Shown one piece after another: positions 1 through 64,000 of a DNA stretch of 64,000 nt. The translations under genes were made by a program, and so were the position numbers. The stretch's first letter is position 1, and every line of letters begins with the position of its first letter. Under the pieces are notes generated by a model, which had not been told where the DNA came from, made no database searches, and saw only the letters and a list, made by a program, of their open reading frames with translations. The DNA is from Clostridia bacterium (GTDB lineage: Bacteria > Bacillota > Clostridia > TANB77 > CAG-465): NCBI GenBank assembly GCA_045536565.1, contig JAZSNU010000011.1, positions 49,335 through 113,334 of the forward strand, in the 5' to 3' direction.

Positions 1-747
1 GAAAATAATATACCAATTACTATAATAGGAAATGGAAGTAAGTTGTTAGTTACTGATAAAGGAATCCGAGGAATAGTAATAAAAATAAGCAGTAAATTCA
101 GTAATTATACAATAGATGGCGAGTATGTAACTGCTTGTGCTGGAATGTCAATGCCTAAACTTTCAAGAATCGTTATGAAAGAAGGTCTTTCAGGTTTAGA
201 GTTTGCATGTGGAATACCAGGTGTATTAGGTGGCGGAATTAGAATGAATGCAGGTGCATATGGCTCTGAAATATCATCTGTATTAGTTAGGACAACATAT
301 ATTGATGATGAGCTAAATATAAAAACATTAGAACATGATGAGCACAATTTCTCATATAGATATAGTTATTTTAAGGATCATCCATCTTTCGTTATAATAT
401 CAGCAGAGTTTAAACTTGAAAGAAAAGATATTTCTAAAATAAAGGAAAAAATGGATGAAAATTCAAAATCTAGAAAAGAAAAACAACCACTTGAATATCC
501 TAATGCGGGAAGTACTTTTAAAAGACCAGATGGGTTTTATGTAGGAACAATGCTTGAAGAATTAGGACTTAAAGGGTATAGAGTTGGGGATGCAGAAATA
601 TCTACTAAACATGCTGGATTTATAGTAAATAGAGGAAATGCAACAGCAGCAGATGTAATGGCAGTTATAGAATATTCGAAAAATAAGGTTTATGAAAAAT
701 ATGGTGTAAAATTAGAAAATGAGATAGAAATAATTGGTGAAATGTAA
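1..747 (+). CDS. murB: UDP-N-acetylenolpyruvoylglucosamine reductase MurB, C-terminal part (5' end lies outside the window)
   Basis: The frame is open from base 1. MurB C-terminal motifs are present (PNAGSTFKRP, ISTKHAGFIVN). It ends at TAA 745-747. Confidence 0.75.
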   Translation, partial: ENNIPITIIGNGSKLLVTDKGIRGIVIKISSKFSNYTIDGEYVTACAGMSMPKLSRIVMKEGLSGLEFACGIPGVLGGGIRMNAGAYGSEISSVLVRTTYIDDELNIKTLEHDEHNFSYRYSYFKDHPSFVIISAEFKLERKDISKIKEKMDENSKSRKEKQPLEYPNAGSTFKRPDGFYVGTMLEELGLKGYRVGDAEISTKHAGFIVNRGNATAADVMAVIEYSKNKVYEKYGVKLENEIEIIGEM

Positions 748-787
748 AATAACGAAAGTAATTTATATAAGGAAAAGAGGATAAAAA

Positions 788-2368
788 ATGCGAGTATTAT
801 TAGAATGGCTTAGACCAGGAGTAAAAGTTAAAAGATATATATTGTTACAACTTGTATCAATATCAAGTTTAGTATATGCAATTTCAACACTTATAGCAAG
901 AGAAAATATGGCTTTTAGAACACTTATTGCATATATTGCATTAATTACAATAGCGTTGTTTTTAACAATCTATTCATTCATATTAGCACAAAGAAGTGTG
1001 CTTATGGCAACACTTAAAGGTCTAGCATATAAAGGAAAAAATGTAGATATTAGAAGATTGTTATACACAGAAAATGTACTAAAAAAAGGACCGAAGGTAG
1101 TAATTATTGGTGGTGGAAAAGGTTTATCTAATATATTAAGTGGATTAAAAGAATATACATCTAATATAACATCAATTGTATCAACATTTGATGATGGTGG
1201 AAGTACAGGAAGATTAATGGAGCAAATGGACATATTACCACCAGGGGATATTAGAAAATCTGTAATAGCATTATCAGAAGCAGGGCCTACTATGGAAAGT
1301 TTACTTACATATAGATTCCAAGGCGGAACAGTTGATAATCATTCACTAGGTAATCTATTTATAGCGGCACTTACTGAAATAACTGGAAGTTTCCCAGGTG
1401 CAATTCAAAAAATGTCAGATATATTCAATGTAAGAGGGAAAATATTACCTGTTACTATTGGTAAAGCCAAATTATGTGCTGGTTTAGAAAATGGTGAAAT
1501 AGTTGTTGGTGAAAATAATATTCGTCCAAGAGTGTTAGAATCAAAAAGTAAAATCAAACAAATATTTTTAAAAGATGGAGAGGTTACACCAGCAGATGGG
1601 GTAATAGAGAGTATAAGAAATGCAGATGTAATTGTAATTGGACCAGGTAGTCTGTATACTAGTGTTGCATGTAATTTCTTAGTTAGAGATTTAGGTAAAG
1701 CAGTTATTCAATCAAGAGCTAAAAAAATATTTATATCTAATCTTATGAATGAACCAGGAGAAACACTTGGTTATACACTTGCTAAGCATGTTAATGAAAT
1801 AGAAAGATACATTGGTAAACATGTAATAGATTATTGTATTTGTAACAATGGAGAAGTTACAAAAGAAATGATAAAAGACTTTAACCAAGGCGAATCAACA
1901 CCAGTTACAATGGATTTAGATAATATTAAAAATAGAGCAATATCTATAATTCAAGAGGATTTAGTGGTTACTGCTCCAAATAGTATATTACATGATAATC
2001 ACAGAGTATCTGAAATTATAATTGAAATAGCAAAGAGAAAAAAAGGTGGAAAATTAAATCTACTAAAAATAAAGAAAAAACACAAAGTAGTCGCTAAAAA
2101 GTTAAATAATAAAGCGGGTACAAGTAAATCAAAGAAAATAGAGGATATAAACATATCTGAAATAACAGCAAAAAAACATAAAGAGGCTATTAAAAAAGCA
2201 GAAACAAAAGTTGCTGCAAAAAGCAAAGTGAATGCACAAGTAAATAAAAAAACAGTTGCAACTAAGAATATTGATACAAAAAATACTGCTGATATAAAAG
2301 ATATAAAAGATGAAGTTAAAAAGATAACTTCAAAGAAAACAGCAGTAAAAACTGAAACAAATAAATAA
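788..2368 (+). CDS. YvcK/CofD-family gluconeogenesis factor with an N-terminal TM segment and a ~110 aa Lys-rich C-terminal extension
   Basis: RBS AGAGG precedes the ATG at 788. It has the VVIIGGGKGLSNIL glycine-rich motif and the LPPGDIRKS signature of the UPF0052/CofD family. The C-terminal tail is extremely K-rich with KKxxK repeats. Confidence 0.7.
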   Translation: MRVLLEWLRPGVKVKRYILLQLVSISSLVYAISTLIARENMAFRTLIAYIALITIALFLTIYSFILAQRSVLMATLKGLAYKGKNVDIRRLLYTENVLKKGPKVVIIGGGKGLSNILSGLKEYTSNITSIVSTFDDGGSTGRLMEQMDILPPGDIRKSVIALSEAGPTMESLLTYRFQGGTVDNHSLGNLFIAALTEITGSFPGAIQKMSDIFNVRGKILPVTIGKAKLCAGLENGEIVVGENNIRPRVLESKSKIKQIFLKDGEVTPADGVIESIRNADVIVIGPGSLYTSVACNFLVRDLGKAVIQSRAKKIFISNLMNEPGETLGYTLAKHVNEIERYIGKHVIDYCICNNGEVTKEMIKDFNQGESTPVTMDLDNIKNRAISIIQEDLVVTAPNSILHDNHRVSEIIIEIAKRKKGGKLNLLKIKKKHKVVAKKLNNKAGTSKSKKIEDINISEITAKKHKEAIKKAETKVAAKSKVNAQVNKKTVATKNIDTKNTADIKDIKDEVKKITSKKTAVKTETNK

Positions 2369-2402
2369 TTAATATTTAACATATGAAGAGGTAAGCAATA
2401 AT

Positions 2403-4232
2403 ATGAGTATATACAAAAAAGGTATTAATACACTAGATTCAGTAAGGAATTTAGAATATGTAATGTCTAATAATTCTGGTATATACATGAGTCAAGCCGT
2501 GATAGGTGAAAATGTGGCACCTTACCACGGCTTATTCATAAAACAGAATGAAAAACAAGATGAAATATATTTATCAAAATTAATAGAGCAAATAAAAATA
2601 GGTACTAAACTATACACGATTTCAGATTTGTGTACAAATGAAGAAAATTATGGTGGTGTAGAGTATTTAGAAAGTTTCGATAGGTACCCAGTACCAAGTT
2701 TTAAATATAATATAAATAGTGAGGTGTGTTTTGAAAAGACATATACCATGTCACCAGATAATGTACTTTGCATAAATTATGACATAGAAAATATGGGTAC
2801 AGAAAAGGTAAATATTAAGGTTTTACCACTTGCAAATAAAAGAAATATATTTAATCCTAAAAGAGAGAGCATGTTAAAATTAAATGCAGATAAAGTAGAA
2901 GATGGATGTAAGGTGACTTTAAGTATATTAGAAAAAAAATATCTGTATTTGAAAAGTTTAGAATCTAATTTTGTATTAAAGCCACACTATATAAATGGTA
3001 TAAATTATACATATAGTCTATCTAAGGATGATACAAAAACATATTTGGAGGATGTATATGTTCCTGGGTATTTTGAGTTTAATATAAAACCAAAATCAAA
3101 ATTTAATGTTAGTATATTTGTGTCTTTAAATGATATTGATATACTAAAAAAAGAATATAACCAAAGAATAATGTACAATAATCAAATAGAAAAAAATAAA
3201 ATGATGACTATTGGAATAGATGAAAATTTTTATGAATTAAAGCATCTTGCGCTTTCAGCAGGTGAGTTAAATTATATAGACAACGAGCAGAAAAAATTTG
3301 TGCTTTTAAATAGCATGCCAAATGTGTATAAAAACTCTGAGCATCTAAAACAAACTATAAAATCCATTCACGGTAACTATATCTTGTTAAACAGAAATAA
3401 AGAAGCATATAGGATATTAGATAGTATAAAATATAGGATAGAAAAGGAAAAAGAAGAATATACAAAAAAAGATTATTACGAGATACTTTTCATGTACATT
3501 GAAGCGTTAGCAAAATATTTTAATTTAGAGGTAGCATCGGCAAAAGAAAAAATTGATATTTACATGTATGTTAGAGAAAAGATAACAGAAATTTTAAATA
3601 ATGATAAAGATTTTAACATATTAGATGAAAGCTATATAGTAACAATAGATGATAAAAAATATCTAGCAGTTAATATCTATTGGTATAACGCACTTAAAAT
3701 ATATTTAAATATATCAGAGCCAAATGATGAATATGCATCCAAAGTATATGAAATAACAGAAAAGCTTAAAGATAATTTAATAGATGTTTTTTATGATGAT
3801 GAAAATAGAGTGCTAAAATATGAGGCATCAGAAGATGCATATGCAAGTTCAGATATGCTACTTGCAATGGATTTAAGTAATCCTTTAATACATGATAAAA
3901 TAGCAATGAAGGTTATAGATACTGCATTTAAAGAATTATACACACCGTATGGAATTAGAAATTTCTCAATAAAATCAGATAAGTATGATGGTTATGTTTA
4001 TCCATATCTCATGGCATCATTTGTAAATGGTAATTTAAGATTAAATGGTGTAACAAGGGCAAGTCAAAAAATAGCATATAATTTGGTAAAAGAATTACTT
4101 ATGGAAATAAACAAAAAGACAGTAGGTACAATTAAATATAGATATGATGAGAAAAGTAAAAAAGCATATGGAATGCCAATAAATTCACTAACAAATTCTG
4201 AGATAATTAGGTTATATAATATGCTTATATAA
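2403..4232 (+). CDS. Hypothetical 609-aa protein, possibly an amylo-alpha-1,6-glucosidase/GDE-like N-terminal domain
   Basis: Long ORF with an RBS. An N-terminal segment ...GENVAPYHGLFIK resembles the R-YHGLL motif of GDE_N-type proteins. I see no other recognisable motif. Confidence 0.35.
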   Translation: MSIYKKGINTLDSVRNLEYVMSNNSGIYMSQAVIGENVAPYHGLFIKQNEKQDEIYLSKLIEQIKIGTKLYTISDLCTNEENYGGVEYLESFDRYPVPSFKYNINSEVCFEKTYTMSPDNVLCINYDIENMGTEKVNIKVLPLANKRNIFNPKRESMLKLNADKVEDGCKVTLSILEKKYLYLKSLESNFVLKPHYINGINYTYSLSKDDTKTYLEDVYVPGYFEFNIKPKSKFNVSIFVSLNDIDILKKEYNQRIMYNNQIEKNKMMTIGIDENFYELKHLALSAGELNYIDNEQKKFVLLNSMPNVYKNSEHLKQTIKSIHGNYILLNRNKEAYRILDSIKYRIEKEKEEYTKKDYYEILFMYIEALAKYFNLEVASAKEKIDIYMYVREKITEILNNDKDFNILDESYIVTIDDKKYLAVNIYWYNALKIYLNISEPNDEYASKVYEITEKLKDNLIDVFYDDENRVLKYEASEDAYASSDMLLAMDLSNPLIHDKIAMKVIDTAFKELYTPYGIRNFSIKSDKYDGYVYPYLMASFVNGNLRLNGVTRASQKIAYNLVKELLMEINKKTVGTIKYRYDEKSKKAYGMPINSLTNSEIIRLYNMLI

Positions 4233-4249
4233 AGAAAAGAGGAAAAAGT

Positions 4250-4825
4250 ATGATAGTACTTGGGATAGATCCTGGTTTTGCAAGATTAGGTTATGGTATT
4301 ATTGATTATTCAAATAATAAATATAAAGTGATAGAATATGGAACAATATCTACCAAAGCAGGTGAACCATTAGAAGAAAGACTAAGAAAAATAAACCAAG
4401 ATTTAAATGAGATTATATCAAAGTATAAAATAGAGGCAGCATCTATTGAAGAACTGTTTTTCAATACTAATACAAAAACTGCTATACATGTTGCAGAAGC
4501 AAGGGGAGTAATTTTGTATACAATAGCAGCAGCAAATATACCAATTAATGAGTATACACCTCTTCAAGTAAAACAAGCATTAGTAGGATATGGTAGGGCA
4601 GATAAAAAACAAGTTATGGATATGGTAAAAAGGACATTAAAATTAGAACAAATGCCAAAGTTAGATGATACAACAGATGCATTAGCACTTGCCATATGTT
4701 ACATATATAGTTATAAATATGAAAGGTTTGATAAAAAAGGCGGAGGTAATAAATTAGAACTTTTAATAAAAGAATATGAAAATAAAGAAAAAAACAGGAT
4801 AAAAAAGAATTGTAAAGGTAAGTAA
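4250..4825 (+). CDS. ruvC: Holliday junction resolvase RuvC with a short Lys-rich C-terminal extension
   Basis: The N-terminus MIVLGIDPGFARLGYGII is the classic RuvC catalytic-Asp motif. RBS GAGGAAAAAG sits upstream. It is 191 aa against the usual ~165. Confidence 0.85.
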   Translation: MIVLGIDPGFARLGYGIIDYSNNKYKVIEYGTISTKAGEPLEERLRKINQDLNEIISKYKIEAASIEELFFNTNTKTAIHVAEARGVILYTIAAANIPINEYTPLQVKQALVGYGRADKKQVMDMVKRTLKLEQMPKLDDTTDALALAICYIYSYKYERFDKKGGGNKLELLIKEYENKEKNRIKKNCKGK

Positions 4826-4888
4826 CAGCAAGTCTAAAATAACATATAATACACTAAATAGATTAAAATTCTAGGAGGTGTATTTTTT

Positions 4889-5860
4889 ATGTCCTTAGGA
4901 CTTGCATTAAGTGGAGGTGGTGCAAAAGGAGCAGCACATATAGGTGTTATAGAAGCCTTAATGGATAATAATATAAAAATAGATTACATATCAGGAACAA
5001 GTAGTGGAAGTATAATAGCAGCAATCTATGCAGCAGGTTATACACCAAATGAGATGCTTAGGATAATAACAAAGGTGATGAAAAATGGTAGGATAATAGA
5101 TTACGATAGAGGGGTAGCCTTTAAACTAATGAGCGTACTATTTTCAAAAAAGATTAATCTTTCTGGCTTTATAAAAGGAGATAGGATTGAAAGAGTAATT
5201 AGAGAGTATATGAACATGAAAGGTATTAAAGATATATGTGATATTAAAATGCCACTTGCAATACCTATTGTAAATGTAAGAACAGGCGAAGTTGTATATT
5301 ATACAAATGATCCGGTAAGATTTGTGCAGGATAAAGAGGGTATTTTTAAAAGCATAGAAAATAATACATATATTGAAAATGAAGATGTTGTTCAAGAGAA
5401 AGCAAATATTAGTGATAAACATTATGATGATATTCCAGAATATAGGACAAAAGGTGATATAGCAGACATTGTTAGAGCAAGCATAAGTTTTCCTGGTGTA
5501 TTTAGACCAAAAAGAATAGATAATGAACTATATATTGATGGTGGAGTAAGGGTAAATACACCTGTAAATGTATTAAAAAGAATGGGGGCAGATAAAGTTA
5601 TTGCTGTTTCATTTGATTGCAACAAAATAGATAAAAATAATTTAAAAAATGTTATAGGAATAACAACACAGGCTTTTGATATATTAACACATGAAGCAAG
5701 TGAAAGTGAGCAAGATAATGCTGATATAAATATAAGAGTATGTGCAAAAAATATTTCTTTGCTTGATTTTTCGAAATCAGTTTTTTTAGCAAAAAAAGGA
5801 TATTATTTAGTAAATAATAATATAGAATATATAAAAAGCAAATTAGGAATAGAAATGTAA
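4889..5860 (+). CDS. Patatin-like phospholipase
   Basis: It has the oxyanion hole GLALSGGGAKGAAHIG, the nucleophile elbow GTSSGS (GxSxG) and a DGG motif carrying the catalytic Asp. RBS AGGAGG is upstream. Confidence 0.8.
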   Translation: MSLGLALSGGGAKGAAHIGVIEALMDNNIKIDYISGTSSGSIIAAIYAAGYTPNEMLRIITKVMKNGRIIDYDRGVAFKLMSVLFSKKINLSGFIKGDRIERVIREYMNMKGIKDICDIKMPLAIPIVNVRTGEVVYYTNDPVRFVQDKEGIFKSIENNTYIENEDVVQEKANISDKHYDDIPEYRTKGDIADIVRASISFPGVFRPKRIDNELYIDGGVRVNTPVNVLKRMGADKVIAVSFDCNKIDKNNLKNVIGITTQAFDILTHEASESEQDNADINIRVCAKNISLLDFSKSVFLAKKGYYLVNNNIEYIKSKLGIEM

Positions 5861-5943
5861 AAATAAGGGAATAATAAATTCATGATTTATCTTTCAAAAT
5901 ATAATAAATTTAATAGTTATATTAAAGAGGAGGAAGATAGTTT

Positions 5944-6492
5944 ATGAATACCATAGAAAGTTATGCAAAACTAAATGAGTTATGCGTTAATATGATACCG
6001 ATAGGAAAGTCAAAACTATTAGATGATGCGGATTATGATTTCTATTTTGCTATATCAGATATATTATCTAATCAAGTTGTAATGTCATCTGATAAAATAA
6101 TGCATCATTCTAAAACTTCTTGTTATAGACATATGTTTAATGTTGCATATTATAGTTATAAAATGTGTAAATTTTTAAAACTAGATTATGTTTCTGCTGC
6201 AAGAGGAGCAATGCTACATGATTTATATCTATATACATGGCATAAAGATCGCGGTGTTGTAATGGAACTTTTAAAAAGACATTTATGGGTACATCCTAAA
6301 ATAGCACTTGTAAATGCACTTAAAAACTTTGAACTCAATGATATTGAAAAAGATATTATTGCAAAACATATGTGGCCAGTTACTATTAAACTTCCTAAAT
6401 ATACAGAAACATTTATTGTGGGTATAGCAGATAAGTTTTGTTGTATTATGGAAATATTTCATGATATATTTAGAAGAAAAGATAAAAATTAA
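5944..6492 (+). CDS. HD-domain phosphohydrolase-like protein
   Basis: An H...HD-like signature (HMFNVAYY...MLHDLYLY) matches an HD/HDIG metal-dependent phosphohydrolase fold. RBS GAGGAGG is upstream. Confidence 0.5.
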   Translation: MNTIESYAKLNELCVNMIPIGKSKLLDDADYDFYFAISDILSNQVVMSSDKIMHHSKTSCYRHMFNVAYYSYKMCKFLKLDYVSAARGAMLHDLYLYTWHKDRGVVMELLKRHLWVHPKIALVNALKNFELNDIEKDIIAKHMWPVTIKLPKYTETFIVGIADKFCCIMEIFHDIFRRKDKN

Positions 6493-6581
6493 GATTAAGA
6501 TAAGAGAATATATATAATATATTTCCTTGTCTTATTTTTTAATCCATGATATAATGACAGCTATATTAAGGGAGGTAAGAT

Positions 6582-7463
6582 ATGTTTTTTTCAAAAATAA
6601 AAGAAACATTTACAAGTAAAATAAGTAATATATTTAGTTCAAATAAAGAGCTAGATGAAATAATAGATGAGATAGAGGAAACTTTGGTTTGTGCAGATAT
6701 TGGTGTAGAAACTGCCATGGAAATTTGTGACAATATAAGAAAGAAAGCAAAGGTTGAAAAGGATAAATCAGAAGAAATTATAAAAAATATACTAAGAGAA
6801 GAACTTATTAATATATTGGAACAAGCAAATGAAATAAAAGAAGAAAAGATAAGTGATAAAAAATGTATTCTTGTAGTTGGAGTAAATGGAGTGGGAAAAA
6901 CAACATCTATTGCTAAGATTGCTAACATGTATAAAGAGCAAGGTAAAAAAGTTTTATTGGTTGCAGGAGATACATTTAGAGCGGGTGCAGTAGAGCAACT
7001 ACAAATTTGGGCAGATAGATTAGATATACCTTGTATAACAGGAAAAGAAAATGCAGATCCATCTTCTGTTATGTTTGAAGGCTCTAAAATGTTCAAAGTA
7101 TCAGATTATGATATTTTAATATGTGATACTGCTGGAAGACTTCATAACAAAAAGAATTTAATGGATGAGCTTGATAAAATGAAAAGAACAATAGAAAAAA
7201 ATATCGATAGTAATATTATTGAAGTATATATGGTTTTAGATAGCACAACTGGACAAAATGGTGTGCAGCAAGTAAAAAGTTTCTATGAAAGAACAAGTAT
7301 TGACGGCATAGTATTAACAAAATTAGACAGTACAGCAAAAGGTGGAGTAGTATTTAGCATACTTAAAGAGTTAAATATACCAATTAAATATATTGGTACA
7401 GGAGAAAAAGTAGAGGATATAGCAGAGTTTAATGCTAAGGAATTTGTTGAAAGTATTGTGTAG
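6582..7463 (+). CDS. ftsY: Signal recognition particle receptor FtsY
   Basis: It has the SRP-GTPase NG domain: GVNGVGKTT P-loop, DTAGR, TKLD. At 293 aa it is the short Firmicute form without an A-domain. Confidence 0.85.
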   Translation: MFFSKIKETFTSKISNIFSSNKELDEIIDEIEETLVCADIGVETAMEICDNIRKKAKVEKDKSEEIIKNILREELINILEQANEIKEEKISDKKCILVVGVNGVGKTTSIAKIANMYKEQGKKVLLVAGDTFRAGAVEQLQIWADRLDIPCITGKENADPSSVMFEGSKMFKVSDYDILICDTAGRLHNKKNLMDELDKMKRTIEKNIDSNIIEVYMVLDSTTGQNGVQQVKSFYERTSIDGIVLTKLDSTAKGGVVFSILKELNIPIKYIGTGEKVEDIAEFNAKEFVESIV

Positions 7464-7468
7464 AATAG

Positions 7469-7507
7469 AACATCCTATCAAGTTTAAAGATAACTTGATA
7501 GGATGTT
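7469..7507. terminator. Bidirectional rho-independent terminator between ftsY (+) and engB (-)
   Basis: Perfect 16-bp inverted repeat aacatcctatcaagtt/aacttgataggatgtt around a 7-nt loop. Confidence 0.6.
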
Positions 7508-8062
7508 TAATATGTTTTCTACGCCTATTTTGTTTTCGCTAGAGAAAGCTACTATTTCACTATCTGCAAATAATCTTTTTCTAATTATTTGCATCATTTC
7601 TTCTGCTTTGGTTTTAGATAATTTGTCAGCTTTGTTTGCAACAATAGTACATGGTATTTGTTTTTCTGCTAGCCAATCGTACATGGCTCTATCATTTTCG
7701 GTAGGCTCATGTCTTATATCTACTAAAAAGAATATATGTCTAATATTTAAAGTTTTTTCTAAGAAGTTATTTGTTAATTTATTTATATTTTCTTTTTCTT
7801 TTAGTGACATTTTTGAAAAACCATAACCGGGAAGGTCAACTAAGTAAAATTCGTTGTTTATATTAAAGTAGTTTATACTTCTTGTTTTACCAGGATTACT
7901 ACCAACCTTTGCAAGTTTTTTGTTATTTGTAAGTGCATTTATAAAGGAAGATTTGCCAACATTAGATTTTCCAACCATAACAAAAGTAGGTAAGTCATCT
8001 TGTATTAAATCTTTATTGTTAAATATTGATTTTACAAATTTAGCATTTTTTAAATATTCCAT
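7484..8062 (-). CDS. engB: Ribosome biogenesis GTP-binding protein EngB/YsxC
   Basis: It has the P-loop GKSNVGKSS and DLPGYG (G3), with the length and architecture of the YihA/EngB family. Confidence 0.8.
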   Translation of the reverse strand: MEYLKNAKFVKSIFNNKDLIQDDLPTFVMVGKSNVGKSSFINALTNNKKLAKVGSNPGKTRSINYFNINNEFYLVDLPGYGFSKMSLKEKENINKLTNNFLEKTLNIRHIFFLVDIRHEPTENDRAMYDWLAEKQIPCTIVANKADKLSKTKAEEMMQIIRKRLFADSEIVAFSSENKIGVENILNILSSYL

Positions 8063-8069
8063 AGTTTTT

Positions 8070-8121
8070 TATCCTTTCAAAAAATATAGCTTTCAAATAT
8101 ATATAAGTTATACTTGAAAGC
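8070..8121 (-). terminator. Rho-independent terminator downstream of serS
   Basis: Hairpin gctttcaa...ttgaaagc at 8089-8121 followed on the minus strand by a T-run (plus-strand aaaaaa). Confidence 0.55.
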
Positions 8122-8140
8122 TATTATTTAATATACTTTA

Positions 8141-9421
8141 TTATTTTGCTTTTGGTAACTCTATCTTAGTTTTTCCACCCATATAAGGAACAAGTACATC
8201 TGGAATAGTTACTGTTCCATCTTCGTTTTGGTAGTTTTCTAAAATAGGGATTAAAATTCTAGGTGATGCAATAGCAGTATTGTTTAATGTGTAAACATAT
8301 TTTGTAGTGCCATCTTCATCTCTATATTTTATATTACTTCTTCTTGCTTGGAAATCATTAAATGATGAGCAAGAGTGAGTTTCTGAATATGCATTTCTAG
8401 AAGGCATCCAAGCCTCAATATCATGTTTCCTTATTTGTCCTATACCAATATCACCAGTACAAACTTGAACAACTCTATATGGTATTTTTAAATCTTGAAG
8501 AACTTCTTCTGAGTTGTTTAATAAGAAGTCGTGTATTTTGTATTGTTCATCACTATCAGCAGCACAAATAGCTACTTGTTCTATTTTAGTGAATTGATGC
8601 ACTCTATAAAGACCTCTTGTATCCTTACCATATGTACCTGCTTCTCTTCTAAAACAGTTAGAGTAACCAGCATAAAGGATAGGTAAGTCTTTTTTATCCA
8701 ATGTTTCACCGTTATGATAAGAAACAAGAGATACTTCTGATGTACCAACTAAGTATAACTCGTCTTCTGTTATTGCATAGGCTTGTTCTCTTCCAAGAGG
8801 GAAGTAACCTGTTCCTCTCATTGCAATATCTTTTACCATAACAGGTACAGTCATAGGGCAGAATCCTTTTGATACTAATTTATCTAGAACATATCTACAA
8901 ACAGCCATTTCTAAAAGTACAGCATCATTTTTTAAATAATATGTACGAGAACCAGCAATTTTTGAAGCATGTGCAAAATCCATTAAATCTAACATTTGAC
9001 CTAATTCTACATGGTCACGAGGTTCAAAATCAAATTTTCTAATTTCACCCCATGTTCTAAGTTCTACATTATCGTTTTCGTCTTTTCCGATTGGAACTTC
9101 TGGTAGAGTAGGATTTGGTACAGTAAGCATAATGCTATCAAACTCATCTTTTAGAGGTGCAACTTCTACTTCCATATTTGTTATTTGTTCTTTTAAACTT
9201 TTAACATAAGCAATTTTTTCTTGTTTTTCTTCGCTCGATAAGGATGGTATTAAGCTAGATAGCTTGTTCCTTTCTTCTTTTAATTCGTCTAGTTTTTGAT
9301 TAAGTAATTTTAACTGATTATCAACTTCAAGTAATCTGTCGATATCTACATTAAATAATTTGTCTTGTGCAGCTTTTTTTACAACATCTGCATTTTCTCT
9401 AATAAATTTTATATCTAACAT
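8141..9421 (-). CDS. serS: Seryl-tRNA synthetase
   Basis: N-terminal coiled-coil arm (MLDIKFIREN...) plus the class II core (FRREAGTYGKDTRGLYRVHQF motif 2, GDIGIGQ). 426 aa. Confidence 0.9.
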   Translation of the reverse strand: MLDIKFIRENADVVKKAAQDKLFNVDIDRLLEVDNQLKLLNQKLDELKEERNKLSSLIPSLSSEEKQEKIAYVKSLKEQITNMEVEVAPLKDEFDSIMLTVPNPTLPEVPIGKDENDNVELRTWGEIRKFDFEPRDHVELGQMLDLMDFAHASKIAGSRTYYLKNDAVLLEMAVCRYVLDKLVSKGFCPMTVPVMVKDIAMRGTGYFPLGREQAYAITEDELYLVGTSEVSLVSYHNGETLDKKDLPILYAGYSNCFRREAGTYGKDTRGLYRVHQFTKIEQVAICAADSDEQYKIHDFLLNNSEEVLQDLKIPYRVVQVCTGDIGIGQIRKHDIEAWMPSRNAYSETHSCSSFNDFQARRSNIKYRDEDGTTKYVYTLNNTAIASPRILIPILENYQNEDGTVTIPDVLVPYMGGKTKIELPKAK

Positions 9422-9564
9422 AATATTCCTCCTTAAATATACTACTTATTATATTATAATTATCCCAATATTTCAATTGTTTTATTAATTTAAAGATGAA
9501 AAAATAATGAATTTGAATAAAAAAATAATAATTACAAAAACTATTTATATATAATAGTGAAAGG

Positions 9565-9798
9565 ATGATAAAAATGAAAAGAAGAAAAGATAACGAATAT
9601 GATGGGAATTTAAAAATAAATTGTAATGTATCTACTTGTGCTCATAACTGTGTAGAGGATAGTACTTGTTTATTAAAAGAAATAAAAGTGGCTAGAATAA
9701 AGGCAGATGAAAGTGGAGATGCAGATAAAGACACAGCATGTCATAGTTACAAATACTTAGGACATGAAAATTCTAGTTTGGGTAATTTTAGAATGTAA
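9565..9798 (+). CDS. Small Cys-rich DUF1540-like protein
   Basis: 77 aa with the C-x-V-x-x-C-x-H-N ... C pattern (CNVSTCAHNCVEDSTC) typical of Firmicute DUF1540 proteins. Confidence 0.45.
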   Translation: MIKMKRRKDNEYDGNLKINCNVSTCAHNCVEDSTCLLKEIKVARIKADESGDADKDTACHSYKYLGHENSSLGNFRM

Positions 9799-9869
9799 AA
9801 ACTGAAAGAAAAGTGTAAAAAAATAGTGTAAGGATGTTAAAATTCCTTACACTTTTATATATTCATTTA

Positions 9870-12188
9870 TTATTTACTGTTTAGCACTATATTGTTATTA
9901 TTTAACTCTAAAACATATTTCTTGTTTTCTTCTAGTTCATTTTTTATATATTTAAGAGCGATTAAATCTTCAATATATTTAGTAATAGTTCTTTTTAATG
10001 GTCTTGCACCAAACTTATTGCTAAATCCTTTATTTAGAATAAACTCAGCAACTTCATCAGTATATGAGATATTCAAGTTTTTCTTTTTTAATTCTTCTAT
10101 AAATTCATCTAAAAGTAGTTTGGTTATATTTAAAGAATCTTTCTTGTTTAATTTATTAAATACAACTATATCATCAATTCTATTTAAGAATTCAGGTGAG
10201 AAGAACTCTTTTAAAGCATGACTTACTTTTGTTTTTAACATGTCGTCTTCAATATTGTTATTTGCAAAACCATAACCTTCGTTTTTAAAGTTTGTTCCAA
10301 GATTAGATGTAAGAACAATTATAGTATGCTTAAATGAAACGGTTTTACCTTGTGAATCAGTAAGTCTACCATCATCTAAAACTTGAAGTAGCATATTGAA
10401 TATACTTGGATGAGCTTTTTCTATTTCATCAAATAATACAATACTATATGGATTTCTTCTAACTTTTTCAGTTAAATATCCAGCCTCATCATATCCAACA
10501 TATCCAGGAGGAGAACCAATAAGTTTTGAAATGCTATGTTGCTCCATATATTCTGACATATCTAATCTAATTATTGCATCTTCACGGTCAAATAATTCAT
10601 AAGCAAGAGCCTTTACAAGTGCTGTTTTACCAACACCAGTAGGTCCTACAAAAATGAAAGATGGTGGGTTATCGCTGTTTTTAATATTAGCCCTTTTCCT
10701 TAAAATAGAGTTATATAGTGTAGTTATTGCGATTTGTTGTCCTATTATTTTTTTACTTAAATTATTTTCTAAGTTAAGAAGTTTTTCTGTTTCTTTTTGA
10801 GATAATCTAGATGCTGGAATATTTGTCCAAAGTTCAACAACTCTTGCTAGATTATCAAAAGACAAAACAGGTTTTTTAGCCTTTTTATTTAAGTCAGATA
10901 AACTAGCCTCTAAGTTACATTGCATTGTCTTTAAGTTTGCTGCTTTTTCATATGTTTCAGGGCTTTCTGTGTCATTTATATTTGCAAGCTCAAATTCAGC
11001 ATCTTCTATTTGACTAGAAATTTCTTCTAATTGTTTTTCAATGCTTTCTATTTTATTTAGTGTTTTGTTATCTAAGTATACACGAGAACAAGCCTCATCT
11101 ATTAAATCTATGGCCTTATCAGGCAAAAATCTATCGTGAATATATTTTTTAGATAAGTTTATACTTTGAATAAGTGCATCATCTGGTATTATAACCTTAT
11201 GGTGTTTTTCGTAGTATGGTCTGATACCTTTTAATATTTCTAGTGTATCGCTAAAATTAGGCTCTTCTAAAATTATAGGTTGGAATCTTCTTTCTAGTGC
11301 AGCATCTTTTTCAATAGTTTTTCTGTATTCTTTTAAAGTTGTAGCACCAATAATTTGGATATCACCAGTAGCTAGGGCAGGTTTTAGCATATTTGCTGCA
11401 TTCATTGAATTGTCATGGTCGATAGAACCCATTATAGTATGCATTTCGTCTATTGCTAGTATTACATTAGAGAAAGATTTACACTCATCTATAATTCCTT
11501 TCATTCTTGCTTCAAATTGCCCTCTAAATTGAGTACCTGCAACAACAGCAGCCATATCAAGTAGGTAGATTTGTTTATCTTGTAATCTTTGTGGAACTTG
11601 TTTATTTGCTATCTTTATTGCAAGGCCATTCATAACAGCTGTTTTACCAACACCAGGTTCGCCAATTAGTGCAGCGTTATTTTTAGAACGACGGTTTAGA
11701 ATTTGTATTAATCTTTCTAACTCTTTGTCTCTACCAACTACATTATCTAATTTACCTTCTTTTGCAAGTTTTGTTAAATTAGTACCATAAACATCCAAGT
11801 ATTTAGCCTTTTTATTTTCCTTTTTTTCTTTCTTTTTAGTTTTAACAGTTTGTCCACTATTTTCTTCTATATCATCATCCATTGCCATATTTTCTGGATC
11901 AAAGCTACTAAAAGGATCAAATCCTAAATTATCAAAAGAGCCGAATATATTTGGCATAGAATCAGGATCAAATTTTCCAAGTAGTCCTTCAAACTGTTTT
12001 GTGATATTTTCCATTTGCTCAGGAGTTAAATTATCTACTGAATCTACAACTGATTTTATAGGGTCGATTCCTCTTTTTTTAGCACAATCTATACATAGTC
12101 CTTCACTAAATGTAGGTTTATTGTTTTCTTTATCAAATTTATTTACAAATATGACTGCCATATTTTTTTTACAAACAGAACATAACAT
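9870..12188 (-). CDS. clpE: ClpE-type AAA+ Clp ATPase with an N-terminal zinc ribbon
   Basis: I set the start at the ATG at 12188, which is preceded by GGAGG. The protein begins MLCSVCKK...CIDCAKKRG (CxxC...CxxC), where ClpC would carry Clp-N repeats. It has two AAA modules (GEPGVGKT, GPTGVGKT) and a ClpP-docking loop region. Confidence 0.8.
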   Translation of the reverse strand: MLCSVCKKNMAVIFVNKFDKENNKPTFSEGLCIDCAKKRGIDPIKSVVDSVDNLTPEQMENITKQFEGLLGKFDPDSMPNIFGSFDNLGFDPFSSFDPENMAMDDDIEENSGQTVKTKKKEKKENKKAKYLDVYGTNLTKLAKEGKLDNVVGRDKELERLIQILNRRSKNNAALIGEPGVGKTAVMNGLAIKIANKQVPQRLQDKQIYLLDMAAVVAGTQFRGQFEARMKGIIDECKSFSNVILAIDEMHTIMGSIDHDNSMNAANMLKPALATGDIQIIGATTLKEYRKTIEKDAALERRFQPIILEEPNFSDTLEILKGIRPYYEKHHKVIIPDDALIQSINLSKKYIHDRFLPDKAIDLIDEACSRVYLDNKTLNKIESIEKQLEEISSQIEDAEFELANINDTESPETYEKAANLKTMQCNLEASLSDLNKKAKKPVLSFDNLARVVELWTNIPASRLSQKETEKLLNLENNLSKKIIGQQIAITTLYNSILRKRANIKNSDNPPSFIFVGPTGVGKTALVKALAYELFDREDAIIRLDMSEYMEQHSISKLIGSPPGYVGYDEAGYLTEKVRRNPYSIVLFDEIEKAHPSIFNMLLQVLDDGRLTDSQGKTVSFKHTIIVLTSNLGTNFKNEGYGFANNNIEDDMLKTKVSHALKEFFSPEFLNRIDDIVVFNKLNKKDSLNITKLLLDEFIEELKKKNLNISYTDEVAEFILNKGFSNKFGARPLKRTITKYIEDLIALKYIKNELEENKKYVLELNNNNIVLNSK

Positions 12189-12406
12189 TTTTATATTACC
12201 TCCAATTAATTTACAAAGTATATCATAAAACGAGGATAAATACAAGCTTAATGGCATGTCTAAAAATGTAAAAAGTGTTTGTGAAACTATTTAAAGAAAC
12301 GAATATAATTAAATGTAATTTACATAATAATAAAAATGTGATATAATCATATAAGATCAACAAAACTATGTATTAATTTATAATTAAGTTATGGGAGGAA
12401 AAAAGA

Positions 12407-12694
12407 ATGAGTAATAGAAGTAAAACAAGAAAATATGATGAAAGAGTTAATGATGTCAAAATTATGGGAAAGTATATTGTTGAAAATAGCGCAACTATAC
12501 GGCAAGCAGCAGATTACGGTGGAATAAGTAAAACAGTATTACATAAAGATATAGAAAATATCCTTTCAAAAGAGGATTCAAAACTGTATGATAAAGTAAG
12601 AAAAGTTCTTGACAAAAACAAAGCAGAAAGACATAGTCGGGGAGGATTAGCAACAAAAATAAAATTTGCTAAGGATAAAAATAACAGAGATTAA
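12407..12694 (+). CDS. spoIIID: Stage III sporulation transcriptional regulator SpoIIID
   Basis: 95 aa. GKYIVENSATIRQAADYGGISKTVLHKD is the SpoIIID helix-turn-helix, and it ends HSRGGLATKIKFAK like B. subtilis SpoIIID. RBS GGGAGG is upstream. Confidence 0.85.
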   Translation: MSNRSKTRKYDERVNDVKIMGKYIVENSATIRQAADYGGISKTVLHKDIENILSKEDSKLYDKVRKVLDKNKAERHSRGGLATKIKFAKDKNNRD

Positions 12695-12706
12695 AATCTC
12701 TGTTAT
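12672..12706. terminator. Bidirectional terminator between spoIIID and the convergent MFS gene
   Basis: Inverted repeat aacagagatt..aatctctgtt followed by attttgtt. Confidence 0.55.
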
Positions 12707-13971
12707 TTTGTTAATTTATAATTTATATCTTTTTCCGCATATTGTTCTGGTTTTAAACCCAATCTAGGACGCATATAATCTAAGATAAGTAGTATAGTCA
12801 TAATGAAGATTACACCAAATATAACATATGCAATTCCTATGTTTGTAATTTCTAGAAGTTTACTTGCTAAAAATAATAGTGAAAATGTACCAAGCATTTC
12901 GGATAAATAATATACAGACATTATTTTAGGTCTTATAGCACTAGTAGTGAAGTTGTTTAAATATTTTTTCATTATAACTCTATAACTTCCTTTGAAAAAG
13001 TTTTGCAAAGCAAAAACTATAAATCCTATAAATAATAATATATTTGTATTAAATCCTATCAGATGAGGTATACCTACAAACAAGAAAACAGAAATATATA
13101 TAATAGATATATATGCTAATGTTTTTTTCTTTTTCTTATCTTGGAATTTATCTTGGTATGAAGAACCTATTGCGGATATTATGCTAAGCGCTGATGTTAT
13201 AAGTCCAAACATAACAGATGATACTTCTATGTCTGTCATGAAAGCCTTTGAAAAGTTGTTTGCAACAGAAACTACTCCTGCAAAAACACAAGCAAAGACA
13301 AGTAACGCTTTCATTCTTTCACTTTTAAATATAAATTTAAATCCAAGTTTCATATCTTCTATATATTCAGTATGACTTAATTCTTTATTGTTTTTTGTCA
13401 TTATTGTACTTTCGTCAAATTTAAATGATAATATTGTAGATGTAAGCATTGATAGAGCGCATAGTACAATAGGTATATATGGGTTTATTACATATAAATA
13501 ACCTGATATTATAGAGGCAACAGCTTCTGTATAAAAATAGTATGAAGAACCTTTCGCTTCAACTTTTGCTGAATCATTCTCTATATGTTCTTTTTTCATA
13601 ATTGTAAATAGGAAAGGGGATTCGGATACACTTTTTAGAGCAAATCCAAATGCCATTTGGATGTCTCCTAGCATTACAGTTGAAAAAGAATTTGCTATTA
13701 TATATGTAAGTACGCCAGTTGTACAAAATATGTTTCCTAAAACAATACATTTTTTATATCCTATTTTATCAACAACAAATGTTACGGGTATTTGAAATAT
13801 CATTTGAAAAGCACTATACAAAGAACTAAGTAAAACAATATTAGCAACTGATATTCCTTTTACATTGTGCAAAAAAAGCATTTGTATTGCATAATAGAAT
13901 AATAAATCGTACGCAAATAATTTATATATTGGAAATAATTTAATGTTTTTAAAATTTATTTTAGATTCCAC
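12703..13971 (-). CDS. MFS-type membrane transporter
   Basis: 422 aa with about 12 predicted hydrophobic helices and a central loop, the generic MFS topology. Confidence 0.6.
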   Translation of the reverse strand: MESKINFKNIKLFPIYKLFAYDLLFYYAIQMLFLHNVKGISVANIVLLSSLYSAFQMIFQIPVTFVVDKIGYKKCIVLGNIFCTTGVLTYIIANSFSTVMLGDIQMAFGFALKSVSESPFLFTIMKKEHIENDSAKVEAKGSSYYFYTEAVASIISGYLYVINPYIPIVLCALSMLTSTILSFKFDESTIMTKNNKELSHTEYIEDMKLGFKFIFKSERMKALLVFACVFAGVVSVANNFSKAFMTDIEVSSVMFGLITSALSIISAIGSSYQDKFQDKKKKKTLAYISIIYISVFLFVGIPHLIGFNTNILLFIGFIVFALQNFFKGSYRVIMKKYLNNFTTSAIRPKIMSVYYLSEMLGTFSLLFLASKLLEITNIGIAYVIFGVIFIMTILLILDYMRPRLGLKPEQYAEKDINYKLTK

Positions 13972-14116
13972 TTTTATAACCTCTCATATGTATATATAAA
14001 AATTATATTAAAAGTAAAAAGATAATTCAATATAAAGCACAAAAAAATAGGAGAAATCTCAAAAAAATGTAAGAAAAAACTACTGAAATAAAAGTATTAT
14101 TCCAATAGATAAATAG

Positions 14117-14317
14117 TTATATAGTCCAGCTTTTAATATCTTTTAATGCAAAACCTCTTTCAGCACCTTTTTCTATATCAATAGCATTTAAAATCCATTG
14201 TTCTTCTTTATGCCAATCAGTAGATTTAAATTCAATATTAATAGGCAATATTTTTCTAGTTCTAGTTTCATCTTTCCAGTTAGTATAAAGTATTTTAACA
14301 ATTTTATCTTTATCCAT
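14117..14317 (-). CDS. Small hypothetical protein (66 aa)
   Basis: I set the start at the ATG at 14317, which is preceded by AAGAGGTG. It begins MDKDKIVKILYTNWKDE... Confidence 0.4.
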   Translation of the reverse strand: MDKDKIVKILYTNWKDETRTRKILPINIEFKSTDWHKEEQWILNAIDIEKGAERGFALKDIKSWTI

Positions 14318-14504
14318 AAAATCACCTCTTATACATATAAAATACAAAAATTAATCAATAGTTTCATAATAATACGATGTTTCAATACCTTTGAATATTG
14401 TATATAAATCAAAATTATAAATATCATTACTTGAAAATAATTTTTTGCATTTTCTAAATATTTTATATCAATTTTATTCATATAAAACATTTCATATATA
14501 CAAT

Positions 14505-14528
14505 AAGCCCATCCGTATGGTTGGGCTC
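14505..14528 (-). terminator. Hairpin downstream of tRNA-Trp
   Basis: agccca tccgtatggt tgggct inverted repeat just 3' of the tRNA on the minus strand. Confidence 0.4.
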
Positions 14529-14536
14529 AATAAATT

Positions 14537-14610
14537 TGGCAGGGGTAGAGAGATTCGAACTCCCATGAACGGTTTTGGAGACCGGCATGCTACCATTGCA
14601 TCATACCCCT
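14537..14610 (-). tRNA. trnW: tRNA-Trp (anticodon CCA)
   Basis: The reverse complement reads AGGGGTATGATGCAATGGTAGCATGCCGGTCTCCAAAACCG...GGGAGTTCGAATCTCTCTACCCCTGCCA. It has a cloverleaf with a T-loop GTTCGAATC, anticodon loop CTCCAAA and an encoded 3' CCA. Confidence 0.8.
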
Positions 14611-14719
14611 TTATTTAATACTTGTATAGTATAACATATAAATGATAAAAATATCAATACTAAAATGTATATTTTATGAAATTTGTAATTAATACTAAAT
14701 ATTGAATGTACTTAAAATG

Positions 14720-14748
14720 TTTACATAATATAAGAGATGTGGTATAAT
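14720..14748 (+). promoter_or_regulatory. SigA-type promoter upstream of ORF 14806
   Basis: -35 tttaca at 14720-25, 17-nt spacer, then extended -10 tgg tataat at 14740-48. Confidence 0.45.
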
Positions 14749-14805
14749 ATAAGTATATGAAGTGATATATTAAAAAATGATTATTTATTTTAAGGAGGAA
14801 AATAT

Positions 14806-15222
14806 ATGAATTTGGGTCAGCTATTGCACGAACTTGAACGGTCGTTCAAGGAAATGATAAGCGAAACCAAGGATTATCTCCATAATCCTGTTATAAAAGA
14901 TTTTGTAAGTCAAAAGGAAGCAGATTACCGGGAATTTAGAGAATTAGTATCTGAATATGATAGACAACTTATAGTTCCTAAAATTATTGAAAGATTTCAA
15001 AAACGGAATGTTGAATCAAAATTTTACGGTATGTGTGTAAGATATGATAAATATTTTGATTATAACAAACAAGTAAAAGCGGAGTTAGAAAACGAAATGT
15101 TTAGAACTGCTTTTAAGAAAGAAACAGCTAATGACATTCAGTTCGATGCCGATTATGCGATTCCTGATGAACTTGACAAAAAAACTTTTGACAAATTATA
15201 TGGAGAAGAAGTTGCTAGTTAA
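14806..15222 (+). CDS. Hypothetical protein (138 aa), compositionally GC-richer than its surroundings
   Basis: RBS AAGGAGG is upstream. The codon usage is less A/T-biased than neighbours (gggtcagctattgcacgaacttgaacggtcgttcaagg). I recognise no motif. Confidence 0.5.
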   Translation: MNLGQLLHELERSFKEMISETKDYLHNPVIKDFVSQKEADYREFRELVSEYDRQLIVPKIIERFQKRNVESKFYGMCVRYDKYFDYNKQVKAELENEMFRTAFKKETANDIQFDADYAIPDELDKKTFDKLYGEEVAS

Positions 15223-15323
15223 ATACTAGCAATTTTTTTCTGTAAAATGTAATTAGTATTTATTGGATTAAGAATAATTGAATATTGAACTTAAAAATGA
15301 TAAAATATACACATGGTGATTAG

Positions 15324-16052
15324 ATGTATTATGAAATAAAAGATAATAACAAAAAAGAATGGATAGTTTTATTACATTGTATATGTGCAAATATGCATAT
15401 TTTTGATGCATATTTAGATAAATTAAGTGAGAGATATAACATATTAAGTATAGATTTACCTGGGCATGGTGAAAGTAGAGAATATAGTGATAAAATTGGG
15501 TTTAAAGAGGTTGCAGAAAAAATAATTAAAATTACGGAGGAAAACAATATAGATAAATTTGCAATTTGGGGGATATCTTTGGGAAGTGTTGTTGCAAAAT
15601 ACATTTTACAAATGGTACCTCAAAAAATAGATAAAATAGTATTTGAGAGTCCTGCTTTTTATATTGAAAATAAAGTGTATTTATCTATGTTTAGATTATT
15701 TAATAAAGTTAAATATATAATACCAAAAACCATATATCTTAAATCTTTTATATATGCTGTTATTCCAGGAAAAAACAGAAAATATATGAGAAAAGATATG
15801 TATGATATGTTAAGAAAATCAAATTATAACATATTGAGTATTTGGTTAGGACTTTTAAATAATGAATATAAATGTAAGAATTTTGATACTTTAAATAATT
15901 CTAATATTGATAAATATTATATATTGGGTGATAAAGATTATATATTCAAAAATGGAACAATTAATAATATAAAAGAAAATGAATATAACAAAGTAATTAT
16001 TGAGAAAAACTGTGGACATTTATGTCATTTAGAAACGACTATTTCAATTTAG
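15324..16052 (+). CDS. Alpha/beta-hydrolase fold protein (paralogue 1)
   Basis: It has an HGxS-like LPGHGES, a nucleophile elbow GISLGS and a C-terminal GHLCHLE, probably the His of the triad. Confidence 0.55.
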   Translation: MYYEIKDNNKKEWIVLLHCICANMHIFDAYLDKLSERYNILSIDLPGHGESREYSDKIGFKEVAEKIIKITEENNIDKFAIWGISLGSVVAKYILQMVPQKIDKIVFESPAFYIENKVYLSMFRLFNKVKYIIPKTIYLKSFIYAVIPGKNRKYMRKDMYDMLRKSNYNILSIWLGLLNNEYKCKNFDTLNNSNIDKYYILGDKDYIFKNGTINNIKENEYNKVIIEKNCGHLCHLETTISI

Positions 16053-16159
16053 AGATAGTTGTTTTTATAATTCGCCAACTTGACATAAATATAGGAGGGT
16101 GATATAATAAAGGGCGTATTAAATGGTAAAAAACGATTCTAATTAGGAGGTTTGGAAAT

Positions 16160-16939
16160 ATGATATATAAAGAAATAGATAATAAGAAGAATAAGTGGAT
16201 AGTATTAATACACTGTGTTTGTGGAAATGAAAAAATATTTAATGAGCAATTATCATTATTAAAACAGTATTATAACATAGCAATCGTACGGCTGGCAGGA
16301 CATGAAATTGATTCTAAAATTAACGAAGCAACATTTAGCTATGTTGTAGAGAAAATTCGTGATTTTGTTTTGAAAAAAAGGACAAAGATTGATTTGTTAG
16401 GTGTATCAATAGGTGCAATGATTGCTACAAAGTATTTAACAATATACCCTGATGATGTAAACAAGGCATATTTAATAGGTAATATATATGGGTTTTCATT
16501 ACCATTGTTTAAAACTGGTTATATGCTCTTAACAAGAGTTAATAAACTATTACCAAGAAGTGTTTATATGTATTTTATTACAAAGCTTATATTGCCAGGA
16601 AAAAAAGAACATTCTCAGAGAAAGAAATTATATAAATATTCATTGAAAATGAAACCAGAATTTTTATATTTATGGATGTCTGAAATGGGAAAGTTTATAC
16701 TACAAGGCGAAGGCTACTTGAATGTGACTTTATCTAATAACAATAACAATAACATTAAACTTATATATGGTGAGCATGATAATATGTTTTTGAATTGGGT
16801 TAAAAAAAGATTAAAAGGTAGAGATAAATCTATATTACATATTATGAAAGATTCAGGACACTTGTGTAATATTGATAATCCTAATAGCATTAATACAATT
16901 ATAAAGGAGGATAACGATGAAGAATTTGGCTATAATTGA
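16160..16939 (+). CDS. Alpha/beta-hydrolase fold protein (paralogue 2)
   Basis: Its N-terminus MIYKEIDNKKNKWIVLIHCVCGN parallels the first copy's MYYEIKDNNKKEWIVLLHCICAN. It has a GVSIGAM elbow and SGHLCNIDNP near the C-terminus. RBS AGGAGG is upstream. Confidence 0.55.
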   Translation: MIYKEIDNKKNKWIVLIHCVCGNEKIFNEQLSLLKQYYNIAIVRLAGHEIDSKINEATFSYVVEKIRDFVLKKRTKIDLLGVSIGAMIATKYLTIYPDDVNKAYLIGNIYGFSLPLFKTGYMLLTRVNKLLPRSVYMYFITKLILPGKKEHSQRKKLYKYSLKMKPEFLYLWMSEMGKFILQGEGYLNVTLSNNNNNNIKLIYGEHDNMFLNWVKKRLKGRDKSILHIMKDSGHLCNIDNPNSINTIIKEDNDEEFGYN

Positions 16940-17537
16940 TATTGATGGAACTATTACAGATTTTTATAAAGTTGACCGCGAAATTATTTCTGAGTTGTAT
17001 GGGAATAATAAAGTTATAAAATTATTAGATAAAATTCTATGGAAAATAAATTCTATGGATATTATAACTAATAGATTTTTTATTTTTAAACTAAGAATTA
17101 TGCTGTATAGTTTTCTTAATAAATCTAGTTTCGATAAGGATTTTGAAACATATAAAGAAAAATATATAGCTTACGCAAAACATTATTTTAAGACTTTTAT
17201 GAAGAACGAATATGTAACTATAAAAGAAAAAGGATTAAAAGTTCTTTTGCTTACATGTGACCCGTTTGACGGTTTTTGTGATAATAGAGTTACAGTTGTT
17301 CAAAATAAAATTGGATATGTACTCGATAATGTTTTAGGTAAATACGATAAAATCTATGTAATAGGTAATAATTATATGGATGATATAAAAATAGGATTAA
17401 GACTTAGAAAAAAAATAAAAGAATCTGGCAGCGTAAGTGTTTTTTATATTGGTAATAGCTCAGTGCTCAAAAGATACTTGAAAAATAAAGATGTTTTTAC
17501 TTTTCAATATCTAAAAGATGCAGTTAAGAAAATATAA
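16917..17537 (+). CDS. HAD-superfamily hydrolase-like protein
   Basis: IIDIDGTITDF is HAD motif I (DxDGT). It overlaps the preceding gene by 23 nt and has a GIGNNYMDD-like motif near the C-terminus. Confidence 0.45.
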   Translation: MKNLAIIDIDGTITDFYKVDREIISELYGNNKVIKLLDKILWKINSMDIITNRFFIFKLRIMLYSFLNKSSFDKDFETYKEKYIAYAKHYFKTFMKNEYVTIKEKGLKVLLLTCDPFDGFCDNRVTVVQNKIGYVLDNVLGKYDKIYVIGNNYMDDIKIGLRLRKKIKESGSVSVFYIGNSSVLKRYLKNKDVFTFQYLKDAVKKI

Positions 17538-17657
17538 ACCATCAATTATTTTATTAATTTGGTGGTTTATATTATGCATATTTTTAATACTACATTAATA
17601 TAATATAAATAGGGCGAATGAGTAAAAATATAATAATTTATTTAAGGAGGTTTCAAT

Positions 17658-18059
17658 ATGAATAATTTTGTTATTGAAAAGAAAAGGTTAAAATGTAAAA
17701 ATCAGGAACCAATTATCAAACATTATGTGTTAGGGTATATTTTAGAGTGTATTGTTCGAAAAGATTATAACATTAAACTTAATATTGAAAGATTTTTAGT
17801 ATACGAACTAAAAATTATATCTTTAAGTACATTTTTAAATTGTATTCAAAAGATAAGATTAAGTAGAACGCTTGAGGGTGATGAAAATATCATAAAATGT
17901 GCTGATTTATTAGACATGATTGAAATTATTAAATATGATTATTTTGCACAAACAAGAATAGTAGAAAAATTACAAACTTATGCAGAAAATTATGATGACG
18001 GAATATACATAAATTCAAAAATGGCAGTAACTAATTTCTCTATTGTTAAGAATTTCTGA
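17658..18059 (+). CDS. Hypothetical protein (133 aa)
   Basis: RBS AAGGAGG is upstream. I recognise no motif. Confidence 0.4.
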   Translation: MNNFVIEKKRLKCKNQEPIIKHYVLGYILECIVRKDYNIKLNIERFLVYELKIISLSTFLNCIQKIRLSRTLEGDENIIKCADLLDMIEIIKYDYFAQTRIVEKLQTYAENYDDGIYINSKMAVTNFSIVKNF

Positions 18060-18064
18060 TTTTT

Positions 18065-18099
18065 AAGAGATATCAAGGATGATATCTCTTCTTTTTTTT
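18065..18099 (+). terminator. Rho-independent terminator
   Basis: aagagatatca agg tgatatctctt followed by T8. Confidence 0.7.
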
Positions 18100-18173
18100 G
18101 TAAAAAAGGTTTACAAAATTTGTTAAATAGTTTACAATAATAGTTGTAATTTTATTTAATAAAGGAGAAAAAG

Positions 18174-19784
18174 ATGATAGCAGCAAATAATGTAACATTA
18201 AGATTTGGAAAAAGAGTATTGTTTGAAGATGTAAATATTAAATTTACAGCAGGAAATTGTTATGGATTAATAGGTGCAAATGGTGCAGGAAAATCTACAT
18301 TTTTGAAAATATTATCAGGAGAAATAGAACCAAGTAATGGTGAAATAAATATAACTACTGGTGAGAGAATGTCAGTACTTAAACAAAACCATTATGAATA
18401 CGATGATTTTGATGTTCTTACCACTGTTATAATGGGAAATCAAAAGTTATATAGCGTAATGAAAGAAAGAGAAGCTATATACATGAAAGAAGATTTTTCA
18501 GATGAAGATGGAATAAGAGCAGGAGTATTAGAGGCGGAATTTGCAGAAATGAATGGCTGGGATGCAGAGTCAGATGCAGCGATACTTTTAAATGGTTTAG
18601 GAATAGAAACAGAATTGCATCAAAAATACATGAGAGAATTAACAGGTGCTGAAAAGGTAAAAGTACTTCTTGCACAGGCTTTGTTTGGAAACCCAGATAT
18701 ATTACTTCTAGATGAGCCAACAAACCATTTAGACATTGAGGCTATAAGATGGCTTGAAGAGTTTTTAATTAATTTTGAAAATACAGTTATAGTAGTATCT
18801 CACGATAGATATTTCTTGAATAAAGTATGTACTCATATAGCAGATATTGATTATGGAAAAATACAATTATTTGTTGGTAACTATGATTTCTGGTATGAAT
18901 CAAGTCAGTTAATACAAAGACAAATGAGAGAGGCAAACAAGAAAAAAGAAGATAAAATTAAAGAACTTCAAGAATTTATAGCAAGATTTAGTGCTAATGC
19001 TTCTAAATCTAAACAAGCAACTTCAAGAAAGAAAATGTTAGAAAAAATCGAACTAGATGATATAAAACCATCTAGTAGAAGATATCCATATATAGATTTT
19101 AAACCAGATAGAGAAATAGGAAATGATGTACTTGTTGTAAAAAATGTTTCTAAAACTATTGATGGTGAAAAAGTATTAGATAATGTAAGTTTTACACTTA
19201 CAAAAGATGATAAGGTAGCTTTTGTTGGGGATAATGTTATTGGAATAACAGCTTTGCTAGGTATTTTAGCCGGAGATATAGAGCCAGATTCGGGTGAGAT
19301 TAAGTATGGTCAAACAATTACTACATCATATTTCCCAAAAGATAATACTAAATATTTTAGTAATGAAGTGAGCCTTCTTGATTGGCTTAGAGAATATTCA
19401 AAAGAAAAAGATGACACATTTGTAAGAAGTTTCTTAGGTAGAATGCTATTTTCAGGTGAAGAAGGATTGAAGAAAACAAATGTAATATCGGGAGGAGAGA
19501 GAGTAAGATGTATGCTTGCTAAAATGATGTTATCAGGTGCAAATCTTCTTATTCTTGATCAACCAACAAACCATTTGGATATGGAATCTATTACTGCATT
19601 AAACAATGGAATGATATCATTTAAAGGTGTATTATTATTTGCATCATATGATCATCAATTTGTTCAAACAACAGCAAATAGAATTATAGAGGTAAAAAAG
19701 GACGGAATAGTAGATAGAAGAACTACATATGATGAATATTTAGATTATAGTGAGTCGGCGAGAAAATCAGTAAATGAAGTATAA
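18174..19784 (+). CDS. ABC-F family ATPase with two ABC cassettes and no TM domain
   Basis: Two Walker A sites (GANGAGKST, GDNVIGIT-type degenerate second) and two ABC signatures (LTGAEKVKV, ISGGERVRC), joined by a charged linker. The architecture is the EttA/Uup/YdiF type. Confidence 0.8.
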   Translation: MIAANNVTLRFGKRVLFEDVNIKFTAGNCYGLIGANGAGKSTFLKILSGEIEPSNGEINITTGERMSVLKQNHYEYDDFDVLTTVIMGNQKLYSVMKEREAIYMKEDFSDEDGIRAGVLEAEFAEMNGWDAESDAAILLNGLGIETELHQKYMRELTGAEKVKVLLAQALFGNPDILLLDEPTNHLDIEAIRWLEEFLINFENTVIVVSHDRYFLNKVCTHIADIDYGKIQLFVGNYDFWYESSQLIQRQMREANKKKEDKIKELQEFIARFSANASKSKQATSRKKMLEKIELDDIKPSSRRYPYIDFKPDREIGNDVLVVKNVSKTIDGEKVLDNVSFTLTKDDKVAFVGDNVIGITALLGILAGDIEPDSGEIKYGQTITTSYFPKDNTKYFSNEVSLLDWLREYSKEKDDTFVRSFLGRMLFSGEEGLKKTNVISGGERVRCMLAKMMLSGANLLILDQPTNHLDMESITALNNGMISFKGVLLFASYDHQFVQTTANRIIEVKKDGIVDRRTTYDEYLDYSESARKSVNEV

Positions 19785-19883
19785 ATTATATAAGGTGTAT
19801 ATAGAAATATATATGCCTTTTTCTTTGTCTTGTAACCTTTTCTTGCAAAATATCATAGCATATATCATATGGAGGTATTGTAT

Positions 19884-20906
19884 ATGGATATAATTGTACA
19901 AAAATATGGTGGTACATCGGTTGCAGATAAAGAAAAATTGGAACAAGTTTGTAATAAAATAATAAATACATATAACAAGGGGATAGGTGTAGTGGTTGTT
20001 GTATCAGCACAGGGAAAGACAACTGATAATTTAATATCCAAAGCAAAAGAATATACACAAGAAACATATGAAAGGGAAATGGATTTACTTTTATCTACTG
20101 GTGAAATTCAAACAGTAGCACTTTTATCCATGATGTTAAAAGATAAGGGATATAATGTAATGTCAATGACAGGTGAACAAGCAGGTATAATTACAAATGG
20201 TGATTATGGAAGTGCAAAAATAGTAAAAATTATAAAAGAAAATATAGAAAAATATGTTTATGATGGAAACATTGTGGTAGTTGCAGGTTTTCAAGGTGTA
20301 GATAAATTTGGAAATATTAATACATTAGGTAGAGGTGGAAGTGATTTATCTGCTGTTGCAATTAGTGTAGCACTTGGTGCAAAAGAATGTCAAATTTATA
20401 CAGATGTAGATGGCATATATACGGCAGACCCAAGAATTGTAAAAAATGCAAAATTGTTAAAGTCATTATCGTATGAAGAAATATTAGAGGCGGCAACAGC
20501 AGGAGCAAAAGTATTACATAATAGGTCGGTTGGTGTTGGGCGTATATATGATATGCCAATTAGGGTAAAAAATACTTGTAATGAAACAAGGGGTACAGAA
20601 GTTATTAATATAAAATATGATGATAAAGGTGAAATTTTAGAAAATTATGGTGCAAAGATAATTACTAAAAATGATGATGTATCTAAAATAACAATAGTAG
20701 GTGATAGTCTAATTTCTTATCCAGAACATTTTAATAAGATATTTACATTAGCAGCAGATAATAAAATACAATTAATTATGATATCATTTAGTGAAACAGC
20801 TATTAATATTATAGTAAAAAAAGATGTAGCTGAAAGATTTACTAATATATTGCATGATGAGATAATTGATGGAAGAGCAAAAGATAATAATATAGATGAA
20901 AATTGA
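19884..20906 (+). CDS. Aspartate kinase (short form, ~340 aa)
   Basis: I set the start at the ATG at 19884, preceded by GGAGG. KYGGTSVADKEK...VVVVVSAQGKTTDNLI is the aspartokinase N-terminal nucleotide-binding signature. The C-terminal region is ACT-like. Confidence 0.65.
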   Translation: MDIIVQKYGGTSVADKEKLEQVCNKIINTYNKGIGVVVVVSAQGKTTDNLISKAKEYTQETYEREMDLLLSTGEIQTVALLSMMLKDKGYNVMSMTGEQAGIITNGDYGSAKIVKIIKENIEKYVYDGNIVVVAGFQGVDKFGNINTLGRGGSDLSAVAISVALGAKECQIYTDVDGIYTADPRIVKNAKLLKSLSYEEILEAATAGAKVLHNRSVGVGRIYDMPIRVKNTCNETRGTEVINIKYDDKGEILENYGAKIITKNDDVSKITIVGDSLISYPEHFNKIFTLAADNKIQLIMISFSETAINIIVKKDVAERFTNILHDEIIDGRAKDNNIDEN

Positions 20907-20949
20907 TATTAAATGTTTAGAGCGTTAAATCAATATAAAATAGTGTGTA

Positions 20950-20990
20950 AAATGATGTGAAATAAGTATACTTCACATCATTTGCTTATT
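20950..20990 (+). terminator. Terminator after the aspartokinase gene
   Basis: aaatgatgtgaa...ttcacatcattt 12-bp inverted repeat. Confidence 0.5.
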
Positions 20991-21024
20991 AATAATATGT
21001 GAAAGATTGCTTGTTTGGAAAAAA

Positions 21025-21054
21025 TTGACAAAGTTCCCCTTTGTGTTGTATAAT
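21025..21054 (+). promoter_or_regulatory. SigA-type promoter for the rSAM-precursor operon
   Basis: TTGACA at 21025-30, 18-nt spacer, TATAAT at 21049-54. Confidence 0.5.
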
Positions 21055-21111
21055 ATTTCTATCAATAAATTTGCATAATTATTTAATAATATTATGAAAG
21101 GGGAATTTACT

Positions 21112-22443
21112 ATGCAATTATCAAAGTTTTTTCACGCGATACCTATAAACAATGAAATCTATGCTCTATATAACTCTTTGTTAATGGATATTATTTTTGT
21201 TAACAAAGAAGAATATACGGATATAGTGTTACTTAGATCCGCGGATATAGATACATTAAAAGAATATGGTATATATGTAGAAGATGAATCTAGGGACGAA
21301 GATGCACTTCTAGTTATGCAAGAGGAATATGAAAAACTTAATCGGAAAATTGAAATAATGTATTTTATTGTTTCTACTGGGTGTAATCTTAAATGTAAGT
21401 ATTGTTTTGAGGAAGAAAGTAAGCATAATAATCATAGTGAGATTAATATGAGTTATGAAATCGCTATGACAGCTGCTAAAAAGTATGTTGAATATTTGGA
21501 AAGGCATGATATTGAAAAACCACAGGTTATATTTTATGGTGGGGAGCCATTAGTAAATTGGGATATTGTAAAAAGTGTTATAAATTACATATCTTCATGT
21601 AATTCTAAGGTTAAATTTAATATTGTTACTAACGGAACATTGATTGATGATGAAAAAGCTAAATACATTTCTGAACATGATGTAGAAGTTGGTATTTCGC
21701 TCGATGGCCCTAAATGTATTAATGATTATAACAGGATATTTAGAGTTGAAAATAATAGTGTTTATGATACTGTTATGAAGAAAATAGATATACTAAAAAA
21801 TTACAAATGCAAATATGGTTTATCAATTACAATATCTCAAGCATTAATTGATTCTAAAGACAAGGTTTTAGAGTGGTTAAAGACATCAGGTCTTCAGAGT
21901 GTTTTTTATAATTTATATCATTATGGAGAGGTTTCGGATACTTGGGAAGATTTTTATAATGAAATGAGTAATTATCTAATAGAGTCATATAATAATCTTT
22001 CAACTATTGGAATTGCTGATGGTAGACTTAATAGAAAAATCGATAGTTTATTGGACAACAAAATAAAATTCTCTGATTGTGCTGCTGTTGGTGTGAATCA
22101 ATTGACAATAAAGCCAAATGGTGATGTTATAGTTTGTCATGGATATGTAAAAACAGACAAGTATGTTTTAGGAAATATTAAAGACAAAGCTATTGAAGAA
22201 CTAGCATATTCTGAAGGTACAAATATCTGGAAAAGCCTGGCTCCAATATATAATGAAGAATGCTTGAAATGTGATTCATTATATATATGCGGTGGTGGCT
22301 GTTCTATGCAATCGGAAGCTTTATTTGGAGGAGTGCAAAATATCGACAGAGCTTTTTGTATTCATTCTAAAAAAAGTTTGTATTGGTTGCTTGAAAGGCT
22401 GTATGAAGCCTCTATAGAACAAATAAATAAGAAAGGAGAATAA
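21112..22443 (+). CDS. Radical SAM / SPASM-domain peptide-modifying enzyme (sactisynthase/ranthipeptide-maturase-like) with an N-terminal RRE-like domain
   Basis: Probable start is the ATG at 21112 (AAAGGGGA RBS); the ORF-track start is 21094. It has CNLKCKYC (CxxxCxxC) about 95 aa from the N-terminus, and two C-terminal auxiliary-cluster motifs CAAVG...VCHGY and CLKCDSLYICGGGC (SPASM). The ~90-aa leader-binding-like N-terminal extension precedes the rSAM core. Confidence 0.8.
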   Translation: MQLSKFFHAIPINNEIYALYNSLLMDIIFVNKEEYTDIVLLRSADIDTLKEYGIYVEDESRDEDALLVMQEEYEKLNRKIEIMYFIVSTGCNLKCKYCFEEESKHNNHSEINMSYEIAMTAAKKYVEYLERHDIEKPQVIFYGGEPLVNWDIVKSVINYISSCNSKVKFNIVTNGTLIDDEKAKYISEHDVEVGISLDGPKCINDYNRIFRVENNSVYDTVMKKIDILKNYKCKYGLSITISQALIDSKDKVLEWLKTSGLQSVFYNLYHYGEVSDTWEDFYNEMSNYLIESYNNLSTIGIADGRLNRKIDSLLDNKIKFSDCAAVGVNQLTIKPNGDVIVCHGYVKTDKYVLGNIKDKAIEELAYSEGTNIWKSLAPIYNEECLKCDSLYICGGGCSMQSEALFGGVQNIDRAFCIHSKKSLYWLLERLYEASIEQINKKGE

Positions 22444-22448
22444 GCAAC

Positions 22449-22616
22449 ATGTTGAAGTCTTCGAAGAAATCCTTGAAAAAGGTACTTCCAAAAGAAGCAA
22501 AAACATTCGCATCTACATGCGCATGCGGAATTTGCAGTGGTGGAAGTGGAAACTGCAAAGGTTGCCAGGATAAAAATGTAGACACGAAAACTGTCAAACA
22601 GATTTATTCTAAGTAA
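22449..22616 (+). CDS. 55-aa Cys-rich RiPP precursor peptide (absent from the ORF track because it is under 60 aa)
   Basis: The ATG lies 6 nt after the rSAM stop with GGAG upstream. It translates as MLKSSKKSLKKVLPKEAKTFASTCACGICSGGSGNCKGCQDKNVDTKTVKQIYSK, a Lys-rich leader followed by five Cys within an 18-residue Gly/Ser-rich core. The local GC is higher than the flanks. Confidence 0.7.
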   Translation: MLKSSKKSLKKVLPKEAKTFASTCACGICSGGSGNCKGCQDKNVDTKTVKQIYSK

Positions 22617-22620
22617 CCTA

Positions 22621-22665
22621 AAAAATGTACTAGGTAAGTGATAGTTCACTTACCTAGTATTTTTA
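22621..22665. terminator. Bidirectional terminator after the precursor peptide
   Basis: actaggtaagtga/tcacttacctagt 13-bp perfect inverted repeat flanked by A5 and T5. It overlaps the last codons of the convergent gene. Confidence 0.65.
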
Positions 22666-23195
22666 CACCAATTTTGAAATTCAATAGAACTTATATGATA
22701 AGAGGGTTTGATATATTTATTACATATATAAAACTCATCTGACAAGACTTCATTAAATGTATTTTTTATATATTCTTTAAAGTAAAATGATATAGTATTT
22801 ATCGCATCAATTTCAGAGTTGTATTCAAATATTCCGTTTTCATTATTAGAAGAGTTATCTTCTATATTGTACCATTTGCCATTTAATGAATATAATATAA
22901 ATGTATGGGTTTGATGTATATCTAAATCATCGTTTTTATATTCTAGATAATATGTGTTATTTGGAATATTGTTTGAATTAAAATAATATCTATATAACTC
23001 TACAACATCCCAACACCATGCACATTTATTTTTTAAAGTATCGTGTGGAGATTGAAGTATATATAATTTATCAATATCTACATGTTCAAAATCATTGGGA
23101 TAATACTTATTGCCAAAAGTATCTACAAATCCATATTTAATTTCTTGTTTAACATATTTATATAATTCAGAAGGGTTCATTTCTAAAAAATTCAT
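22650..23195 (-). CDS. Hypothetical Cys/His protein (181 aa), a possible papain-like or transglutaminase-like peptidase
   Basis: I set the start at the ATG at 23195, preceded by GGTGAT. It has NKCAWCWD (a candidate nucleophile Cys) and HQTHTF about 45 residues later. The fold assignment is an inference only. Confidence 0.4.
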   Translation of the reverse strand: MNFLEMNPSELYKYVKQEIKYGFVDTFGNKYYPNDFEHVDIDKLYILQSPHDTLKNKCAWCWDVVELYRYYFNSNNIPNNTYYLEYKNDDLDIHQTHTFILYSLNGKWYNIEDNSSNNENGIFEYNSEIDAINTISFYFKEYIKNTFNEVLSDEFYICNKYIKPSYHISSIEFQNWCKNTR

Positions 23196-23475
23196 TATAA
23201 TCACCAAGCAAATAATAGCATAATATTTAGAAAAATTCAAGTTTTGTATGAGTTAAACAATATTGATTATCCTCTCGCATTATGATATATTACAGTTATG
23301 GAGAGTTAGTTTATGAATAGTAAATTTGATGAATATTATTCTGCTTTTTTGGATATAGATAATGCAGTTAAAATAAATAACATATGGTATATTCGGAACA
23401 GACAATAGAGATATTCCCTTAAATAAAGAGTTCTTTTATCCAGTTATATTAACAAAATATAATGGGAAAATATAT

Positions 23476-24063
23476 TTGTCTGTTTCTAATAAATACTATG
23501 ATGTTATATTAAACACTATAAAAGATATTGATTTTACATTGCTTAGTAACAATGAAATTATTTCTATATTCCAAAATATATTTTCAAACATGATAGATAA
23601 TTTTGAAGTAAAAGAAATGTATAGAATGTGTAAAGATACAATAATAAGTATATTAGATAGTAAGGCCGTACTTTTAAATAATGATACAAAACAGTATTTT
23701 ATGAATACTGGAAATAGAGCAAGTGATGTTAGTTTTAAAGAAAAGAAATGGGAACAGCTTAAATATATATTAGATAGTGAAATGATATATATTGTTCCAA
23801 GTGATAATAAGATTTCATCAATTGCATTTACATCAGATATTTATTATAGAGGGGCTAATATTGTTGTAAATACTAATGAAAAATATAGAAGAAAAGGGTA
23901 TGGTAAGATGGCAGTAGCAGCTCTTACAAATTCAATATTGGAAAAGAAGTTATTACCTATATATTTTGTAAATGTAAATAATGAGTCATCTATAAATCTT
24001 GCAAAATCATTAGGATATAAAAGTATGGCTTTGGAAATAGTTTTATGCGTAAAAAATAGATGA
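23476..24063 (+). CDS. GNAT-family N-acetyltransferase
   Basis: C-terminal motif A region RRKGYGKMAVAAL plus a downstream beta-strand, the typical GNAT core. Confidence 0.55.
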   Translation: MSVSNKYYDVILNTIKDIDFTLLSNNEIISIFQNIFSNMIDNFEVKEMYRMCKDTIISILDSKAVLLNNDTKQYFMNTGNRASDVSFKEKKWEQLKYILDSEMIYIVPSDNKISSIAFTSDIYYRGANIVVNTNEKYRRKGYGKMAVAALTNSILEKKLLPIYFVNVNNESSINLAKSLGYKSMALEIVLCVKNR

Positions 24064-24104
24064 AACATTAATAATTATGTAATATATACTTTTCACTTTG
24101 TGGG

Positions 24105-24133
24105 TTGACATAAAATTGAAAACGCGGTATAAT
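24105..24133 (+). promoter_or_regulatory. SigA-type promoter
   Basis: TTGACA at 24105-10, 17-nt spacer, TATAAT at 24128-33. Confidence 0.5.
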
Positions 24134-24166
24134 TATATTATAAAAAAATATTAAGGAGGATTTCTA

Positions 24167-24739
24167 ATGAAATGCTGTTTTTTGTTTAGAAGTAAAATAC
24201 CCGCTGAAAATTTGTTTAAATTTCTCAAAAATGAATTAAAAGGTGAAGTAAGGCTAACAAGTTATATTGGTTATCCAATAATTTATGTTCAAGAAGATGA
24301 ATATGAGACTGCAATTATAAAAGGTTCTCAGTACGCTAAAAGATATACACTTGACTGTTGGTGGCTTGATATAAGTCAAAGAAGAGTGATTATTCCATAT
24401 GTTCCTGTTGCATATGCTGAAATCTATAAAGAAGGTAAGTTTGAAGATGGTTCTTGGAAAAAATCTACAACTGATAAAATAAGGGCACTTACAAAACTTG
24501 CAAGTAAAGCACTGAAAAGAGAGGTAATATTTGAAGAGACACCATGTAAAGATGTTCGATTTTACATTAAGAGAACAGACGATATGCATGAAATTCATCA
24601 GACACAAAGAGTAATGTTTTCAAAAGTTTTTGCTACTTCCGTTCAAAATGTTATATTTAAAAGAGCCGTTTTATGTGATTATTTTGGAAAACATATAATT
24701 CAAATGAAAGATGTCGAAGAAATAGGAGAAGATAATTAA
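24167..24739 (+). CDS. Hypothetical protein (190 aa)
   Basis: RBS AGGAGG is upstream. No motif recognised. Confidence 0.45.
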   Translation: MKCCFLFRSKIPAENLFKFLKNELKGEVRLTSYIGYPIIYVQEDEYETAIIKGSQYAKRYTLDCWWLDISQRRVIIPYVPVAYAEIYKEGKFEDGSWKKSTTDKIRALTKLASKALKREVIFEETPCKDVRFYIKRTDDMHEIHQTQRVMFSKVFATSVQNVIFKRAVLCDYFGKHIIQMKDVEEIGEDN

Positions 24740-24810
24740 TGGTATTAACTAAGTATTGCTGTTAGTATGTGTTTACTGTTAACACTATATAATTATTAGG
24801 AGGATTTTTT

Positions 24811-25002
24811 ATGAAATTATTTTTACGGGTAATAGGATTTTTGCTTATTGCAATGGGTATAATTACAATAGGATACATATCAATAACCAATTGGAAAGAT
24901 TCTGAATTAATCATATACATGAATCATTGGAAAATAGTGATACCATCAATCATTTCGGTATTTGTTGGTTATTTCATGTTGTATATTTCAGAAAAACATT
25001 AA
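24811..25002 (+). CDS. Small two-TM membrane protein (63 aa)
   Basis: RBS AGGAGG is upstream. It has two hydrophobic helices and is followed by terminator aaagctgca..tgcagcttt at 25007-25036. Confidence 0.5.
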   Translation: MKLFLRVIGFLLIAMGIITIGYISITNWKDSELIIYMNHWKIVIPSIISVFVGYFMLYISEKH

Positions 25003-25174
25003 CTTTTAAAGCTGCATTAATATTGCAGCTTTTTCATTTATAAAAAGTAACTTGTTGTTATTTTTTTATAAAATTATTTGCATAATATTATAATAGTTCT
25101 TTATAATATTATTACCATATATTTGATTGACAACAAATAGCATAAATGATAAAATACCAAACAGGTGATGATAT

Positions 25175-25822
25175 ATGAGTAAGGATAGAAAAGCATTGAT
25201 AATAGTACTTGTTTGTATAATTTTGTTATTATCATTTGCTTTAATATATTTAAATACAGATTTGTTTAAGAAAACAGAAGTTGGAACGGTTATTGATAAT
25301 AATGTATCACAAAATATTAGATTTTATAGAGATTATCCAGGTGTGAATGAGGAAAATGTATACTATTATGCTACATATGATGAAATTATAGAAGTTCTAA
25401 CAACTGGAACAGGTATCGTTTTCTTTGGTTTTCCTGCTTGTCCTTGGTGTCAGGCATACGCACCAGTTTTAGATGAAGTTGCAAGAGAAAGAGATGTAGA
25501 AAAAATTTATTACCTAGATATAAAGGAAATGAGAGAAAAAGATACCGATGAGTATAAAAAATTAGTTGAATTAACAGATGGATATCTAGAAAAAGATGAA
25601 AAAGGTAATAAAAGGATATATGTTCCGGATTCGTATTTTGTTAAAGAGGGTAAAATAGTTGGACATAATAATAGCATGAGCATGTTATCAGGAGATAATG
25701 TAACAGAATACTTTGACGAGGAAAAAAGAAAAGAATTAAAAAATGAGCTTATAGAGTTAACAGAAAAAGTGTATGAACCTGTGTGCGATGATACTACTGT
25801 AAATGTATATGGTGGATGTTAA
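25175..25822 (+). CDS. Membrane-anchored thioredoxin-fold protein (CPWC active site)
   Basis: N-terminal TM helix, then GFPACPWCQAYAPVLDEV, a CxxC thiol-disulfide oxidoreductase motif. Confidence 0.55.
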   Translation: MSKDRKALIIVLVCIILLLSFALIYLNTDLFKKTEVGTVIDNNVSQNIRFYRDYPGVNEENVYYYATYDEIIEVLTTGTGIVFFGFPACPWCQAYAPVLDEVARERDVEKIYYLDIKEMREKDTDEYKKLVELTDGYLEKDEKGNKRIYVPDSYFVKEGKIVGHNNSMSMLSGDNVTEYFDEEKRKELKNELIELTEKVYEPVCDDTTVNVYGGC

Positions 25823-25929
25823 TATTGTTTATTAAATAGTACAAATTTATTTAAGTTTGTACTATTTTTTGCATATTTAATTAAATTTGAGAATATATAT
25901 TAAGTATATAAAACGAGGAGGATAAATAA

Positions 25930-26223
25930 ATGGAAGATAAAAAAATAACACAAACAAATAAAATATTAAATCATAATATCGTAATGGAGAATAGAGAAAA
26001 AGTTATAATAACAGGAATTATAGATATTCATAGTTTTGATGATGAATTAGTTTTAACTGAAACTGAAATGGGCATACTAACAATCAAGGGAAGAGATTTA
26101 AAGATGAATAAACTAAATTTAGATAATACTGAATTAGTAGTAGAAGGTCAGATAGGAATGCTGCAATATAACGATGTGGATAGTATGAAAAAAGGCGGAA
26201 TGTTTAATAAAATATTTAAATAG
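25930..26223 (+). CDS. yabP: Sporulation protein YabP
   Basis: 97 aa. VMENREKVIITGIIDIHSFDDELVLTETEMGILTIKGRDLKMNKLNLDNTELVVEG follows the YabP family pattern. Confidence 0.75.
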   Translation: MEDKKITQTNKILNHNIVMENREKVIITGIIDIHSFDDELVLTETEMGILTIKGRDLKMNKLNLDNTELVVEGQIGMLQYNDVDSMKKGGMFNKIFK

Positions 26224-26238
26224 TAAGGGCGAAATAAA

Positions 26239-26718
26239 ATGGAGTTAAAGGAAGAAACGGTAACTTTTTTTACATTTATAATAGTGGGAATAATTATTGG
26301 TATAGTATTTGATTTTTTTAGAGCGTTAAGGAGAGTAAAAAAATATAACGAAAAATATATATGTGTTCAAGACATATTGTTTTTTATAATAATAAGTATA
26401 GTTTTGATGAGTACTTTAATATATAAATTAGAGTATAGTTTAAGACTATATTTATTTTTCTCTCTGTTTTTGGGAATAGTAATATATATTTCTACGATAA
26501 GTTCATATGTAATGAAGATATATATATCGTTTATAAAAATATTTAGTAGTATAATTTGTTTTGTATTAATGCCAATTAATATGTATAAACAATGTTTTAT
26601 GACAATATATAACTTTTTAGTAAAAAAATCAAAAAAATGTTGCAATAAATTTCATAATATGATATCTTATTTGTATAAACAGTATAAATATAAATTACAT
26701 AAGATAAAAATAAAATAA
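26239..26718 (+). CDS. yabQ: Spore cortex biosynthesis protein YabQ
   Basis: It has the DFFRALRR motif after the first TM helix and lies immediately downstream of yabP, as in Bacillus. Confidence 0.7.
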   Translation: MELKEETVTFFTFIIVGIIIGIVFDFFRALRRVKKYNEKYICVQDILFFIIISIVLMSTLIYKLEYSLRLYLFFSLFLGIVIYISTISSYVMKIYISFIKIFSSIICFVLMPINMYKQCFMTIYNFLVKKSKKCCNKFHNMISYLYKQYKYKLHKIKIK

Positions 26719-26728
26719 GAGGGAAGAA

Positions 26729-27025
26729 ATGTATAAAGGAAAAAGTAAAAAATGTAAAAGAAAACTAAACTTTACAAGAATATTACTAATTGGTGGTTTG
26801 GCATATTTTACATCTATATTTTGTGTTCAACAGTTTAAAATAAATGAATATAAAGTTCAAGAAGAATATTACAGTGAGGCTATATCAGAAATAGAACAAG
26901 AAAAAGCAGAATACCAAAATTTGGCTAGTCAGTCTGATACAGTAGAATATATAGAAAAAGTGGCAAGAGAAGAATTAGGACTAGTAAAACCATATGAAAA
27001 AATATTCATTGATGTGAATAAATAA
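26729..27025 (+). CDS. divIC: Septum formation initiator DivIC/FtsB-like
   Basis: 98 aa with a single TM and a coiled coil. It keeps the conserved yabP-yabQ-divIC order. Confidence 0.6.
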   Translation: MYKGKSKKCKRKLNFTRILLIGGLAYFTSIFCVQQFKINEYKVQEEYYSEAISEIEQEKAEYQNLASQSDTVEYIEKVAREELGLVKPYEKIFIDVNK

Positions 27026-27050
27026 ATTATACTTAATAATTACCGTAATT

Positions 27051-27085
27051 AAAGGAGAAAGTTTTCACTTTCTCCTTTATTCTAT
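27051..27085. terminator. Bidirectional terminator between divIC and the VanW-like gene
   Basis: aaaggagaaag tttcac tttctccttt. Confidence 0.55.
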
Positions 27086-27799
27086 TTCTATAAGTTTTAC
27101 AGTTACTTCATGACCGTCTGTACTTGCAGATATTTTTATATCATTTTCTCTATTATTTATAAATTTAAGGTTTGCACCACCATATAATACACTTGCATCT
27201 TTATCTTGCGGAACATAATATACGCGCCTGCTATGTGCATGCCTTTCTGTAATTTCTAGTCCTGCTATGAGAGCTGAATTATATAGTGTACTGCTTATTT
27301 GACAAATTCCTCCGCCATATATTTTTATTTTCTTTCCATTTCCGTTAAATCCTGTTGCTTCTTCATATCCTTGCTCTTTCCCCATAGGTCCTATTGTATC
27401 ATTAAAAGAAAACTCTTGTCCTTTTTCTACAATTGCTCCATCTAATTTATCAATTGCTAATGTTATATTGTGTATCCTAGATTCTTCTGTATCATATATT
27501 GTAGTTGTATAAGTAGCAATTTCTACTTCTTTCTGAGCATTTTGTATATTTATGTTTTCTGCGTTTTGATCAATAGTTATATCAATATCTCCTAAAATGT
27601 TTGTACTTTCATTTTCTTTATCATCACTAGCATTTTCATTATCCGCAACATTTATATATGAACTAGATTCTTTTACTTTGTTATCTCTTAAAGTTTTTAT
27701 CGGTGAATATGTGATTGAAATTATACCCCAAATTGTGCCACCAAGGATGGCTGTGATAAATAGAATTAAAAGAATATTTTTTATTTTTTCTTCGTTCAT
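27077..27799 (-). CDS. VanW-family protein
   Basis: N-terminal TM, then a C-terminal GGGICQISSTLYNSALIAGLEITERHAHS VanW signature. Confidence 0.7.
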   Translation of the reverse strand: MNEEKIKNILLILFITAILGGTIWGIISITYSPIKTLRDNKVKESSSYINVADNENASDDKENESTNILGDIDITIDQNAENINIQNAQKEVEIATYTTTIYDTEESRIHNITLAIDKLDGAIVEKGQEFSFNDTIGPMGKEQGYEEATGFNGNGKKIKIYGGGICQISSTLYNSALIAGLEITERHAHSRRVYYVPQDKDASVLYGGANLKFINNRENDIKISASTDGHEVTVKLIEIE

Positions 27800-27913
27800 G
27801 ATTTTCCTCCAAAATATATAAATATTCTGTGAATATATTTAATATATATACAAAGAAAAATAATAAAAAGACATTAATTGTTTTTTTAATTAATGTCTTA
27901 TACATTTTTAAAA

Positions 27914-28144
27914 TTAACACTCATTCTTATTATTGCAAAAAAACAAAATAAAAATAATTATAACTATTATAATAGGTAATATTCCAGAAAAATTAAAGCC
28001 AGTATGGCAATTATTGTTATTACCATAGTTGTTGCAAGAATTATTATTGTTATTACAATTATTTGTATTCATGTAATCATTAAAATTTGAACAATTTTTG
28101 TTTTCATCTATTACACAATTATTTGAATTATTGTCATTAAACAT
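27914..28144 (-). CDS. Asn/Cys-rich small membrane-anchored protein (76 aa)
   Basis: I set the start at the ATG at 28144, preceded by AGGAG. It translates as MFNDNNSNNCVIDENKNCSNFNDYMNTNNCNNNNNSCNNYGNNNNCHTGF..., then a TM helix ending CNNKNEC. It has 7 Cys and lies directly downstream of the peroxiredoxin on the same strand. Confidence 0.45.
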   Translation of the reverse strand: MFNDNNSNNCVIDENKNCSNFNDYMNTNNCNNNNNSCNNYGNNNNCHTGFNFSGILPIIIVIIIFILFFCNNKNEC

Positions 28145-28174
28145 ATTATCAACTCCTACTATCATATATTAAAT

Positions 28175-28891
28175 TTATTTAATTTGTTTTTTATTAAAAC
28201 AAAGATACCAATCCATACAATCATATTCCTTCATATGTTCTGCTTTTTCTAACATTTCAGCTTGATTTTTTGGAGCAGGTGATATTGTAGGCATTCCAGG
28301 AATCCAATTGGCTGGTGTTGCTACCTTATTCACATCAGATTCTTGAAGTGCTTCAACCATTCTTAGTATTTCACCAATGTTTCTACCAAGGGATGCAGGG
28401 TATTGTAAAATTGCTCTGATTTTACCTTCTGGACAAATTATATATACACTTCTTACAGTTGATTCGTTGTTATTGTTCATCATGCCATATAATTTAGCAA
28501 TTTTTGAATGTTTATCGTCTATTATTGGGAAAGGTACTTTTATACCGGTATTTTTGTAAATGTCATATACCCAAGAAAGATGTGAAGTCATATTATCAAC
28601 TGAAAGTCCAAGTAATTCACAATTTCTTTTTTTAAATTCTGGATAATATTTACTAAATGATATAAATTCGGTTGTGCATACAGGTGTGAAGTCTCCTGGA
28701 TGACAAAAAAATACAAGCCATTTCCCTTTATAATCACTTAACTTACATTCACCAAATGTTGTATTTGCACTAAAATCTGGTGCTTTATTTTCGATCATTA
28801 AGCATTTTGAGTTACATTCGTTATATGTATAATTTTTATTATCTAGCATATTTGAGCAATATCTTGCGTTTTCATCGTTAATATAATCCAT
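28175..28891 (-). CDS. Peroxiredoxin (Prx/AhpC-TSA family) with a Cys-rich N-terminal extension
   Basis: I set the start at the ATG at 28891, preceded by GGAGG. FTPVCTTE is the peroxidatic Cys motif. The N-terminal 30 aa carry 3 extra Cys (CSNMLD...YNECNSKC). Confidence 0.8.
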   Translation of the reverse strand: MDYINDENARYCSNMLDNKNYTYNECNSKCLMIENKAPDFSANTTFGECKLSDYKGKWLVFFCHPGDFTPVCTTEFISFSKYYPEFKKRNCELLGLSVDNMTSHLSWVYDIYKNTGIKVPFPIIDDKHSKIAKLYGMMNNNNESTVRSVYIICPEGKIRAILQYPASLGRNIGEILRMVEALQESDVNKVATPANWIPGMPTISPAPKNQAEMLEKAEHMKEYDCMDWYLCFNKKQIK

Positions 28892-29161
28892 ATATTTACC
28901 TCCTAATATATGGTATACATTGGACAAAAAACATGTTACAAAAAAATAAAATATGGGAAAAAATTTGGCAACCAAATACATATTGATTGTTAGATGTATT
29001 TAAGAGTCAAAATGGTGAAAATTGTTTAATATGTTGTGAAAATACATAAAACTATTCTGAATAATAAATTATAATTTTAAAATAACATTTTTAATTGTTA
29101 CAAACAATATAAAAAAATATTTCCTCTTTTTAATATACAATAATTTCAGGGAGAGGATAGT

Positions 29162-29788
29162 ATGGTAGAAAAAATTAGTAATAGTATTCTTAACATATTA
29201 TCTGATAAAGATGATTCAGAGGAACAAAAAGAAATATTACTTTTTGGAATAACTAGGATAGTAGAAGATATACCTAAGTATATAGGTATGATTATAATTT
29301 GCTTGTTATTAGGAGTAATAAAAGAATTTGCCATTGTTATGGGTGTAACTATAATATATAAAACTTTTACTGGTGGGGTACACTTACATACAAATATTGG
29401 GTGCTTTATAGGGTCTCTTCTATCAGTTCTGTGTTGTATTTACTTACCAATTTTATTAATAGAATTTACCAATTTGATAATACCGTTTTATGTATTTGTA
29501 TATATCTTCTCGATATATGTAATATTGGTTTATGTACCAGCGGATGTTCCTGAAATTCCTATAATAAATAAGGGAAGAAGAAAAAGGGATAAGATTATGT
29601 CTTTTATTATACTAAACTTATTATACATATTATGTTTGTTTGTTATAAAAAATCCAGTATATGTAGGTATAGTTTTGGTAACGATTTTAAATATAGACAT
29701 AATGACAACTAGAACAATATATAAATTATTTAAAAATGAATATGGGTATGAAACATATGTCCCAGATGAGCTATTAATGACAGAGTAA
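29162..29788 (+). CDS. agrB: AgrB-family AIP processing/export membrane peptidase
   Basis: Multi-TM 208-aa protein with the conserved FTGGVH (GGxH) and C-x-x-x-S region of AgrB. RBS GGGAGAGG is upstream. Confidence 0.75.
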   Translation: MVEKISNSILNILSDKDDSEEQKEILLFGITRIVEDIPKYIGMIIICLLLGVIKEFAIVMGVTIIYKTFTGGVHLHTNIGCFIGSLLSVLCCIYLPILLIEFTNLIIPFYVFVYIFSIYVILVYVPADVPEIPIINKGRRKRDKIMSFIILNLLYILCLFVIKNPVYVGIVLVTILNIDIMTTRTIYKLFKNEYGYETYVPDELLMTE

Positions 29789-29855
29789 TTTTACTAACCA
29801 TGGGGTAAGATTATCTGTTTTTAATATATATAAATGATTTTTAGGAGGTATTTTA

Positions 29856-29970
29856 TATGAAATCATTATTAAGAAAAATAGCAAAAACATATGCTAAATC
29901 AACAACTAATACTTGCTTAGCATGGATGTTCCACGCAAACAAAGCTCCAAGAACTTTAATAAAAAAATAA
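29856..29970 (+). pseudogene. agrD: AgrD-like autoinducing-peptide precursor, reading frame apparently broken in an A6 run
   Basis: The ATG at 29856 follows AGGAGG. As written it reads MKSLLRKNSKNIC-stop. The +1 frame starting at 29872 continues ...IAKTYAKSTTNTCLAWMFHANKAPRTLIKK-stop. One fewer A in agaaaaaat at 29871-79 restores a canonical 37-aa AgrD: an amphipathic leader, the Cys-containing core TCLAWMF, and a charged P-x-x-L tail. Confidence 0.55.
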
Positions 29971-29991
29971 CAAGAATATATATTTAAAATA

Positions 29992-30029
29992 TTAGCAAGC
30001 CTCTAAATTACACAAAGAGGCTTGCTTAA
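29992..30029. terminator. Bidirectional terminator between agrD and agrC
   Basis: ttagcaagcctct...agaggcttgcttaa 13-14-bp inverted repeat. Confidence 0.6.
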
Positions 30030-30031
30030 TG

Positions 30032-31378
30032 TTATTTATCGAATGTTAATGTTTGTGTAAAGAACTTGGTATCATAGTCAACATTTGGAACAATATCACC
30101 TTTGTTGTTTTTCTTGAAGAATTTAAGAACTTCATATAGCCCAAAACCAGAAGGGTTTTCTTTTGTAGAATAGTCTTTTTCAAACATTTTAATTACATCT
30201 ATTTTACTAGGATTTTTAACAGAATTACCTATTATGATAACATCTTGTTTTCTATTTTCATCATAATACATTTCTAATTTTAGTTTTCTATCTTTGGATT
30301 CTAATGCTGCTTCAATTGCATTATCAAGCAATATACCAATTATTCTTGATAACTCGAAACTTGGAAAATTAATTTTTGCTACATCGCATGCTATATCAAG
30401 AGAAAGTGTTAGATTATTATCTCTTGCATAAAGCATTTTACTAACTACTACACCATATATAGCAGGGTCGTTAATTACCTTTGGTGATAATATTGATAGT
30501 AGGTTAATATCATTAAAACCATGTAATAGATTTTTACAATATGATTTTACACCATCAATATTTCCAACAGCTAGGTAACCGTTTATCGATTGAACCATAT
30601 TACCCATATCATGCTTAAAACCACGAATATTTTCATTTATTGTTGCTAATGCTTTATTATGGAGTTTTGTATTTTCTAATTCCAGTTCTGTATCTTTAAA
30701 AAGAGTCCTTTTTTCCATATACCAAAAAGAAAAAATAGAAACAACTAATAATTGAATTGTATTTATAATTACAAAAGTAGCAGGATAATTATAATCATTT
30801 GAAAACATGAAGAACATTGTAGGCATTAATGTTAAAATAATTATAAGTCCTTCATATAATATAAATTTATAGTTGATTTTTCTTGTTTTAACAAAAATTT
30901 TATTTAACTTATACCTAATTGCTTTATCTATGCAAAGAATAAAGATTCCATAAATTAGGCTAGTTATAATGCTAATAGTATAATATATAAATTTATTATT
31001 AATAATACTATCCATAGAATCAACAAATACTGATAATATTATAACTGTTATCATATCAAATATAAATGGTATAAAAACACCAATTACAGAGATTATTATG
31101 GATTTAATTATATTTGCATGAAATACAAAATGTGCTATAAGACAAGAGGTTATAATTATTATAGTAGGTTTTATAAAAGATACATCTATCAAATATGTAT
31201 GTAGAAATGTTGCAAACAATGCAATTGGAAGCATATATAAAAAACTTACAAACAGTTTTTTATAACGGTAAACTTCTTTACATATAATGTTTGCTAATAC
31301 ATAAATAGTATAAACTTGTGTAAATGATACTATAATTGTAGATATGATATACAATAAAATTTCTAATAATTTTTCCAT
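30032..31378 (-). CDS. agrC: AgrC-like (HPK10 subfamily) membrane sensor histidine kinase
   Basis: 6-7 N-terminal TM helices, an H-box RGFKHDMGN, and C-terminal GHKL N/G boxes (LLDNAIEA, GFGLYEV). Confidence 0.75.
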   Translation of the reverse strand: MEKLLEILLYIISTIIVSFTQVYTIYVLANIICKEVYRYKKLFVSFLYMLPIALFATFLHTYLIDVSFIKPTIIIITSCLIAHFVFHANIIKSIIISVIGVFIPFIFDMITVIILSVFVDSMDSIINNKFIYYTISIITSLIYGIFILCIDKAIRYKLNKIFVKTRKINYKFILYEGLIIILTLMPTMFFMFSNDYNYPATFVIINTIQLLVVSIFSFWYMEKRTLFKDTELELENTKLHNKALATINENIRGFKHDMGNMVQSINGYLAVGNIDGVKSYCKNLLHGFNDINLLSILSPKVINDPAIYGVVVSKMLYARDNNLTLSLDIACDVAKINFPSFELSRIIGILLDNAIEAALESKDRKLKLEMYYDENRKQDVIIIGNSVKNPSKIDVIKMFEKDYSTKENPSGFGLYEVLKFFKKNNKGDIVPNVDYDTKFFTQTLTFDK

Positions 31379-31399
31379 AATTTATAATTCCTTTCTATA

Positions 31400-32074
31400 T
31401 TAAGTTATATTTCCCATTGGACAAGAGATAGATTCGGTGAAAAACACTTTACTATCTAGTTTGTTAACTTCTGTTATTGCTTCGGTATTAATAATATATG
31501 ATCTATGATTTCTAATAAAAATATCATTAGGTAGTGTTTTATAAATATTATTAAGTGACATAGAGGATTCATAAACACAGTTCCTAGCATGTATATAGGT
31601 TTTATTAAATTTTCTTTCAATAAAGAAAATATCATTTGCCCTAATAGATAGACCTCTTTTTATGTTTATAAATACTTTGTTTTCAGAAGATGAAAATTCT
31701 TCTTTAAACCTATTAAATATAGCTGTAAGTGCAGAAGTTGAAATAGGTTTAAGTAAATAATCAAAAGTTTTACATTTGAAAGATAATAATGAATATTCGT
31801 AATGTGCAGTAAGAAATACTAAATAGAAATTCTTGTTTATTTTTCTTAAATCTGTTGCAAATTCAACACCATTTTTACCACCATTTTGAAAATCCACATC
31901 TAAAAATAATATATCTATATTGTTATTTTTAATTTCATCATAAATTATATTTTGGTTATCCGTTACAGTTGTAATTTCAGCATCTATATCTAGTTCAATT
32001 ATTATTGATTCCATAAGTTTTGCAATGTTTTCGATACTCTTTAAGTTATCATCACATAAAGCAATTTTTAACAT
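31400..32074 (-). CDS. agrA: AgrA-like LytTR-family response regulator
   Basis: N-terminal receiver (MLKIALCDDN...FLDVDF) and a C-terminal LytTR DNA-binding domain. The gene is immediately upstream of agrC on the same strand. Confidence 0.75.
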   Translation of the reverse strand: MLKIALCDDNLKSIENIAKLMESIIIELDIDAEITTVTDNQNIIYDEIKNNNIDILFLDVDFQNGGKNGVEFATDLRKINKNFYLVFLTAHYEYSLLSFKCKTFDYLLKPISTSALTAIFNRFKEEFSSSENKVFINIKRGLSIRANDIFFIERKFNKTYIHARNCVYESSMSLNNIYKTLPNDIFIRNHRSYIINTEAITEVNKLDSKVFFTESISCPMGNIT

Positions 32075-32245
32075 TAATTTTTACCTCTTTTTTCCAATTT
32101 TATATATTATATAATAATACAAAATTCTAGAAAAATCAACAATAAAATAGTAAACTGACAGTTGCTAAAATAACGCTGGGAGTAACAAAAAAACTTTCAT
32201 AAAATTTAAAAAACAATAATAATATGTATATAGGAGGAATAGTAT

Positions 32246-32542
32246 ATGGCGTGGCTTAGAAACAATATAAAAGAGGTAAATGAGAAGATTAGAGATAAAA
32301 TAAATAAGGTGTTAGAATTACCAACTGAAATGGTAGGTGATACGCTTAGAGTTATAACAATAAATAATGAATATGTGCTAATCGAGGGAAAAAGTAAAGT
32401 AGCAGATTATTTTGATAATTATATAAAAATAAAAACAGAAAAATATACCATTGGTATTGATGGTAGTAATTTAATCATAAAAGAAATAAGTGATATTGAT
32501 TTAATAATAAGTGGGGAAATAAACAACATTTCTTATGTGTAA
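32246..32542 (+). CDS. yqfC: Sporulation protein YqfC (YabP family)
   Basis: 98 aa YabP-like fold. RBS AGGAGG is upstream. It is followed by yqfD, as in the B. subtilis yqfCD-phoH-ybeY-dgkA-cdd-era-recO cluster. Confidence 0.65.
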   Translation: MAWLRNNIKEVNEKIRDKINKVLELPTEMVGDTLRVITINNEYVLIEGKSKVADYFDNYIKIKTEKYTIGIDGSNLIIKEISDIDLIISGEINNISYV

Positions 32543-32556
32543 TATGAGGAGATAAT

Positions 32557-33735
32557 ATGAAAATAAGTAAATTAACAGATAAATTTAAAAAAGGAACAAT
32601 AATTGTAGAGGTAGAAGGATTTTTTGTTGAAAGGTTTTTAAATCTATGTAAGAATAACAATATAGAAATACATGATGTAAAATACATAACAGCAGGAATT
32701 ATAACTTTTAGAATAAGCTCAAATAAGTTTACTCATATTAGAAAAATTGCAAATAAAACTAAATGTAAAGCAAAAATAAAAAAGAAAAAAGGTATATACT
32801 TTGTGCTATTTAGGTATAAAAAAAGAAGAATGTTTTTCTTTTTATTTTTACTAGTGATACTTGCTTTAATTACTTTATCTACATTTGTTTTAAAGATAAA
32901 TATAACTGGAAATAGTAATGTAAGTAATAAAGAAATTTTAGACATCTTAAAAGAAGCAGATGTGTATGTTGGTAAAAACCGTCTGTTTATAGATGAAAGA
33001 AAAGCAGGTAATATGTTAAGAACTAAACTTTATGACATAGCATGGGTAGGTATAGATATAAAAGGAACAAATGTGAATGTTGAAATTGTCGAAAAAACAC
33101 TAATAGAAGATGATGAAAATAAAAATGCGGTAGGTAATATAGTAGCAAATAAATCTGGTATTATAACAAAAATAATTGCAGAAAATGGTACTCCTAGACT
33201 TCTTACTGGTAGTTATATTGAAAAGGGAATGACAGCAATTGAAGGTGTTATAGAAAGTGAATTGATAGGAAATGTAAATGTAAAAGCAAGTGGAATACTA
33301 AGAGTGAAAAGTTCTCATACATTTGAAACTTATGAAAAATATGTTATAGAAGAAAAAGTATATACAAAGAAGAAAAAATATGGTGTAGGAATTAGTATTA
33401 ATGATAAACAATTTACATTAAAATATTTGCCAAAAGAATATATTTATGATATAAATAAAAAAGAGAAAGAATTTAAAATATTTGGCACTTCTATTAAGAT
33501 TATGCTATTTAAATATCCACAATATAATTTAGTGAAGAAAACTAGAACAATTGAGGGGTTACAAGAGATATGTAAAAATAAATATATAGAATATATTAAT
33601 AGTATAATTGATATCGATATGTCTTTACTAAATGAAAAAGTTGAGGTTGTAAAACAAGACGATGGAATAAAATATATAGTTACATATGATTTAGAGGAAG
33701 ATGCAGGTAAATTTCAAAAAACAGGAGAAAAATAG
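32557..33735 (+). CDS. yqfD: Stage IV sporulation protein YqfD
   Basis: 392 aa with a central single TM (FFFLFLLVILALITL). The size and position match YqfD. Confidence 0.6.
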   Translation: MKISKLTDKFKKGTIIVEVEGFFVERFLNLCKNNNIEIHDVKYITAGIITFRISSNKFTHIRKIANKTKCKAKIKKKKGIYFVLFRYKKRRMFFFLFLLVILALITLSTFVLKINITGNSNVSNKEILDILKEADVYVGKNRLFIDERKAGNMLRTKLYDIAWVGIDIKGTNVNVEIVEKTLIEDDENKNAVGNIVANKSGIITKIIAENGTPRLLTGSYIEKGMTAIEGVIESELIGNVNVKASGILRVKSSHTFETYEKYVIEEKVYTKKKKYGVGISINDKQFTLKYLPKEYIYDINKKEKEFKIFGTSIKIMLFKYPQYNLVKKTRTIEGLQEICKNKYIEYINSIIDIDMSLLNEKVEVVKQDDGIKYIVTYDLEEDAGKFQKTGEK

Positions 33736-34232
33736 TGAATATAAACATTGATTTTTATACAGATTATGAGGACGAAAATAAAGTAAAAGAGTATAATAAA
33801 TTTTTAGAAGAATATAAAAATAAAATTGAAAAGATAGTAATAAGGGCATTTGAGTTAAACGGCATATCATTAAACAATATATATATAGGTATAGGAATAG
33901 TAAAAAAAGAAACTATTCATGACATGAATAAAGAACATAGAAATGTAGATAGGGAGACAGATGTACTATCTTTTCCAATGTATGAAAAGGAAGAACTAAA
34001 TAAATTAAATAAAATACCAGAAAATGAAGAAATATCAATAGGTGACATAGTGTTATGTATGGATGTTATAGAAAAGCAAGCAGTAGAATATGAAACTGGT
34101 TTTAACAGAGAAATGTTATACATGATAACTCATGGTATATGTCATCTTTTAGGATATGATCATATTATTGAAGAAGAAAAAAATGATATGAGAAAAATGG
34201 AAGAAATGATATTATTAGAAATAGGAGAATAA
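33735..34232 (+). CDS. ybeY: Endoribonuclease YbeY (rRNA maturation factor)
   Basis: The GTG start overlaps the yqfD stop. HGICHLLGYDH is the zinc-binding H-x-x-x-H-x-x-x-x-x-H motif. Confidence 0.8.
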   Translation: MNINIDFYTDYEDENKVKEYNKFLEEYKNKIEKIVIRAFELNGISLNNIYIGIGIVKKETIHDMNKEHRNVDRETDVLSFPMYEKEELNKLNKIPENEEISIGDIVLCMDVIEKQAVEYETGFNREMLYMITHGICHLLGYDHIIEEEKNDMRKMEEMILLEIGE

Positions 34233-34236
34233 GAAA

Positions 34237-35016
34237 ATGAGTGAAGATTTAAAAGGAAATAATCTTGATGAAAATGTGGACAAGGTTACTAAAAATAAAA
34301 CATGGTTTTCAGCGACTAAAAATGCTTTAAATGGAATTATACAAGCATTTAAAACAGAGAGAAATTTAAGAATTGACTATATACTAGGTGTACTAGTATT
34401 TTGTGCAAGTTTCTTCTTTGATTTTACAAAAACAGAGTTTGCAGCGCTTTGTCTTACAATCGGATTTGTAATATTTGCAGAAATGATAAATTCGACAGTT
34501 GAATATATGGTAGATTTAATTACAGAAAAATATGATGAAAGAGCAAAAGCTGCAAAAGATATTGCAGCAGGTGGTGTACTTATAGCAGCTACAGTTGCGG
34601 TACTTAATGCATATTTCTTATTCATTGACAAGATTAAGGATGCATCAACAATAATGCTTGAAAGAATATTAAGTTCAAATACTCATACATTAGTTGCTAT
34701 ATTATTTGTAGTGGTACTTTTTGTAGTTATATTAAAAGGAATTTTTAGTAAGGATAGAAATCATGTAAAAAGTTTTCCAAGTGCAAGGATAGTAATAAGT
34801 TATGGACTAGCAACATATCTATTAATAATAACACAGAATTTAATTGTAGGAGCAGTATCATTTGTATTATGCTTTATGATAAGTCAGTTAAAAAGAGAAA
34901 ATGATAAAATTACAACCTCATATGTAATACTTAGCGCACTTCTTGGAATACTATTAGTACTAATTGTATATCAAATAACATTAATAAATCCTGTGCTTAC
35001 AGAGGTGATGAAGTAA
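34237..35016 (+). CDS. dgkA: Diacylglycerol/undecaprenol kinase DgkA domain fused to an extra ~130-aa membrane domain
   Basis: The N-terminal 130 aa match DgkA (EMINSTVE, AKDIAAGGVL). It is followed by 3-4 additional TM helices, giving 259 aa against the usual ~120. Confidence 0.6.
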   Translation: MSEDLKGNNLDENVDKVTKNKTWFSATKNALNGIIQAFKTERNLRIDYILGVLVFCASFFFDFTKTEFAALCLTIGFVIFAEMINSTVEYMVDLITEKYDERAKAAKDIAAGGVLIAATVAVLNAYFLFIDKIKDASTIMLERILSSNTHTLVAILFVVVLFVVILKGIFSKDRNHVKSFPSARIVISYGLATYLLIITQNLIVGAVSFVLCFMISQLKRENDKITTSYVILSALLGILLVLIVYQITLINPVLTEVMK

Positions 35017-35070
35017 AATAAAGTGTACGAAATAATCGTACAGTTGAGATAATTAAATTGGAGGTAACAA

Positions 35071-35508
35071 ATGACAAATGAAGAGTTAATAAAAATAGCG
35101 GAAGATACAAGGAAATATTCAAGGTGTAAGTATACTAAATATTCAGTAGGTGCAGCACTTGTTGGAAAATCTGGAAAGATATATACAGGTTGCAATATTG
35201 AGCATAGTATTAGTGGCCTTGCATCATGTGCAGAAAGAGTTGCATTCATGAAGGCTATATCAGAAGGAGAGTCTGAATTTGAGAAAATAGCTGTTGTTGG
35301 AGGTTACCATGGCAAAGACTGTGAACCAATGTTAATTCCGTGTATGGTGTGTGTTCAGTATATGCTTGATTTTGTAGATGATATTAAAGTTGTTTGTTAC
35401 ATAGACTCAAAAATAGAAGAAATGCATTTAACAGATCCAAGATTACTTAGCTTAAATGTTAATAGAAAAGTAAAAATGAAAAAGTTTGATAAAAAGGAAA
35501 ATGAGTAA
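35071..35508 (+). CDS. cdd: Cytidine deaminase
   Basis: CAERVAF (C/H-A-E zinc/catalytic Glu) and PCMVCVQ (PCxxC) motifs. RBS GGAGG is upstream. Confidence 0.8.
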   Translation: MTNEELIKIAEDTRKYSRCKYTKYSVGAALVGKSGKIYTGCNIEHSISGLASCAERVAFMKAISEGESEFEKIAVVGGYHGKDCEPMLIPCMVCVQYMLDFVDDIKVVCYIDSKIEEMHLTDPRLLSLNVNRKVKMKKFDKKENE

Positions 35509-35544
35509 ATAGACAAAATATATATCACTCAGTACATTCATAAA

Positions 35545-36345
35545 ATGTATTGGGTGATTTTTTTGAAGATTATAGATAAAATATTAAAAGATAGTAAAAC
35601 AAGAAATTTTGTAATAGCGGTAATATTACTATTATTAACATATCTAATAATAATATTTTTAACTGAAAATGATAAGAGTTTTAGTAAGGAGTTACCAGTT
35701 AGTAATATGCAAAATACACAAAGTAATAACATGAAAGATATATTAGAAGATGAACTATATGTCATACAAAATATATCCGAAACAGATGAGGCATATGAAA
35801 TAAATATATATTATCCACATACAACAGATAAAGCGTTAAATTCATATATAAATAATAAATTAGATTTATATATTAAAGATATAAAGTATCAAGCGAGTAA
35901 TTATGAAAAAGAAGTAAATAGTGGCAAATATAAATTAAATATTTTATTTAATGTAACAAAAAGTAATAACTACATTTCGTTTATATTCTATGTGACACAA
36001 GATGTGAAGTACTTGCATCCTAATGAATATATTTTTGTAATAAATTATGATAAGTCATTAAAGAAGGTAATAATGCAAGAGGAGATAGAAAATATGTATC
36101 CAAATCTTTACTATAATTTATCAGAATACACATATAAAGAATTGTTAAAAAATGAAAACATAAAAAATATGGGAGCATTAAATATGCTTGAAAAAGGAAC
36201 TCATGCAAATAAATTTAATTTTATGGACATTGCATTTAAGGGAAATAGTCTACTTGTGTTATTTGAAAAATACCAAGTAGCACCGTATGTTTTAGGCTCA
36301 TTTGAGGTTGAAGTGCCACTAGAATATTTAGAAGAAAAAAGATAA
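35545..36345 (+). CDS. Membrane-anchored hypothetical protein (266 aa)
   Basis: N-terminal TM helix with an extracytoplasmic domain. No motif recognised, and the start codon is uncertain. Confidence 0.4.
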   Translation: MYWVIFLKIIDKILKDSKTRNFVIAVILLLLTYLIIIFLTENDKSFSKELPVSNMQNTQSNNMKDILEDELYVIQNISETDEAYEINIYYPHTTDKALNSYINNKLDLYIKDIKYQASNYEKEVNSGKYKLNILFNVTKSNNYISFIFYVTQDVKYLHPNEYIFVINYDKSLKKVIMQEEIENMYPNLYYNLSEYTYKELLKNENIKNMGALNMLEKGTHANKFNFMDIAFKGNSLLVLFEKYQVAPYVLGSFEVEVPLEYLEEKR

Positions 36346-36410
36346 ATATTTTTGTAATTATTGATAAATTATATTGTTATGGTAAAATATCATATATAAA
36401 GAGGTAACAT

Positions 36411-36965
36411 ATGAAAGATTATTATGAACTATTAGAAGTAAATAAAAATGCATCAGATGAAACTATAAAAAAGGTTTTTCGAATGCTAATTAAGAAAAAC
36501 CATCCTGACCTATTTGATGGTGAAGAAAAAATAAAAGCAGAAGAAAAAGTAAAAGAGTTAAACGAGGCATATGAGGTTGTTATAGATAAGGAAAAAAGAA
36601 AAGAATATGATTTGAGGCTTGAAGAGTATAACAAAAAAAGTGAAGAAAAAATAAATATTTTACTAGAAGAAAATGAATATCTAAAAACTGTAATTAATGA
36701 AAAAAATCAACTAATAAAAGAGTTTCTTGCTCAGATGGGTATAAACGAAGATGGTTATGCTGAAACATATGAAAACGATAATATTGCTGAAAATGTTAAC
36801 GATGTGAATATGGAAGATGCATATAATTTATATAACAAAAAAGTATTTATAAAAAAGATAATATCATCAGCAATTATTATAGTTGCAGGTGCAATAATAC
36901 TGTGGGGTGTTACTGGCATAAATTTATTTAAAATATTTATTGATGTGTTTAAAACTATGTTTTAG
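36411..36965 (+). CDS. J-domain (DnaJ-like) protein with a C-terminal TM anchor
   Basis: DYYELLEVNKNASDETIKKVFRMLIKKNHPDL...EAYEVVIDKEKRKEYD is a J-domain including the HPD tripeptide. A coiled coil follows, then a C-terminal hydrophobic helix. Confidence 0.7.
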   Translation: MKDYYELLEVNKNASDETIKKVFRMLIKKNHPDLFDGEEKIKAEEKVKELNEAYEVVIDKEKRKEYDLRLEEYNKKSEEKINILLEENEYLKTVINEKNQLIKEFLAQMGINEDGYAETYENDNIAENVNDVNMEDAYNLYNKKVFIKKIISSAIIIVAGAIILWGVTGINLFKIFIDVFKTMF

Positions 36966-36974
36966 GAGTGTTAT

Positions 36975-37391
36975 ATGGAAAAGAGAATAAGAGCGGCAGC
37001 TATAATATTTGTGGGCCATCAACTAATTACAATATATAGGGAAAAATTTATAAAGGGAATATTAAAGAAATACTATGTTATTCCAGGTGGTGGAGTGGAA
37101 GATGGCGAAGAAATAATAGAAGCAGTAAAAAGAGAAGTATTAGAAGAACTTGGAATAGAAATTGAAGTTACAGATAAATATTTTTATCTTGAAAAAGAAA
37201 ATGCAAAAGAGTATTTTTATTTAGCAAACTATATATCTGGAAAAATCGGAACAGGAACGGGACCAGAATTTACAAGTAGAGATATACAAAAATATGGTAG
37301 TTACGAAGTGAAATTAGTTGATAAGGATAATATACCAAATATTAATTTATTACCACCAGAGGTTAAAGCGTATATATTGCAAAATATGTAA
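36975..37391 (+). CDS. NUDIX hydrolase
   Basis: Nudix box GGGVEDGEEIIEAVKREVLEELGIE (GX5EX7REUXEEXGU). The start is 9 nt after the J-domain gene's stop. Confidence 0.75.
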   Translation: MEKRIRAAAIIFVGHQLITIYREKFIKGILKKYYVIPGGGVEDGEEIIEAVKREVLEELGIEIEVTDKYFYLEKENAKEYFYLANYISGKIGTGTGPEFTSRDIQKYGSYEVKLVDKDNIPNINLLPPEVKAYILQNM

Positions 37392-37484
37392 TATATTGTC
37401 GAATAATATCAGAAAAGATTGAAATTTGAATATTTATTGTATAATTTATTATATAAATATTTAAATGAGGGTGGTGTTTGAAAT

Positions 37485-38330
37485 ATGTGTAAAGATCAAA
37501 ATAAATATAAACTAAGTGATGAAGAACATGAAAAAAGGTATAAGACGATTGAGAAACGTGTATTTAGGAAAAAAATTAATGTTGATTTTCCAATTGCAGT
37601 TGTGGTAGGTGGTCAACCTGGTTCTGGAAAATCAGTTTTAATAGAACAAGGAATGCTAGAAATTGGAGAAGATAATACCGTTGTTATAAACGGAGATGAA
37701 TATAGGAAGTATCATACTAAATCAAAAGAAATATTACAAAATGATGAATTAGATTATGCGTTTTATACAGATGCAGATGTTAGGGATTGGACTAAATCAT
37801 TGTTTGACAAAGCAATTGATGAAAAATTCAACTTGGTTTTTGAAGGTACAATGCGTACAAAAACGATTTGTGATACATTGAAACGATTAAAGGAAAAAGG
37901 ATTTGAGGTTAGAGTTAAAGCAATGTCAGTTAATGGATTAGAAAGCTATTTATCTACACTTATTAGATATGAAGAACAAAAAAATGCTGACGGACATGGA
38001 AGAATTACTCCTTCAAAATCTCATTCTGATGCATATACAGGAATGCTAGACACATTAGAAGAAATTGAAAAACAAGGATATTTTGATAGTTTAGAGATAA
38101 TTACTCGTGCAGGAGAATGTGTTTATTCTCATACTTCAAACGGAGAAGTAAAGAGTAAGTATAATATGGGGATAAAAGAAACATTAACAAAAAGCAGAGA
38201 GGAACAATTACCAACACTTGAAAAGGTTAAAGAACAATTAGAATGGCTTACTAAATCTAAGGTGAATAGAGGTGAAGAACCTTATGATATAGGTGAAATA
38301 TTAAATATATTAGACGAAAAACAAAAATAG
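37485..38330 (+). CDS. Zeta-toxin-family P-loop kinase
   Basis: Walker A GGQPGSGKS, a catalytic-Asp region INGDEYR and an EGTMRT motif, which match zeta/PezT signatures GGQxGAGKT, xNADxFR and EGTLR. RBS GAGGGTGG is upstream. Confidence 0.65.
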   Translation: MCKDQNKYKLSDEEHEKRYKTIEKRVFRKKINVDFPIAVVVGGQPGSGKSVLIEQGMLEIGEDNTVVINGDEYRKYHTKSKEILQNDELDYAFYTDADVRDWTKSLFDKAIDEKFNLVFEGTMRTKTICDTLKRLKEKGFEVRVKAMSVNGLESYLSTLIRYEEQKNADGHGRITPSKSHSDAYTGMLDTLEEIEKQGYFDSLEIITRAGECVYSHTSNGEVKSKYNMGIKETLTKSREEQLPTLEKVKEQLEWLTKSKVNRGEEPYDIGEILNILDEKQK

Positions 38331-38391
38331 TATGTACAAATTATGTAAATTATGGTATAATATATTAGGAATAATAAATATGGAGGTAATT

Positions 38392-38622
38392 ATGAGTAAT
38401 AACGAATTAATGAGAAGGGATGTTGCAATTGAAATAATTGCAGAAATGATAGCAGATAATTCAATAAAGCTTGAAACTGAAAAAGATGAAAATCACATTA
38501 AAGAATTGGAAAGTAAAATTGAAAAATTTGAGAGTGAAAGAAAAAAAATATATTTAGGTGACAAAGAAACGATAAACTATGTAATTGATGTTTATGGTTC
38601 ATACCTAAAAGAGCAAAGATAA
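38392..38622 (+). CDS. Small acidic coiled-coil protein (77 aa) immediately downstream of the zeta-like kinase
   Basis: I set the start at the ATG at 38392, preceded by GGAGG. It is followed by terminator atagagctact...agtggctctat at 38625-38662. Confidence 0.4.
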   Translation: MSNNELMRRDVAIEIIAEMIADNSIKLETEKDENHIKELESKIEKFESERKKIYLGDKETINYVIDVYGSYLKEQR

Positions 38623-38862
38623 CAAAAATAGAGCTACTATTAATTTAGTGGCTCTATTTTTATACAACAAACTCCATATTGTTTTTGCTTGTCTTGTAGA
38701 TAGAAGGTGTTCAAGGTTTTTAATAAATTATATTTATTTAATTGTTGTATAAATTATATAATAAAATAAATTTTACATAAAAATCTAGAAAATATGAATA
38801 ATGTGTAGAAAAAAATATTTTTTATGATATAATAATATGTATTGAAAAGAAGGGAGCATACA

Positions 38863-40302
38863 ATGAAAAATAATGAATTTGTTAAAGAAATTACAAATAT
38901 AGAAGATGATTTTGCAAAATGGTATACAGACATTGTTATAAAAGCAGATTTAGCAGACTATACAGATGTAAAAGGATTTGTTGCAATTAAACCGTATGGT
39001 TATGCTATTTGGGAAAATATTCAAAAGTACACTGATGAAAAATTCAAAAAAACAGGTGTTAAAAATGTATATTTTCCAGTATTAATACCAGAAAATTTAT
39101 TAAATAAAGAAAAAGAACATGTAGAGGGATTTGCTCCCGAAGTTGCTTGGGTAACAACTGGTGGACAGGAAACTCTTGAAGAGAGATTGTGTATTAGACC
39201 AACATCTGAAACAGTATTTTCTACATTGTATTCAAAATGGCTTAAATCTTGGAGAGATTTACCATTCGTATATAACCAATGGTGTAATGTACTAAGATGG
39301 GAAAAAGAAACAAGACCATTTTTAAGATCAAGAGAATTTTTATGGCAAGAAGGTCATACAATACATGAAACAGCAAAAGAAGCAGAAGATAGGACAATGC
39401 AAATGCTTGATGTATATGCAGATGTTATAGAAAATGTACTTGCAATACCAGTACTTAAAGGTAGAAAAACAGAAAGTGAAAAATTTGCAGGAGCAGTTGA
39501 TACATATACAGTAGAAACATTAATGCATGATGGAAGAGCACTTCAAGCTGGTACATCACATTACTTTGGGCAAAACTTTACAAAACCATTTGATGTTAAA
39601 TTCCAAGGTAGAGAAGGAAAAATGGAATATCCATACCAAACTTCTTGGGGAGTTAGTACTAGATTAATTGGTGCCGTTATAATGGCACATGGAGATAACA
39701 GAGGACTAAAACTTCCACCTAAAATAGCACCAACTCAAATAGTAATAGTACCTATTGCTATGAATAAAGAGGGCGTTTTAGAGAAAGCAACAGAAATATA
39801 TAATGAACTTTTAGAAAAAGATTATAGAGTAGAATTAGATTCAAGAGAACAAGTATCACCAGGATATAAATTTAATGACTGGGAAATGAGAGGAGTACCA
39901 GTAAGAATTGAAATAGGACCAAAAGATATAGAAAATGGTAAATGTGTAGTTGTAAGAAGAGATACAGCAGAAAAAATACCAGTTGAACTAACAGAGTTAA
40001 AAGATAAAATAGGAAGTATACTTGATGATATACAATCAAATATGTTTAATGAATGCAAAATAAGAGTAGAAGAAAAAACAACAGTTGCAACTGATTTAGA
40101 TGAATTTAAAAAGAACTTAGACGAAAACCAAGGTTATGTAAAAACTATGTGGTGTGGAAGCGCTGAATGTGAAGATAAAATTCATGAACTTACAGGTGCA
40201 AAATCTAGATGTATTCCATTTAATCAAGAACATATTTCAGATAAATGTGTTTGTTGCGGTAAAGATGCAGATACAATGATTGTATGGGGTAGACAATATT
40301 AG
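38863..40302 (+). CDS. proS: Prolyl-tRNA synthetase, archaeal/eukaryote-like type (no editing insertion, C-terminal Zn domain)
   Basis: I set the start at the ATG at 38863, preceded by AAGGGAG. Class II motifs are present (FRSREFLWQEGHT, GTSHYFGQNF). The C-terminal CxxC...CxxC domain ends in ...WGRQY with the conserved terminal Tyr. Confidence 0.85.
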   Translation: MKNNEFVKEITNIEDDFAKWYTDIVIKADLADYTDVKGFVAIKPYGYAIWENIQKYTDEKFKKTGVKNVYFPVLIPENLLNKEKEHVEGFAPEVAWVTTGGQETLEERLCIRPTSETVFSTLYSKWLKSWRDLPFVYNQWCNVLRWEKETRPFLRSREFLWQEGHTIHETAKEAEDRTMQMLDVYADVIENVLAIPVLKGRKTESEKFAGAVDTYTVETLMHDGRALQAGTSHYFGQNFTKPFDVKFQGREGKMEYPYQTSWGVSTRLIGAVIMAHGDNRGLKLPPKIAPTQIVIVPIAMNKEGVLEKATEIYNELLEKDYRVELDSREQVSPGYKFNDWEMRGVPVRIEIGPKDIENGKCVVVRRDTAEKIPVELTELKDKIGSILDDIQSNMFNECKIRVEEKTTVATDLDEFKKNLDENQGYVKTMWCGSAECEDKIHELTGAKSRCIPFNQEHISDKCVCCGKDADTMIVWGRQY

Positions 40303-40311
40303 AAATATTTA

Positions 40312-40348
40312 AAATATAGCAGTAATTATTATTGCTATATTTTTTTTA
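40312..40348 (+). terminator. Rho-independent terminator after proS
   Basis: aatatagcagtaat tatta ttgctatatt followed by T8. Confidence 0.7.
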
Positions 40349-40478
40349 CTTTTAATTTAGTTTTAATGTTGTCAAAATATGTCGAAACTTGCTTAAATAT
40401 CTGTTAAATACTTGCAGTATTTTGTGTGTTTTGATATACTTTAAGTATTAGATTAGGAGCGGAATTGGGGGAAATATA

Positions 40479-43400
40479 ATGGAGAATAAATATGGTTTAA
40501 CATTTCCACAAAAAAACATATTACTTGTTGAAGAGTTTTTTGGTAAATCACCAATAAATACCATAGTTGGTATATTTGAAATAAACAAAGAATTTGACAA
40601 AGAAGTATGCGAAAAAGCTGTAAATAAAATGGTAGAAGTAAACGATGCGTTAAGAATAAAAGTATTCAAAGAAAATGATAATACATTTCAATATATAGAA
40701 AAGTATAATTATTTTAATGTTGATTATTTTGATTTAGAAAATGAGAATGCGGAAAAAAGAAAAGAATTAGAAAATGAACTTACTACAAAACCATTTGAAA
40801 TATTAAATAGTCCGTTATATTATTTTGCAATTGTAAAAACAGAAAAAGATAAAGGACATATTTTTGTTAAACTACATCACCTAGTATCTGATGCATGGAC
40901 ATTTGGTAATGTAGCAACTCAGCTTGCTGAATATGTAGATATGTATACAAAAGGTGAAGATAATGAGATACAAAAGCCATCATATCTTGAATTTATATCA
41001 ACAGAAAATGAATATATATCTTCTGAAAAATTTACAAAAGATAAAATGTTTTGGGAAGAATATTTAGAAGGCTTTGAAGAACCAGTAGGTATAAAAGAAA
41101 ACAACAATAAAACATTAATAGATGCTAAAAGATATACTGTAAGATTAGAAGAAAAACTAAATAATGATATAAAAGAATTTTGCAGGAGAAATAGAGTATC
41201 TCCATATACTGTATTTATGAATGCACTAGCTATATATTTACATAGAGTAACTGAAAAATATGATTTTGTAATAGGTACACCAGTACTTAACCGTTCTAAT
41301 TTTAAAGAAAAGAAAATGATGGGAATGTTTGTAAGTACAATGCCTGTTAGATTTAAAATAGACGAAAAAGAAACATTTTTAGAAATGTGTAAAAAATCAA
41401 GCAGCGAAACGATGTCACTTTTCAGACATCAAAAATATCCTTATTCTATAATGCTGCAAGATTTTAGAGAGAAAAATAATGTAAGCAATAATTTATATGA
41501 AGTAATGATATCTTATCAAAATGCTAGAGCAGAGTATTCTGATAATGAAAAATATTCTAGCGATTGGATATTTAGTACCAAGGTACAAGACCAATTTGCA
41601 ATACACATAATGGATATGGATGAAACGGGAGTACTAGAAGTACATTTTGATTATCTAGTAGATTTGTTTGAAGATATAGAAATAGAGTATATTGCAAAAA
41701 GACTGTTTACTATAATTGACGATGGAATAAACAACAACAAAACAATAGAAACAATAGAAATAATGCCAGAAGAAGAAAAAAACAAAATATTATATGAATT
41801 TAATGATACAAAAGTAGATTATCCAAAAGATAAAACTGTTATAGACCTTTTTGAAGAACAAGTACAAAAAACACCAGAAAATATAGCAATAGTGTTTGAG
41901 GGAAAAGAGTTAACATATAGGGAATTAAGTAATTTTATAGATAAAATTGCATATACACTCAAAAAAAATAATATAAATATAGGTGATAATGTTGCACTTG
42001 TTTTAAAAAGAGGTTTTGAGATGATAGCATCTATGTTTGCTATTATGAAAATAGGAGCATGTTATATACCGATTGATGTAGAATTTCCAAAAGATAGGAT
42101 AAAATACATATTAAATGATTGTAATGCTAAATTAATAGTTACAAATATAGATAATAACGAATACGATTTAAAAGTTTTAAACTTAAATTCTGTACAGGAT
42201 GAAATTCAAGAAAAAGTAGAAAATGAATGTGCATTAGAAAATAATATATACATGATATATACATCGGGGTCTACTGGTAATCCGAAAGGGGTAATTATAA
42301 AACAAAAGAATGTCGTGAATTTGTTATATTCAGCGATAGATGCAGTTGAATTGTATGATAATAGGAATACATATTGTGCATTATCAACATATTCTTTTGA
42401 TATTTCTGTGCTAGAAATATTTTTATCTTTATGTTTTGGACATAAATTAATTATTGCTAATGAAAAACAACAAAAAGAACCATTAGAATTACGAAAATTA
42501 ATAAAAGATAATAAATGTGAAATATTTTTTATGACACCAACAAGAATGCAGATATTATTGAGTGGCGAGGATAGTATATATTGTTTAGAATATGCTAAAT
42601 GTATTATGCTAGGAGGGGAAGCATTTCCTAAAAATATATTTGATAGATTAAGTAAAAATCATAAAATAAGAATATATGATGGATATGGACCAACTGAAAT
42701 AACAGTATGGTCATCTGTAAAAAGAATAACAAATGGTGATGATATTAATATAGGAAAACCACTTAATAATACAACTGCATATGTATTAGATAAAAATAAT
42801 AGATTATTACCTATGTATGTAGAAGGTGAATTGTGCATAGGTGGTTTAGGTGTTGCTGAGGGATATTATAACAAAGATACCTTAACAAGCCAAAAGTTCA
42901 TTATGTTCAATGGAAACAAGATATACAAATCTGGTGATTTGGTTAAAATGAATAGTTTGGGAGAATGTGAATTTTTAGGGAGAATTGATTCACAAATTAA
43001 ACTACATGGATTGAGAATAGAATTAGAAGAAATTGAAAAGGAAATAAATTCGTTTGATAATATAATTCATACAGCAGTTATTGTTGATGAGAAGGAGCGA
43101 TTGGTAGCATATTATACATCAGATGAACAAATAAATGAAAAAAAATTAAAAGAATGTATATCAAAAAAATTACCTAAATATATGGTACCAAATTATTTTG
43201 TGAAAGTGGACAGATTTGAAACTAATTCAGTGGGTAAGATAAACAAGAAAATTTTACCAAAATTGGAAATAAAGAGAAATGTATCAGAAAAACCTACTAG
43301 TAAAGTTGAGAAAACAATAGCAAAAGCAATATGTGAAATATTAGACTTGTCTGAAATAGGCATAGATGAAGATTTTTTTGAATTAGGATTAGATTCATTG

Positions 43401-44759
43401 AAAGCTATCGAATTTATAAGTAAATTATCAGTTAAAAATATATCAGTAGCATATATTGATATTTTTAAAAATAGTAGTGTAAAACAATTAGCAAGTTTAG
43501 TAGAAAGTAAAAAAATAGAATACAAAATATTAGATAAAGATGTTGAAATAGAAAAAGTATTAGAAAATAATAAAAAAACAGAAAGTAAATTAAAAACAAA
43601 AGAATTAGGAAATGTTTTATTAACGGGTGCAACTGGATTTTTAGGTTCTCATTTATTAGCAAACATAATAGATACAACAAACAGTATTGTATACTGTTTG
43701 GTTAGAGGAAAAAAAGAAGTTCCACCTGAATTAAGATTGAAATTAGTTTTACAGGAGTATTTTGGAGAAAAATATTCTGATTGTTTAGGAAAAAGAATTA
43801 TAGTAGTAGAAGGTGATATAGAATTACAAAATCTTACTAAGAAACCAGAAAATAGAATAATTTTATTAAATAATATTGACACAGTAATTCATTCTGCTGC
43901 TAATGTTAAACATTTTGGTGATGATGAAGCATTTTATAAGGCTAACATACAAGGTACTAAAAATATAACTGATTTTTGTGTTGAATATAATAAAAAACTT
44001 ATACATATTTCTACATTGAGTGTGTCAGGAAATATTTTAGAGGGTGGACATATTACTCAAAAATATATTAATGAGGAAATAGAATATGATGAAACGAAAT
44101 TAAATGTTGGACAAAATCTAGAAAATATTTATGCTTTCTCTAAATTTAAAGCAGAAGAATATGTAATAAGAAAAATAAAAAATGGATTGAATGCAAAAAT
44201 AATGAGAATAGGAAACATTACAGGAAGAATGAAAGATGGGAAATTCCAAATAAACGCAAATGAAAATGCATTTGTTGGAAGAATAAAATCTATTATTGAT
44301 ATGAGAATGGTACCAAATAATTTATATGATTTTGATATTGAATTTACACCAGTTGATAAATTGTCAGAAGCTATTATTTTGCTAAGTAAAATAGAAAACA
44401 GTAATAATGTATTTCATGTATATAATATAAACCATGTGAAGTTAAATAGATTTATTGAGATATTAAATAGTATTGGATATCATGTAAGTATAGTTGACAA
44501 AGAAAAGTTTGCCGAAAGAATATTAGAAATAAAAAAAATGAATGAATTTAAAACTATAAGTGGTATCGCAATAGATTTGGATGAAAATAACAACTTACAA
44601 TATGAAACAAATATAAAAATAAAATCAGAAAGTACATTAAATATATTGAAGAAGTTAGGATTTAAGTGGCCAGAAATATATGAAGAATATATTTGTAAGT
44701 TTATACATGAATTATGTGTTAGAAATATAATTGATAAGGGGGATAAAGATGAAATTTAA
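40479..44759 (+). CDS. Single-module nonribosomal peptide synthetase: condensation (starter-type) - adenylation - PCP - terminal thioester reductase (C-A-T-R)
   Basis: C domain: LTFPQKNILL, HHLVSDAWT (HHxxxDx). A domain: LTYRELSNFIDKIA (A1), YTSGSTGNPKGV (A3), YDGYGPTE (A5), GELCIGGLGVAEGY (A6), YKSGDL and GRIDSQIKLHGLRIE (A7/A8), LPKYMVPNYF (A10). PCP: LGLDSLKAIE. R domain: LLTGATGFLGSHLL Rossmann and YAFSKFKAE (YxxxK). RBS GGGGGAAAT is upstream. Confidence 0.85.
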   Translation: MENKYGLTFPQKNILLVEEFFGKSPINTIVGIFEINKEFDKEVCEKAVNKMVEVNDALRIKVFKENDNTFQYIEKYNYFNVDYFDLENENAEKRKELENELTTKPFEILNSPLYYFAIVKTEKDKGHIFVKLHHLVSDAWTFGNVATQLAEYVDMYTKGEDNEIQKPSYLEFISTENEYISSEKFTKDKMFWEEYLEGFEEPVGIKENNNKTLIDAKRYTVRLEEKLNNDIKEFCRRNRVSPYTVFMNALAIYLHRVTEKYDFVIGTPVLNRSNFKEKKMMGMFVSTMPVRFKIDEKETFLEMCKKSSSETMSLFRHQKYPYSIMLQDFREKNNVSNNLYEVMISYQNARAEYSDNEKYSSDWIFSTKVQDQFAIHIMDMDETGVLEVHFDYLVDLFEDIEIEYIAKRLFTIIDDGINNNKTIETIEIMPEEEKNKILYEFNDTKVDYPKDKTVIDLFEEQVQKTPENIAIVFEGKELTYRELSNFIDKIAYTLKKNNINIGDNVALVLKRGFEMIASMFAIMKIGACYIPIDVEFPKDRIKYILNDCNAKLIVTNIDNNEYDLKVLNLNSVQDEIQEKVENECALENNIYMIYTSGSTGNPKGVIIKQKNVVNLLYSAIDAVELYDNRNTYCALSTYSFDISVLEIFLSLCFGHKLIIANEKQQKEPLELRKLIKDNKCEIFFMTPTRMQILLSGEDSIYCLEYAKCIMLGGEAFPKNIFDRLSKNHKIRIYDGYGPTEITVWSSVKRITNGDDINIGKPLNNTTAYVLDKNNRLLPMYVEGELCIGGLGVAEGYYNKDTLTSQKFIMFNGNKIYKSGDLVKMNSLGECEFLGRIDSQIKLHGLRIELEEIEKEINSFDNIIHTAVIVDEKERLVAYYTSDEQINEKKLKECISKKLPKYMVPNYFVKVDRFETNSVGKINKKILPKLEIKRNVSEKPTSKVEKTIAKAICEILDLSEIGIDEDFFELGLDSLKAIEFISKLSVKNISVAYIDIFKNSSVKQLASLVESKKIEYKILDKDVEIEKVLENNKKTESKLKTKELGNVLLTGATGFLGSHLLANIIDTTNSIVYCLVRGKKEVPPELRLKLVLQEYFGEKYSDCLGKRIIVVEGDIELQNLTKKPENRIILLNNIDTVIHSAANVKHFGDDEAFYKANIQGTKNITDFCVEYNKKLIHISTLSVSGNILEGGHITQKYINEEIEYDETKLNVGQNLENIYAFSKFKAEEYVIRKIKNGLNAKIMRIGNITGRMKDGKFQINANENAFVGRIKSIIDMRMVPNNLYDFDIEFTPVDKLSEAIILLSKIENSNNVFHVYNINHVKLNRFIEILNSIGYHVSIVDKEKFAERILEIKKMNEFKTISGIAIDLDENNNLQYETNIKIKSESTLNILKKLGFKWPEIYEEYICKFIHELCVRNIIDKGDKDEI

Positions 44760-46473
44760 TCTAATGGCAGGGATTTTATTATCAATATTAACAGTAATAT
44801 TATTGGTAATTATTAGTATGAAAAAAATAAAGGGGAAAAATGAGATACATTATAGATTTAATAGATTTTTACTTTTATTAGCAATTCCATTTATATCTTT
44901 ACCTTTGCAAATAATTTTTGAGGATATTATAAATCCAATATATTTTGATTATGTTACATATATATTTACATTTTATGGACCAATAGAATTATTATTTGCA
45001 ACAAGATTATATAAAGATAGTAAAGCGGATAATAAAAAACTTAAATTTTTATATATAATTTCAACCGTACTACTAATATTGTTATGGACTAATGATTTAC
45101 ATTATAGTTTTTATGAAGTATATTCTACAAAATTTAGTGAAACAATATACGGCCCTATATTTTATATTGCAACTATATATTGCTATATAATTATCATACT
45201 ATCTATGATAATAACATTAATATCTTCAATAAGGCGTTCGGGATTTTTCTCAGCACAATCACTTATAATTATTTTTGGGGTATTAGTACCGGTAGTAGGT
45301 AACATATTGGGAGTTACAAAAATTATAAATATGACAATTTATATAACACCTATTTTACTAGCAACAACTGCAATTTGTTTTTATATTGCGATAGTAAAAA
45401 TGAAAGCACTAAATGTTATACCAGTTGCTGTAAAAACAATAATGGATACAATGACAGATTCGTTTATTGTAATAAGTAAAGATGGAACAATAGCAGATAT
45501 AAATAGAACATGTATAGAAAAGTTTGCACCTTTAATGGAACTTAAACAAAATGATAATTTATATGAAAAGTTAGAAGGAAGAAAAACAGTAAAACTTGCT
45601 GATATAAAAGCGTTAGTTAAAGAGGCAAACGATAAAAAAGGAACTGTAACATCTGAATTTCATGTTGTAAAAGGTGATTATGATAAGTATTTTGAAATAG
45701 ATGTTCAACCTATAAAAGCAAAGTCTGGTAACGAATATGTAGCATCATTACTATTAATTAGAGATATAACACAAGCAAAAAGAGATATGGAAATAATGAC
45801 TAAAAATGAAAATCTAGTAATACTTGGAGAGCTTGCAGGAGGGGTGGCACATGATATAAATACACCTATTGCGGCAATCAAAAATGGAATAATGATGCTT
45901 AAAGATACCGTCGCTACTGATAATGAAAAGATGTTACTTACTAGAATGGATAGCTGTGCGGATAAGATAATTAATCTTGTAAACAGTATGAGAAATCAAA
46001 TAAGAAACATTGGTAGTGATGAAAAAACAGAAGTTAATATTTCTTCTGTTATAAACGATACATTGATGATTGTTCATAATGAAACGATGAAGAAAGGTGT
46101 TAAAATTAACCTTAATATAAAAGATGAATTAAAGGTAATGGGAAATGCTACTAAACTAGGACAAGTAATAACTAATTTAATCATGAATGCTATACAAGCA
46201 TATGAAAATAATCCTGGTATGATAGATGTAGATGTGTATAAATCTGATAAAAACCAAGCTATGATTATTGTAGAGGATTATGCAGGTGGTATACCAGAAC
46301 ATATAAGACCACACATATTTAAAAATATATTAACAACAAAAGGTGTATCAGGTACTGGTTTTGGTCTATATCTAGCATATTCAGTAATAAAAGGTGCATT
46401 TGGTGGAGATATGCATTTTGAAACCGAAACTGGAAAAGGTACAAAGTTTGTTATAAGTATACCGCTTAAGTAG
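44749..46473 (+). CDS. Orphan sensor histidine kinase (multi-TM sensor, PAS, HisKA, HATPase)
   Basis: I set the start at the ATG at 44749 (GGGGG RBS), which overlaps the NRPS stop by 11 nt. It has about 7 TM helices, a PAS-like segment, an H-box LAGGVAHDINTPIAAI, and N/G boxes NLIMNAIQA and GTGFGLYL. No response regulator is adjacent. Confidence 0.75.
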   Translation: MKFNLMAGILLSILTVILLVIISMKKIKGKNEIHYRFNRFLLLLAIPFISLPLQIIFEDIINPIYFDYVTYIFTFYGPIELLFATRLYKDSKADNKKLKFLYIISTVLLILLWTNDLHYSFYEVYSTKFSETIYGPIFYIATIYCYIIIILSMIITLISSIRRSGFFSAQSLIIIFGVLVPVVGNILGVTKIINMTIYITPILLATTAICFYIAIVKMKALNVIPVAVKTIMDTMTDSFIVISKDGTIADINRTCIEKFAPLMELKQNDNLYEKLEGRKTVKLADIKALVKEANDKKGTVTSEFHVVKGDYDKYFEIDVQPIKAKSGNEYVASLLLIRDITQAKRDMEIMTKNENLVILGELAGGVAHDINTPIAAIKNGIMMLKDTVATDNEKMLLTRMDSCADKIINLVNSMRNQIRNIGSDEKTEVNISSVINDTLMIVHNETMKKGVKINLNIKDELKVMGNATKLGQVITNLIMNAIQAYENNPGMIDVDVYKSDKNQAMIIVEDYAGGIPEHIRPHIFKNILTTKGVSGTGFGLYLAYSVIKGAFGGDMHFETETGKGTKFVISIPLK

Positions 46474-46501
46474 TAGTACATAAAGTTGGAAGGATATAAA
46501 A

Positions 46502-47248
46502 ATGAAACTTTTTTTAACTAGCTCCATAGGAGCAACAAAACATGAGAATGGAAAAAGAGTTCCTGCAAGAATGGATAATAGAAATTTATTTGTGGATAAT
46601 TTAAAAAAGGCAATTCAGGGAACAAATAAATTAGTATATATATCGGGTAATCCTGACTATAACACAAATGAAAAAGTAAAAATATGGTTTAATAATACAA
46701 TTAAATCATTAGAATACGAGAATATAAGATTTAAAGAAAATATATTTGTGGATTATAAAAATTCTAATAATATTTCTGATATTATAAAAGGGGCAGATAT
46801 AATTTTCTTATCGGGAGGAGCGCTACCAGTTCAAAATAATTTTTTTAATGAAATTAATTTAAAAGAATATATAAAAGATTATGATGGTATAATTGTAGCA
46901 CAAAGCGCCGGTTCAATGAATTGTGCTGAAAATGTTTATATTTGCCCAGAAACCTTAGAAGAAGTAAATAATATAAATTTCATTAGGGAAGCAAAAGGTT
47001 TAGGGCTTACCAATATAAATATAATTCCACATTATAATAGCAATAAAGAATTTATGTTTGGCGCAAAGAGGTTTTATCAAGATATTATATATCCAGATAC
47101 TTTCAAGTTTTGTATATATATATTAACGGACGGTTCATATATATATATAAACGAAAGAGAAACTGTTGTATATGGTGAGTGTTATGTTTTTTATAGAGGT
47201 ACTATTAAAAATATATGTTCAAATGGTAACGATATAATATTAGATTAG
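46502..47248 (+). CDS. Peptidase S51 (dipeptidase E/cyanophycinase-like) family protein
   Basis: IIFLSGGA and the nucleophile region VAQSAGSM match the S51 Ser-His-Glu peptidase fold. Terminator 47255-47290 follows. Confidence 0.55.
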   Translation: MKLFLTSSIGATKHENGKRVPARMDNRNLFVDNLKKAIQGTNKLVYISGNPDYNTNEKVKIWFNNTIKSLEYENIRFKENIFVDYKNSNNISDIIKGADIIFLSGGALPVQNNFFNEINLKEYIKDYDGIIVAQSAGSMNCAENVYICPETLEEVNNINFIREAKGLGLTNINIIPHYNSNKEFMFGAKRFYQDIIYPDTFKFCIYILTDGSYIYINERETVVYGECYVFYRGTIKNICSNGNDIILD

Positions 47249-47317
47249 TAAATAAGAAATTCATGTATAAAACATGAATTCTTGTTTTTATATAGTAAAT
47301 AATATCAAGGTGAGAAT

Positions 47318-47905
47318 ATGAAAGAAGTAGAAATAACATTAAAAGTAAAGGATAGTTTGGATGAATGTATTAAAAAATTAAAAAATCAAAATTTTAAAGT
47401 TATAAGAAATAGTGTTGTTGATGATTTGTATATGACACAAAATAAAAATATGTTAAATAAAGATAATATTGATGATATATTAAAAACCTGTGTGCTTATT
47501 AGATACCTAAACGCAAACGGTAAAGAATTTAAAAAGATAACATATAAAAATAAAGTATATAATAATGGTAATATAGTTTCTGAGAAAAAAATAAATGTAG
47601 ATTGTTTAGATTTAATAAAGGCAAGGGAATTGTTTGAAGCATTAGGTTTTGAAGAATTAGTTAGAGTAAAATATATAGTAACAGTTCTTTCTGATGGTAA
47701 TAAAGAATTCGCTTTTCAAGAGGTTGAAAATTTAGGCCTTTTAGTAGAATATGAAAGCACTAAAAATATGGATAATTGTACCGATGAAGAAATGCTTAAG
47801 GAAAAAGATAATATGATAGAAGAAATTATAAAAACTGGCATATATGTTGATGAAAAGTCGGATGTAAAGAAAGCATATGAGTTAATAAAAGACAGTATGT
47901 TATAG
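47318..47905 (+). CDS. CYTH-domain protein (CyaB/thiamine-triphosphatase-like)
   Basis: The N-terminus MKEVEITLKVKD matches the CYTH ExExK signature. It is about 195 aa. Confidence 0.5.
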   Translation: MKEVEITLKVKDSLDECIKKLKNQNFKVIRNSVVDDLYMTQNKNMLNKDNIDDILKTCVLIRYLNANGKEFKKITYKNKVYNNGNIVSEKKINVDCLDLIKARELFEALGFEELVRVKYIVTVLSDGNKEFAFQEVENLGLLVEYESTKNMDNCTDEEMLKEKDNMIEEIIKTGIYVDEKSDVKKAYELIKDSML

Positions 47906-48086
47906 TAAAGATAATGCTAATTAAATATTAAAATATATTTACATAACATTTGACATTTTAACATAATAGTAGTATAATTAACTTCCATTAAAAAAAACAT
48001 CTTATACAAATTTGTAAAGGAGGATAGTAAAAAGCAGAGGTGAGTAAGACTCGCTTTAAAATATATAATTATTAAGGAGGAAGATT

Positions 48087-48548
48087 ATGCAATACTTATT
48101 AACACGCGAGGAGTATGAAAGATTAGAAAAAAAAGAAATGGATTTATTAGACGAGAAAACTTCAATTAGAATTAGGTTAAAAGAAATTGCTTTGTCGACA
48201 TCTGAATTTGAGGAAGATCAAGAATATAAATTGTTGATGAAAAAGTTGGATTATATTATTCCTGTAAAACTAAAACAGATTAGAGAAAAAAAGAGACTAG
48301 CAAAAATAATTGAGCAGGATAAAATTGAGTTTGATGGGGAAACCGTTACCATAGGAACAAAGGTATTACTAGATTATGGAGATGAACAGATTGAGTTTTC
48401 ACTCATGGCTATTGATGAAATTGATTCGGATAATGGTATAATTTCATGTAATTCTCCAATTGCGAAAGTAATATTAGGTAGGAAAAAAGGGGATACCGTT
48501 AAGTTCTTAGACGGAACGGTAAAAATAGTTGAGGTTTCTTCTATTTAA
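48087..48548 (+). CDS. GreA/GreB-family transcription elongation factor homologue
   Basis: N-terminal coiled coil (LTREEYERLEKKEMDL...) and a C-terminal FKBP-like domain ISCNSPIAKVILGRKKGDTVKF...VKIVEV. Confidence 0.6.
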   Translation: MQYLLTREEYERLEKKEMDLLDEKTSIRIRLKEIALSTSEFEEDQEYKLLMKKLDYIIPVKLKQIREKKRLAKIIEQDKIEFDGETVTIGTKVLLDYGDEQIEFSLMAIDEIDSDNGIISCNSPIAKVILGRKKGDTVKFLDGTVKIVEVSSI

Positions 48549-48680
48549 TAATTAACATATAGATATACTTTAATTCACAGTAATTAAGGTATATCTTTTT
48601 TTATACAAATATTTAGTATTAGCTAGCTTTTTTTACATAAATATTGTAAAATATATGTATATAAATAAGGAGAGATAAAT

Positions 48681-49997
48681 ATGGCAGATGTAAGAAAAGT
48701 AAAAGCAAGAACATTACCAGGTTTTATGGAGCTTATGCCTGATGAACAAATATTATTTAATAAAATGTATGATAGTATAAGAAAATCATATGAAAAATTT
48801 GGGTTTATTCCACTTGATACACCAATTTTGGAATCATCAGAAGTTCTTCTTGTCAAAGCAGGAGGGGAAACTGAAAAACAAATATATAGATTTACAAAAG
48901 GTGATACAGACATGTCAATGAGATTTGATTTAACTGTACCACTAGCAAAATATGTTGCAATGCATGCAGGTGAACTTACTTTTCCTTTTAGAAGATATCA
49001 GATGAGTAAAGTTTTCAGAGGAGAAAGACCACAAAAAGGAAGATATAGAGAATTTTATCAATGTGATATAGATATAATTGGAGACACAGAGTTAAACATA
49101 TTAAATGATGCTGAGATACCTTCAATAATATATACAACTTTTAAAGATTTAGGATTTGAAAGATTTGTAATAAGAATAAATAATAGAAGAGTATTAAATG
49201 GATTTTTTGCAAGTTTAGAACTTGGAGATAATGTAGCAGATATATTAAGAATAATTGATAAACTTGAAAAAATAGGTGAAGAAGCGGTAGTAGAATGTTT
49301 AAAAGAATTAAATATAGATGAACAAAAAATATTAAGTATAATGTCTTTTATGCAAATAGACGGAACACCTGAGAATGTAATATCATCATTAAGAAAGTTA
49401 AATATATCTAATGAGGATTTTGCACAAGGCGTAGATGAATTAGAACAAGTAGCAGCAGGCGTTGTTGCATTTGGAATACCAGAAAGTAACTTTAAAATAG
49501 ATCTAAAAATAGCAAGAGGATTAGATTATTATACTGGCACAGTATATGAAACTATGCTTACAGATTACCCAGGACTTGGAAGTGTATGCTCTGGTGGTAG
49601 ATACGATAACTTAGCAGAATATTATACAAATAAAAAACTACCAGGTGTTGGAATATCAATTGGGCTTTCTAGACTATATGCATATTTGACAAGTGAAAAA
49701 GTAATTGCACCAGAAGAAGGAAGTACTGCAAAAGTATTAGTTGTTCCTATGGTAGAAGATATGTCAGAAGTATTTAAAATAGCAAATGAAATAAGAAAGA
49801 AAGATATTAATACTGAGGTTTGCTATAATAGAAAAAATATGAAGAGCATGTTAAATTATGCTAATAAGCTAAAAATACCTTATGTTGTATTTGTAGGTGA
49901 AGATGAAATAACTAACAATGTATTAACACTTAAAAATATGAATACAGGAAATCAAGAACAAATAAAAATATATGAAATACAAAAATATATAATATAA
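48681..49997 (+). CDS. hisS: Histidyl-tRNA synthetase
   Basis: Class II motif 2 FRGERPQKGRYREFYQCD (compare FRYERPQ.GRYRQF.Q), motif 3 GGRYDNL, and a C-terminal anticodon-binding domain. 438 aa. Confidence 0.8.
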   Translation: MADVRKVKARTLPGFMELMPDEQILFNKMYDSIRKSYEKFGFIPLDTPILESSEVLLVKAGGETEKQIYRFTKGDTDMSMRFDLTVPLAKYVAMHAGELTFPFRRYQMSKVFRGERPQKGRYREFYQCDIDIIGDTELNILNDAEIPSIIYTTFKDLGFERFVIRINNRRVLNGFFASLELGDNVADILRIIDKLEKIGEEAVVECLKELNIDEQKILSIMSFMQIDGTPENVISSLRKLNISNEDFAQGVDELEQVAAGVVAFGIPESNFKIDLKIARGLDYYTGTVYETMLTDYPGLGSVCSGGRYDNLAEYYTNKKLPGVGISIGLSRLYAYLTSEKVIAPEEGSTAKVLVVPMVEDMSEVFKIANEIRKKDINTEVCYNRKNMKSMLNYANKLKIPYVVFVGEDEITNNVLTLKNMNTGNQEQIKIYEIQKYII

Positions 49998-50004
49998 TAG
50001 TAAA

Positions 50005-50033
50005 AGAGCCAGACAGTTAGTCTGGTTCTTTTG
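50005..50033. terminator. Bidirectional terminator between hisS and the convergent small gene
   Basis: agagccagac agtt agtctggttct followed by tttg. Confidence 0.6.
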
Positions 50034-50040
50034 TCATTGT

Positions 50041-50325
50041 TTAGTCAAGTGATACTTTTGATAGAACATCTGATAGTAATTGACTTTCGTTTAATATTTC
50101 CCAGTAGCCATTTACCTTAGTAACATTTATTTGGTTTGGAAACGCATAGCATATTTTGTCTAATATTTTCCGTGAAAGATTAGATATCCCTAATGTTTCA
50201 CATAGTGAATCGTGTACATCAATTTTAACAGAAGTGTTTATATCCATGATATTAAGTTTTAATGTACATCTACCATCAATGCTTTTTAAGTATTTAACAG
50301 TTGCTTTGTAAATATCTGATCTCAT
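50041..50325 (-). CDS. Hypothetical protein (94 aa)
   Basis: RBS AGGAGGAATTTC is upstream on the minus strand. No motif recognised. Confidence 0.4.
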   Translation of the reverse strand: MRSDIYKATVKYLKSIDGRCTLKLNIMDINTSVKIDVHDSLCETLGISNLSRKILDKICYAFPNQINVTKVNGYWEILNESQLLSDVLSKVSLD

Positions 50326-50528
50326 TTGAAATTCCTCCTTATACTAATATATATTAATAATTTGTATGATAAAATAATTTGTAGGTATATTATAGCATAA
50401 AATATATAATATTCAATATAACTAAATTAGTATTTACATATATATTAGTGTAAAGTAAGGTTTTAGGACTTGTAATTAATATGGTTTTGTATTAAAATAT
50501 TATATGTTAAAAAGGAGAGCGAGTATAA

Positions 50529-51917
50529 ATGAAAGAAGTAACAATGCAAGATTTAGTAGCACTATGTAAAAATAGAGGATATATATTCCCAGGTTCAGAA
50601 ATATATGGAGGATTATCTAATACTTGGGATTATGGACCACTAGGAGTAGAATTTAAAAATAATATAAAAAGAGCTTGGTGGAAAAAGTTTGTAGATGAAT
50701 CAAGACACAATGTAGGACTTGATGCAGCTATTCTTATGAATCCACAAACTTGGGTAGCATCAGGACACGTAGGAGGATTCTCTGATCCACTTATGGATTG
50801 TAAAGCATGTAAAACAAGACATAGAGCAGACAAATTAATTGAAGATTATTTACAAGAAAAAGGTACACCAGAGGTTGTTGATGGTTGGTCAGATGAACAA
50901 ATGGTGAACTTCATAAAAGAAAATGGTGTAGTTTGTCCAGATTGCGGAAAACAAGATTTTACAGATATTAGAAAATTTAATCTAATGTTTAAAACATTCC
51001 AAGGAGTAACAGAAGATTCAAAATCTGAAATATATTTAAGACCAGAAACAGCACAAGGTATATTTGTTAACTACAAAAATGTATTAAGAACTACAAGAAG
51101 TAAAATGCCTATGGGTATAGCTCAAATAGGTAAATCATTCAGAAATGAGATAACACCTGGTAACTTTATATTCCGTGTTCGTGAATTTGAACAAATGGAA
51201 CTTGAATTTTTCTGTGAACCAGGAACAGATATAGAATGGTTTAATCATTGGAAAGAATATTGTAAAAACTTCTTAGTAAGTTTAGGTATGGATGAAGAAA
51301 AACTAAGAATGAGAGATCATTCACCAGAAGAACTTTCTTTTTACAGTAAATGTACAACTGATATAGAATTTAAATTCCCATTTGGCTTTGGTGAATTATG
51401 GGGAATCGCGGATAGAACAGATTATGATTTAAGTCAACATATGAAACATTCAGGAGAAGATTTTACATACACAGATCCAATGGATCCTTCTAAAAAATAT
51501 ATACCATACTGTATAGAGCCTTCTGTTGGTGTTGAAAGACTTGTTTTAGCGTTCTTATCTAGTGCATATAAAGAAGAGGAAGTATCAGAAGGAGATACAA
51601 GGGTTGTATTAAAATTACATCCTTTCTTAGCACCAATAAAAGTAGCAGTACTTCCACTTTCTAAAAAATTATCTGATAAGGCAAACGAAGTTTATGAAAA
51701 ACTAGTTAAAAAATATAGATGTGAATATGATGAAGCTGGAAGCATCGGTAAAAGATATAGAAGACAAGATGAAATAGGAACACCATATTGTGTAACAGTA
51801 GATTTTGATACACTAGAAGATGAATGTGTAACAGTAAGAGATAGAGATACAATGGAGCAAGTTAGAATTAAAATTGATGAACTTGAAAAATTCATTGATG
51901 ATAAAATACAGTTCTAA
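50529..51917 (+). CDS. glyQS: Glycyl-tRNA synthetase (dimeric alpha2 GlyQS type)
   Basis: 462 aa. The N-terminus ...[28 protein letters not shown] is characteristic of GlyQS. Class II motifs are present, and the C-terminus is an anticodon-binding domain. Confidence 0.85.
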
Positions 51918-52011
51918 TTTATAAAGTATATTTAATAAAAGGATATATGTCATTTATGTGTGGCATATATCCTTTTGCTTTGTCGGAAATAATAGACCAG
52001 GGGCGTTGTAA

Positions 52012-52040
52012 TTGACATAATAATCAAAATGTGTTACAAT
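52012..52040 (+). promoter_or_regulatory. SigA-type promoter (extended -10)
   Basis: TTGACA at 52012-17, 17-nt spacer, tgt TACAAT at 52032-40. Confidence 0.5.
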
Positions 52041-52091
52041 AAGAGAGTAAATATTATAAAAACTAATCAAATTTGAAAGGTGGAAAATAAG

Positions 52092-52814
52092 ATGGATAAT
52101 AAAAAAAATATGACGGAAATGGATGTTGCAAAAAGAGAATACAATCTGGTTAAATGGTTTATGTGTAGTGGTATGAAAAATTGTATTACGGATAGATGGT
52201 GCGATGAGATAGATAAAATACTTATAGATACAGATTACCAAAAAAGAGCTATAAAGCTTGTAACAAATGATATAGGAATAACAACCCTAGCTGGAATTAT
52301 AACTCCTAGTATTTTAATTACAAATTCGCATGTTGTGGATTCAGAAATATTAGACGAGCTTTTGAACAATATAATGTTAGGGTATATTGACGAAGAAAAG
52401 AGCGAGCGAATTTTAAATTTTGTGGATTTATTTGGTCTTTCATATCTAGAACAGATACTTATGTATGATGATATTAAGCTGAAAAGAGAGTATCAAAAAA
52501 TAATATCTGATGAAGTTATATCCAAATATAAGAGTGGTATTGACCTTGATCTACTAAAACTTTTCTTTATGTGTTATTCGATAGATAATGAATATAAAGA
52601 AAAAGTAGTAGAAATTATGTTAGAAGATGATTTGTATATGTTACAAGAAAGTCTTGAAAATGATACTATAAATGCATTATCTTATGTTATAAAAGAAACA
52701 AATGATGTAGTTGGTATTATTGATGAAGAAGATGAATGTGACGAGCTAGAAGAAGAAAAAATCTCTGTATTTGAAGATGTTATGAAACTCATTGATAAAA
52801 GATTAAACTCATAG
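52092..52814 (+). CDS. Hypothetical acidic protein (240 aa)
   Basis: I set the start at the ATG at 52092, preceded by GGTGG. The C-terminus is rich in D/E. No motif recognised. Confidence 0.45.
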   Translation: MDNKKNMTEMDVAKREYNLVKWFMCSGMKNCITDRWCDEIDKILIDTDYQKRAIKLVTNDIGITTLAGIITPSILITNSHVVDSEILDELLNNIMLGYIDEEKSERILNFVDLFGLSYLEQILMYDDIKLKREYQKIISDEVISKYKSGIDLDLLKLFFMCYSIDNEYKEKVVEIMLEDDLYMLQESLENDTINALSYVIKETNDVVGIIDEEDECDELEEEKISVFEDVMKLIDKRLNS

Positions 52815-52915
52815 TTTATTTTAGTGTTCTAAATTTAATTATTTAGAACACTTTTTCTATTTAAAAAATATAAATTATAGTGTATAATATGTATATATAA
52901 ATATGGAGGCAAGTT

Positions 52916-53833
52916 ATGTATAAAACAGGATATGTAGGAATAGTTGGTAAGCCAAATGCCGGTAAATCTAGTTTAGTAAATAAAATGGTAGGATTTAAGG
53001 TTGCAATAACAACACCTAAACCACAAACAACTAGATTTAATATTAGAGGAATAAGAACAAGTGAAACTTCTCAAATTATATTTATAGATACACCAGGTGT
53101 TCATACGCCTAAACATAAATTGGGTGAATATATGATGAAAGGTGTTAGCATGGCAGTATTAGATACTGATTGTATTATATATCTAGTAGATGCTACAAAA
53201 CCGGTACTAGACGAAGCGAATAAAAAGATAATGAATGATATTGTTAAGGCTAAGAAAAAAATAATATTAGTAATTAACAAGATAGATAGTATAAAAAAAG
53301 AGAATATATTAAGAATTATAGAAGAGTACAATAAGTATATAACAAGTATAGATGGTAAGTTCATAGATATAATTCCAATTTCTGTGTATAAAAATGATGG
53401 ACTAGACATTTTGGTAGAAGCAATAGAAAAAATATTACCAGAAGGTGAAGCTATATTTGAAGAAGATGAAATAACAGATATTTCCGAAAGAGATATAGCA
53501 GAAGAAATTATTAGAGAAAAAGCATTATCGTATTTAGATGAAGAAATACCACATGGAATTAATGTTAAAATAGAAAAAATGAAATTAAGAACAACTGAAA
53601 ATGGTAATGAAGTTTATGATATTGATGCTGAAATAATATGTAAAAAGGATTCACATAAACCAATTATAATAGGTAGAAATGGGGATATGCTTAAAAAGAT
53701 ACAAAGTAATTCTAGAAAAGAAATAGCTGCCATGACAAATACGAGAGTTAATCTTAAAATTTGGGTGAAAGTTAGGAAAGATTGGGAAAATGTTGATAAC
53801 TTCTTGGGAAATATAAAGGACAAGATTCGCTAA
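52916..53833 (+). CDS. era: GTPase Era
   Basis: P-loop GKPNAGKSS, DTPG, NKID, and a C-terminal KH domain (VNLKIWVKV). Confidence 0.85.
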   Translation: MYKTGYVGIVGKPNAGKSSLVNKMVGFKVAITTPKPQTTRFNIRGIRTSETSQIIFIDTPGVHTPKHKLGEYMMKGVSMAVLDTDCIIYLVDATKPVLDEANKKIMNDIVKAKKKIILVINKIDSIKKENILRIIEEYNKYITSIDGKFIDIIPISVYKNDGLDILVEAIEKILPEGEAIFEEDEITDISERDIAEEIIREKALSYLDEEIPHGINVKIEKMKLRTTENGNEVYDIDAEIICKKDSHKPIIIGRNGDMLKKIQSNSRKEIAAMTNTRVNLKIWVKVRKDWENVDNFLGNIKDKIR

Positions 53834-54038
53834 AATTAGGTATAATAAGACAAGATAAACTGTATAGAATGTAAAAAAACACATACAATATTACTAGGTG
53901 ATATGTGTATGAGTGAAGATATTGCTTGGGAAGAATTTGAAAAAACAGGAAAAATAGAAAGCTATTTAAAATATGCAAAAATAAGAAGTATAAATAATAG
54001 ATTTAAAGAAGAAATAGGTATTATTAAAGGAGATATTA

Positions 54039-54788
54039 GTGAGGTTAATAAAGGTAAAAGGGATAGTAATTAAAGAAGTTCAATATAAAGAAAATGATAA
54101 AATAATCACTATTATGACAGATAAATTAGGTAAGATTTCTTGTATGGCAAAAGGGGCAAAAAAGAATAATAGTCCCCTTTTGTCTTCCTCTCAATTTTTA
54201 GTGTATAGTGAATTTTTGTTGTATAAAGGGACAAACTTTTATCATATAAATTCTGCTGAAATGATAGAATCTTTTTATGATTTAAGGATAGATTATGATA
54301 AACTGGAAAAGGCATTTGATGTAGCAAAACTTCTTAATAAACTCGCATATGAAGAGGATGAAGAAACAGGAATATTATCTTTGTTTCTTAACACGCTGTA
54401 TATTATAGCAAATAAGGACAAGCAATTTGATTTAGTTAGAAATACATTTTTATTAAAACTACTTTGTCTTTTAGGTTATACACCTCATTTATATAAATGT
54501 TCAAAATGTAATGAGAAAATGTTTGGGGATAACAATAGCGAACAGACAAAATACTATTACGATAGAACAACAAATTCTGCTGTTTGTGATACTTGTTATA
54601 ACAATATAATAGGAAATGATAAAATGGAAATAAGAAAGTATAAAGAAATATCAGAAGGAGCACTATATGCAATGCTTTATGTTATTTCTAGTGAAATAAA
54701 AAAAGTGTTTAGTTTTGATATAAAGGGAAAAACATTAAATGAGTTTTCTGACTTTGTAAATGAATATTATTTATCACAAATAATGTAA
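54039..54788 (+). CDS. recO: DNA repair protein RecO
   Basis: The GTG start is preceded by AGGAG. An N-terminal OB-fold (GIVIKEVQYKENDKIITIMT) and a C-terminal Cys4 zinc motif (CSKC...CDTC) are present. It keeps the era-recO order. Confidence 0.75.
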   Translation: MRLIKVKGIVIKEVQYKENDKIITIMTDKLGKISCMAKGAKKNNSPLLSSSQFLVYSEFLLYKGTNFYHINSAEMIESFYDLRIDYDKLEKAFDVAKLLNKLAYEEDEETGILSLFLNTLYIIANKDKQFDLVRNTFLLKLLCLLGYTPHLYKCSKCNEKMFGDNNSEQTKYYYDRTTNSAVCDTCYNNIIGNDKMEIRKYKEISEGALYAMLYVISSEIKKVFSFDIKGKTLNEFSDFVNEYYLSQIM

Positions 54789-54888
54789 AATGTTTGTGCA
54801 TAGGTGTAATTTTGAAAGAGATTATATAATGAGAAAATTTCAAAGCGTAATTTTTGCACTTTGAAAAAAGTATAGATAAGAGAAATAG

Positions 54889-54917
54889 TTGACAAATATT
54901 TTTAAATATGTTATTAT
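54889..54917 (+). promoter_or_regulatory. SigA-type promoter in the recO-downstream intergenic region
   Basis: TTGACA at 54889-94, 17-nt spacer, TATTAT at 54912-17. Confidence 0.45.
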
Positions 54918-54959
54918 GAATATATAATATAAATATTACATAAAATATTAGGGAACATT

Positions 54960-55175
54960 CAGTTTGGTTCGTTGAATGTCTACCTTGTGAAAGTTATTTT
55001 AAGTCACTTATTCATTACGAATGAGTGTCATTTTTTTATTTCTACTACTAACAAAGTTAGGAGAGATAATATGATGCAAAGATAGCGTAGAAATTTAAGT
55101 ATAAATAATCTCTTTTGCATTTATCAAACCTCCTTTCTATTTCAAGAATGGAGGTAGACACTCAACAACTGATAT
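54960..55175 (+). ncRNA. Candidate structured non-coding RNA of unknown class, with its ends joined by a long closing helix
   Basis: The 5' segment ugaaugucuacc (54972-84) can pair 11/12 with ggtagacactca (55153-65) about 170 nt downstream. In between lie a hairpin plus U-run (55003-55040) and a second hairpin cctcc..ggagg. The region has no ORF and is preceded by a promoter. Confidence 0.35.
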
Positions 55176-55705
55176 TCCCTAAGTGTATTATATAACGCTG
55201 ATAGCGTTTTTGCAATAATAAATATAAAATTTATATAATTTGTTAAAAACTAAGTGTTAGCAGTTTGAAAAGGAAAAACTCAACTGGGTAAGTGCGATTT
55301 TGGAAAACAATACAACTGGTAACAATTTGCTACTAGTTGTATATAATTTTACTAATTTTTAGGTAATTTTTTGTTGTTATCTAAATATTTATCCATTAGC
55401 CCTAAAAGATCATTCATATAAAAGAATTTGTTTTTAGCATTAATCATATCATTTTTTATTAAGTTTTGTTTTTTTAGATTCTATAGATTTTCTGCTTTGA
55501 GGTCTCATTCGCGCTAACATCTGATTATATTGAGATACAACCATTTTCAATCCTTTTTAGTAAGCTTTACTTTAACACAGTTGTTGATGTTAAATATTTT
55601 TTTCTTTCATTAACTGAAAAATATATTATGAATTATTAGTAAAATATGTTGATATTTTGTATAATTTGGTATATATAATAAATATTAATAGTAGGAGTTG
55701 ATTAT

Positions 55706-56242
55706 ATGGAAAATTTATTTAAAAAAATGATGTTACCCTCAATAATTTCATCAATTGTTTTTATGATTTCAGGTATTGTAATATTTATGAATCCAGAGGA
55801 AACTCTTAAAATAATAGCACAAATAATTGGTTGGATGACAGTAGGGTTTGGGGTAATAGGAATATTTCAATATATACAAAATAAAGAGGAAGCCTCATTT
55901 AAACTTAATTTGCTATACATTATAACTACTATAATATTAGGAGCAATAATTATATATAATTATAAGTTTGTAAGTTCTATAATACCGGTTGTTTTAGGTA
56001 TATGGATTTGTTTTGATAGCTTTATAAAACTAAGACTAGCAATAGGTATAAAAAATATGGGAATAGATAATTGGAAATATCCTTGTGTTATGAGTATATT
56101 ATCATTAATAATCGGAGTTTTCTTGCTATTTAATCCTTTTGGTGGTGCTGTTATAATGATGAAAATAGCAGCAGCGTGTATAGTAATATATTCAGTATTT
56201 GATATTATACAAGACTATACAATCTTCAAGTATTTGAAATAA
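55706..56242 (+). CDS. HdeD/DUF308-like small multi-TM membrane protein
   Basis: 178 aa with 5-6 TM helices in a repeated pattern. RBS AGGAG is upstream. Confidence 0.45.
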   Translation: MENLFKKMMLPSIISSIVFMISGIVIFMNPEETLKIIAQIIGWMTVGFGVIGIFQYIQNKEEASFKLNLLYIITTIILGAIIIYNYKFVSSIIPVVLGIWICFDSFIKLRLAIGIKNMGIDNWKYPCVMSILSLIIGVFLLFNPFGGAVIMMKIAAACIVIYSVFDIIQDYTIFKYLK

Positions 56243-56402
56243 ATATAAAAGTTAGTTTATATTATATAAATAATATAGATTAACTTTTTTGTATAATATA
56301 TATTTAAAATTTAAATTTCTCTAAAAAAACAATAAATTTAATTGCTATTGAATTGGTAATGAAGTATAATGAATAATATAGATAGCAAAGGGGTGAGCAT
56401 GA

Positions 56403-57497
56403 GTGTATAGCATGGGTCTAGGTCAAGAAGAAGTAGTAAGTAGAAAAGAATATTTAAAGAAGAAAAAAAGACAAAAAAGAAAGACTATATTTGATAAAAT
56501 GGGCAAAAGAACTTGGCTTATGCTTGCATTTATACTTGCTATTTCTTGTTATGTTATATATCAATTTGGTATATATAACAAAAAACATAGATTAGTTCAA
56601 ACCCTTCCAGATGAAATATCTAGTATGAAAGAATATAAAATATATTATGTTAGTGAGTCTTATACATATGATGGTAAAAATCAATTAAAAAGTATGTCTA
56701 CAACCTCTAATGAAAAAGAAACAATAGATGAAGGACTTGGTATTACTCAAATTACAATAAAAGATAACCATATATATGGAATTATAGATGGAAGTTTAGT
56801 AAAAATAATAAAAGATGGCAGAAAGAATAAAGTAGAAAAATTAGTAGAAAATAATGTAAAAGGCTATTGTATATATGGTGAAAATGTATATGCATATATG
56901 GAGGGCGAAGGTGTCGAAACTGGTATATATAAACTAGGTAAAAAGAATAAAACGGAAAAAATAATATCAGTATATGTAAATCAATTACTAATAGATAAGA
57001 ATAATATATATGTAGTAAATGGTGATAAAAATATAATTAAATATGATAAAGATGGAAAAAATGAAACGATAGTTGTAAATAATGGTTCTGCTGTGGGAGT
57101 GATACAGGATTTAGATAATATATATTTTGTAAATGCTGCTGATAATAACAAGTTGTATAGAGTAGTTAAAGAAACAGGAGAAATATCTCATGTAACTAAT
57201 GAAGGAACAACTTGTGGATGGTATACAGGTATGAATGGATATGCATTTATGGGAGTATATGATAATACTTTGTATTACATTAATACAAAAGATGGTAATA
57301 AATTATATAAAACTGTTGTAGGAAGCAGTGAAGATATAAAAATATTAGAAGATAATATTCAGATATTAGATGTTATTAACAGCACTATTTTCTATAAAGT
57401 AGTAGGCGATATAGGGGTATATAGATATGATACTGTAAATGAAATTTCATCACAAGTAACAAGTGCAAGAGTTGTTGAATTTGCAGCAGAAGAATAA
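56403..57497 (+). CDS. Membrane-anchored protein with repeated Y-x-x-N/D-G-N-K-L-Y beta-propeller-like repeats (DUF5050-like)
   Basis: GTG start (ATG alternative at 56412), one TM, then repeats NIYVVNGDKNIIKY / NIYFVNAADNNKLYRV / NTLYYINTKDGNKLYKT. Confidence 0.5.
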   Translation: MYSMGLGQEEVVSRKEYLKKKKRQKRKTIFDKMGKRTWLMLAFILAISCYVIYQFGIYNKKHRLVQTLPDEISSMKEYKIYYVSESYTYDGKNQLKSMSTTSNEKETIDEGLGITQITIKDNHIYGIIDGSLVKIIKDGRKNKVEKLVENNVKGYCIYGENVYAYMEGEGVETGIYKLGKKNKTEKIISVYVNQLLIDKNNIYVVNGDKNIIKYDKDGKNETIVVNNGSAVGVIQDLDNIYFVNAADNNKLYRVVKETGEISHVTNEGTTCGWYTGMNGYAFMGVYDNTLYYINTKDGNKLYKTVVGSSEDIKILEDNIQILDVINSTIFYKVVGDIGVYRYDTVNEISSQVTSARVVEFAAEE

Positions 57498-57560
57498 AAA
57501 ATACAATGAATTAAGAATAGATTAAATATAAATTCTCATAATATTACAGATGGTGATGTT

Positions 57561-58025
57561 ATGAGAATTCGTTTATTTAATAAAAAAGATTTAGAAGAAG
57601 CTACACAGCTTATATTAATTTCATATAAAAAAGAAGATAAGAAAAATAAATGGACAAAAGAGATGGCGGAAAAATATATTCTTATGCATTTTAGAATGAA
57701 TAAAGATTTGTGCTTTGTTGCAACAGAAAATAATAAAATTATCGGAATAGGACTATGTATAGTTAAACCTAGTTATAATAAAGAGATAATAGATTCACAT
57801 ATATTAATAGTCCATCCCGATTATAGGAGGAAAAAGATCGCTACCAAACTGTTAAAAAAGATAATTGACAAAGCAAGTAATAAGTATGGTATTGATGAAA
57901 TTGAAAGTAGTGTAACATCTTTAACGAATTTTCCAATAGCATGGTATGAGAGCATTGGATTTAAAGAGAAAAAACATTACACACTTATTAAGGCAAATAT
58001 TCAACATGTTTTAAAGTCTATATAA
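57561..58025 (+). CDS. GNAT-family N-acetyltransferase
   Basis: HPDYRRKKIATKLLKKI motif A (R-x-x-G-x-A/G variant) and a length of about 154 aa. Confidence 0.6.
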   Translation: MRIRLFNKKDLEEATQLILISYKKEDKKNKWTKEMAEKYILMHFRMNKDLCFVATENNKIIGIGLCIVKPSYNKEIIDSHILIVHPDYRRKKIATKLLKKIIDKASNKYGIDEIESSVTSLTNFPIAWYESIGFKEKKHYTLIKANIQHVLKSI

Positions 58026-58032
58026 TATATAG

Positions 58033-58998
58033 TTATACTCCTGCAAACATTGCTACAACAACATAACCGTATATAGAACTTTTTGATATTCCTATACCAA
58101 CATAGTTGTATGATGTGGATAAAAGATTTTCTCTATGAGTAGAAGAATTTATCCACGAATTTACAGCGGCTTCTAGACTTGGATTTCCAGCAATATTTTC
58201 TCCTGCCGTTTTATAACTTAGTCCATAATTTTTCATCATTTCAAATGGAGAGCCATAAGTAGGAGATGTATGTGAAAAATATTCTTTTGTTGTCATATCT
58301 TGTGCTTTTAGTCTTGATATTTTTAATAATTTTGAGCCCATACTAAGTTTAGATACGCCATTTTTTGCTCTGTAATCATTAATTAGATTAAGAACATATT
58401 GTTCGTCCTCTGTTCCAACTATTCCTGTATTTGAATTTGTGCTTGTGTTAGTATTTGCAGAGCTTCCTGATACGGTAACATAGTCTTTACTAATCATACC
58501 AACAGTATTATCTGATGTTATAGTTAAATAGAAGTTATTAATAGTTCCAATTATTTTTATACTTGTTCCTTTGGTAAGTTTTGTTATTTTTGCAAAGTTA
58601 GTTCCAGGACCTCTTCTTAAATTAACACTATCACCAGATACAGTTGCAAGTTTTGAACCGATGTTAGTATATGTGGATGCACCTTTGGGAGCAGCAGAAC
58701 TAGATTTTACATAATCTTTGCTAACATAACCTACTTGATTATTACCTAGTTGGACAATATAGAAATTACCAGATTCGCCAACCATTTTAACACTAGTTCC
58801 TTTTGAAAGAACTGTAATTACAGATGAACTAGTAGTAGGTTTTGTTCTAAAATTAGTTCTATCTGTTAATGTACCATATTTGGGATTTAAACTTTTAACT
58901 GTTGTATATGCAAAAACATTGGAACACAAAAATATGCATATAACAAGAAATATAAATGTTATTTTGCTATATTTCATCTTTTTAAATATTTTGTTCAT
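58033..58998 (-). CDS. Secreted protein with a signal peptide, two SH3b domains and a C-terminal CAP/SCP (YkwD-like) domain
   Basis: N-terminal signal sequence. Two ~65-aa repeats GT..D..NFR..P.TSS.VI..L.KGTS.K..G..NNFY are SH3b. The C-terminus YSHTSPTYGSPFEM...GENIAGNP...STHRENLLS matches CAP-domain motifs. Confidence 0.65.
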   Translation of the reverse strand: MNKIFKKMKYSKITFIFLVICIFLCSNVFAYTTVKSLNPKYGTLTDRTNFRTKPTTSSSVITVLSKGTSVKMVGESGNFYIVQLGNNQVGYVSKDYVKSSSAAPKGASTYTNIGSKLATVSGDSVNLRRGPGTNFAKITKLTKGTSIKIIGTINNFYLTITSDNTVGMISKDYVTVSGSSANTNTSTNSNTGIVGTEDEQYVLNLINDYRAKNGVSKLSMGSKLLKISRLKAQDMTTKEYFSHTSPTYGSPFEMMKNYGLSYKTAGENIAGNPSLEAAVNSWINSSTHRENLLSTSYNYVGIGISKSSIYGYVVVAMFAGV

Positions 58999-59123
58999 TA
59001 TATATCACCTCATTTGATTATTAATAATATATATGTATAACTTGTACAATTTATTCCATTAATTTTAAAATATGTATAAAATTTCCAAATATATAAATAA
59101 TAAATATAAAGAGGTGAATAATT

Positions 59124-60337
59124 TGAAGTTAATAGATGGAAATTTATATTTTAAGAAAATAAGTAAAAACAACATGCAATATCAGTATCTAAATCAAAAC
59201 ATATCATGTGATGTACTTATAATAGGTGCAGGTGTAAGTGGAGCAATAACAGCATATTATATGGCAGAAGAAGGATATGATGTTGTTTTAATAGATAAAA
59301 ATATAGTTGGATATGGAAGTACTAGTTCTAATGTTGGAATACTAGACACACAATTAGGAATAGAAGTAAGTAAACTAGTAAAAAGTATTGGTGAAAAGAA
59401 AACTAAAAAGTGTAGTACATTAATGTTAGATAGTATAGAAGAATTAAAGAAGATAGTATCAAAACTAGGAAATAAAAATAGTATTAATTTTAAGAAGTTA
59501 AATTCGTTATATTACACAGATAAATTTATGAACAAAAATGGAATTATAAAAGAATATAACACAAAAATAAATTTGGGAATATGTACAAATTTTATAACAG
59601 AAAATAGTATTATAGATTTAAAATATGGTATAGAGCAAAAAAACGCTAGTGCTACTATGAATGTGTATGAATTTACAAAAGAAATTGTAAATTATATATC
59701 TAAAAAAGAAAATGTTAGAGTATATGAAAATACAGAGGCTTGTGATATAAAAAGTAAGGATGATTATATAAAGATAACAACTAGTAATGATTTTAAAATA
59801 AAAGCAAATAAGGTTATAATTACAGAGGGTGCAGAAGTAGTTAAATATTTTCCGGAAATATCTATTGATTTGTATAAAACATATAATATAGTTACAGAAC
59901 CTATTGAAAACCTTAATAATTATGCTCTTGATTTTACAGCGAGAAATATGGATGTCCCTTTTAATTATCTAAGATTTACAGATGATAATAGAATAATATT
60001 TGGAGGACAGATAACAAAAGTTACAGATAAAGAATTAAATGAAGAAACTTCAAAGCAAATAGCAAATGTAAGATATAGAAAGTTGTTTAAAACACTTCAA
60101 GAAACTTTCTATAACCTAAAAGATATAACGGTTAAGTATTGTTTTAGTGGTATATTTGCAGAAACAAAAGATTCACTTCCAATTATTGACGAATTACCTG
60201 GTTTGCCTAATGTATATTGCAATTTATCTTATGGAATAAATGGAATACTTTTTTCTGTAATAGGTGCAAAAATGTTAAAAGAAATAAACAGAGAATATTA
60301 TGCAAGAGATATGCATATGTTTGGAATAAAGAGATAG
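59124..60337 (+). CDS. FAD-dependent oxidoreductase (DadA/glycine-oxidase-like)
   Basis: Probable TTG start at 59124 after AAGAGGTG. The dinucleotide-binding motif DVLIIGAGVSGAITAY...DVVLIDK is present. Confidence 0.6.
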
Positions 60338-60460
60338 AAGGATAAGTGGTAGGAATATAAAAAGTAATATTCTTGCCTTTTTATTTTTTATAAGTATATT
60401 ACCTTGAATATTTTTTTCTAATATAGTAGTATATAGGTATAAGTTTGAGGGGGATGTAGC

Positions 60461-61075
60461 ATGTCAAATCCAGGTAAGTTATATAGCATTTCGTCAGTAT
60501 TTTTTGGAGTGGTTTCTGTTTTAACTTCGTTCATATTTTTTATAGGTTTTCCAGCAGCAGTTTTAGGAATAACTTTTGGTTTTTTTGCAGTTAGAAGATA
60601 TTACAGAAAATCTGGTACAACTGCAATTATACTAGGAATTATAGGTATAATAATTACAATAATTGTCTTTGTAAATATAGTAAGTGCTTTAAATGTAGAT
60701 AGTTTAATTGCAGGTAAATGGAATGCTGAAACAGGAGAAAGAATGGAGTTCTCAGATAGAGGTGCATATGTTTGGTATCCAGATAATTCAAATTTAAATG
60801 AATATTCAAATGGATATTATGAATTATCGTCAGGGATATATAAAAATGGGAGAAAATATACAATGGGATATACAGTAACATTAAAACAAGCTAAATATAC
60901 AACTATAAGTGGAACTGATGAATTACAACTTACCCAAAAATGGCTTATATATACACCAGATGAAGAAGTTTTAGAAAGCGGAAGTGATAACTACGAAATG
61001 ATGAATTTAGATACTGGTAGAGTAGTAAAGATAACAAAAGAAAAAACCAAATTGTTTGGAATATTTAGTATATAA
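60461..61075 (+). CDS. Membrane protein with an N-terminal DUF4190-like two-TM region and an extracellular domain
   Basis: Two Gly-rich TM helices (GFPAAVLGITFGFFAV, AIILGIIGIIITIIVF), then a soluble domain. Confidence 0.45.
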   Translation: MSNPGKLYSISSVFFGVVSVLTSFIFFIGFPAAVLGITFGFFAVRRYYRKSGTTAIILGIIGIIITIIVFVNIVSALNVDSLIAGKWNAETGERMEFSDRGAYVWYPDNSNLNEYSNGYYELSSGIYKNGRKYTMGYTVTLKQAKYTTISGTDELQLTQKWLIYTPDEEVLESGSDNYEMMNLDTGRVVKITKEKTKLFGIFSI

Positions 61076-61099
61076 TGGGGTGTTTTATATGGGAAGAAG

Positions 61100-62303
61100 G
61101 AAAAAATATAAAGTAAATTACAGCAAACTAATATTTTCATTATTGATAATTGCTGCTTTGACCATAGGTATAGTATTTGCAATAAAAGCTATTGCAAATA
61201 CTGATAATGTAGATATATATTTATATGAAGAAAATGATAGTGAAGAGCCAGAAGTACCAAAAGAACCAGAAGAGTATACATTAAAAATTAGTGCGGGTGG
61301 AGATTTGCTAATACATGATACAGTTTTTAAATCAGTAAAAAATTCCGATGGTACATATAATTTTGACCCTATATTTGCAGATATAAAATATATATTTGAA
61401 GAAGCTGATTTATCATTAATAAATTTAGAAGTACCTGTTGCAGGGAATATATATGCACCTTCTAATTATCCTAATTTTAATAGTCCAGTAGAACTTTTAG
61501 ATGGTGTTAAAAACATGGGAGTAGATATAGTATCTACTGCAAATAACCACGCATTAGATAAAGGCCTTAATGGTCTTAACGAGACTATAAAAAATGCTCA
61601 GGAAAGAGAAATTGGGGTTGTAGGAACATATCTTACAGAAGATACAAAACCTTTAATAATCGAAAGAAACAATATAAAAGTTGGTGTTGCAGCATATACA
61701 TATGGAACAAATGGTATACCTATTCCAAGTTCGGCTCCATATTGTGTAAATATAATTAACAAAGATGCAATGAAAAGTGATATAGACTATATGAATGAGC
61801 AAGGTGTAGATTTTAAAATATTCTTAATGCATTTTGGACAGGAATATCAAACTACTCAAAATAGCAGTCAAGAAGATTTGGCTAATTTCCTTGTAAACAA
61901 TGGAGTAGATATAGTGTTCGGTTCACATCCACATGTTCCTCAGCCATATGAAATAAAAAATGTAACATTAGAAGATGGAACAGAAAAACAAGCCTTTGTT
62001 ATATATTCACTTGGTAATTTTGTATCACATCAAGCTGATTATTATACAAAACTAGGTGCAGTTGCGTCAGTTACTGTATCTAAAAAAGGTGAAGAAAAGA
62101 AATTAGTTGAACATAAAGTAACACCTATATATACATATATAAAAACAATAAGTGGAAGAAAACAATTTAAAGTTGTCCCACTAGAAAAAGCTATATACGA
62201 ATATGATAATGGGGTTACAACTTATTCTGCTAGCGAGTATAATAGTTTTAAAAAAATGCTAACAGACACAAGTTCTATATATGATAAATTAAATAATAAT
62301 TAA
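61100..62303 (+). CDS. CapA/PgsA-family (poly-gamma-glutamate capsule synthesis-like) metallophosphoesterase
   Basis: I set the start at the ATG at 61100 after GGGGTG. It has an N-terminal TM. VSTANNHALDKG and a GSHPHV motif are typical of CapA/YwtB. Confidence 0.65.
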
Positions 62304-62304
62304 T

Positions 62305-63606
62305 ATGGAGGAAAGTGTGAATAACAAAATACATAGTAATGAAATAGATAAATTAATAGATGATGTATCACAAAAATTTGGTTATGAGGAAGAGTTAAAT
62401 TCTGCTCTAAAAAGAATAGTTCCATATATGATAGATGGAAAAAGTGAAGAAGTTAAGAGTATGTTGTTTGATACTTTAAATAGAGTGAAAATTTTTGTTT
62501 TACCATATGGAGCAAACAGAGAAGATATAGAAAAATGTCAAAATGAAATATTTGTAAAGCAGAATGTAACTTTTGTAGAACCGGATAGAGGAGAATATGA
62601 TAACGGTGATGCAAAAGGTGGCTATGTAGATGAAGCTATTTTTGATGAAAATATGAATATAGTAGGTAGGCAAAGTTATATTGCTATAACAAAATTATCA
62701 AAATATTCAGATATAGCTAAAATTTATGATACAGATATTAATCTGAGCCATTTAATACACGAACTAGGACATGCTTGGGCTGCTGAAAAAGATGAGTTTG
62801 TGCAAAAAGAAAATGGTGATTATGTCTGTAATATTGGCACATATACACCTGAGTATAAAGTGGATAAACAAAACAGAATTTCCACTAGGATAAGCAATGA
62901 TGGAATGATGATAGAGGATGCATTAAATACTATCCAAGAGGAAGATGTATTGTGTAGGGTGCTTAACATAAACAGCATTGATCAAATTAAGTTTAAAGGA
63001 TATATACCTTCTAGTTATCATGGACTTATAGCAGATTTAATGAAAAGTTATGTAGTAAAATATGGAGAAGAAAGTTTTGAAGAATATAGATATTTTAAAA
63101 ATAAAGAAACTATAAAAAGTATAGAACAATCACTTGAAGAAACAGAAGCATGGTCATATATGCAGACAGATGATTATAAAAAATACAAAAAAGGAAAAAT
63201 TAATAAGGTAAATGAACTAGATATAACAGATGGAGCTAAGCGATTAATAAATAATTTGTTCGAAAAATATGAAGAAGAATATTTCCCTGATAATTCAAAA
63301 TTTACTCCTATGCAAAAATTAGAAAATGTTTTTATGCAAATTATAAATTTTGGAAGTGTAAAATATAATATTGATATCAAAAATTTAAAGAATAGTGAAA
63401 TATATAATCAAGTAGTATATTCAATGATAAATGAAGGATATGTGATGAAAAATCAAGCAAAAGAAATAATTAAAGAAGATAATACAAAAGAGGAAAGTGC
63501 TTTTATAAATGAACTAAAATCAAGTGTGAAGACAGCCGGAAAAGCAGATCTAGAAAATAAAAAGGTAGGAAATATGGTTGAAAATAAACAATATGAAAGC
63601 AGATAG
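62305..63606 (+). CDS. Hypothetical protein (433 aa)
   Basis: RBS GGAGG is upstream. A possible HExxH-like LIHELGHAW could indicate a zincin-like metallopeptidase, but that is weak. Confidence 0.4.
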   Translation: MEESVNNKIHSNEIDKLIDDVSQKFGYEEELNSALKRIVPYMIDGKSEEVKSMLFDTLNRVKIFVLPYGANREDIEKCQNEIFVKQNVTFVEPDRGEYDNGDAKGGYVDEAIFDENMNIVGRQSYIAITKLSKYSDIAKIYDTDINLSHLIHELGHAWAAEKDEFVQKENGDYVCNIGTYTPEYKVDKQNRISTRISNDGMMIEDALNTIQEEDVLCRVLNINSIDQIKFKGYIPSSYHGLIADLMKSYVVKYGEESFEEYRYFKNKETIKSIEQSLEETEAWSYMQTDDYKKYKKGKINKVNELDITDGAKRLINNLFEKYEEEYFPDNSKFTPMQKLENVFMQIINFGSVKYNIDIKNLKNSEIYNQVVYSMINEGYVMKNQAKEIIKEDNTKEESAFINELKSSVKTAGKADLENKKVGNMVENKQYESR

Positions 63607-63627
63607 AGTAGTATTTTAAAAAATTAG

Positions 63628-63656
63628 TTGACAAAATATATAACAGAGTGTATAAT
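63628..63656 (+). promoter_or_regulatory. SigA-type promoter upstream of ylxM
   Basis: TTGACA at 63628-33, 17-nt spacer, TATAAT at 63651-56. A hairpin tgtaaagc..gctttaca plus T-run follows immediately (63659-63690). Confidence 0.5.
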
Positions 63657-63711
63657 AGTGTAAAGCAAAAACGCTTTACACTATTTTCTTGGTAATTGAG
63701 GTAGAAATATT

Positions 63712-64000
63712 ATGGAGAAAAATTTAGAGTTTACTCAGTTATATGAAATATATGGACAAATGTTAACTGCTCGTATGCAAGATATATTTGAGCAATATTA
63801 TTATTCTGATTTATCTCTAAGAGAGATAGCAGCAAATAATAATATATCATATCAAGCAGTAAACGATTCTATAAAAAAATCTGAAAAGCAATTACTAGAA
63901 TATGAAAAAAATATAAAGGCATTGGAAATGAAACAAGATGTATTGTATTTAATAGAAAATAGTAACAATTCAAAAGAGATTGATAAAATAGCTAGGAAAT
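63712..64000 (+). CDS. ylxM: YlxM/p13-like putative DNA-binding protein (UPF0122), 3' end outside the window
   Basis: MEKNLEFTQLYEIYGQMLTARMQDIFEQYYYSDLSLREIAANNNISYQAVNDSIKKSEKQLLEYE closely parallels B. subtilis YlxM, which precedes ffh. RBS GAGGTAG is upstream. Confidence 0.7.
   Translation, partial: MEKNLEFTQLYEIYGQMLTARMQDIFEQYYYSDLSLREIAANNNISYQAVNDSIKKSEKQLLEYEKNIKALEMKQDVLYLIENSNNSKEIDKIARK

Follow-up and report, generated by a model that had tools for sequence, protein, structure and literature searches.

Co-variation of a reductase-terminated non-ribosomal peptide synthetase and its adjoining seven-helix histidine kinase in gut Clostridia: a candidate signal synthase and receptor

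Introduction

Non-ribosomal peptide synthetases (NRPSs) of gut Clostridia that make peptide aldehydes and pyrazinones were reportedly described by Guo et al. in Cell in 2017, and ruminopeptin is said to have been treated by Schneider and Balskus in 2018. According to PMC10979478 and PMC8210680, gut clostridial enzymes of the order C-A-T-C-A-T-R (condensation, adenylation, thiolation and reductase domains) yield protease-inhibiting pyrazinones or peptide aldehydes, some products of the family bearing an N-acyl tail (PMC8210680); PMC12327764 also treats these enzymes. Pyrazinones have frequently been considered as signals still lacking an identified receptor (PMC10979478). The NRPS described here, found in a 64-kb window (the whole stretch of DNA analysed), resembles them in its source (gut or rumen Clostridia), in its first-position C domain and in its terminal reductase, and the kinship with mostly two-module clostridial enzymes asserted by the earlier note on this DNA is real, as 112 of the best 120 homologues have ~2400-2490 aa and 7 have ~1425-1446 aa. 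It differs in having one module instead of two, and its proposed native role is signalling, not inhibition of host proteases. In the literature searched, no link between the published clusters and a histidine kinase was found.

In the agr and comQXPA systems, the signal-production genes adjoin a multi-pass kinase sensor, and one hypervariable block is set between conserved flanks, with discrete alleles that do not follow host phylogeny. The same block pattern is seen at the NRPS-kinase locus, which differs from agr (AgrB-AgrD-AgrC-AgrA) and the Bacillus comQXPA system (PMC3673130, PMC4008528) in having neither AgrB/D or ComQ/X homology nor a response regulator in the operon. The signal is a ribosomal peptide in those systems, whereas here it would be non-ribosomal and probably lipophilic. 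In Vibrio (CqsA/CqsS) and Legionella (LqsA/LqsS), an autoinducer synthase gene adjoins the gene of a multi-pass sensor kinase; as proposed for the present locus, a cytoplasmic enzyme makes a hydrophobic signal and the adjacent gene encodes a polytopic kinase that binds it within the membrane, but the synthase is a PLP-dependent acyl-CoA transferase and not an NRPS, and the kinases are hybrid, feeding known phosphorelays. We know of no cassette-type allelic polymorphism of such extent in these two systems.

Regarding the enzyme itself, the myxochelin synthetase MxcG has the same C-A-T-R order, and its NCBIfam model can be aligned along the full length (residues 3-1415), but with 510 bits against a cutoff of 2300. 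MxcG acylates lysine with aryl groups brought by separate carrier proteins; aryl-carrier genes were not found in the window, and MxcG is not known to have a kinase partner. The best NCBIfam model is that of the aureusimine synthetase AusA (782 bits, also far under its cutoff of 2500), which shares reductive aldehyde release but has another domain order, A-T-C-A-T-R. AusA and A-T-R enzymes of the PvfC type give pyrazinones or pyrazines that derive from amino aldehydes and have been proposed to act in signalling; none of these systems is known to include a dedicated receptor gene that co-varies with the synthetase. Clostridial orphan sporulation kinases, like the kinase in the window, are membrane-bound, contain PAS domains, lack a cognate regulator gene and occur in spore-forming species, the window also encoding YqfD and YabQ; unlike it, none of those studied has been reported as coupled to a biosynthetic enzyme (PMC6343041, PMC10263361, bioRxiv 10.1101/2021.11.18.469199). 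A link of the window's kinase to Spo0A is hinted at by TGTCGAA boxes upstream of some loci and by nothing more.

Organization of the Locus

The positions of the features are collected in Table 1. The single intact C-A-T-R module claimed in the earlier note is borne out, its domains and motifs lying where they had been placed, and release of the product by such a module should be reductive. Core motifs A1-A10 are complete in the A domain, where alignment to GrsA (1AMU) finds the equivalents of both Lys517, whose absence the note had taken as the mark of an inactive module, and Asp235. The C domain likewise gives no sign of the degenerate cluster considered there: HHxxxD is kept (18/18 loci), and no other part of the enzyme is so well conserved (70-85% identity within its lineage). 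Its best solved relatives are of the elongation type (bacitracin synthase 3, 121 bits; TycC, 95), the RzmA starter domain (73 bits) and CDA-C1 (30) falling behind. The R domain scores 194 bits against TIGR01746 (cutoff 213), and among solved structures its nearest relative is 6VTJ (208 bits), labelled as a non-ribosomal peptide synthetase in its deposition, with the AusA R domain next (149 bits).

Table 1. Features of the NRPS-kinase locus and its surroundings (positions in the window)
Feature	Position	Strand	Basis
proS, ProRS of archaeal/eukaryote-like type; neighbour outside the unit	38863..40302	+	TIGR00408 equivalog
TGTCGAA, Spo0A-box-like heptamer upstream of the NRPS promoter; lead only	40380..40386	+	exact match
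Sigma-A-type promoter: -35 TTGCAG, 17-nt spacer, TG-extended -10 TATACT	40412..40440	+	conserved among relatives
Single-module NRPS, C-A-T-R, 1426 aa	40479..44759	+	Pfam, translation, NCBIfam
N-terminal C domain, conserved backbone	40482..41792	+	Pfam Condensation aa 2-438, E 4e-79; HHLVSDA aa 133-139
A domain, 10-residue code DILFMGGVWK	41850..43238	+	Pfam AMP-binding aa 458-797, AMP-binding_C aa 851-920; code via GrsA/1AMU alignment
Exchangeable specificity cassette: A from motif A1, T, R, junction, seven kinase TM helices	41900..45400 (about)	+	sliding identity, per-domain matrices, Mantel tests
T (carrier) domain	43314..43499	+	Pfam PP-binding aa 946-1007; Ser in LGLDSL aa 969-974
Terminal NAD(P)H thioester reductase (R)	43611..44714	+	Pfam NAD_binding_4 aa 1048-1299, E 3e-46; GATGFLG aa 1050-1056, Thr in HISTLSV, YAFSK aa 1218-1222
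Orphan histidine kinase, 574 aa	44749..46473	+	sequence, Pfam; overlaps NRPS stop by 11 nt
7TM sensor domain, aa 1-218; hypervariable, discrete types	44749..45402	+	Pfam HisKA_7TM, hydropathy
PAS, DHp and catalytic ATPase (CA) domains, conserved backbone	45403..46470	+	alignment to ThkA, PDB 3A0R
S51-family peptidase; lineage-specific neighbour outside the unit	46502..47248	+	Pfam, 31 bits

The longest frame of the kinase begins with TTG at 44731, and the ATG at 44749, preceded by AAGGGGGA, produces the overlap with the NRPS stop (TAA, 44757-44759) that had been noticed before. As had also been said, the protein is a 7TM-PAS kinase with no partner regulator beside it. Its Pfam matches are HisKA_7TM, HisKA and HATPase_c; the PAS domain has no Pfam call in the window's kinase, residues ~228-345 aligning with the PAS domain of ThkA (PDB 3A0R), with which the whole PAS-DHp-CA part aligns over its full length, and homologues give weak PAS_4/PAS_9 matches. 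The H-box GGVAHDINTPI (His368) is near-invariant across 18 loci as GGVAHD[I/V]NTPI, and all 18 have the G2 box GTGFGLYLA unchanged; the PAS, DHp and CA part is 85-99% identical within lineage A. By the positive-inside rule the 7TM domain is N-out/C-in, and its outer loops are very short, which suits an intramembrane lipophilic ligand; the polar and aromatic residues PIYFDY and WTNDLH are invariant across types. The response regulator nearest to the kinase is of the LytTR type (31400-32074) and is part of an unremarkable agr-type locus (29162-32074) distinct from the NRPS-kinase pair.

The coupling of kinase and NRPS is real: in the window and in 21/21 related loci examined, the kinase directly follows an R-terminated NRPS at a spacing of -11 to +14 nt (10/17 junctions overlap by 11 nt or 1 nt), and the pairing extends to two-module relatives of 33-37% identity. 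Compared across these loci, the conserved unit is the NRPS and kinase gene pair of gut Clostridia.

The neighbouring genes are another matter, and the cluster boundaries first drawn around proS and the S51 peptidase were wrong, as both are lineage-specific and missing in syntenic relatives. The archaeal-type proS is genuine (617 bits against a TIGR00408 cutoff of 437, with a ProRS-C_1 domain, hence a true class-I-type ProRS), and its own terminator can be read as an AT-rich hairpin with a T-run at ~40314-40348, which, with fewer than 3 G-C pairs, escapes a consensus scan. Together with a zeta toxin gene (37485-38330), proS lies between NUDIX and NRPS genes only in the window and upstream of the NRPS in 0 of the relatives examined; in syntenic relatives (L015-L018, L001 and L021) the order is NUDIX-NRPS-kinase, without zeta toxin, proS or S51. 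The S51 assignment also holds (Pfam cutoff 23.9; SAGS motif present), without a match in NCBIfam. The gene starts 28 nt past the kinase stop and has a counterpart after the kinase in L014 and L003, a GNAT gene standing there in L015, and no counterpart was found 3' of the kinase elsewhere among the loci examined.

Upstream of the NRPS, the layout CTTGCAGT/CTTGAAGT-N17-TGATATACT recurs 40-65 nt 5' of the start in the window, L001, L002, L004, L015, L019 and L021, and DNA homology to the relatives begins 5' of the promoter, at 40331-40411. Perfect TGTCGAA heptamers occur at varying positions within 260 nt 5' of the NRPS start in 5/12 loci, against a background of 6 per 64 kb with both strands counted.

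Mosaic Structure and Sensor Types

Sliding protein and DNA identity, per-domain identity matrices and Mantel tests were used to map the exchange. Among lineage-A loci, C domains are 70-85% identical while A domains reach merely 33-42%, and the window compared with L001, L002, L004 and L003 shows the same high values for C (70-85%), PAS (76-92%) and core (66-94%), against low ones for A (33-42%), T (36-39%), R (37-46%) and 7TM (40-44%). Relative to L005 the pattern is inverse (C 48%, A 65%, R 68%, 7TM 78%, PAS 51%). The 5' edge of the variable block is the A1 motif LTYRELS at 41910-41930. At its 3' edge, the DNA of the close relative L014 is 50-67% (about 60%) identical to the window and then 93-100% from 45,410 on, the switch falling at kinase codon 220, so that backgrounds almost alike can bear different alleles. 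The same three cassette types are found in each of two diverged lineages, between which C is 48-53% and core 59-63% identical. On these identity profiles, the backbone consists of the C domain and of the kinase's PAS and catalytic core, and the block from A1 to TM7 is a swappable cassette. Between L025 and L026, of a more distant clade, the mosaic is less clean, with the first A domain replaced and the 7TM only moderately diverged (46-56%); this was counted against a signal-receptor reading.

For 18 NRPS-kinase pairs (153 comparisons, using the last A domain), 7TM identity correlates with that of A (r=0.86), R (0.74) and T (0.72), each with a Mantel p<=5e-5, and not significantly with C (0.15) or PAS+core (0.10), whereas C and PAS+core correlate with each other (r=0.85). 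When types are defined by at least 60% 7TM identity, A and R identity is raised in 16/16 same-type comparisons (16/153 of all), and none of the remaining 137 exceeds 53% for A, 58% for R or 51% for 7TM. Values of 7TM identity are 64-85% within types and below 52% between them, with nothing intermediate; 113 kinases fall into 37 types, and even where PAS+core is 90-100% identical, 7TM identity is below 50% in 113/165 pairs. Judged by this co-variation, A-T-R and the 7TM sensor form one exchangeable cassette, a point that the earlier note had missed.

The A codes behave likewise, being uniform per 7TM type and distinct between types, with A domains 56-86% identical overall within a type: DILFMGGVWK (window, L005), DAFFLGITFK (P0039, L002, L023), DVFWFGCAFK (P0083, L001, L015, L019), DALFMGLVVK (L004, L021, L022) and, in the second module, DTFLCGVVIK (P0068, P0073, L024). 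In this last, two-module type, the first-module codes differ among the three loci although their sensors are 71-75% identical, an observation also counted against the signal-receptor reading. A prediction set beforehand, that a related A domain would be its neighbour, held for P0224, which has the nearest 7TM outside the window's type: it adjoins the code DILNMGGVWK, one residue off the window's, in an A domain 50% identical to the window's (36-39% for other types), with a kinase core of 52% identity.

Discussion

A signal and its receptor would be expected to be exchanged in just this way, the substrate-choosing half of an enzyme moving together with a membrane sensor, and as far as we found in the literature such a pattern has no earlier description for a non-ribosomal product. 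By analogy with agr and comQXP, we propose with slightly better than even confidence (about 0.55) that the gene pair would be a two-gene operon of signal synthase and receptor, making a non-ribosomal autoinducer with pherotype-like alleles. The NRPS would activate one hydrophobic amino acid, as its code suggests, the first-position C domain would probably N-acylate it, drawing on an acyl thioester of primary metabolism, and reductive release by the R domain would yield an aldehyde or an alcohol. This lipophilic product would leave the cell and may be recognized inside the membrane by the co-translated kinase through its 7TM domain, the NRPS product thus being the predicted ligand. From the invariant PAS-DHp-CA core the signal would pass to a conserved partner whose gene lies elsewhere; by analogy with other orphan kinases of Clostridia, this might be Spo0A. 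The product-fixing A-T-R part (A-T-C-A-T-R in two-module alleles) and the sensor would be inherited and exchanged together between conserved flanks. Counted against this proposal are the lack of a response regulator in the operon, the elongation type of the C domain's best solved relatives, the paralogous 7TM kinase of L023 away from any NRPS, and that no PPTase, ACP or acyl-CoA ligase was found within the 64 kb window.

A, T, R and 7TM are contiguous, and between alleles so far diverged homologous recombination can start only in their conserved flanks, so that inheritance as a block might by itself produce the co-variation without a functional link; the co-transcribed kinase may then regulate the NRPS or sense another membrane or environmental cue. 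The breakpoints at the A1 motif and the PAS start, where conservation resumes, are those expected from flank homology alone; the R domain, not expected to set specificity, diverges as much as A; and kinase sensor domains generally evolve faster than cores. We nevertheless hold this unlikely, as it leaves unexplained why the sensor and the substrate-selecting half of the cytoplasmic enzyme should each persist as old, discrete types that are conserved internally, with the gap in 7TM identity described above, identical A codes within types, a pairing kept down to 33% NRPS identity and a prediction that held for P0224 at 52% core identity. Co-evolution of an interface, in which the 7TM domain docks the NRPS at the membrane (e.g., at its T-R end) or helps in product export, would profit from translational coupling, which would favour complex assembly, and from the co-variation of T and R with 7TM; we consider it quite improbable, since the strongest 7TM correlate is the A domain with its code, which faces the substrate and not a partner, and the 7TM forms one protein with a full PAS-DHp-CA kinase in which every catalytic box is conserved, which speaks for signalling rather than transport.

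The product could instead be primarily a protease inhibitor directed at host or competitor proteases, with the kinase only timing production or sensing self-damage, or, without N-acylation, a free amino aldehyde that dimerises to a pyrazine. Architecture and kinship do fit the C-A-T-C-A-T-R enzymes summarised in PMC10979478 and PMC8210680, and the aldehyde-forming R domain of AusA is the closest among characterised enzymes, but dozens of sensor types matched to A codes are not predicted by such a role, which we regard as improbable, although inhibitor and signal are not mutually exclusive. Least credible, to the point of being very doubtful, is the four-gene cluster of NRPS, kinase, S51 and proS, with proS as a resistance paralogue: the genes do adjoin in the window, yet proS, zeta toxin and S51 are missing from the locus in syntenic relatives, proS scores as a normal housekeeping equivalog with its own terminator-like hairpin, and the code DILFMGGVWK is not a proline code, so that the comparative data already contradict this model. 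Returning to the proposed pair of signal synthase and receptor, cassette exchange, if true, would give many mutually distinct signal and receptor types, or pherotypes, in these Clostridia, as in agrBDC and comQXP.

The NRPS and the Kinase as a Conserved Unit

In every related locus read, a HisKA_7TM kinase is found directly 3' of a reductase-ending NRPS. These loci comprise single-module relatives (L001, L002, L004, L005, L015-L019, L021-L023, L028), two-module relatives (L003, L024) and distant two-module enzymes, 33-37% identical to the window protein (L025-L027). The junction between both genes ranges from an 11-nt overlap to a 14-nt gap in 17 out of 17 junctions measured. Local synteny does not account for the pairing, since the genomic surroundings of the loci are of at least four different kinds. 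Upstream of the NRPS lies a single promoter of the sigma-A type with an extended -10, conserved in related loci, and both genes are presumably co-transcribed. Scanning metagenome contigs with the kinase alignment retrieved only distant, unrelated kinases (22-29% identity) and no usable loci, and a protein search with the C domain alone gave truncated fragments only, with no further NRPS-kinase pairs.

Regarding the kinase, its start is most plausibly the ATG at 44749, which is preceded by AAGGGGGA; with this start, the 11-nt overlap across the NRPS stop codon described in an earlier note is reproduced. The proS, one-module NRPS and S51 peptidase genes of the same note are likewise present, all on the plus strand as the kinase is. 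The kinase matches PF16927 (HisKA_7TM), PF00512 and PF02518, and its PAS-DHp-CA region aligns end to end with ThkA (PDB 3A0R), PAS domain included. All kinase boxes are intact, with the phospho-acceptor His368 in GGVAHDINTPI and both N and G2 boxes present. In the 7TM domain, the outer loops are very short and polar and aromatic residues are conserved (PIYFDY, WTNDLH), features that would fit the binding of a lipophilic ligand inside the membrane.

No Response_reg gene adjoins the kinase in any locus examined. The kinase core is 98.9% identical in protein to P0122, the homologue from locus L014, with 93-100% DNA identity along the same stretch, and this very strong constraint implies that its partner, encoded at another site, is conserved as well. 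Spo0A is a common target of clostridial orphan kinases (PMC6343041, PMC10263361), and in five of the 12 loci (the window, L002, L003, L015 and L021) the 260 nt before the NRPS start contain a perfect TGTCGAA, the Spo0A-box consensus. Its position relative to the promoter varies by locus, and its background in the window is 6 per 64 kb, about 1 per 10.7 kb. Together with the kinase lacking a partner regulator and the spore-forming host, these boxes hint at phosphotransfer from the kinase to Spo0A, which may be taken only as a lead.

Besides its NRPS-linked kinase, locus L023 encodes another HisKA_7TM-PAS kinase (13508-15214, in the stretch 10327-15214), which shares 42% identity with the first. 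In place of an NRPS, a pair of radical SAM genes (one of them with SPASM), a GNAT gene and an ORF of 78 aa lie upstream of it. Sensors of the HisKA_7TM family may also be partnered with makers of other small molecules or of peptides. In locus L020 (3-5501), the NRPS frame is broken into products of 800 and 425 aa, followed by an intact kinase, possibly an assembly error or a synthase decay with the receptor retained (a "listener only" strain).

Features of the window, in window numbering (NRPS domains in amino acid residues)
Feature	Position	Strand	Remarks
serS	8141-9421	-	class II aminoacyl-tRNA synthetase
Radical SAM/SPASM enzyme	21094-22443		449 aa
agr-type locus	29162-32074
AgrB	29162-29788	+
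AgrD (candidate)	29857-29970		37 aa, MKSLLRKIAKTYAKSTTNTCLAWMFHANKAPRTLIKK
AgrC-like GHKL kinase	30032-31378	-	strand opposite to AgrB
LytTR response regulator	31400-32074	-	strand opposite to AgrB
Zeta-toxin family gene	37485-38330
ORF	38332-38622		96 aa, no family match
proS	38863-40302	+	class II aminoacyl-tRNA synthetase
TGTCGAA	40380-40386		Spo0A-box consensus
NRPS promoter	40412-40440		sigma-A type, extended -10
NRPS	40479-44759	+	1426 aa
Condensation	aa 2-438		Pfam, E 4e-79
AMP-binding	aa 458-797, 851-920		Pfam
PP-binding	aa 946-1007		Pfam
NAD_binding_4	aa 1048-1299		Pfam
Kinase	44749-46473	+	574 aa
S51-family peptidase	46502-47248	+	PF03575, 31 bits against a gathering score of 23.9, partial profile; QSAGS motif (Ser nucleophile)
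ORF	47318-47905		195 aa; weak class IV adenylate cyclase/CYTH match, TIGR00318, 42.6 bits, below cutoff 57.95
Promoter TTGACA-17-TATAAT	47950-47978		perfect; upstream of GreA-like gene
hisS	48681-49997		class II aminoacyl-tRNA synthetase
glyQS	50529-51917		class II aminoacyl-tRNA synthetase

Domain Organization and Family Membership of the NRPS

The reading of the NRPS as one intact C-A-T-R module stands, with its Pfam domains and every catalytic motif present. The C domain keeps the catalytic HHxxxD (HHLVSDA, residues 133-139), the A-domain cores A1-A10 were all located, and the carrier Ser for phosphopantetheine is found in LGLDSL (969-974). The R domain is of the SDR type, with GATGFLG, the Thr of HISTLSV and YAFSK (Thr/Tyr/Lys triad), and aligns with 6VTJ and the AusA R domain. 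The ten-residue A-domain codes were taken by alignment to GrsA, its sequence being checked against 1AMU; in the window code, DILFMGGVWK, the equivalents of Asp235 and Lys517 are both kept at positions 1 and 10, so that the loss of Lys517 considered in the earlier note does not apply. A degenerate or inactive module is rejected, since no catalytic motif is damaged and purifying selection on the domains is evident. The 120 best NRPS homologues have 41 different codes in the first module and 38 in the second, and Asp235 and Lys517 are kept in all of them.

DILFMGGVWK resembles the glycine-type family DILQxGxxWK, from which its pocket differs by the replacement of Gln by Phe at position 278 and of Leu/Met by Gly at position 322, opening the latter. 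The substrate can be called only a hydrophobic side chain, as predicted from the code.

The C domain is the first in line, starting at residue 2, with no NRPS or ACP gene upstream. Compared with solved structures, it scores 121 bits to bacitracin synthase 3, 95 to TycC, 73 to the starter C of RzmA and 30 to the starter C of CDA-C1, and its identity to the internal C2 domains of its two-module relatives is no more than 22-26%. No PPTase, ACP or acyl-CoA ligase was detected with Pfam among the ORFs of at least 100 aa across the 64-kb window.

The domain order is that of MxcG and the release chemistry that of AusA, but the enzyme falls under the cutoffs of both models: NF038078 (MxcG, NCBIfam) gives 510 bits against a curated equivalog cutoff of 2300, and NF047350 (AusA, NCBIfam) gives 782 against 2500, with only the second half of the model aligned. 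The R domain scores 194 bits with TIGR01746, slightly under the cutoff of 213. The gut clostridial dipeptide-aldehyde family is defined by two modules ending in R, whereas the window NRPS has one. It nests among two-module relatives, its C-A-T region being 60% identical to module 1 of P0002 (the two-module NRPS of L003), while its T and R domains are best matched by their terminal T and R. Judged from its sequence, the window enzyme adds a new single-module member, or variant, to the reductase-terminated NRPSs of Clostridia.

An Exchangeable Cassette on a Conserved Backbone

The identity to related loci is not uniform along both genes, as an exchangeable cassette (A domain from A1, T, R, gene junction and kinase 7TM domain) is flanked by a conserved backbone formed by the C domain and the kinase PAS and catalytic core (PAS+core).

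Identity to the window by domain
Domain	L001, L002, L004, L003	L005
C	70-85%	48%
A	33-42%	65%
T	36-39%	55%
R	37-46%	68%
7TM	40-44%	78%
PAS	76-92%	51%
Kinase core	66-94%	65%

According to sliding windows and blastn, identity changes at about 41,900-41,930 (5' breakpoint), at the A-domain motif A1 (LTYRELS), and again at about 45,400 (3' breakpoint), at KALNVIPVA in the end of TM7. The DNA of L014 is 50-67% identical to the window up to 45,400, then 93-100% across 45,410-46,850, which makes L014 a very close relative whose cassette is an entirely different one. The 113 full-length kinase homologues fall into 37 7TM types (clusters of similar sensor domains) and 33 PAS+core groups; their 7TM identity is bimodally distributed, and it falls below 50% in 113 of the 165 pairs whose PAS+core are 90-100% identical. 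The backbone group of the window carries at least eight of the 37 7TM types, and three cassette types are common to two diverged backbone lineages (C 48-53% and core 59-63% identical between them). In a more distant clade, the mosaic is less clean. The cassette structure of the NRPS-kinase loci can be considered real with high confidence.

One-module and two-module cassettes are both hosted by one backbone lineage. P0002 is on the backbone of the window (C 85% and core 93% identical), yet it has two modules (A-T-C-A-T-R), so that an exchange of cassette turns an amino-acid product scaffold into a dipeptide one or the reverse.

Co-Variation of Synthetase Specificity and Sensor

Mantel tests were applied to 18 NRPS-kinase pairs (153 comparisons), some taken from DNA loci and others inferred by matching NRPS and kinase matches on equal-sized contigs, a pairing that the results bear out. 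The 7TM domain co-varies with the last A domain (r = 0.86), R (r = 0.74) and T (r = 0.72), all with p ≤ 5e-5, compared to r = 0.15 with C (p = 0.03) and r = 0.10 with PAS+core (not significant). The C domain, in turn, co-varies with PAS+core (r = 0.85, p ≤ 5e-5). The identity of A, T and R is raised in 16 out of 16 comparisons within a 7TM type and in 0 out of 137 others.

The A-domain code is the same within each 7TM type and different between types: DILFMGGVWK in the window and L005; DAFFLGITFK in P0039, L002 and L023; DVFWFGCAFK in P0083, L001, L015 and L019; DALFMGLVVK in L004, L021 and L022; and, in the second module, DTFLCGVVIK in P0068, P0073 and L024. Within one two-module type, sensors 71-75% identical go with different codes in the first module. 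P0224 is a kinase whose 7TM domain is the nearest to that of the window outside its own type (51-57%, compared to about 40%), with a core only 52% identical. A related A domain was predicted for it beforehand, and the linked NRPS is single-module, with the code DILNMGGVWK, one residue different from the window, and an A domain 50% identical to it, compared to 36-39% for other types.

Genomic Neighborhood, proS and the S51 Peptidase

The window has a low GC content (24-30%) and comes from low-GC (about 26%) Clostridia, with relatives among gut, colon or rumen MAGs. Its context is of housekeeping and sporulation genes (yqfD-ybeY-dgkA-cdd, hisS-glyQS and era-recO). Loci L015-L018, L001 and L021 are syntenic with it (cdd-DUF3298-DnaJ-NUDIX-NRPS-kinase, then glyQS), and in L015-L018 and L001 the genes 3' of the kinase include greA and hisS as well. 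However, the zeta toxin gene, proS and the S51 gene are all missing from this position in the six syntenic loci, and only L014 and L003 share with the window an S51 gene 3' of the kinase, a GNAT gene taking that place in L015.

The earlier note had grouped S51 and proS with the NRPS and raised the idea of a resistance paralogue for the latter, but neither has support, since the syntenic relatives lack both genes and proS scores as an ordinary ProRS equivalog with NCBIfam. A hairpin with a T-run is visible 3' of proS and is accepted from sequence only as its own terminator, as a consensus terminator scan made no call. Consequently, proS and S51 are lineage-specific neighbors, and a tailoring or signal-degrading role of S51 was rejected as a conserved part of the system. 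The S51 peptidase has no match in NCBIfam.

In the window only, the zeta-toxin family gene, a 96-aa ORF and proS stand between NUDIX and NRPS, which are directly adjacent in the syntenic relatives, sometimes with a small ASCH gene between them. The stretch 37485-40302 looks like a small insertion bringing in an aminoacyl-tRNA synthetase gene. There are four class II aminoacyl-tRNA synthetase genes in the 64 kb (serS, proS, hisS and glyQS), none with a T-box leader at the Rfam gathering threshold, and no T-box or other riboswitch was found near proS or the NRPS, tRNA-Trp being the sole Rfam match of the window. The 195-aa ORF lies 3' of S51. Elsewhere in the window, the radical SAM/SPASM enzyme is of the kind that matures ribosomal peptides, with no convincing precursor ORF in the 190 nt upstream. 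The agr-type quorum-sensing locus is an ordinary one, and with it the organism has a peptide pheromone system of its own some 10 kb away from the NRPS and its kinase.

A Putative Signal-Receptor Pair

Taken together, the NRPS and the kinase are somewhat favored to form a signal-receptor pair, with a probability of roughly 55%. The NRPS product would be the ligand of the 7TM domain, binding as a lipophilic molecule within the membrane, and the cassette types would be pherotypes, while the kinase core would signal to its conserved partner, possibly Spo0A. The product is likely an N-acylated amino aldehyde or alcohol, because the enzyme opens with an intact C domain, more conserved than any of its other parts, and N-acyl tails occur on some products of the related clostridial NRPS family (PMC8210680); a free amino aldehyde dimerizing to a pyrazine is the alternative.

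The co-variation statistics could also be yielded by block inheritance alone, as the co-varying segments are contiguous and alleles this diverged would confine recombination to the flanks. Nevertheless, linkage alone poorly explains the discreteness and age of the types, their identical A codes, the correct prediction for P0224 and a pairing that persists even where the NRPSs are only 33% identical.

Adjacency, one hypervariable block and alleles spanning lineages are the pattern of the agr and comQXP loci. As in those loci, the signal-making gene here adjoins a polytopic sensor kinase, the signal-specificity determinants and the sensor domain lie in one hypervariable block with conserved flanks on both sides, and discrete old alleles are common to several lineages. 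However, agrBDCA and comQXPA include a cognate response regulator, which the NRPS-kinase loci lack, and the synthase is an NRPS without homology to AgrB/AgrD or ComQ/ComX, so the likeness is of organization and evolutionary pattern only. The agr and comQXP systems have been summarized elsewhere (PMC3673130, PMC4008528). The new element is a pherotype-type synthase/receptor cassette whose synthase is an NRPS.

In the literature searched, which is incomplete, no NRPS was found described as coupled to a sensor kinase that co-varies with it, nor a dipeptide aldehyde together with a histidine kinase; HisKA_7TM appeared in archaeal signaling only, and NRPS, quorum sensing and pherotypes gave nothing relevant. 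Given that incompleteness, the lack of a prior description is absence of evidence.

The native function of the reductase-terminated NRPS products of gut Clostridia (peptide aldehydes, pyrazinones) is debated, and we know of no receptor for them. Receptors of pyrazinone signals are hard to find (PMC10979478). A sensor co-varying with the synthetase specificity code is a concrete receptor candidate, and the loci supply natural matched and mismatched NRPS-kinase pairs for experiments. NRPS diversification here proceeds by an exchanged unit that reaches beyond the NRPS gene and by which one backbone can change from a one-module to a two-module product or the reverse.

More tentatively, and with less confidence than in the pair itself, a new class of Gram-positive signaling can be proposed, where NRPS-made (N-acyl) amino or dipeptide aldehydes or alcohols would act as autoinducers read by co-encoded 7TM orphan kinases, with dozens of private "dialects" arising by exchange of A-T-R and sensor cassettes and possibly feeding Spo0A. 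If true, this would be a non-ribosomal counterpart to the agr/comQXP pherotype paradigm and would provide the first receptor identified for the peptide-aldehyde/pyrazinone chemical class, as well as orthogonal small-molecule/kinase pairs for synthetic biology. It would also suggest that gut and rumen Clostridia communicate privately at the level of strains, with bacterial communication as the native role of this widespread gut clostridial NRPS family.
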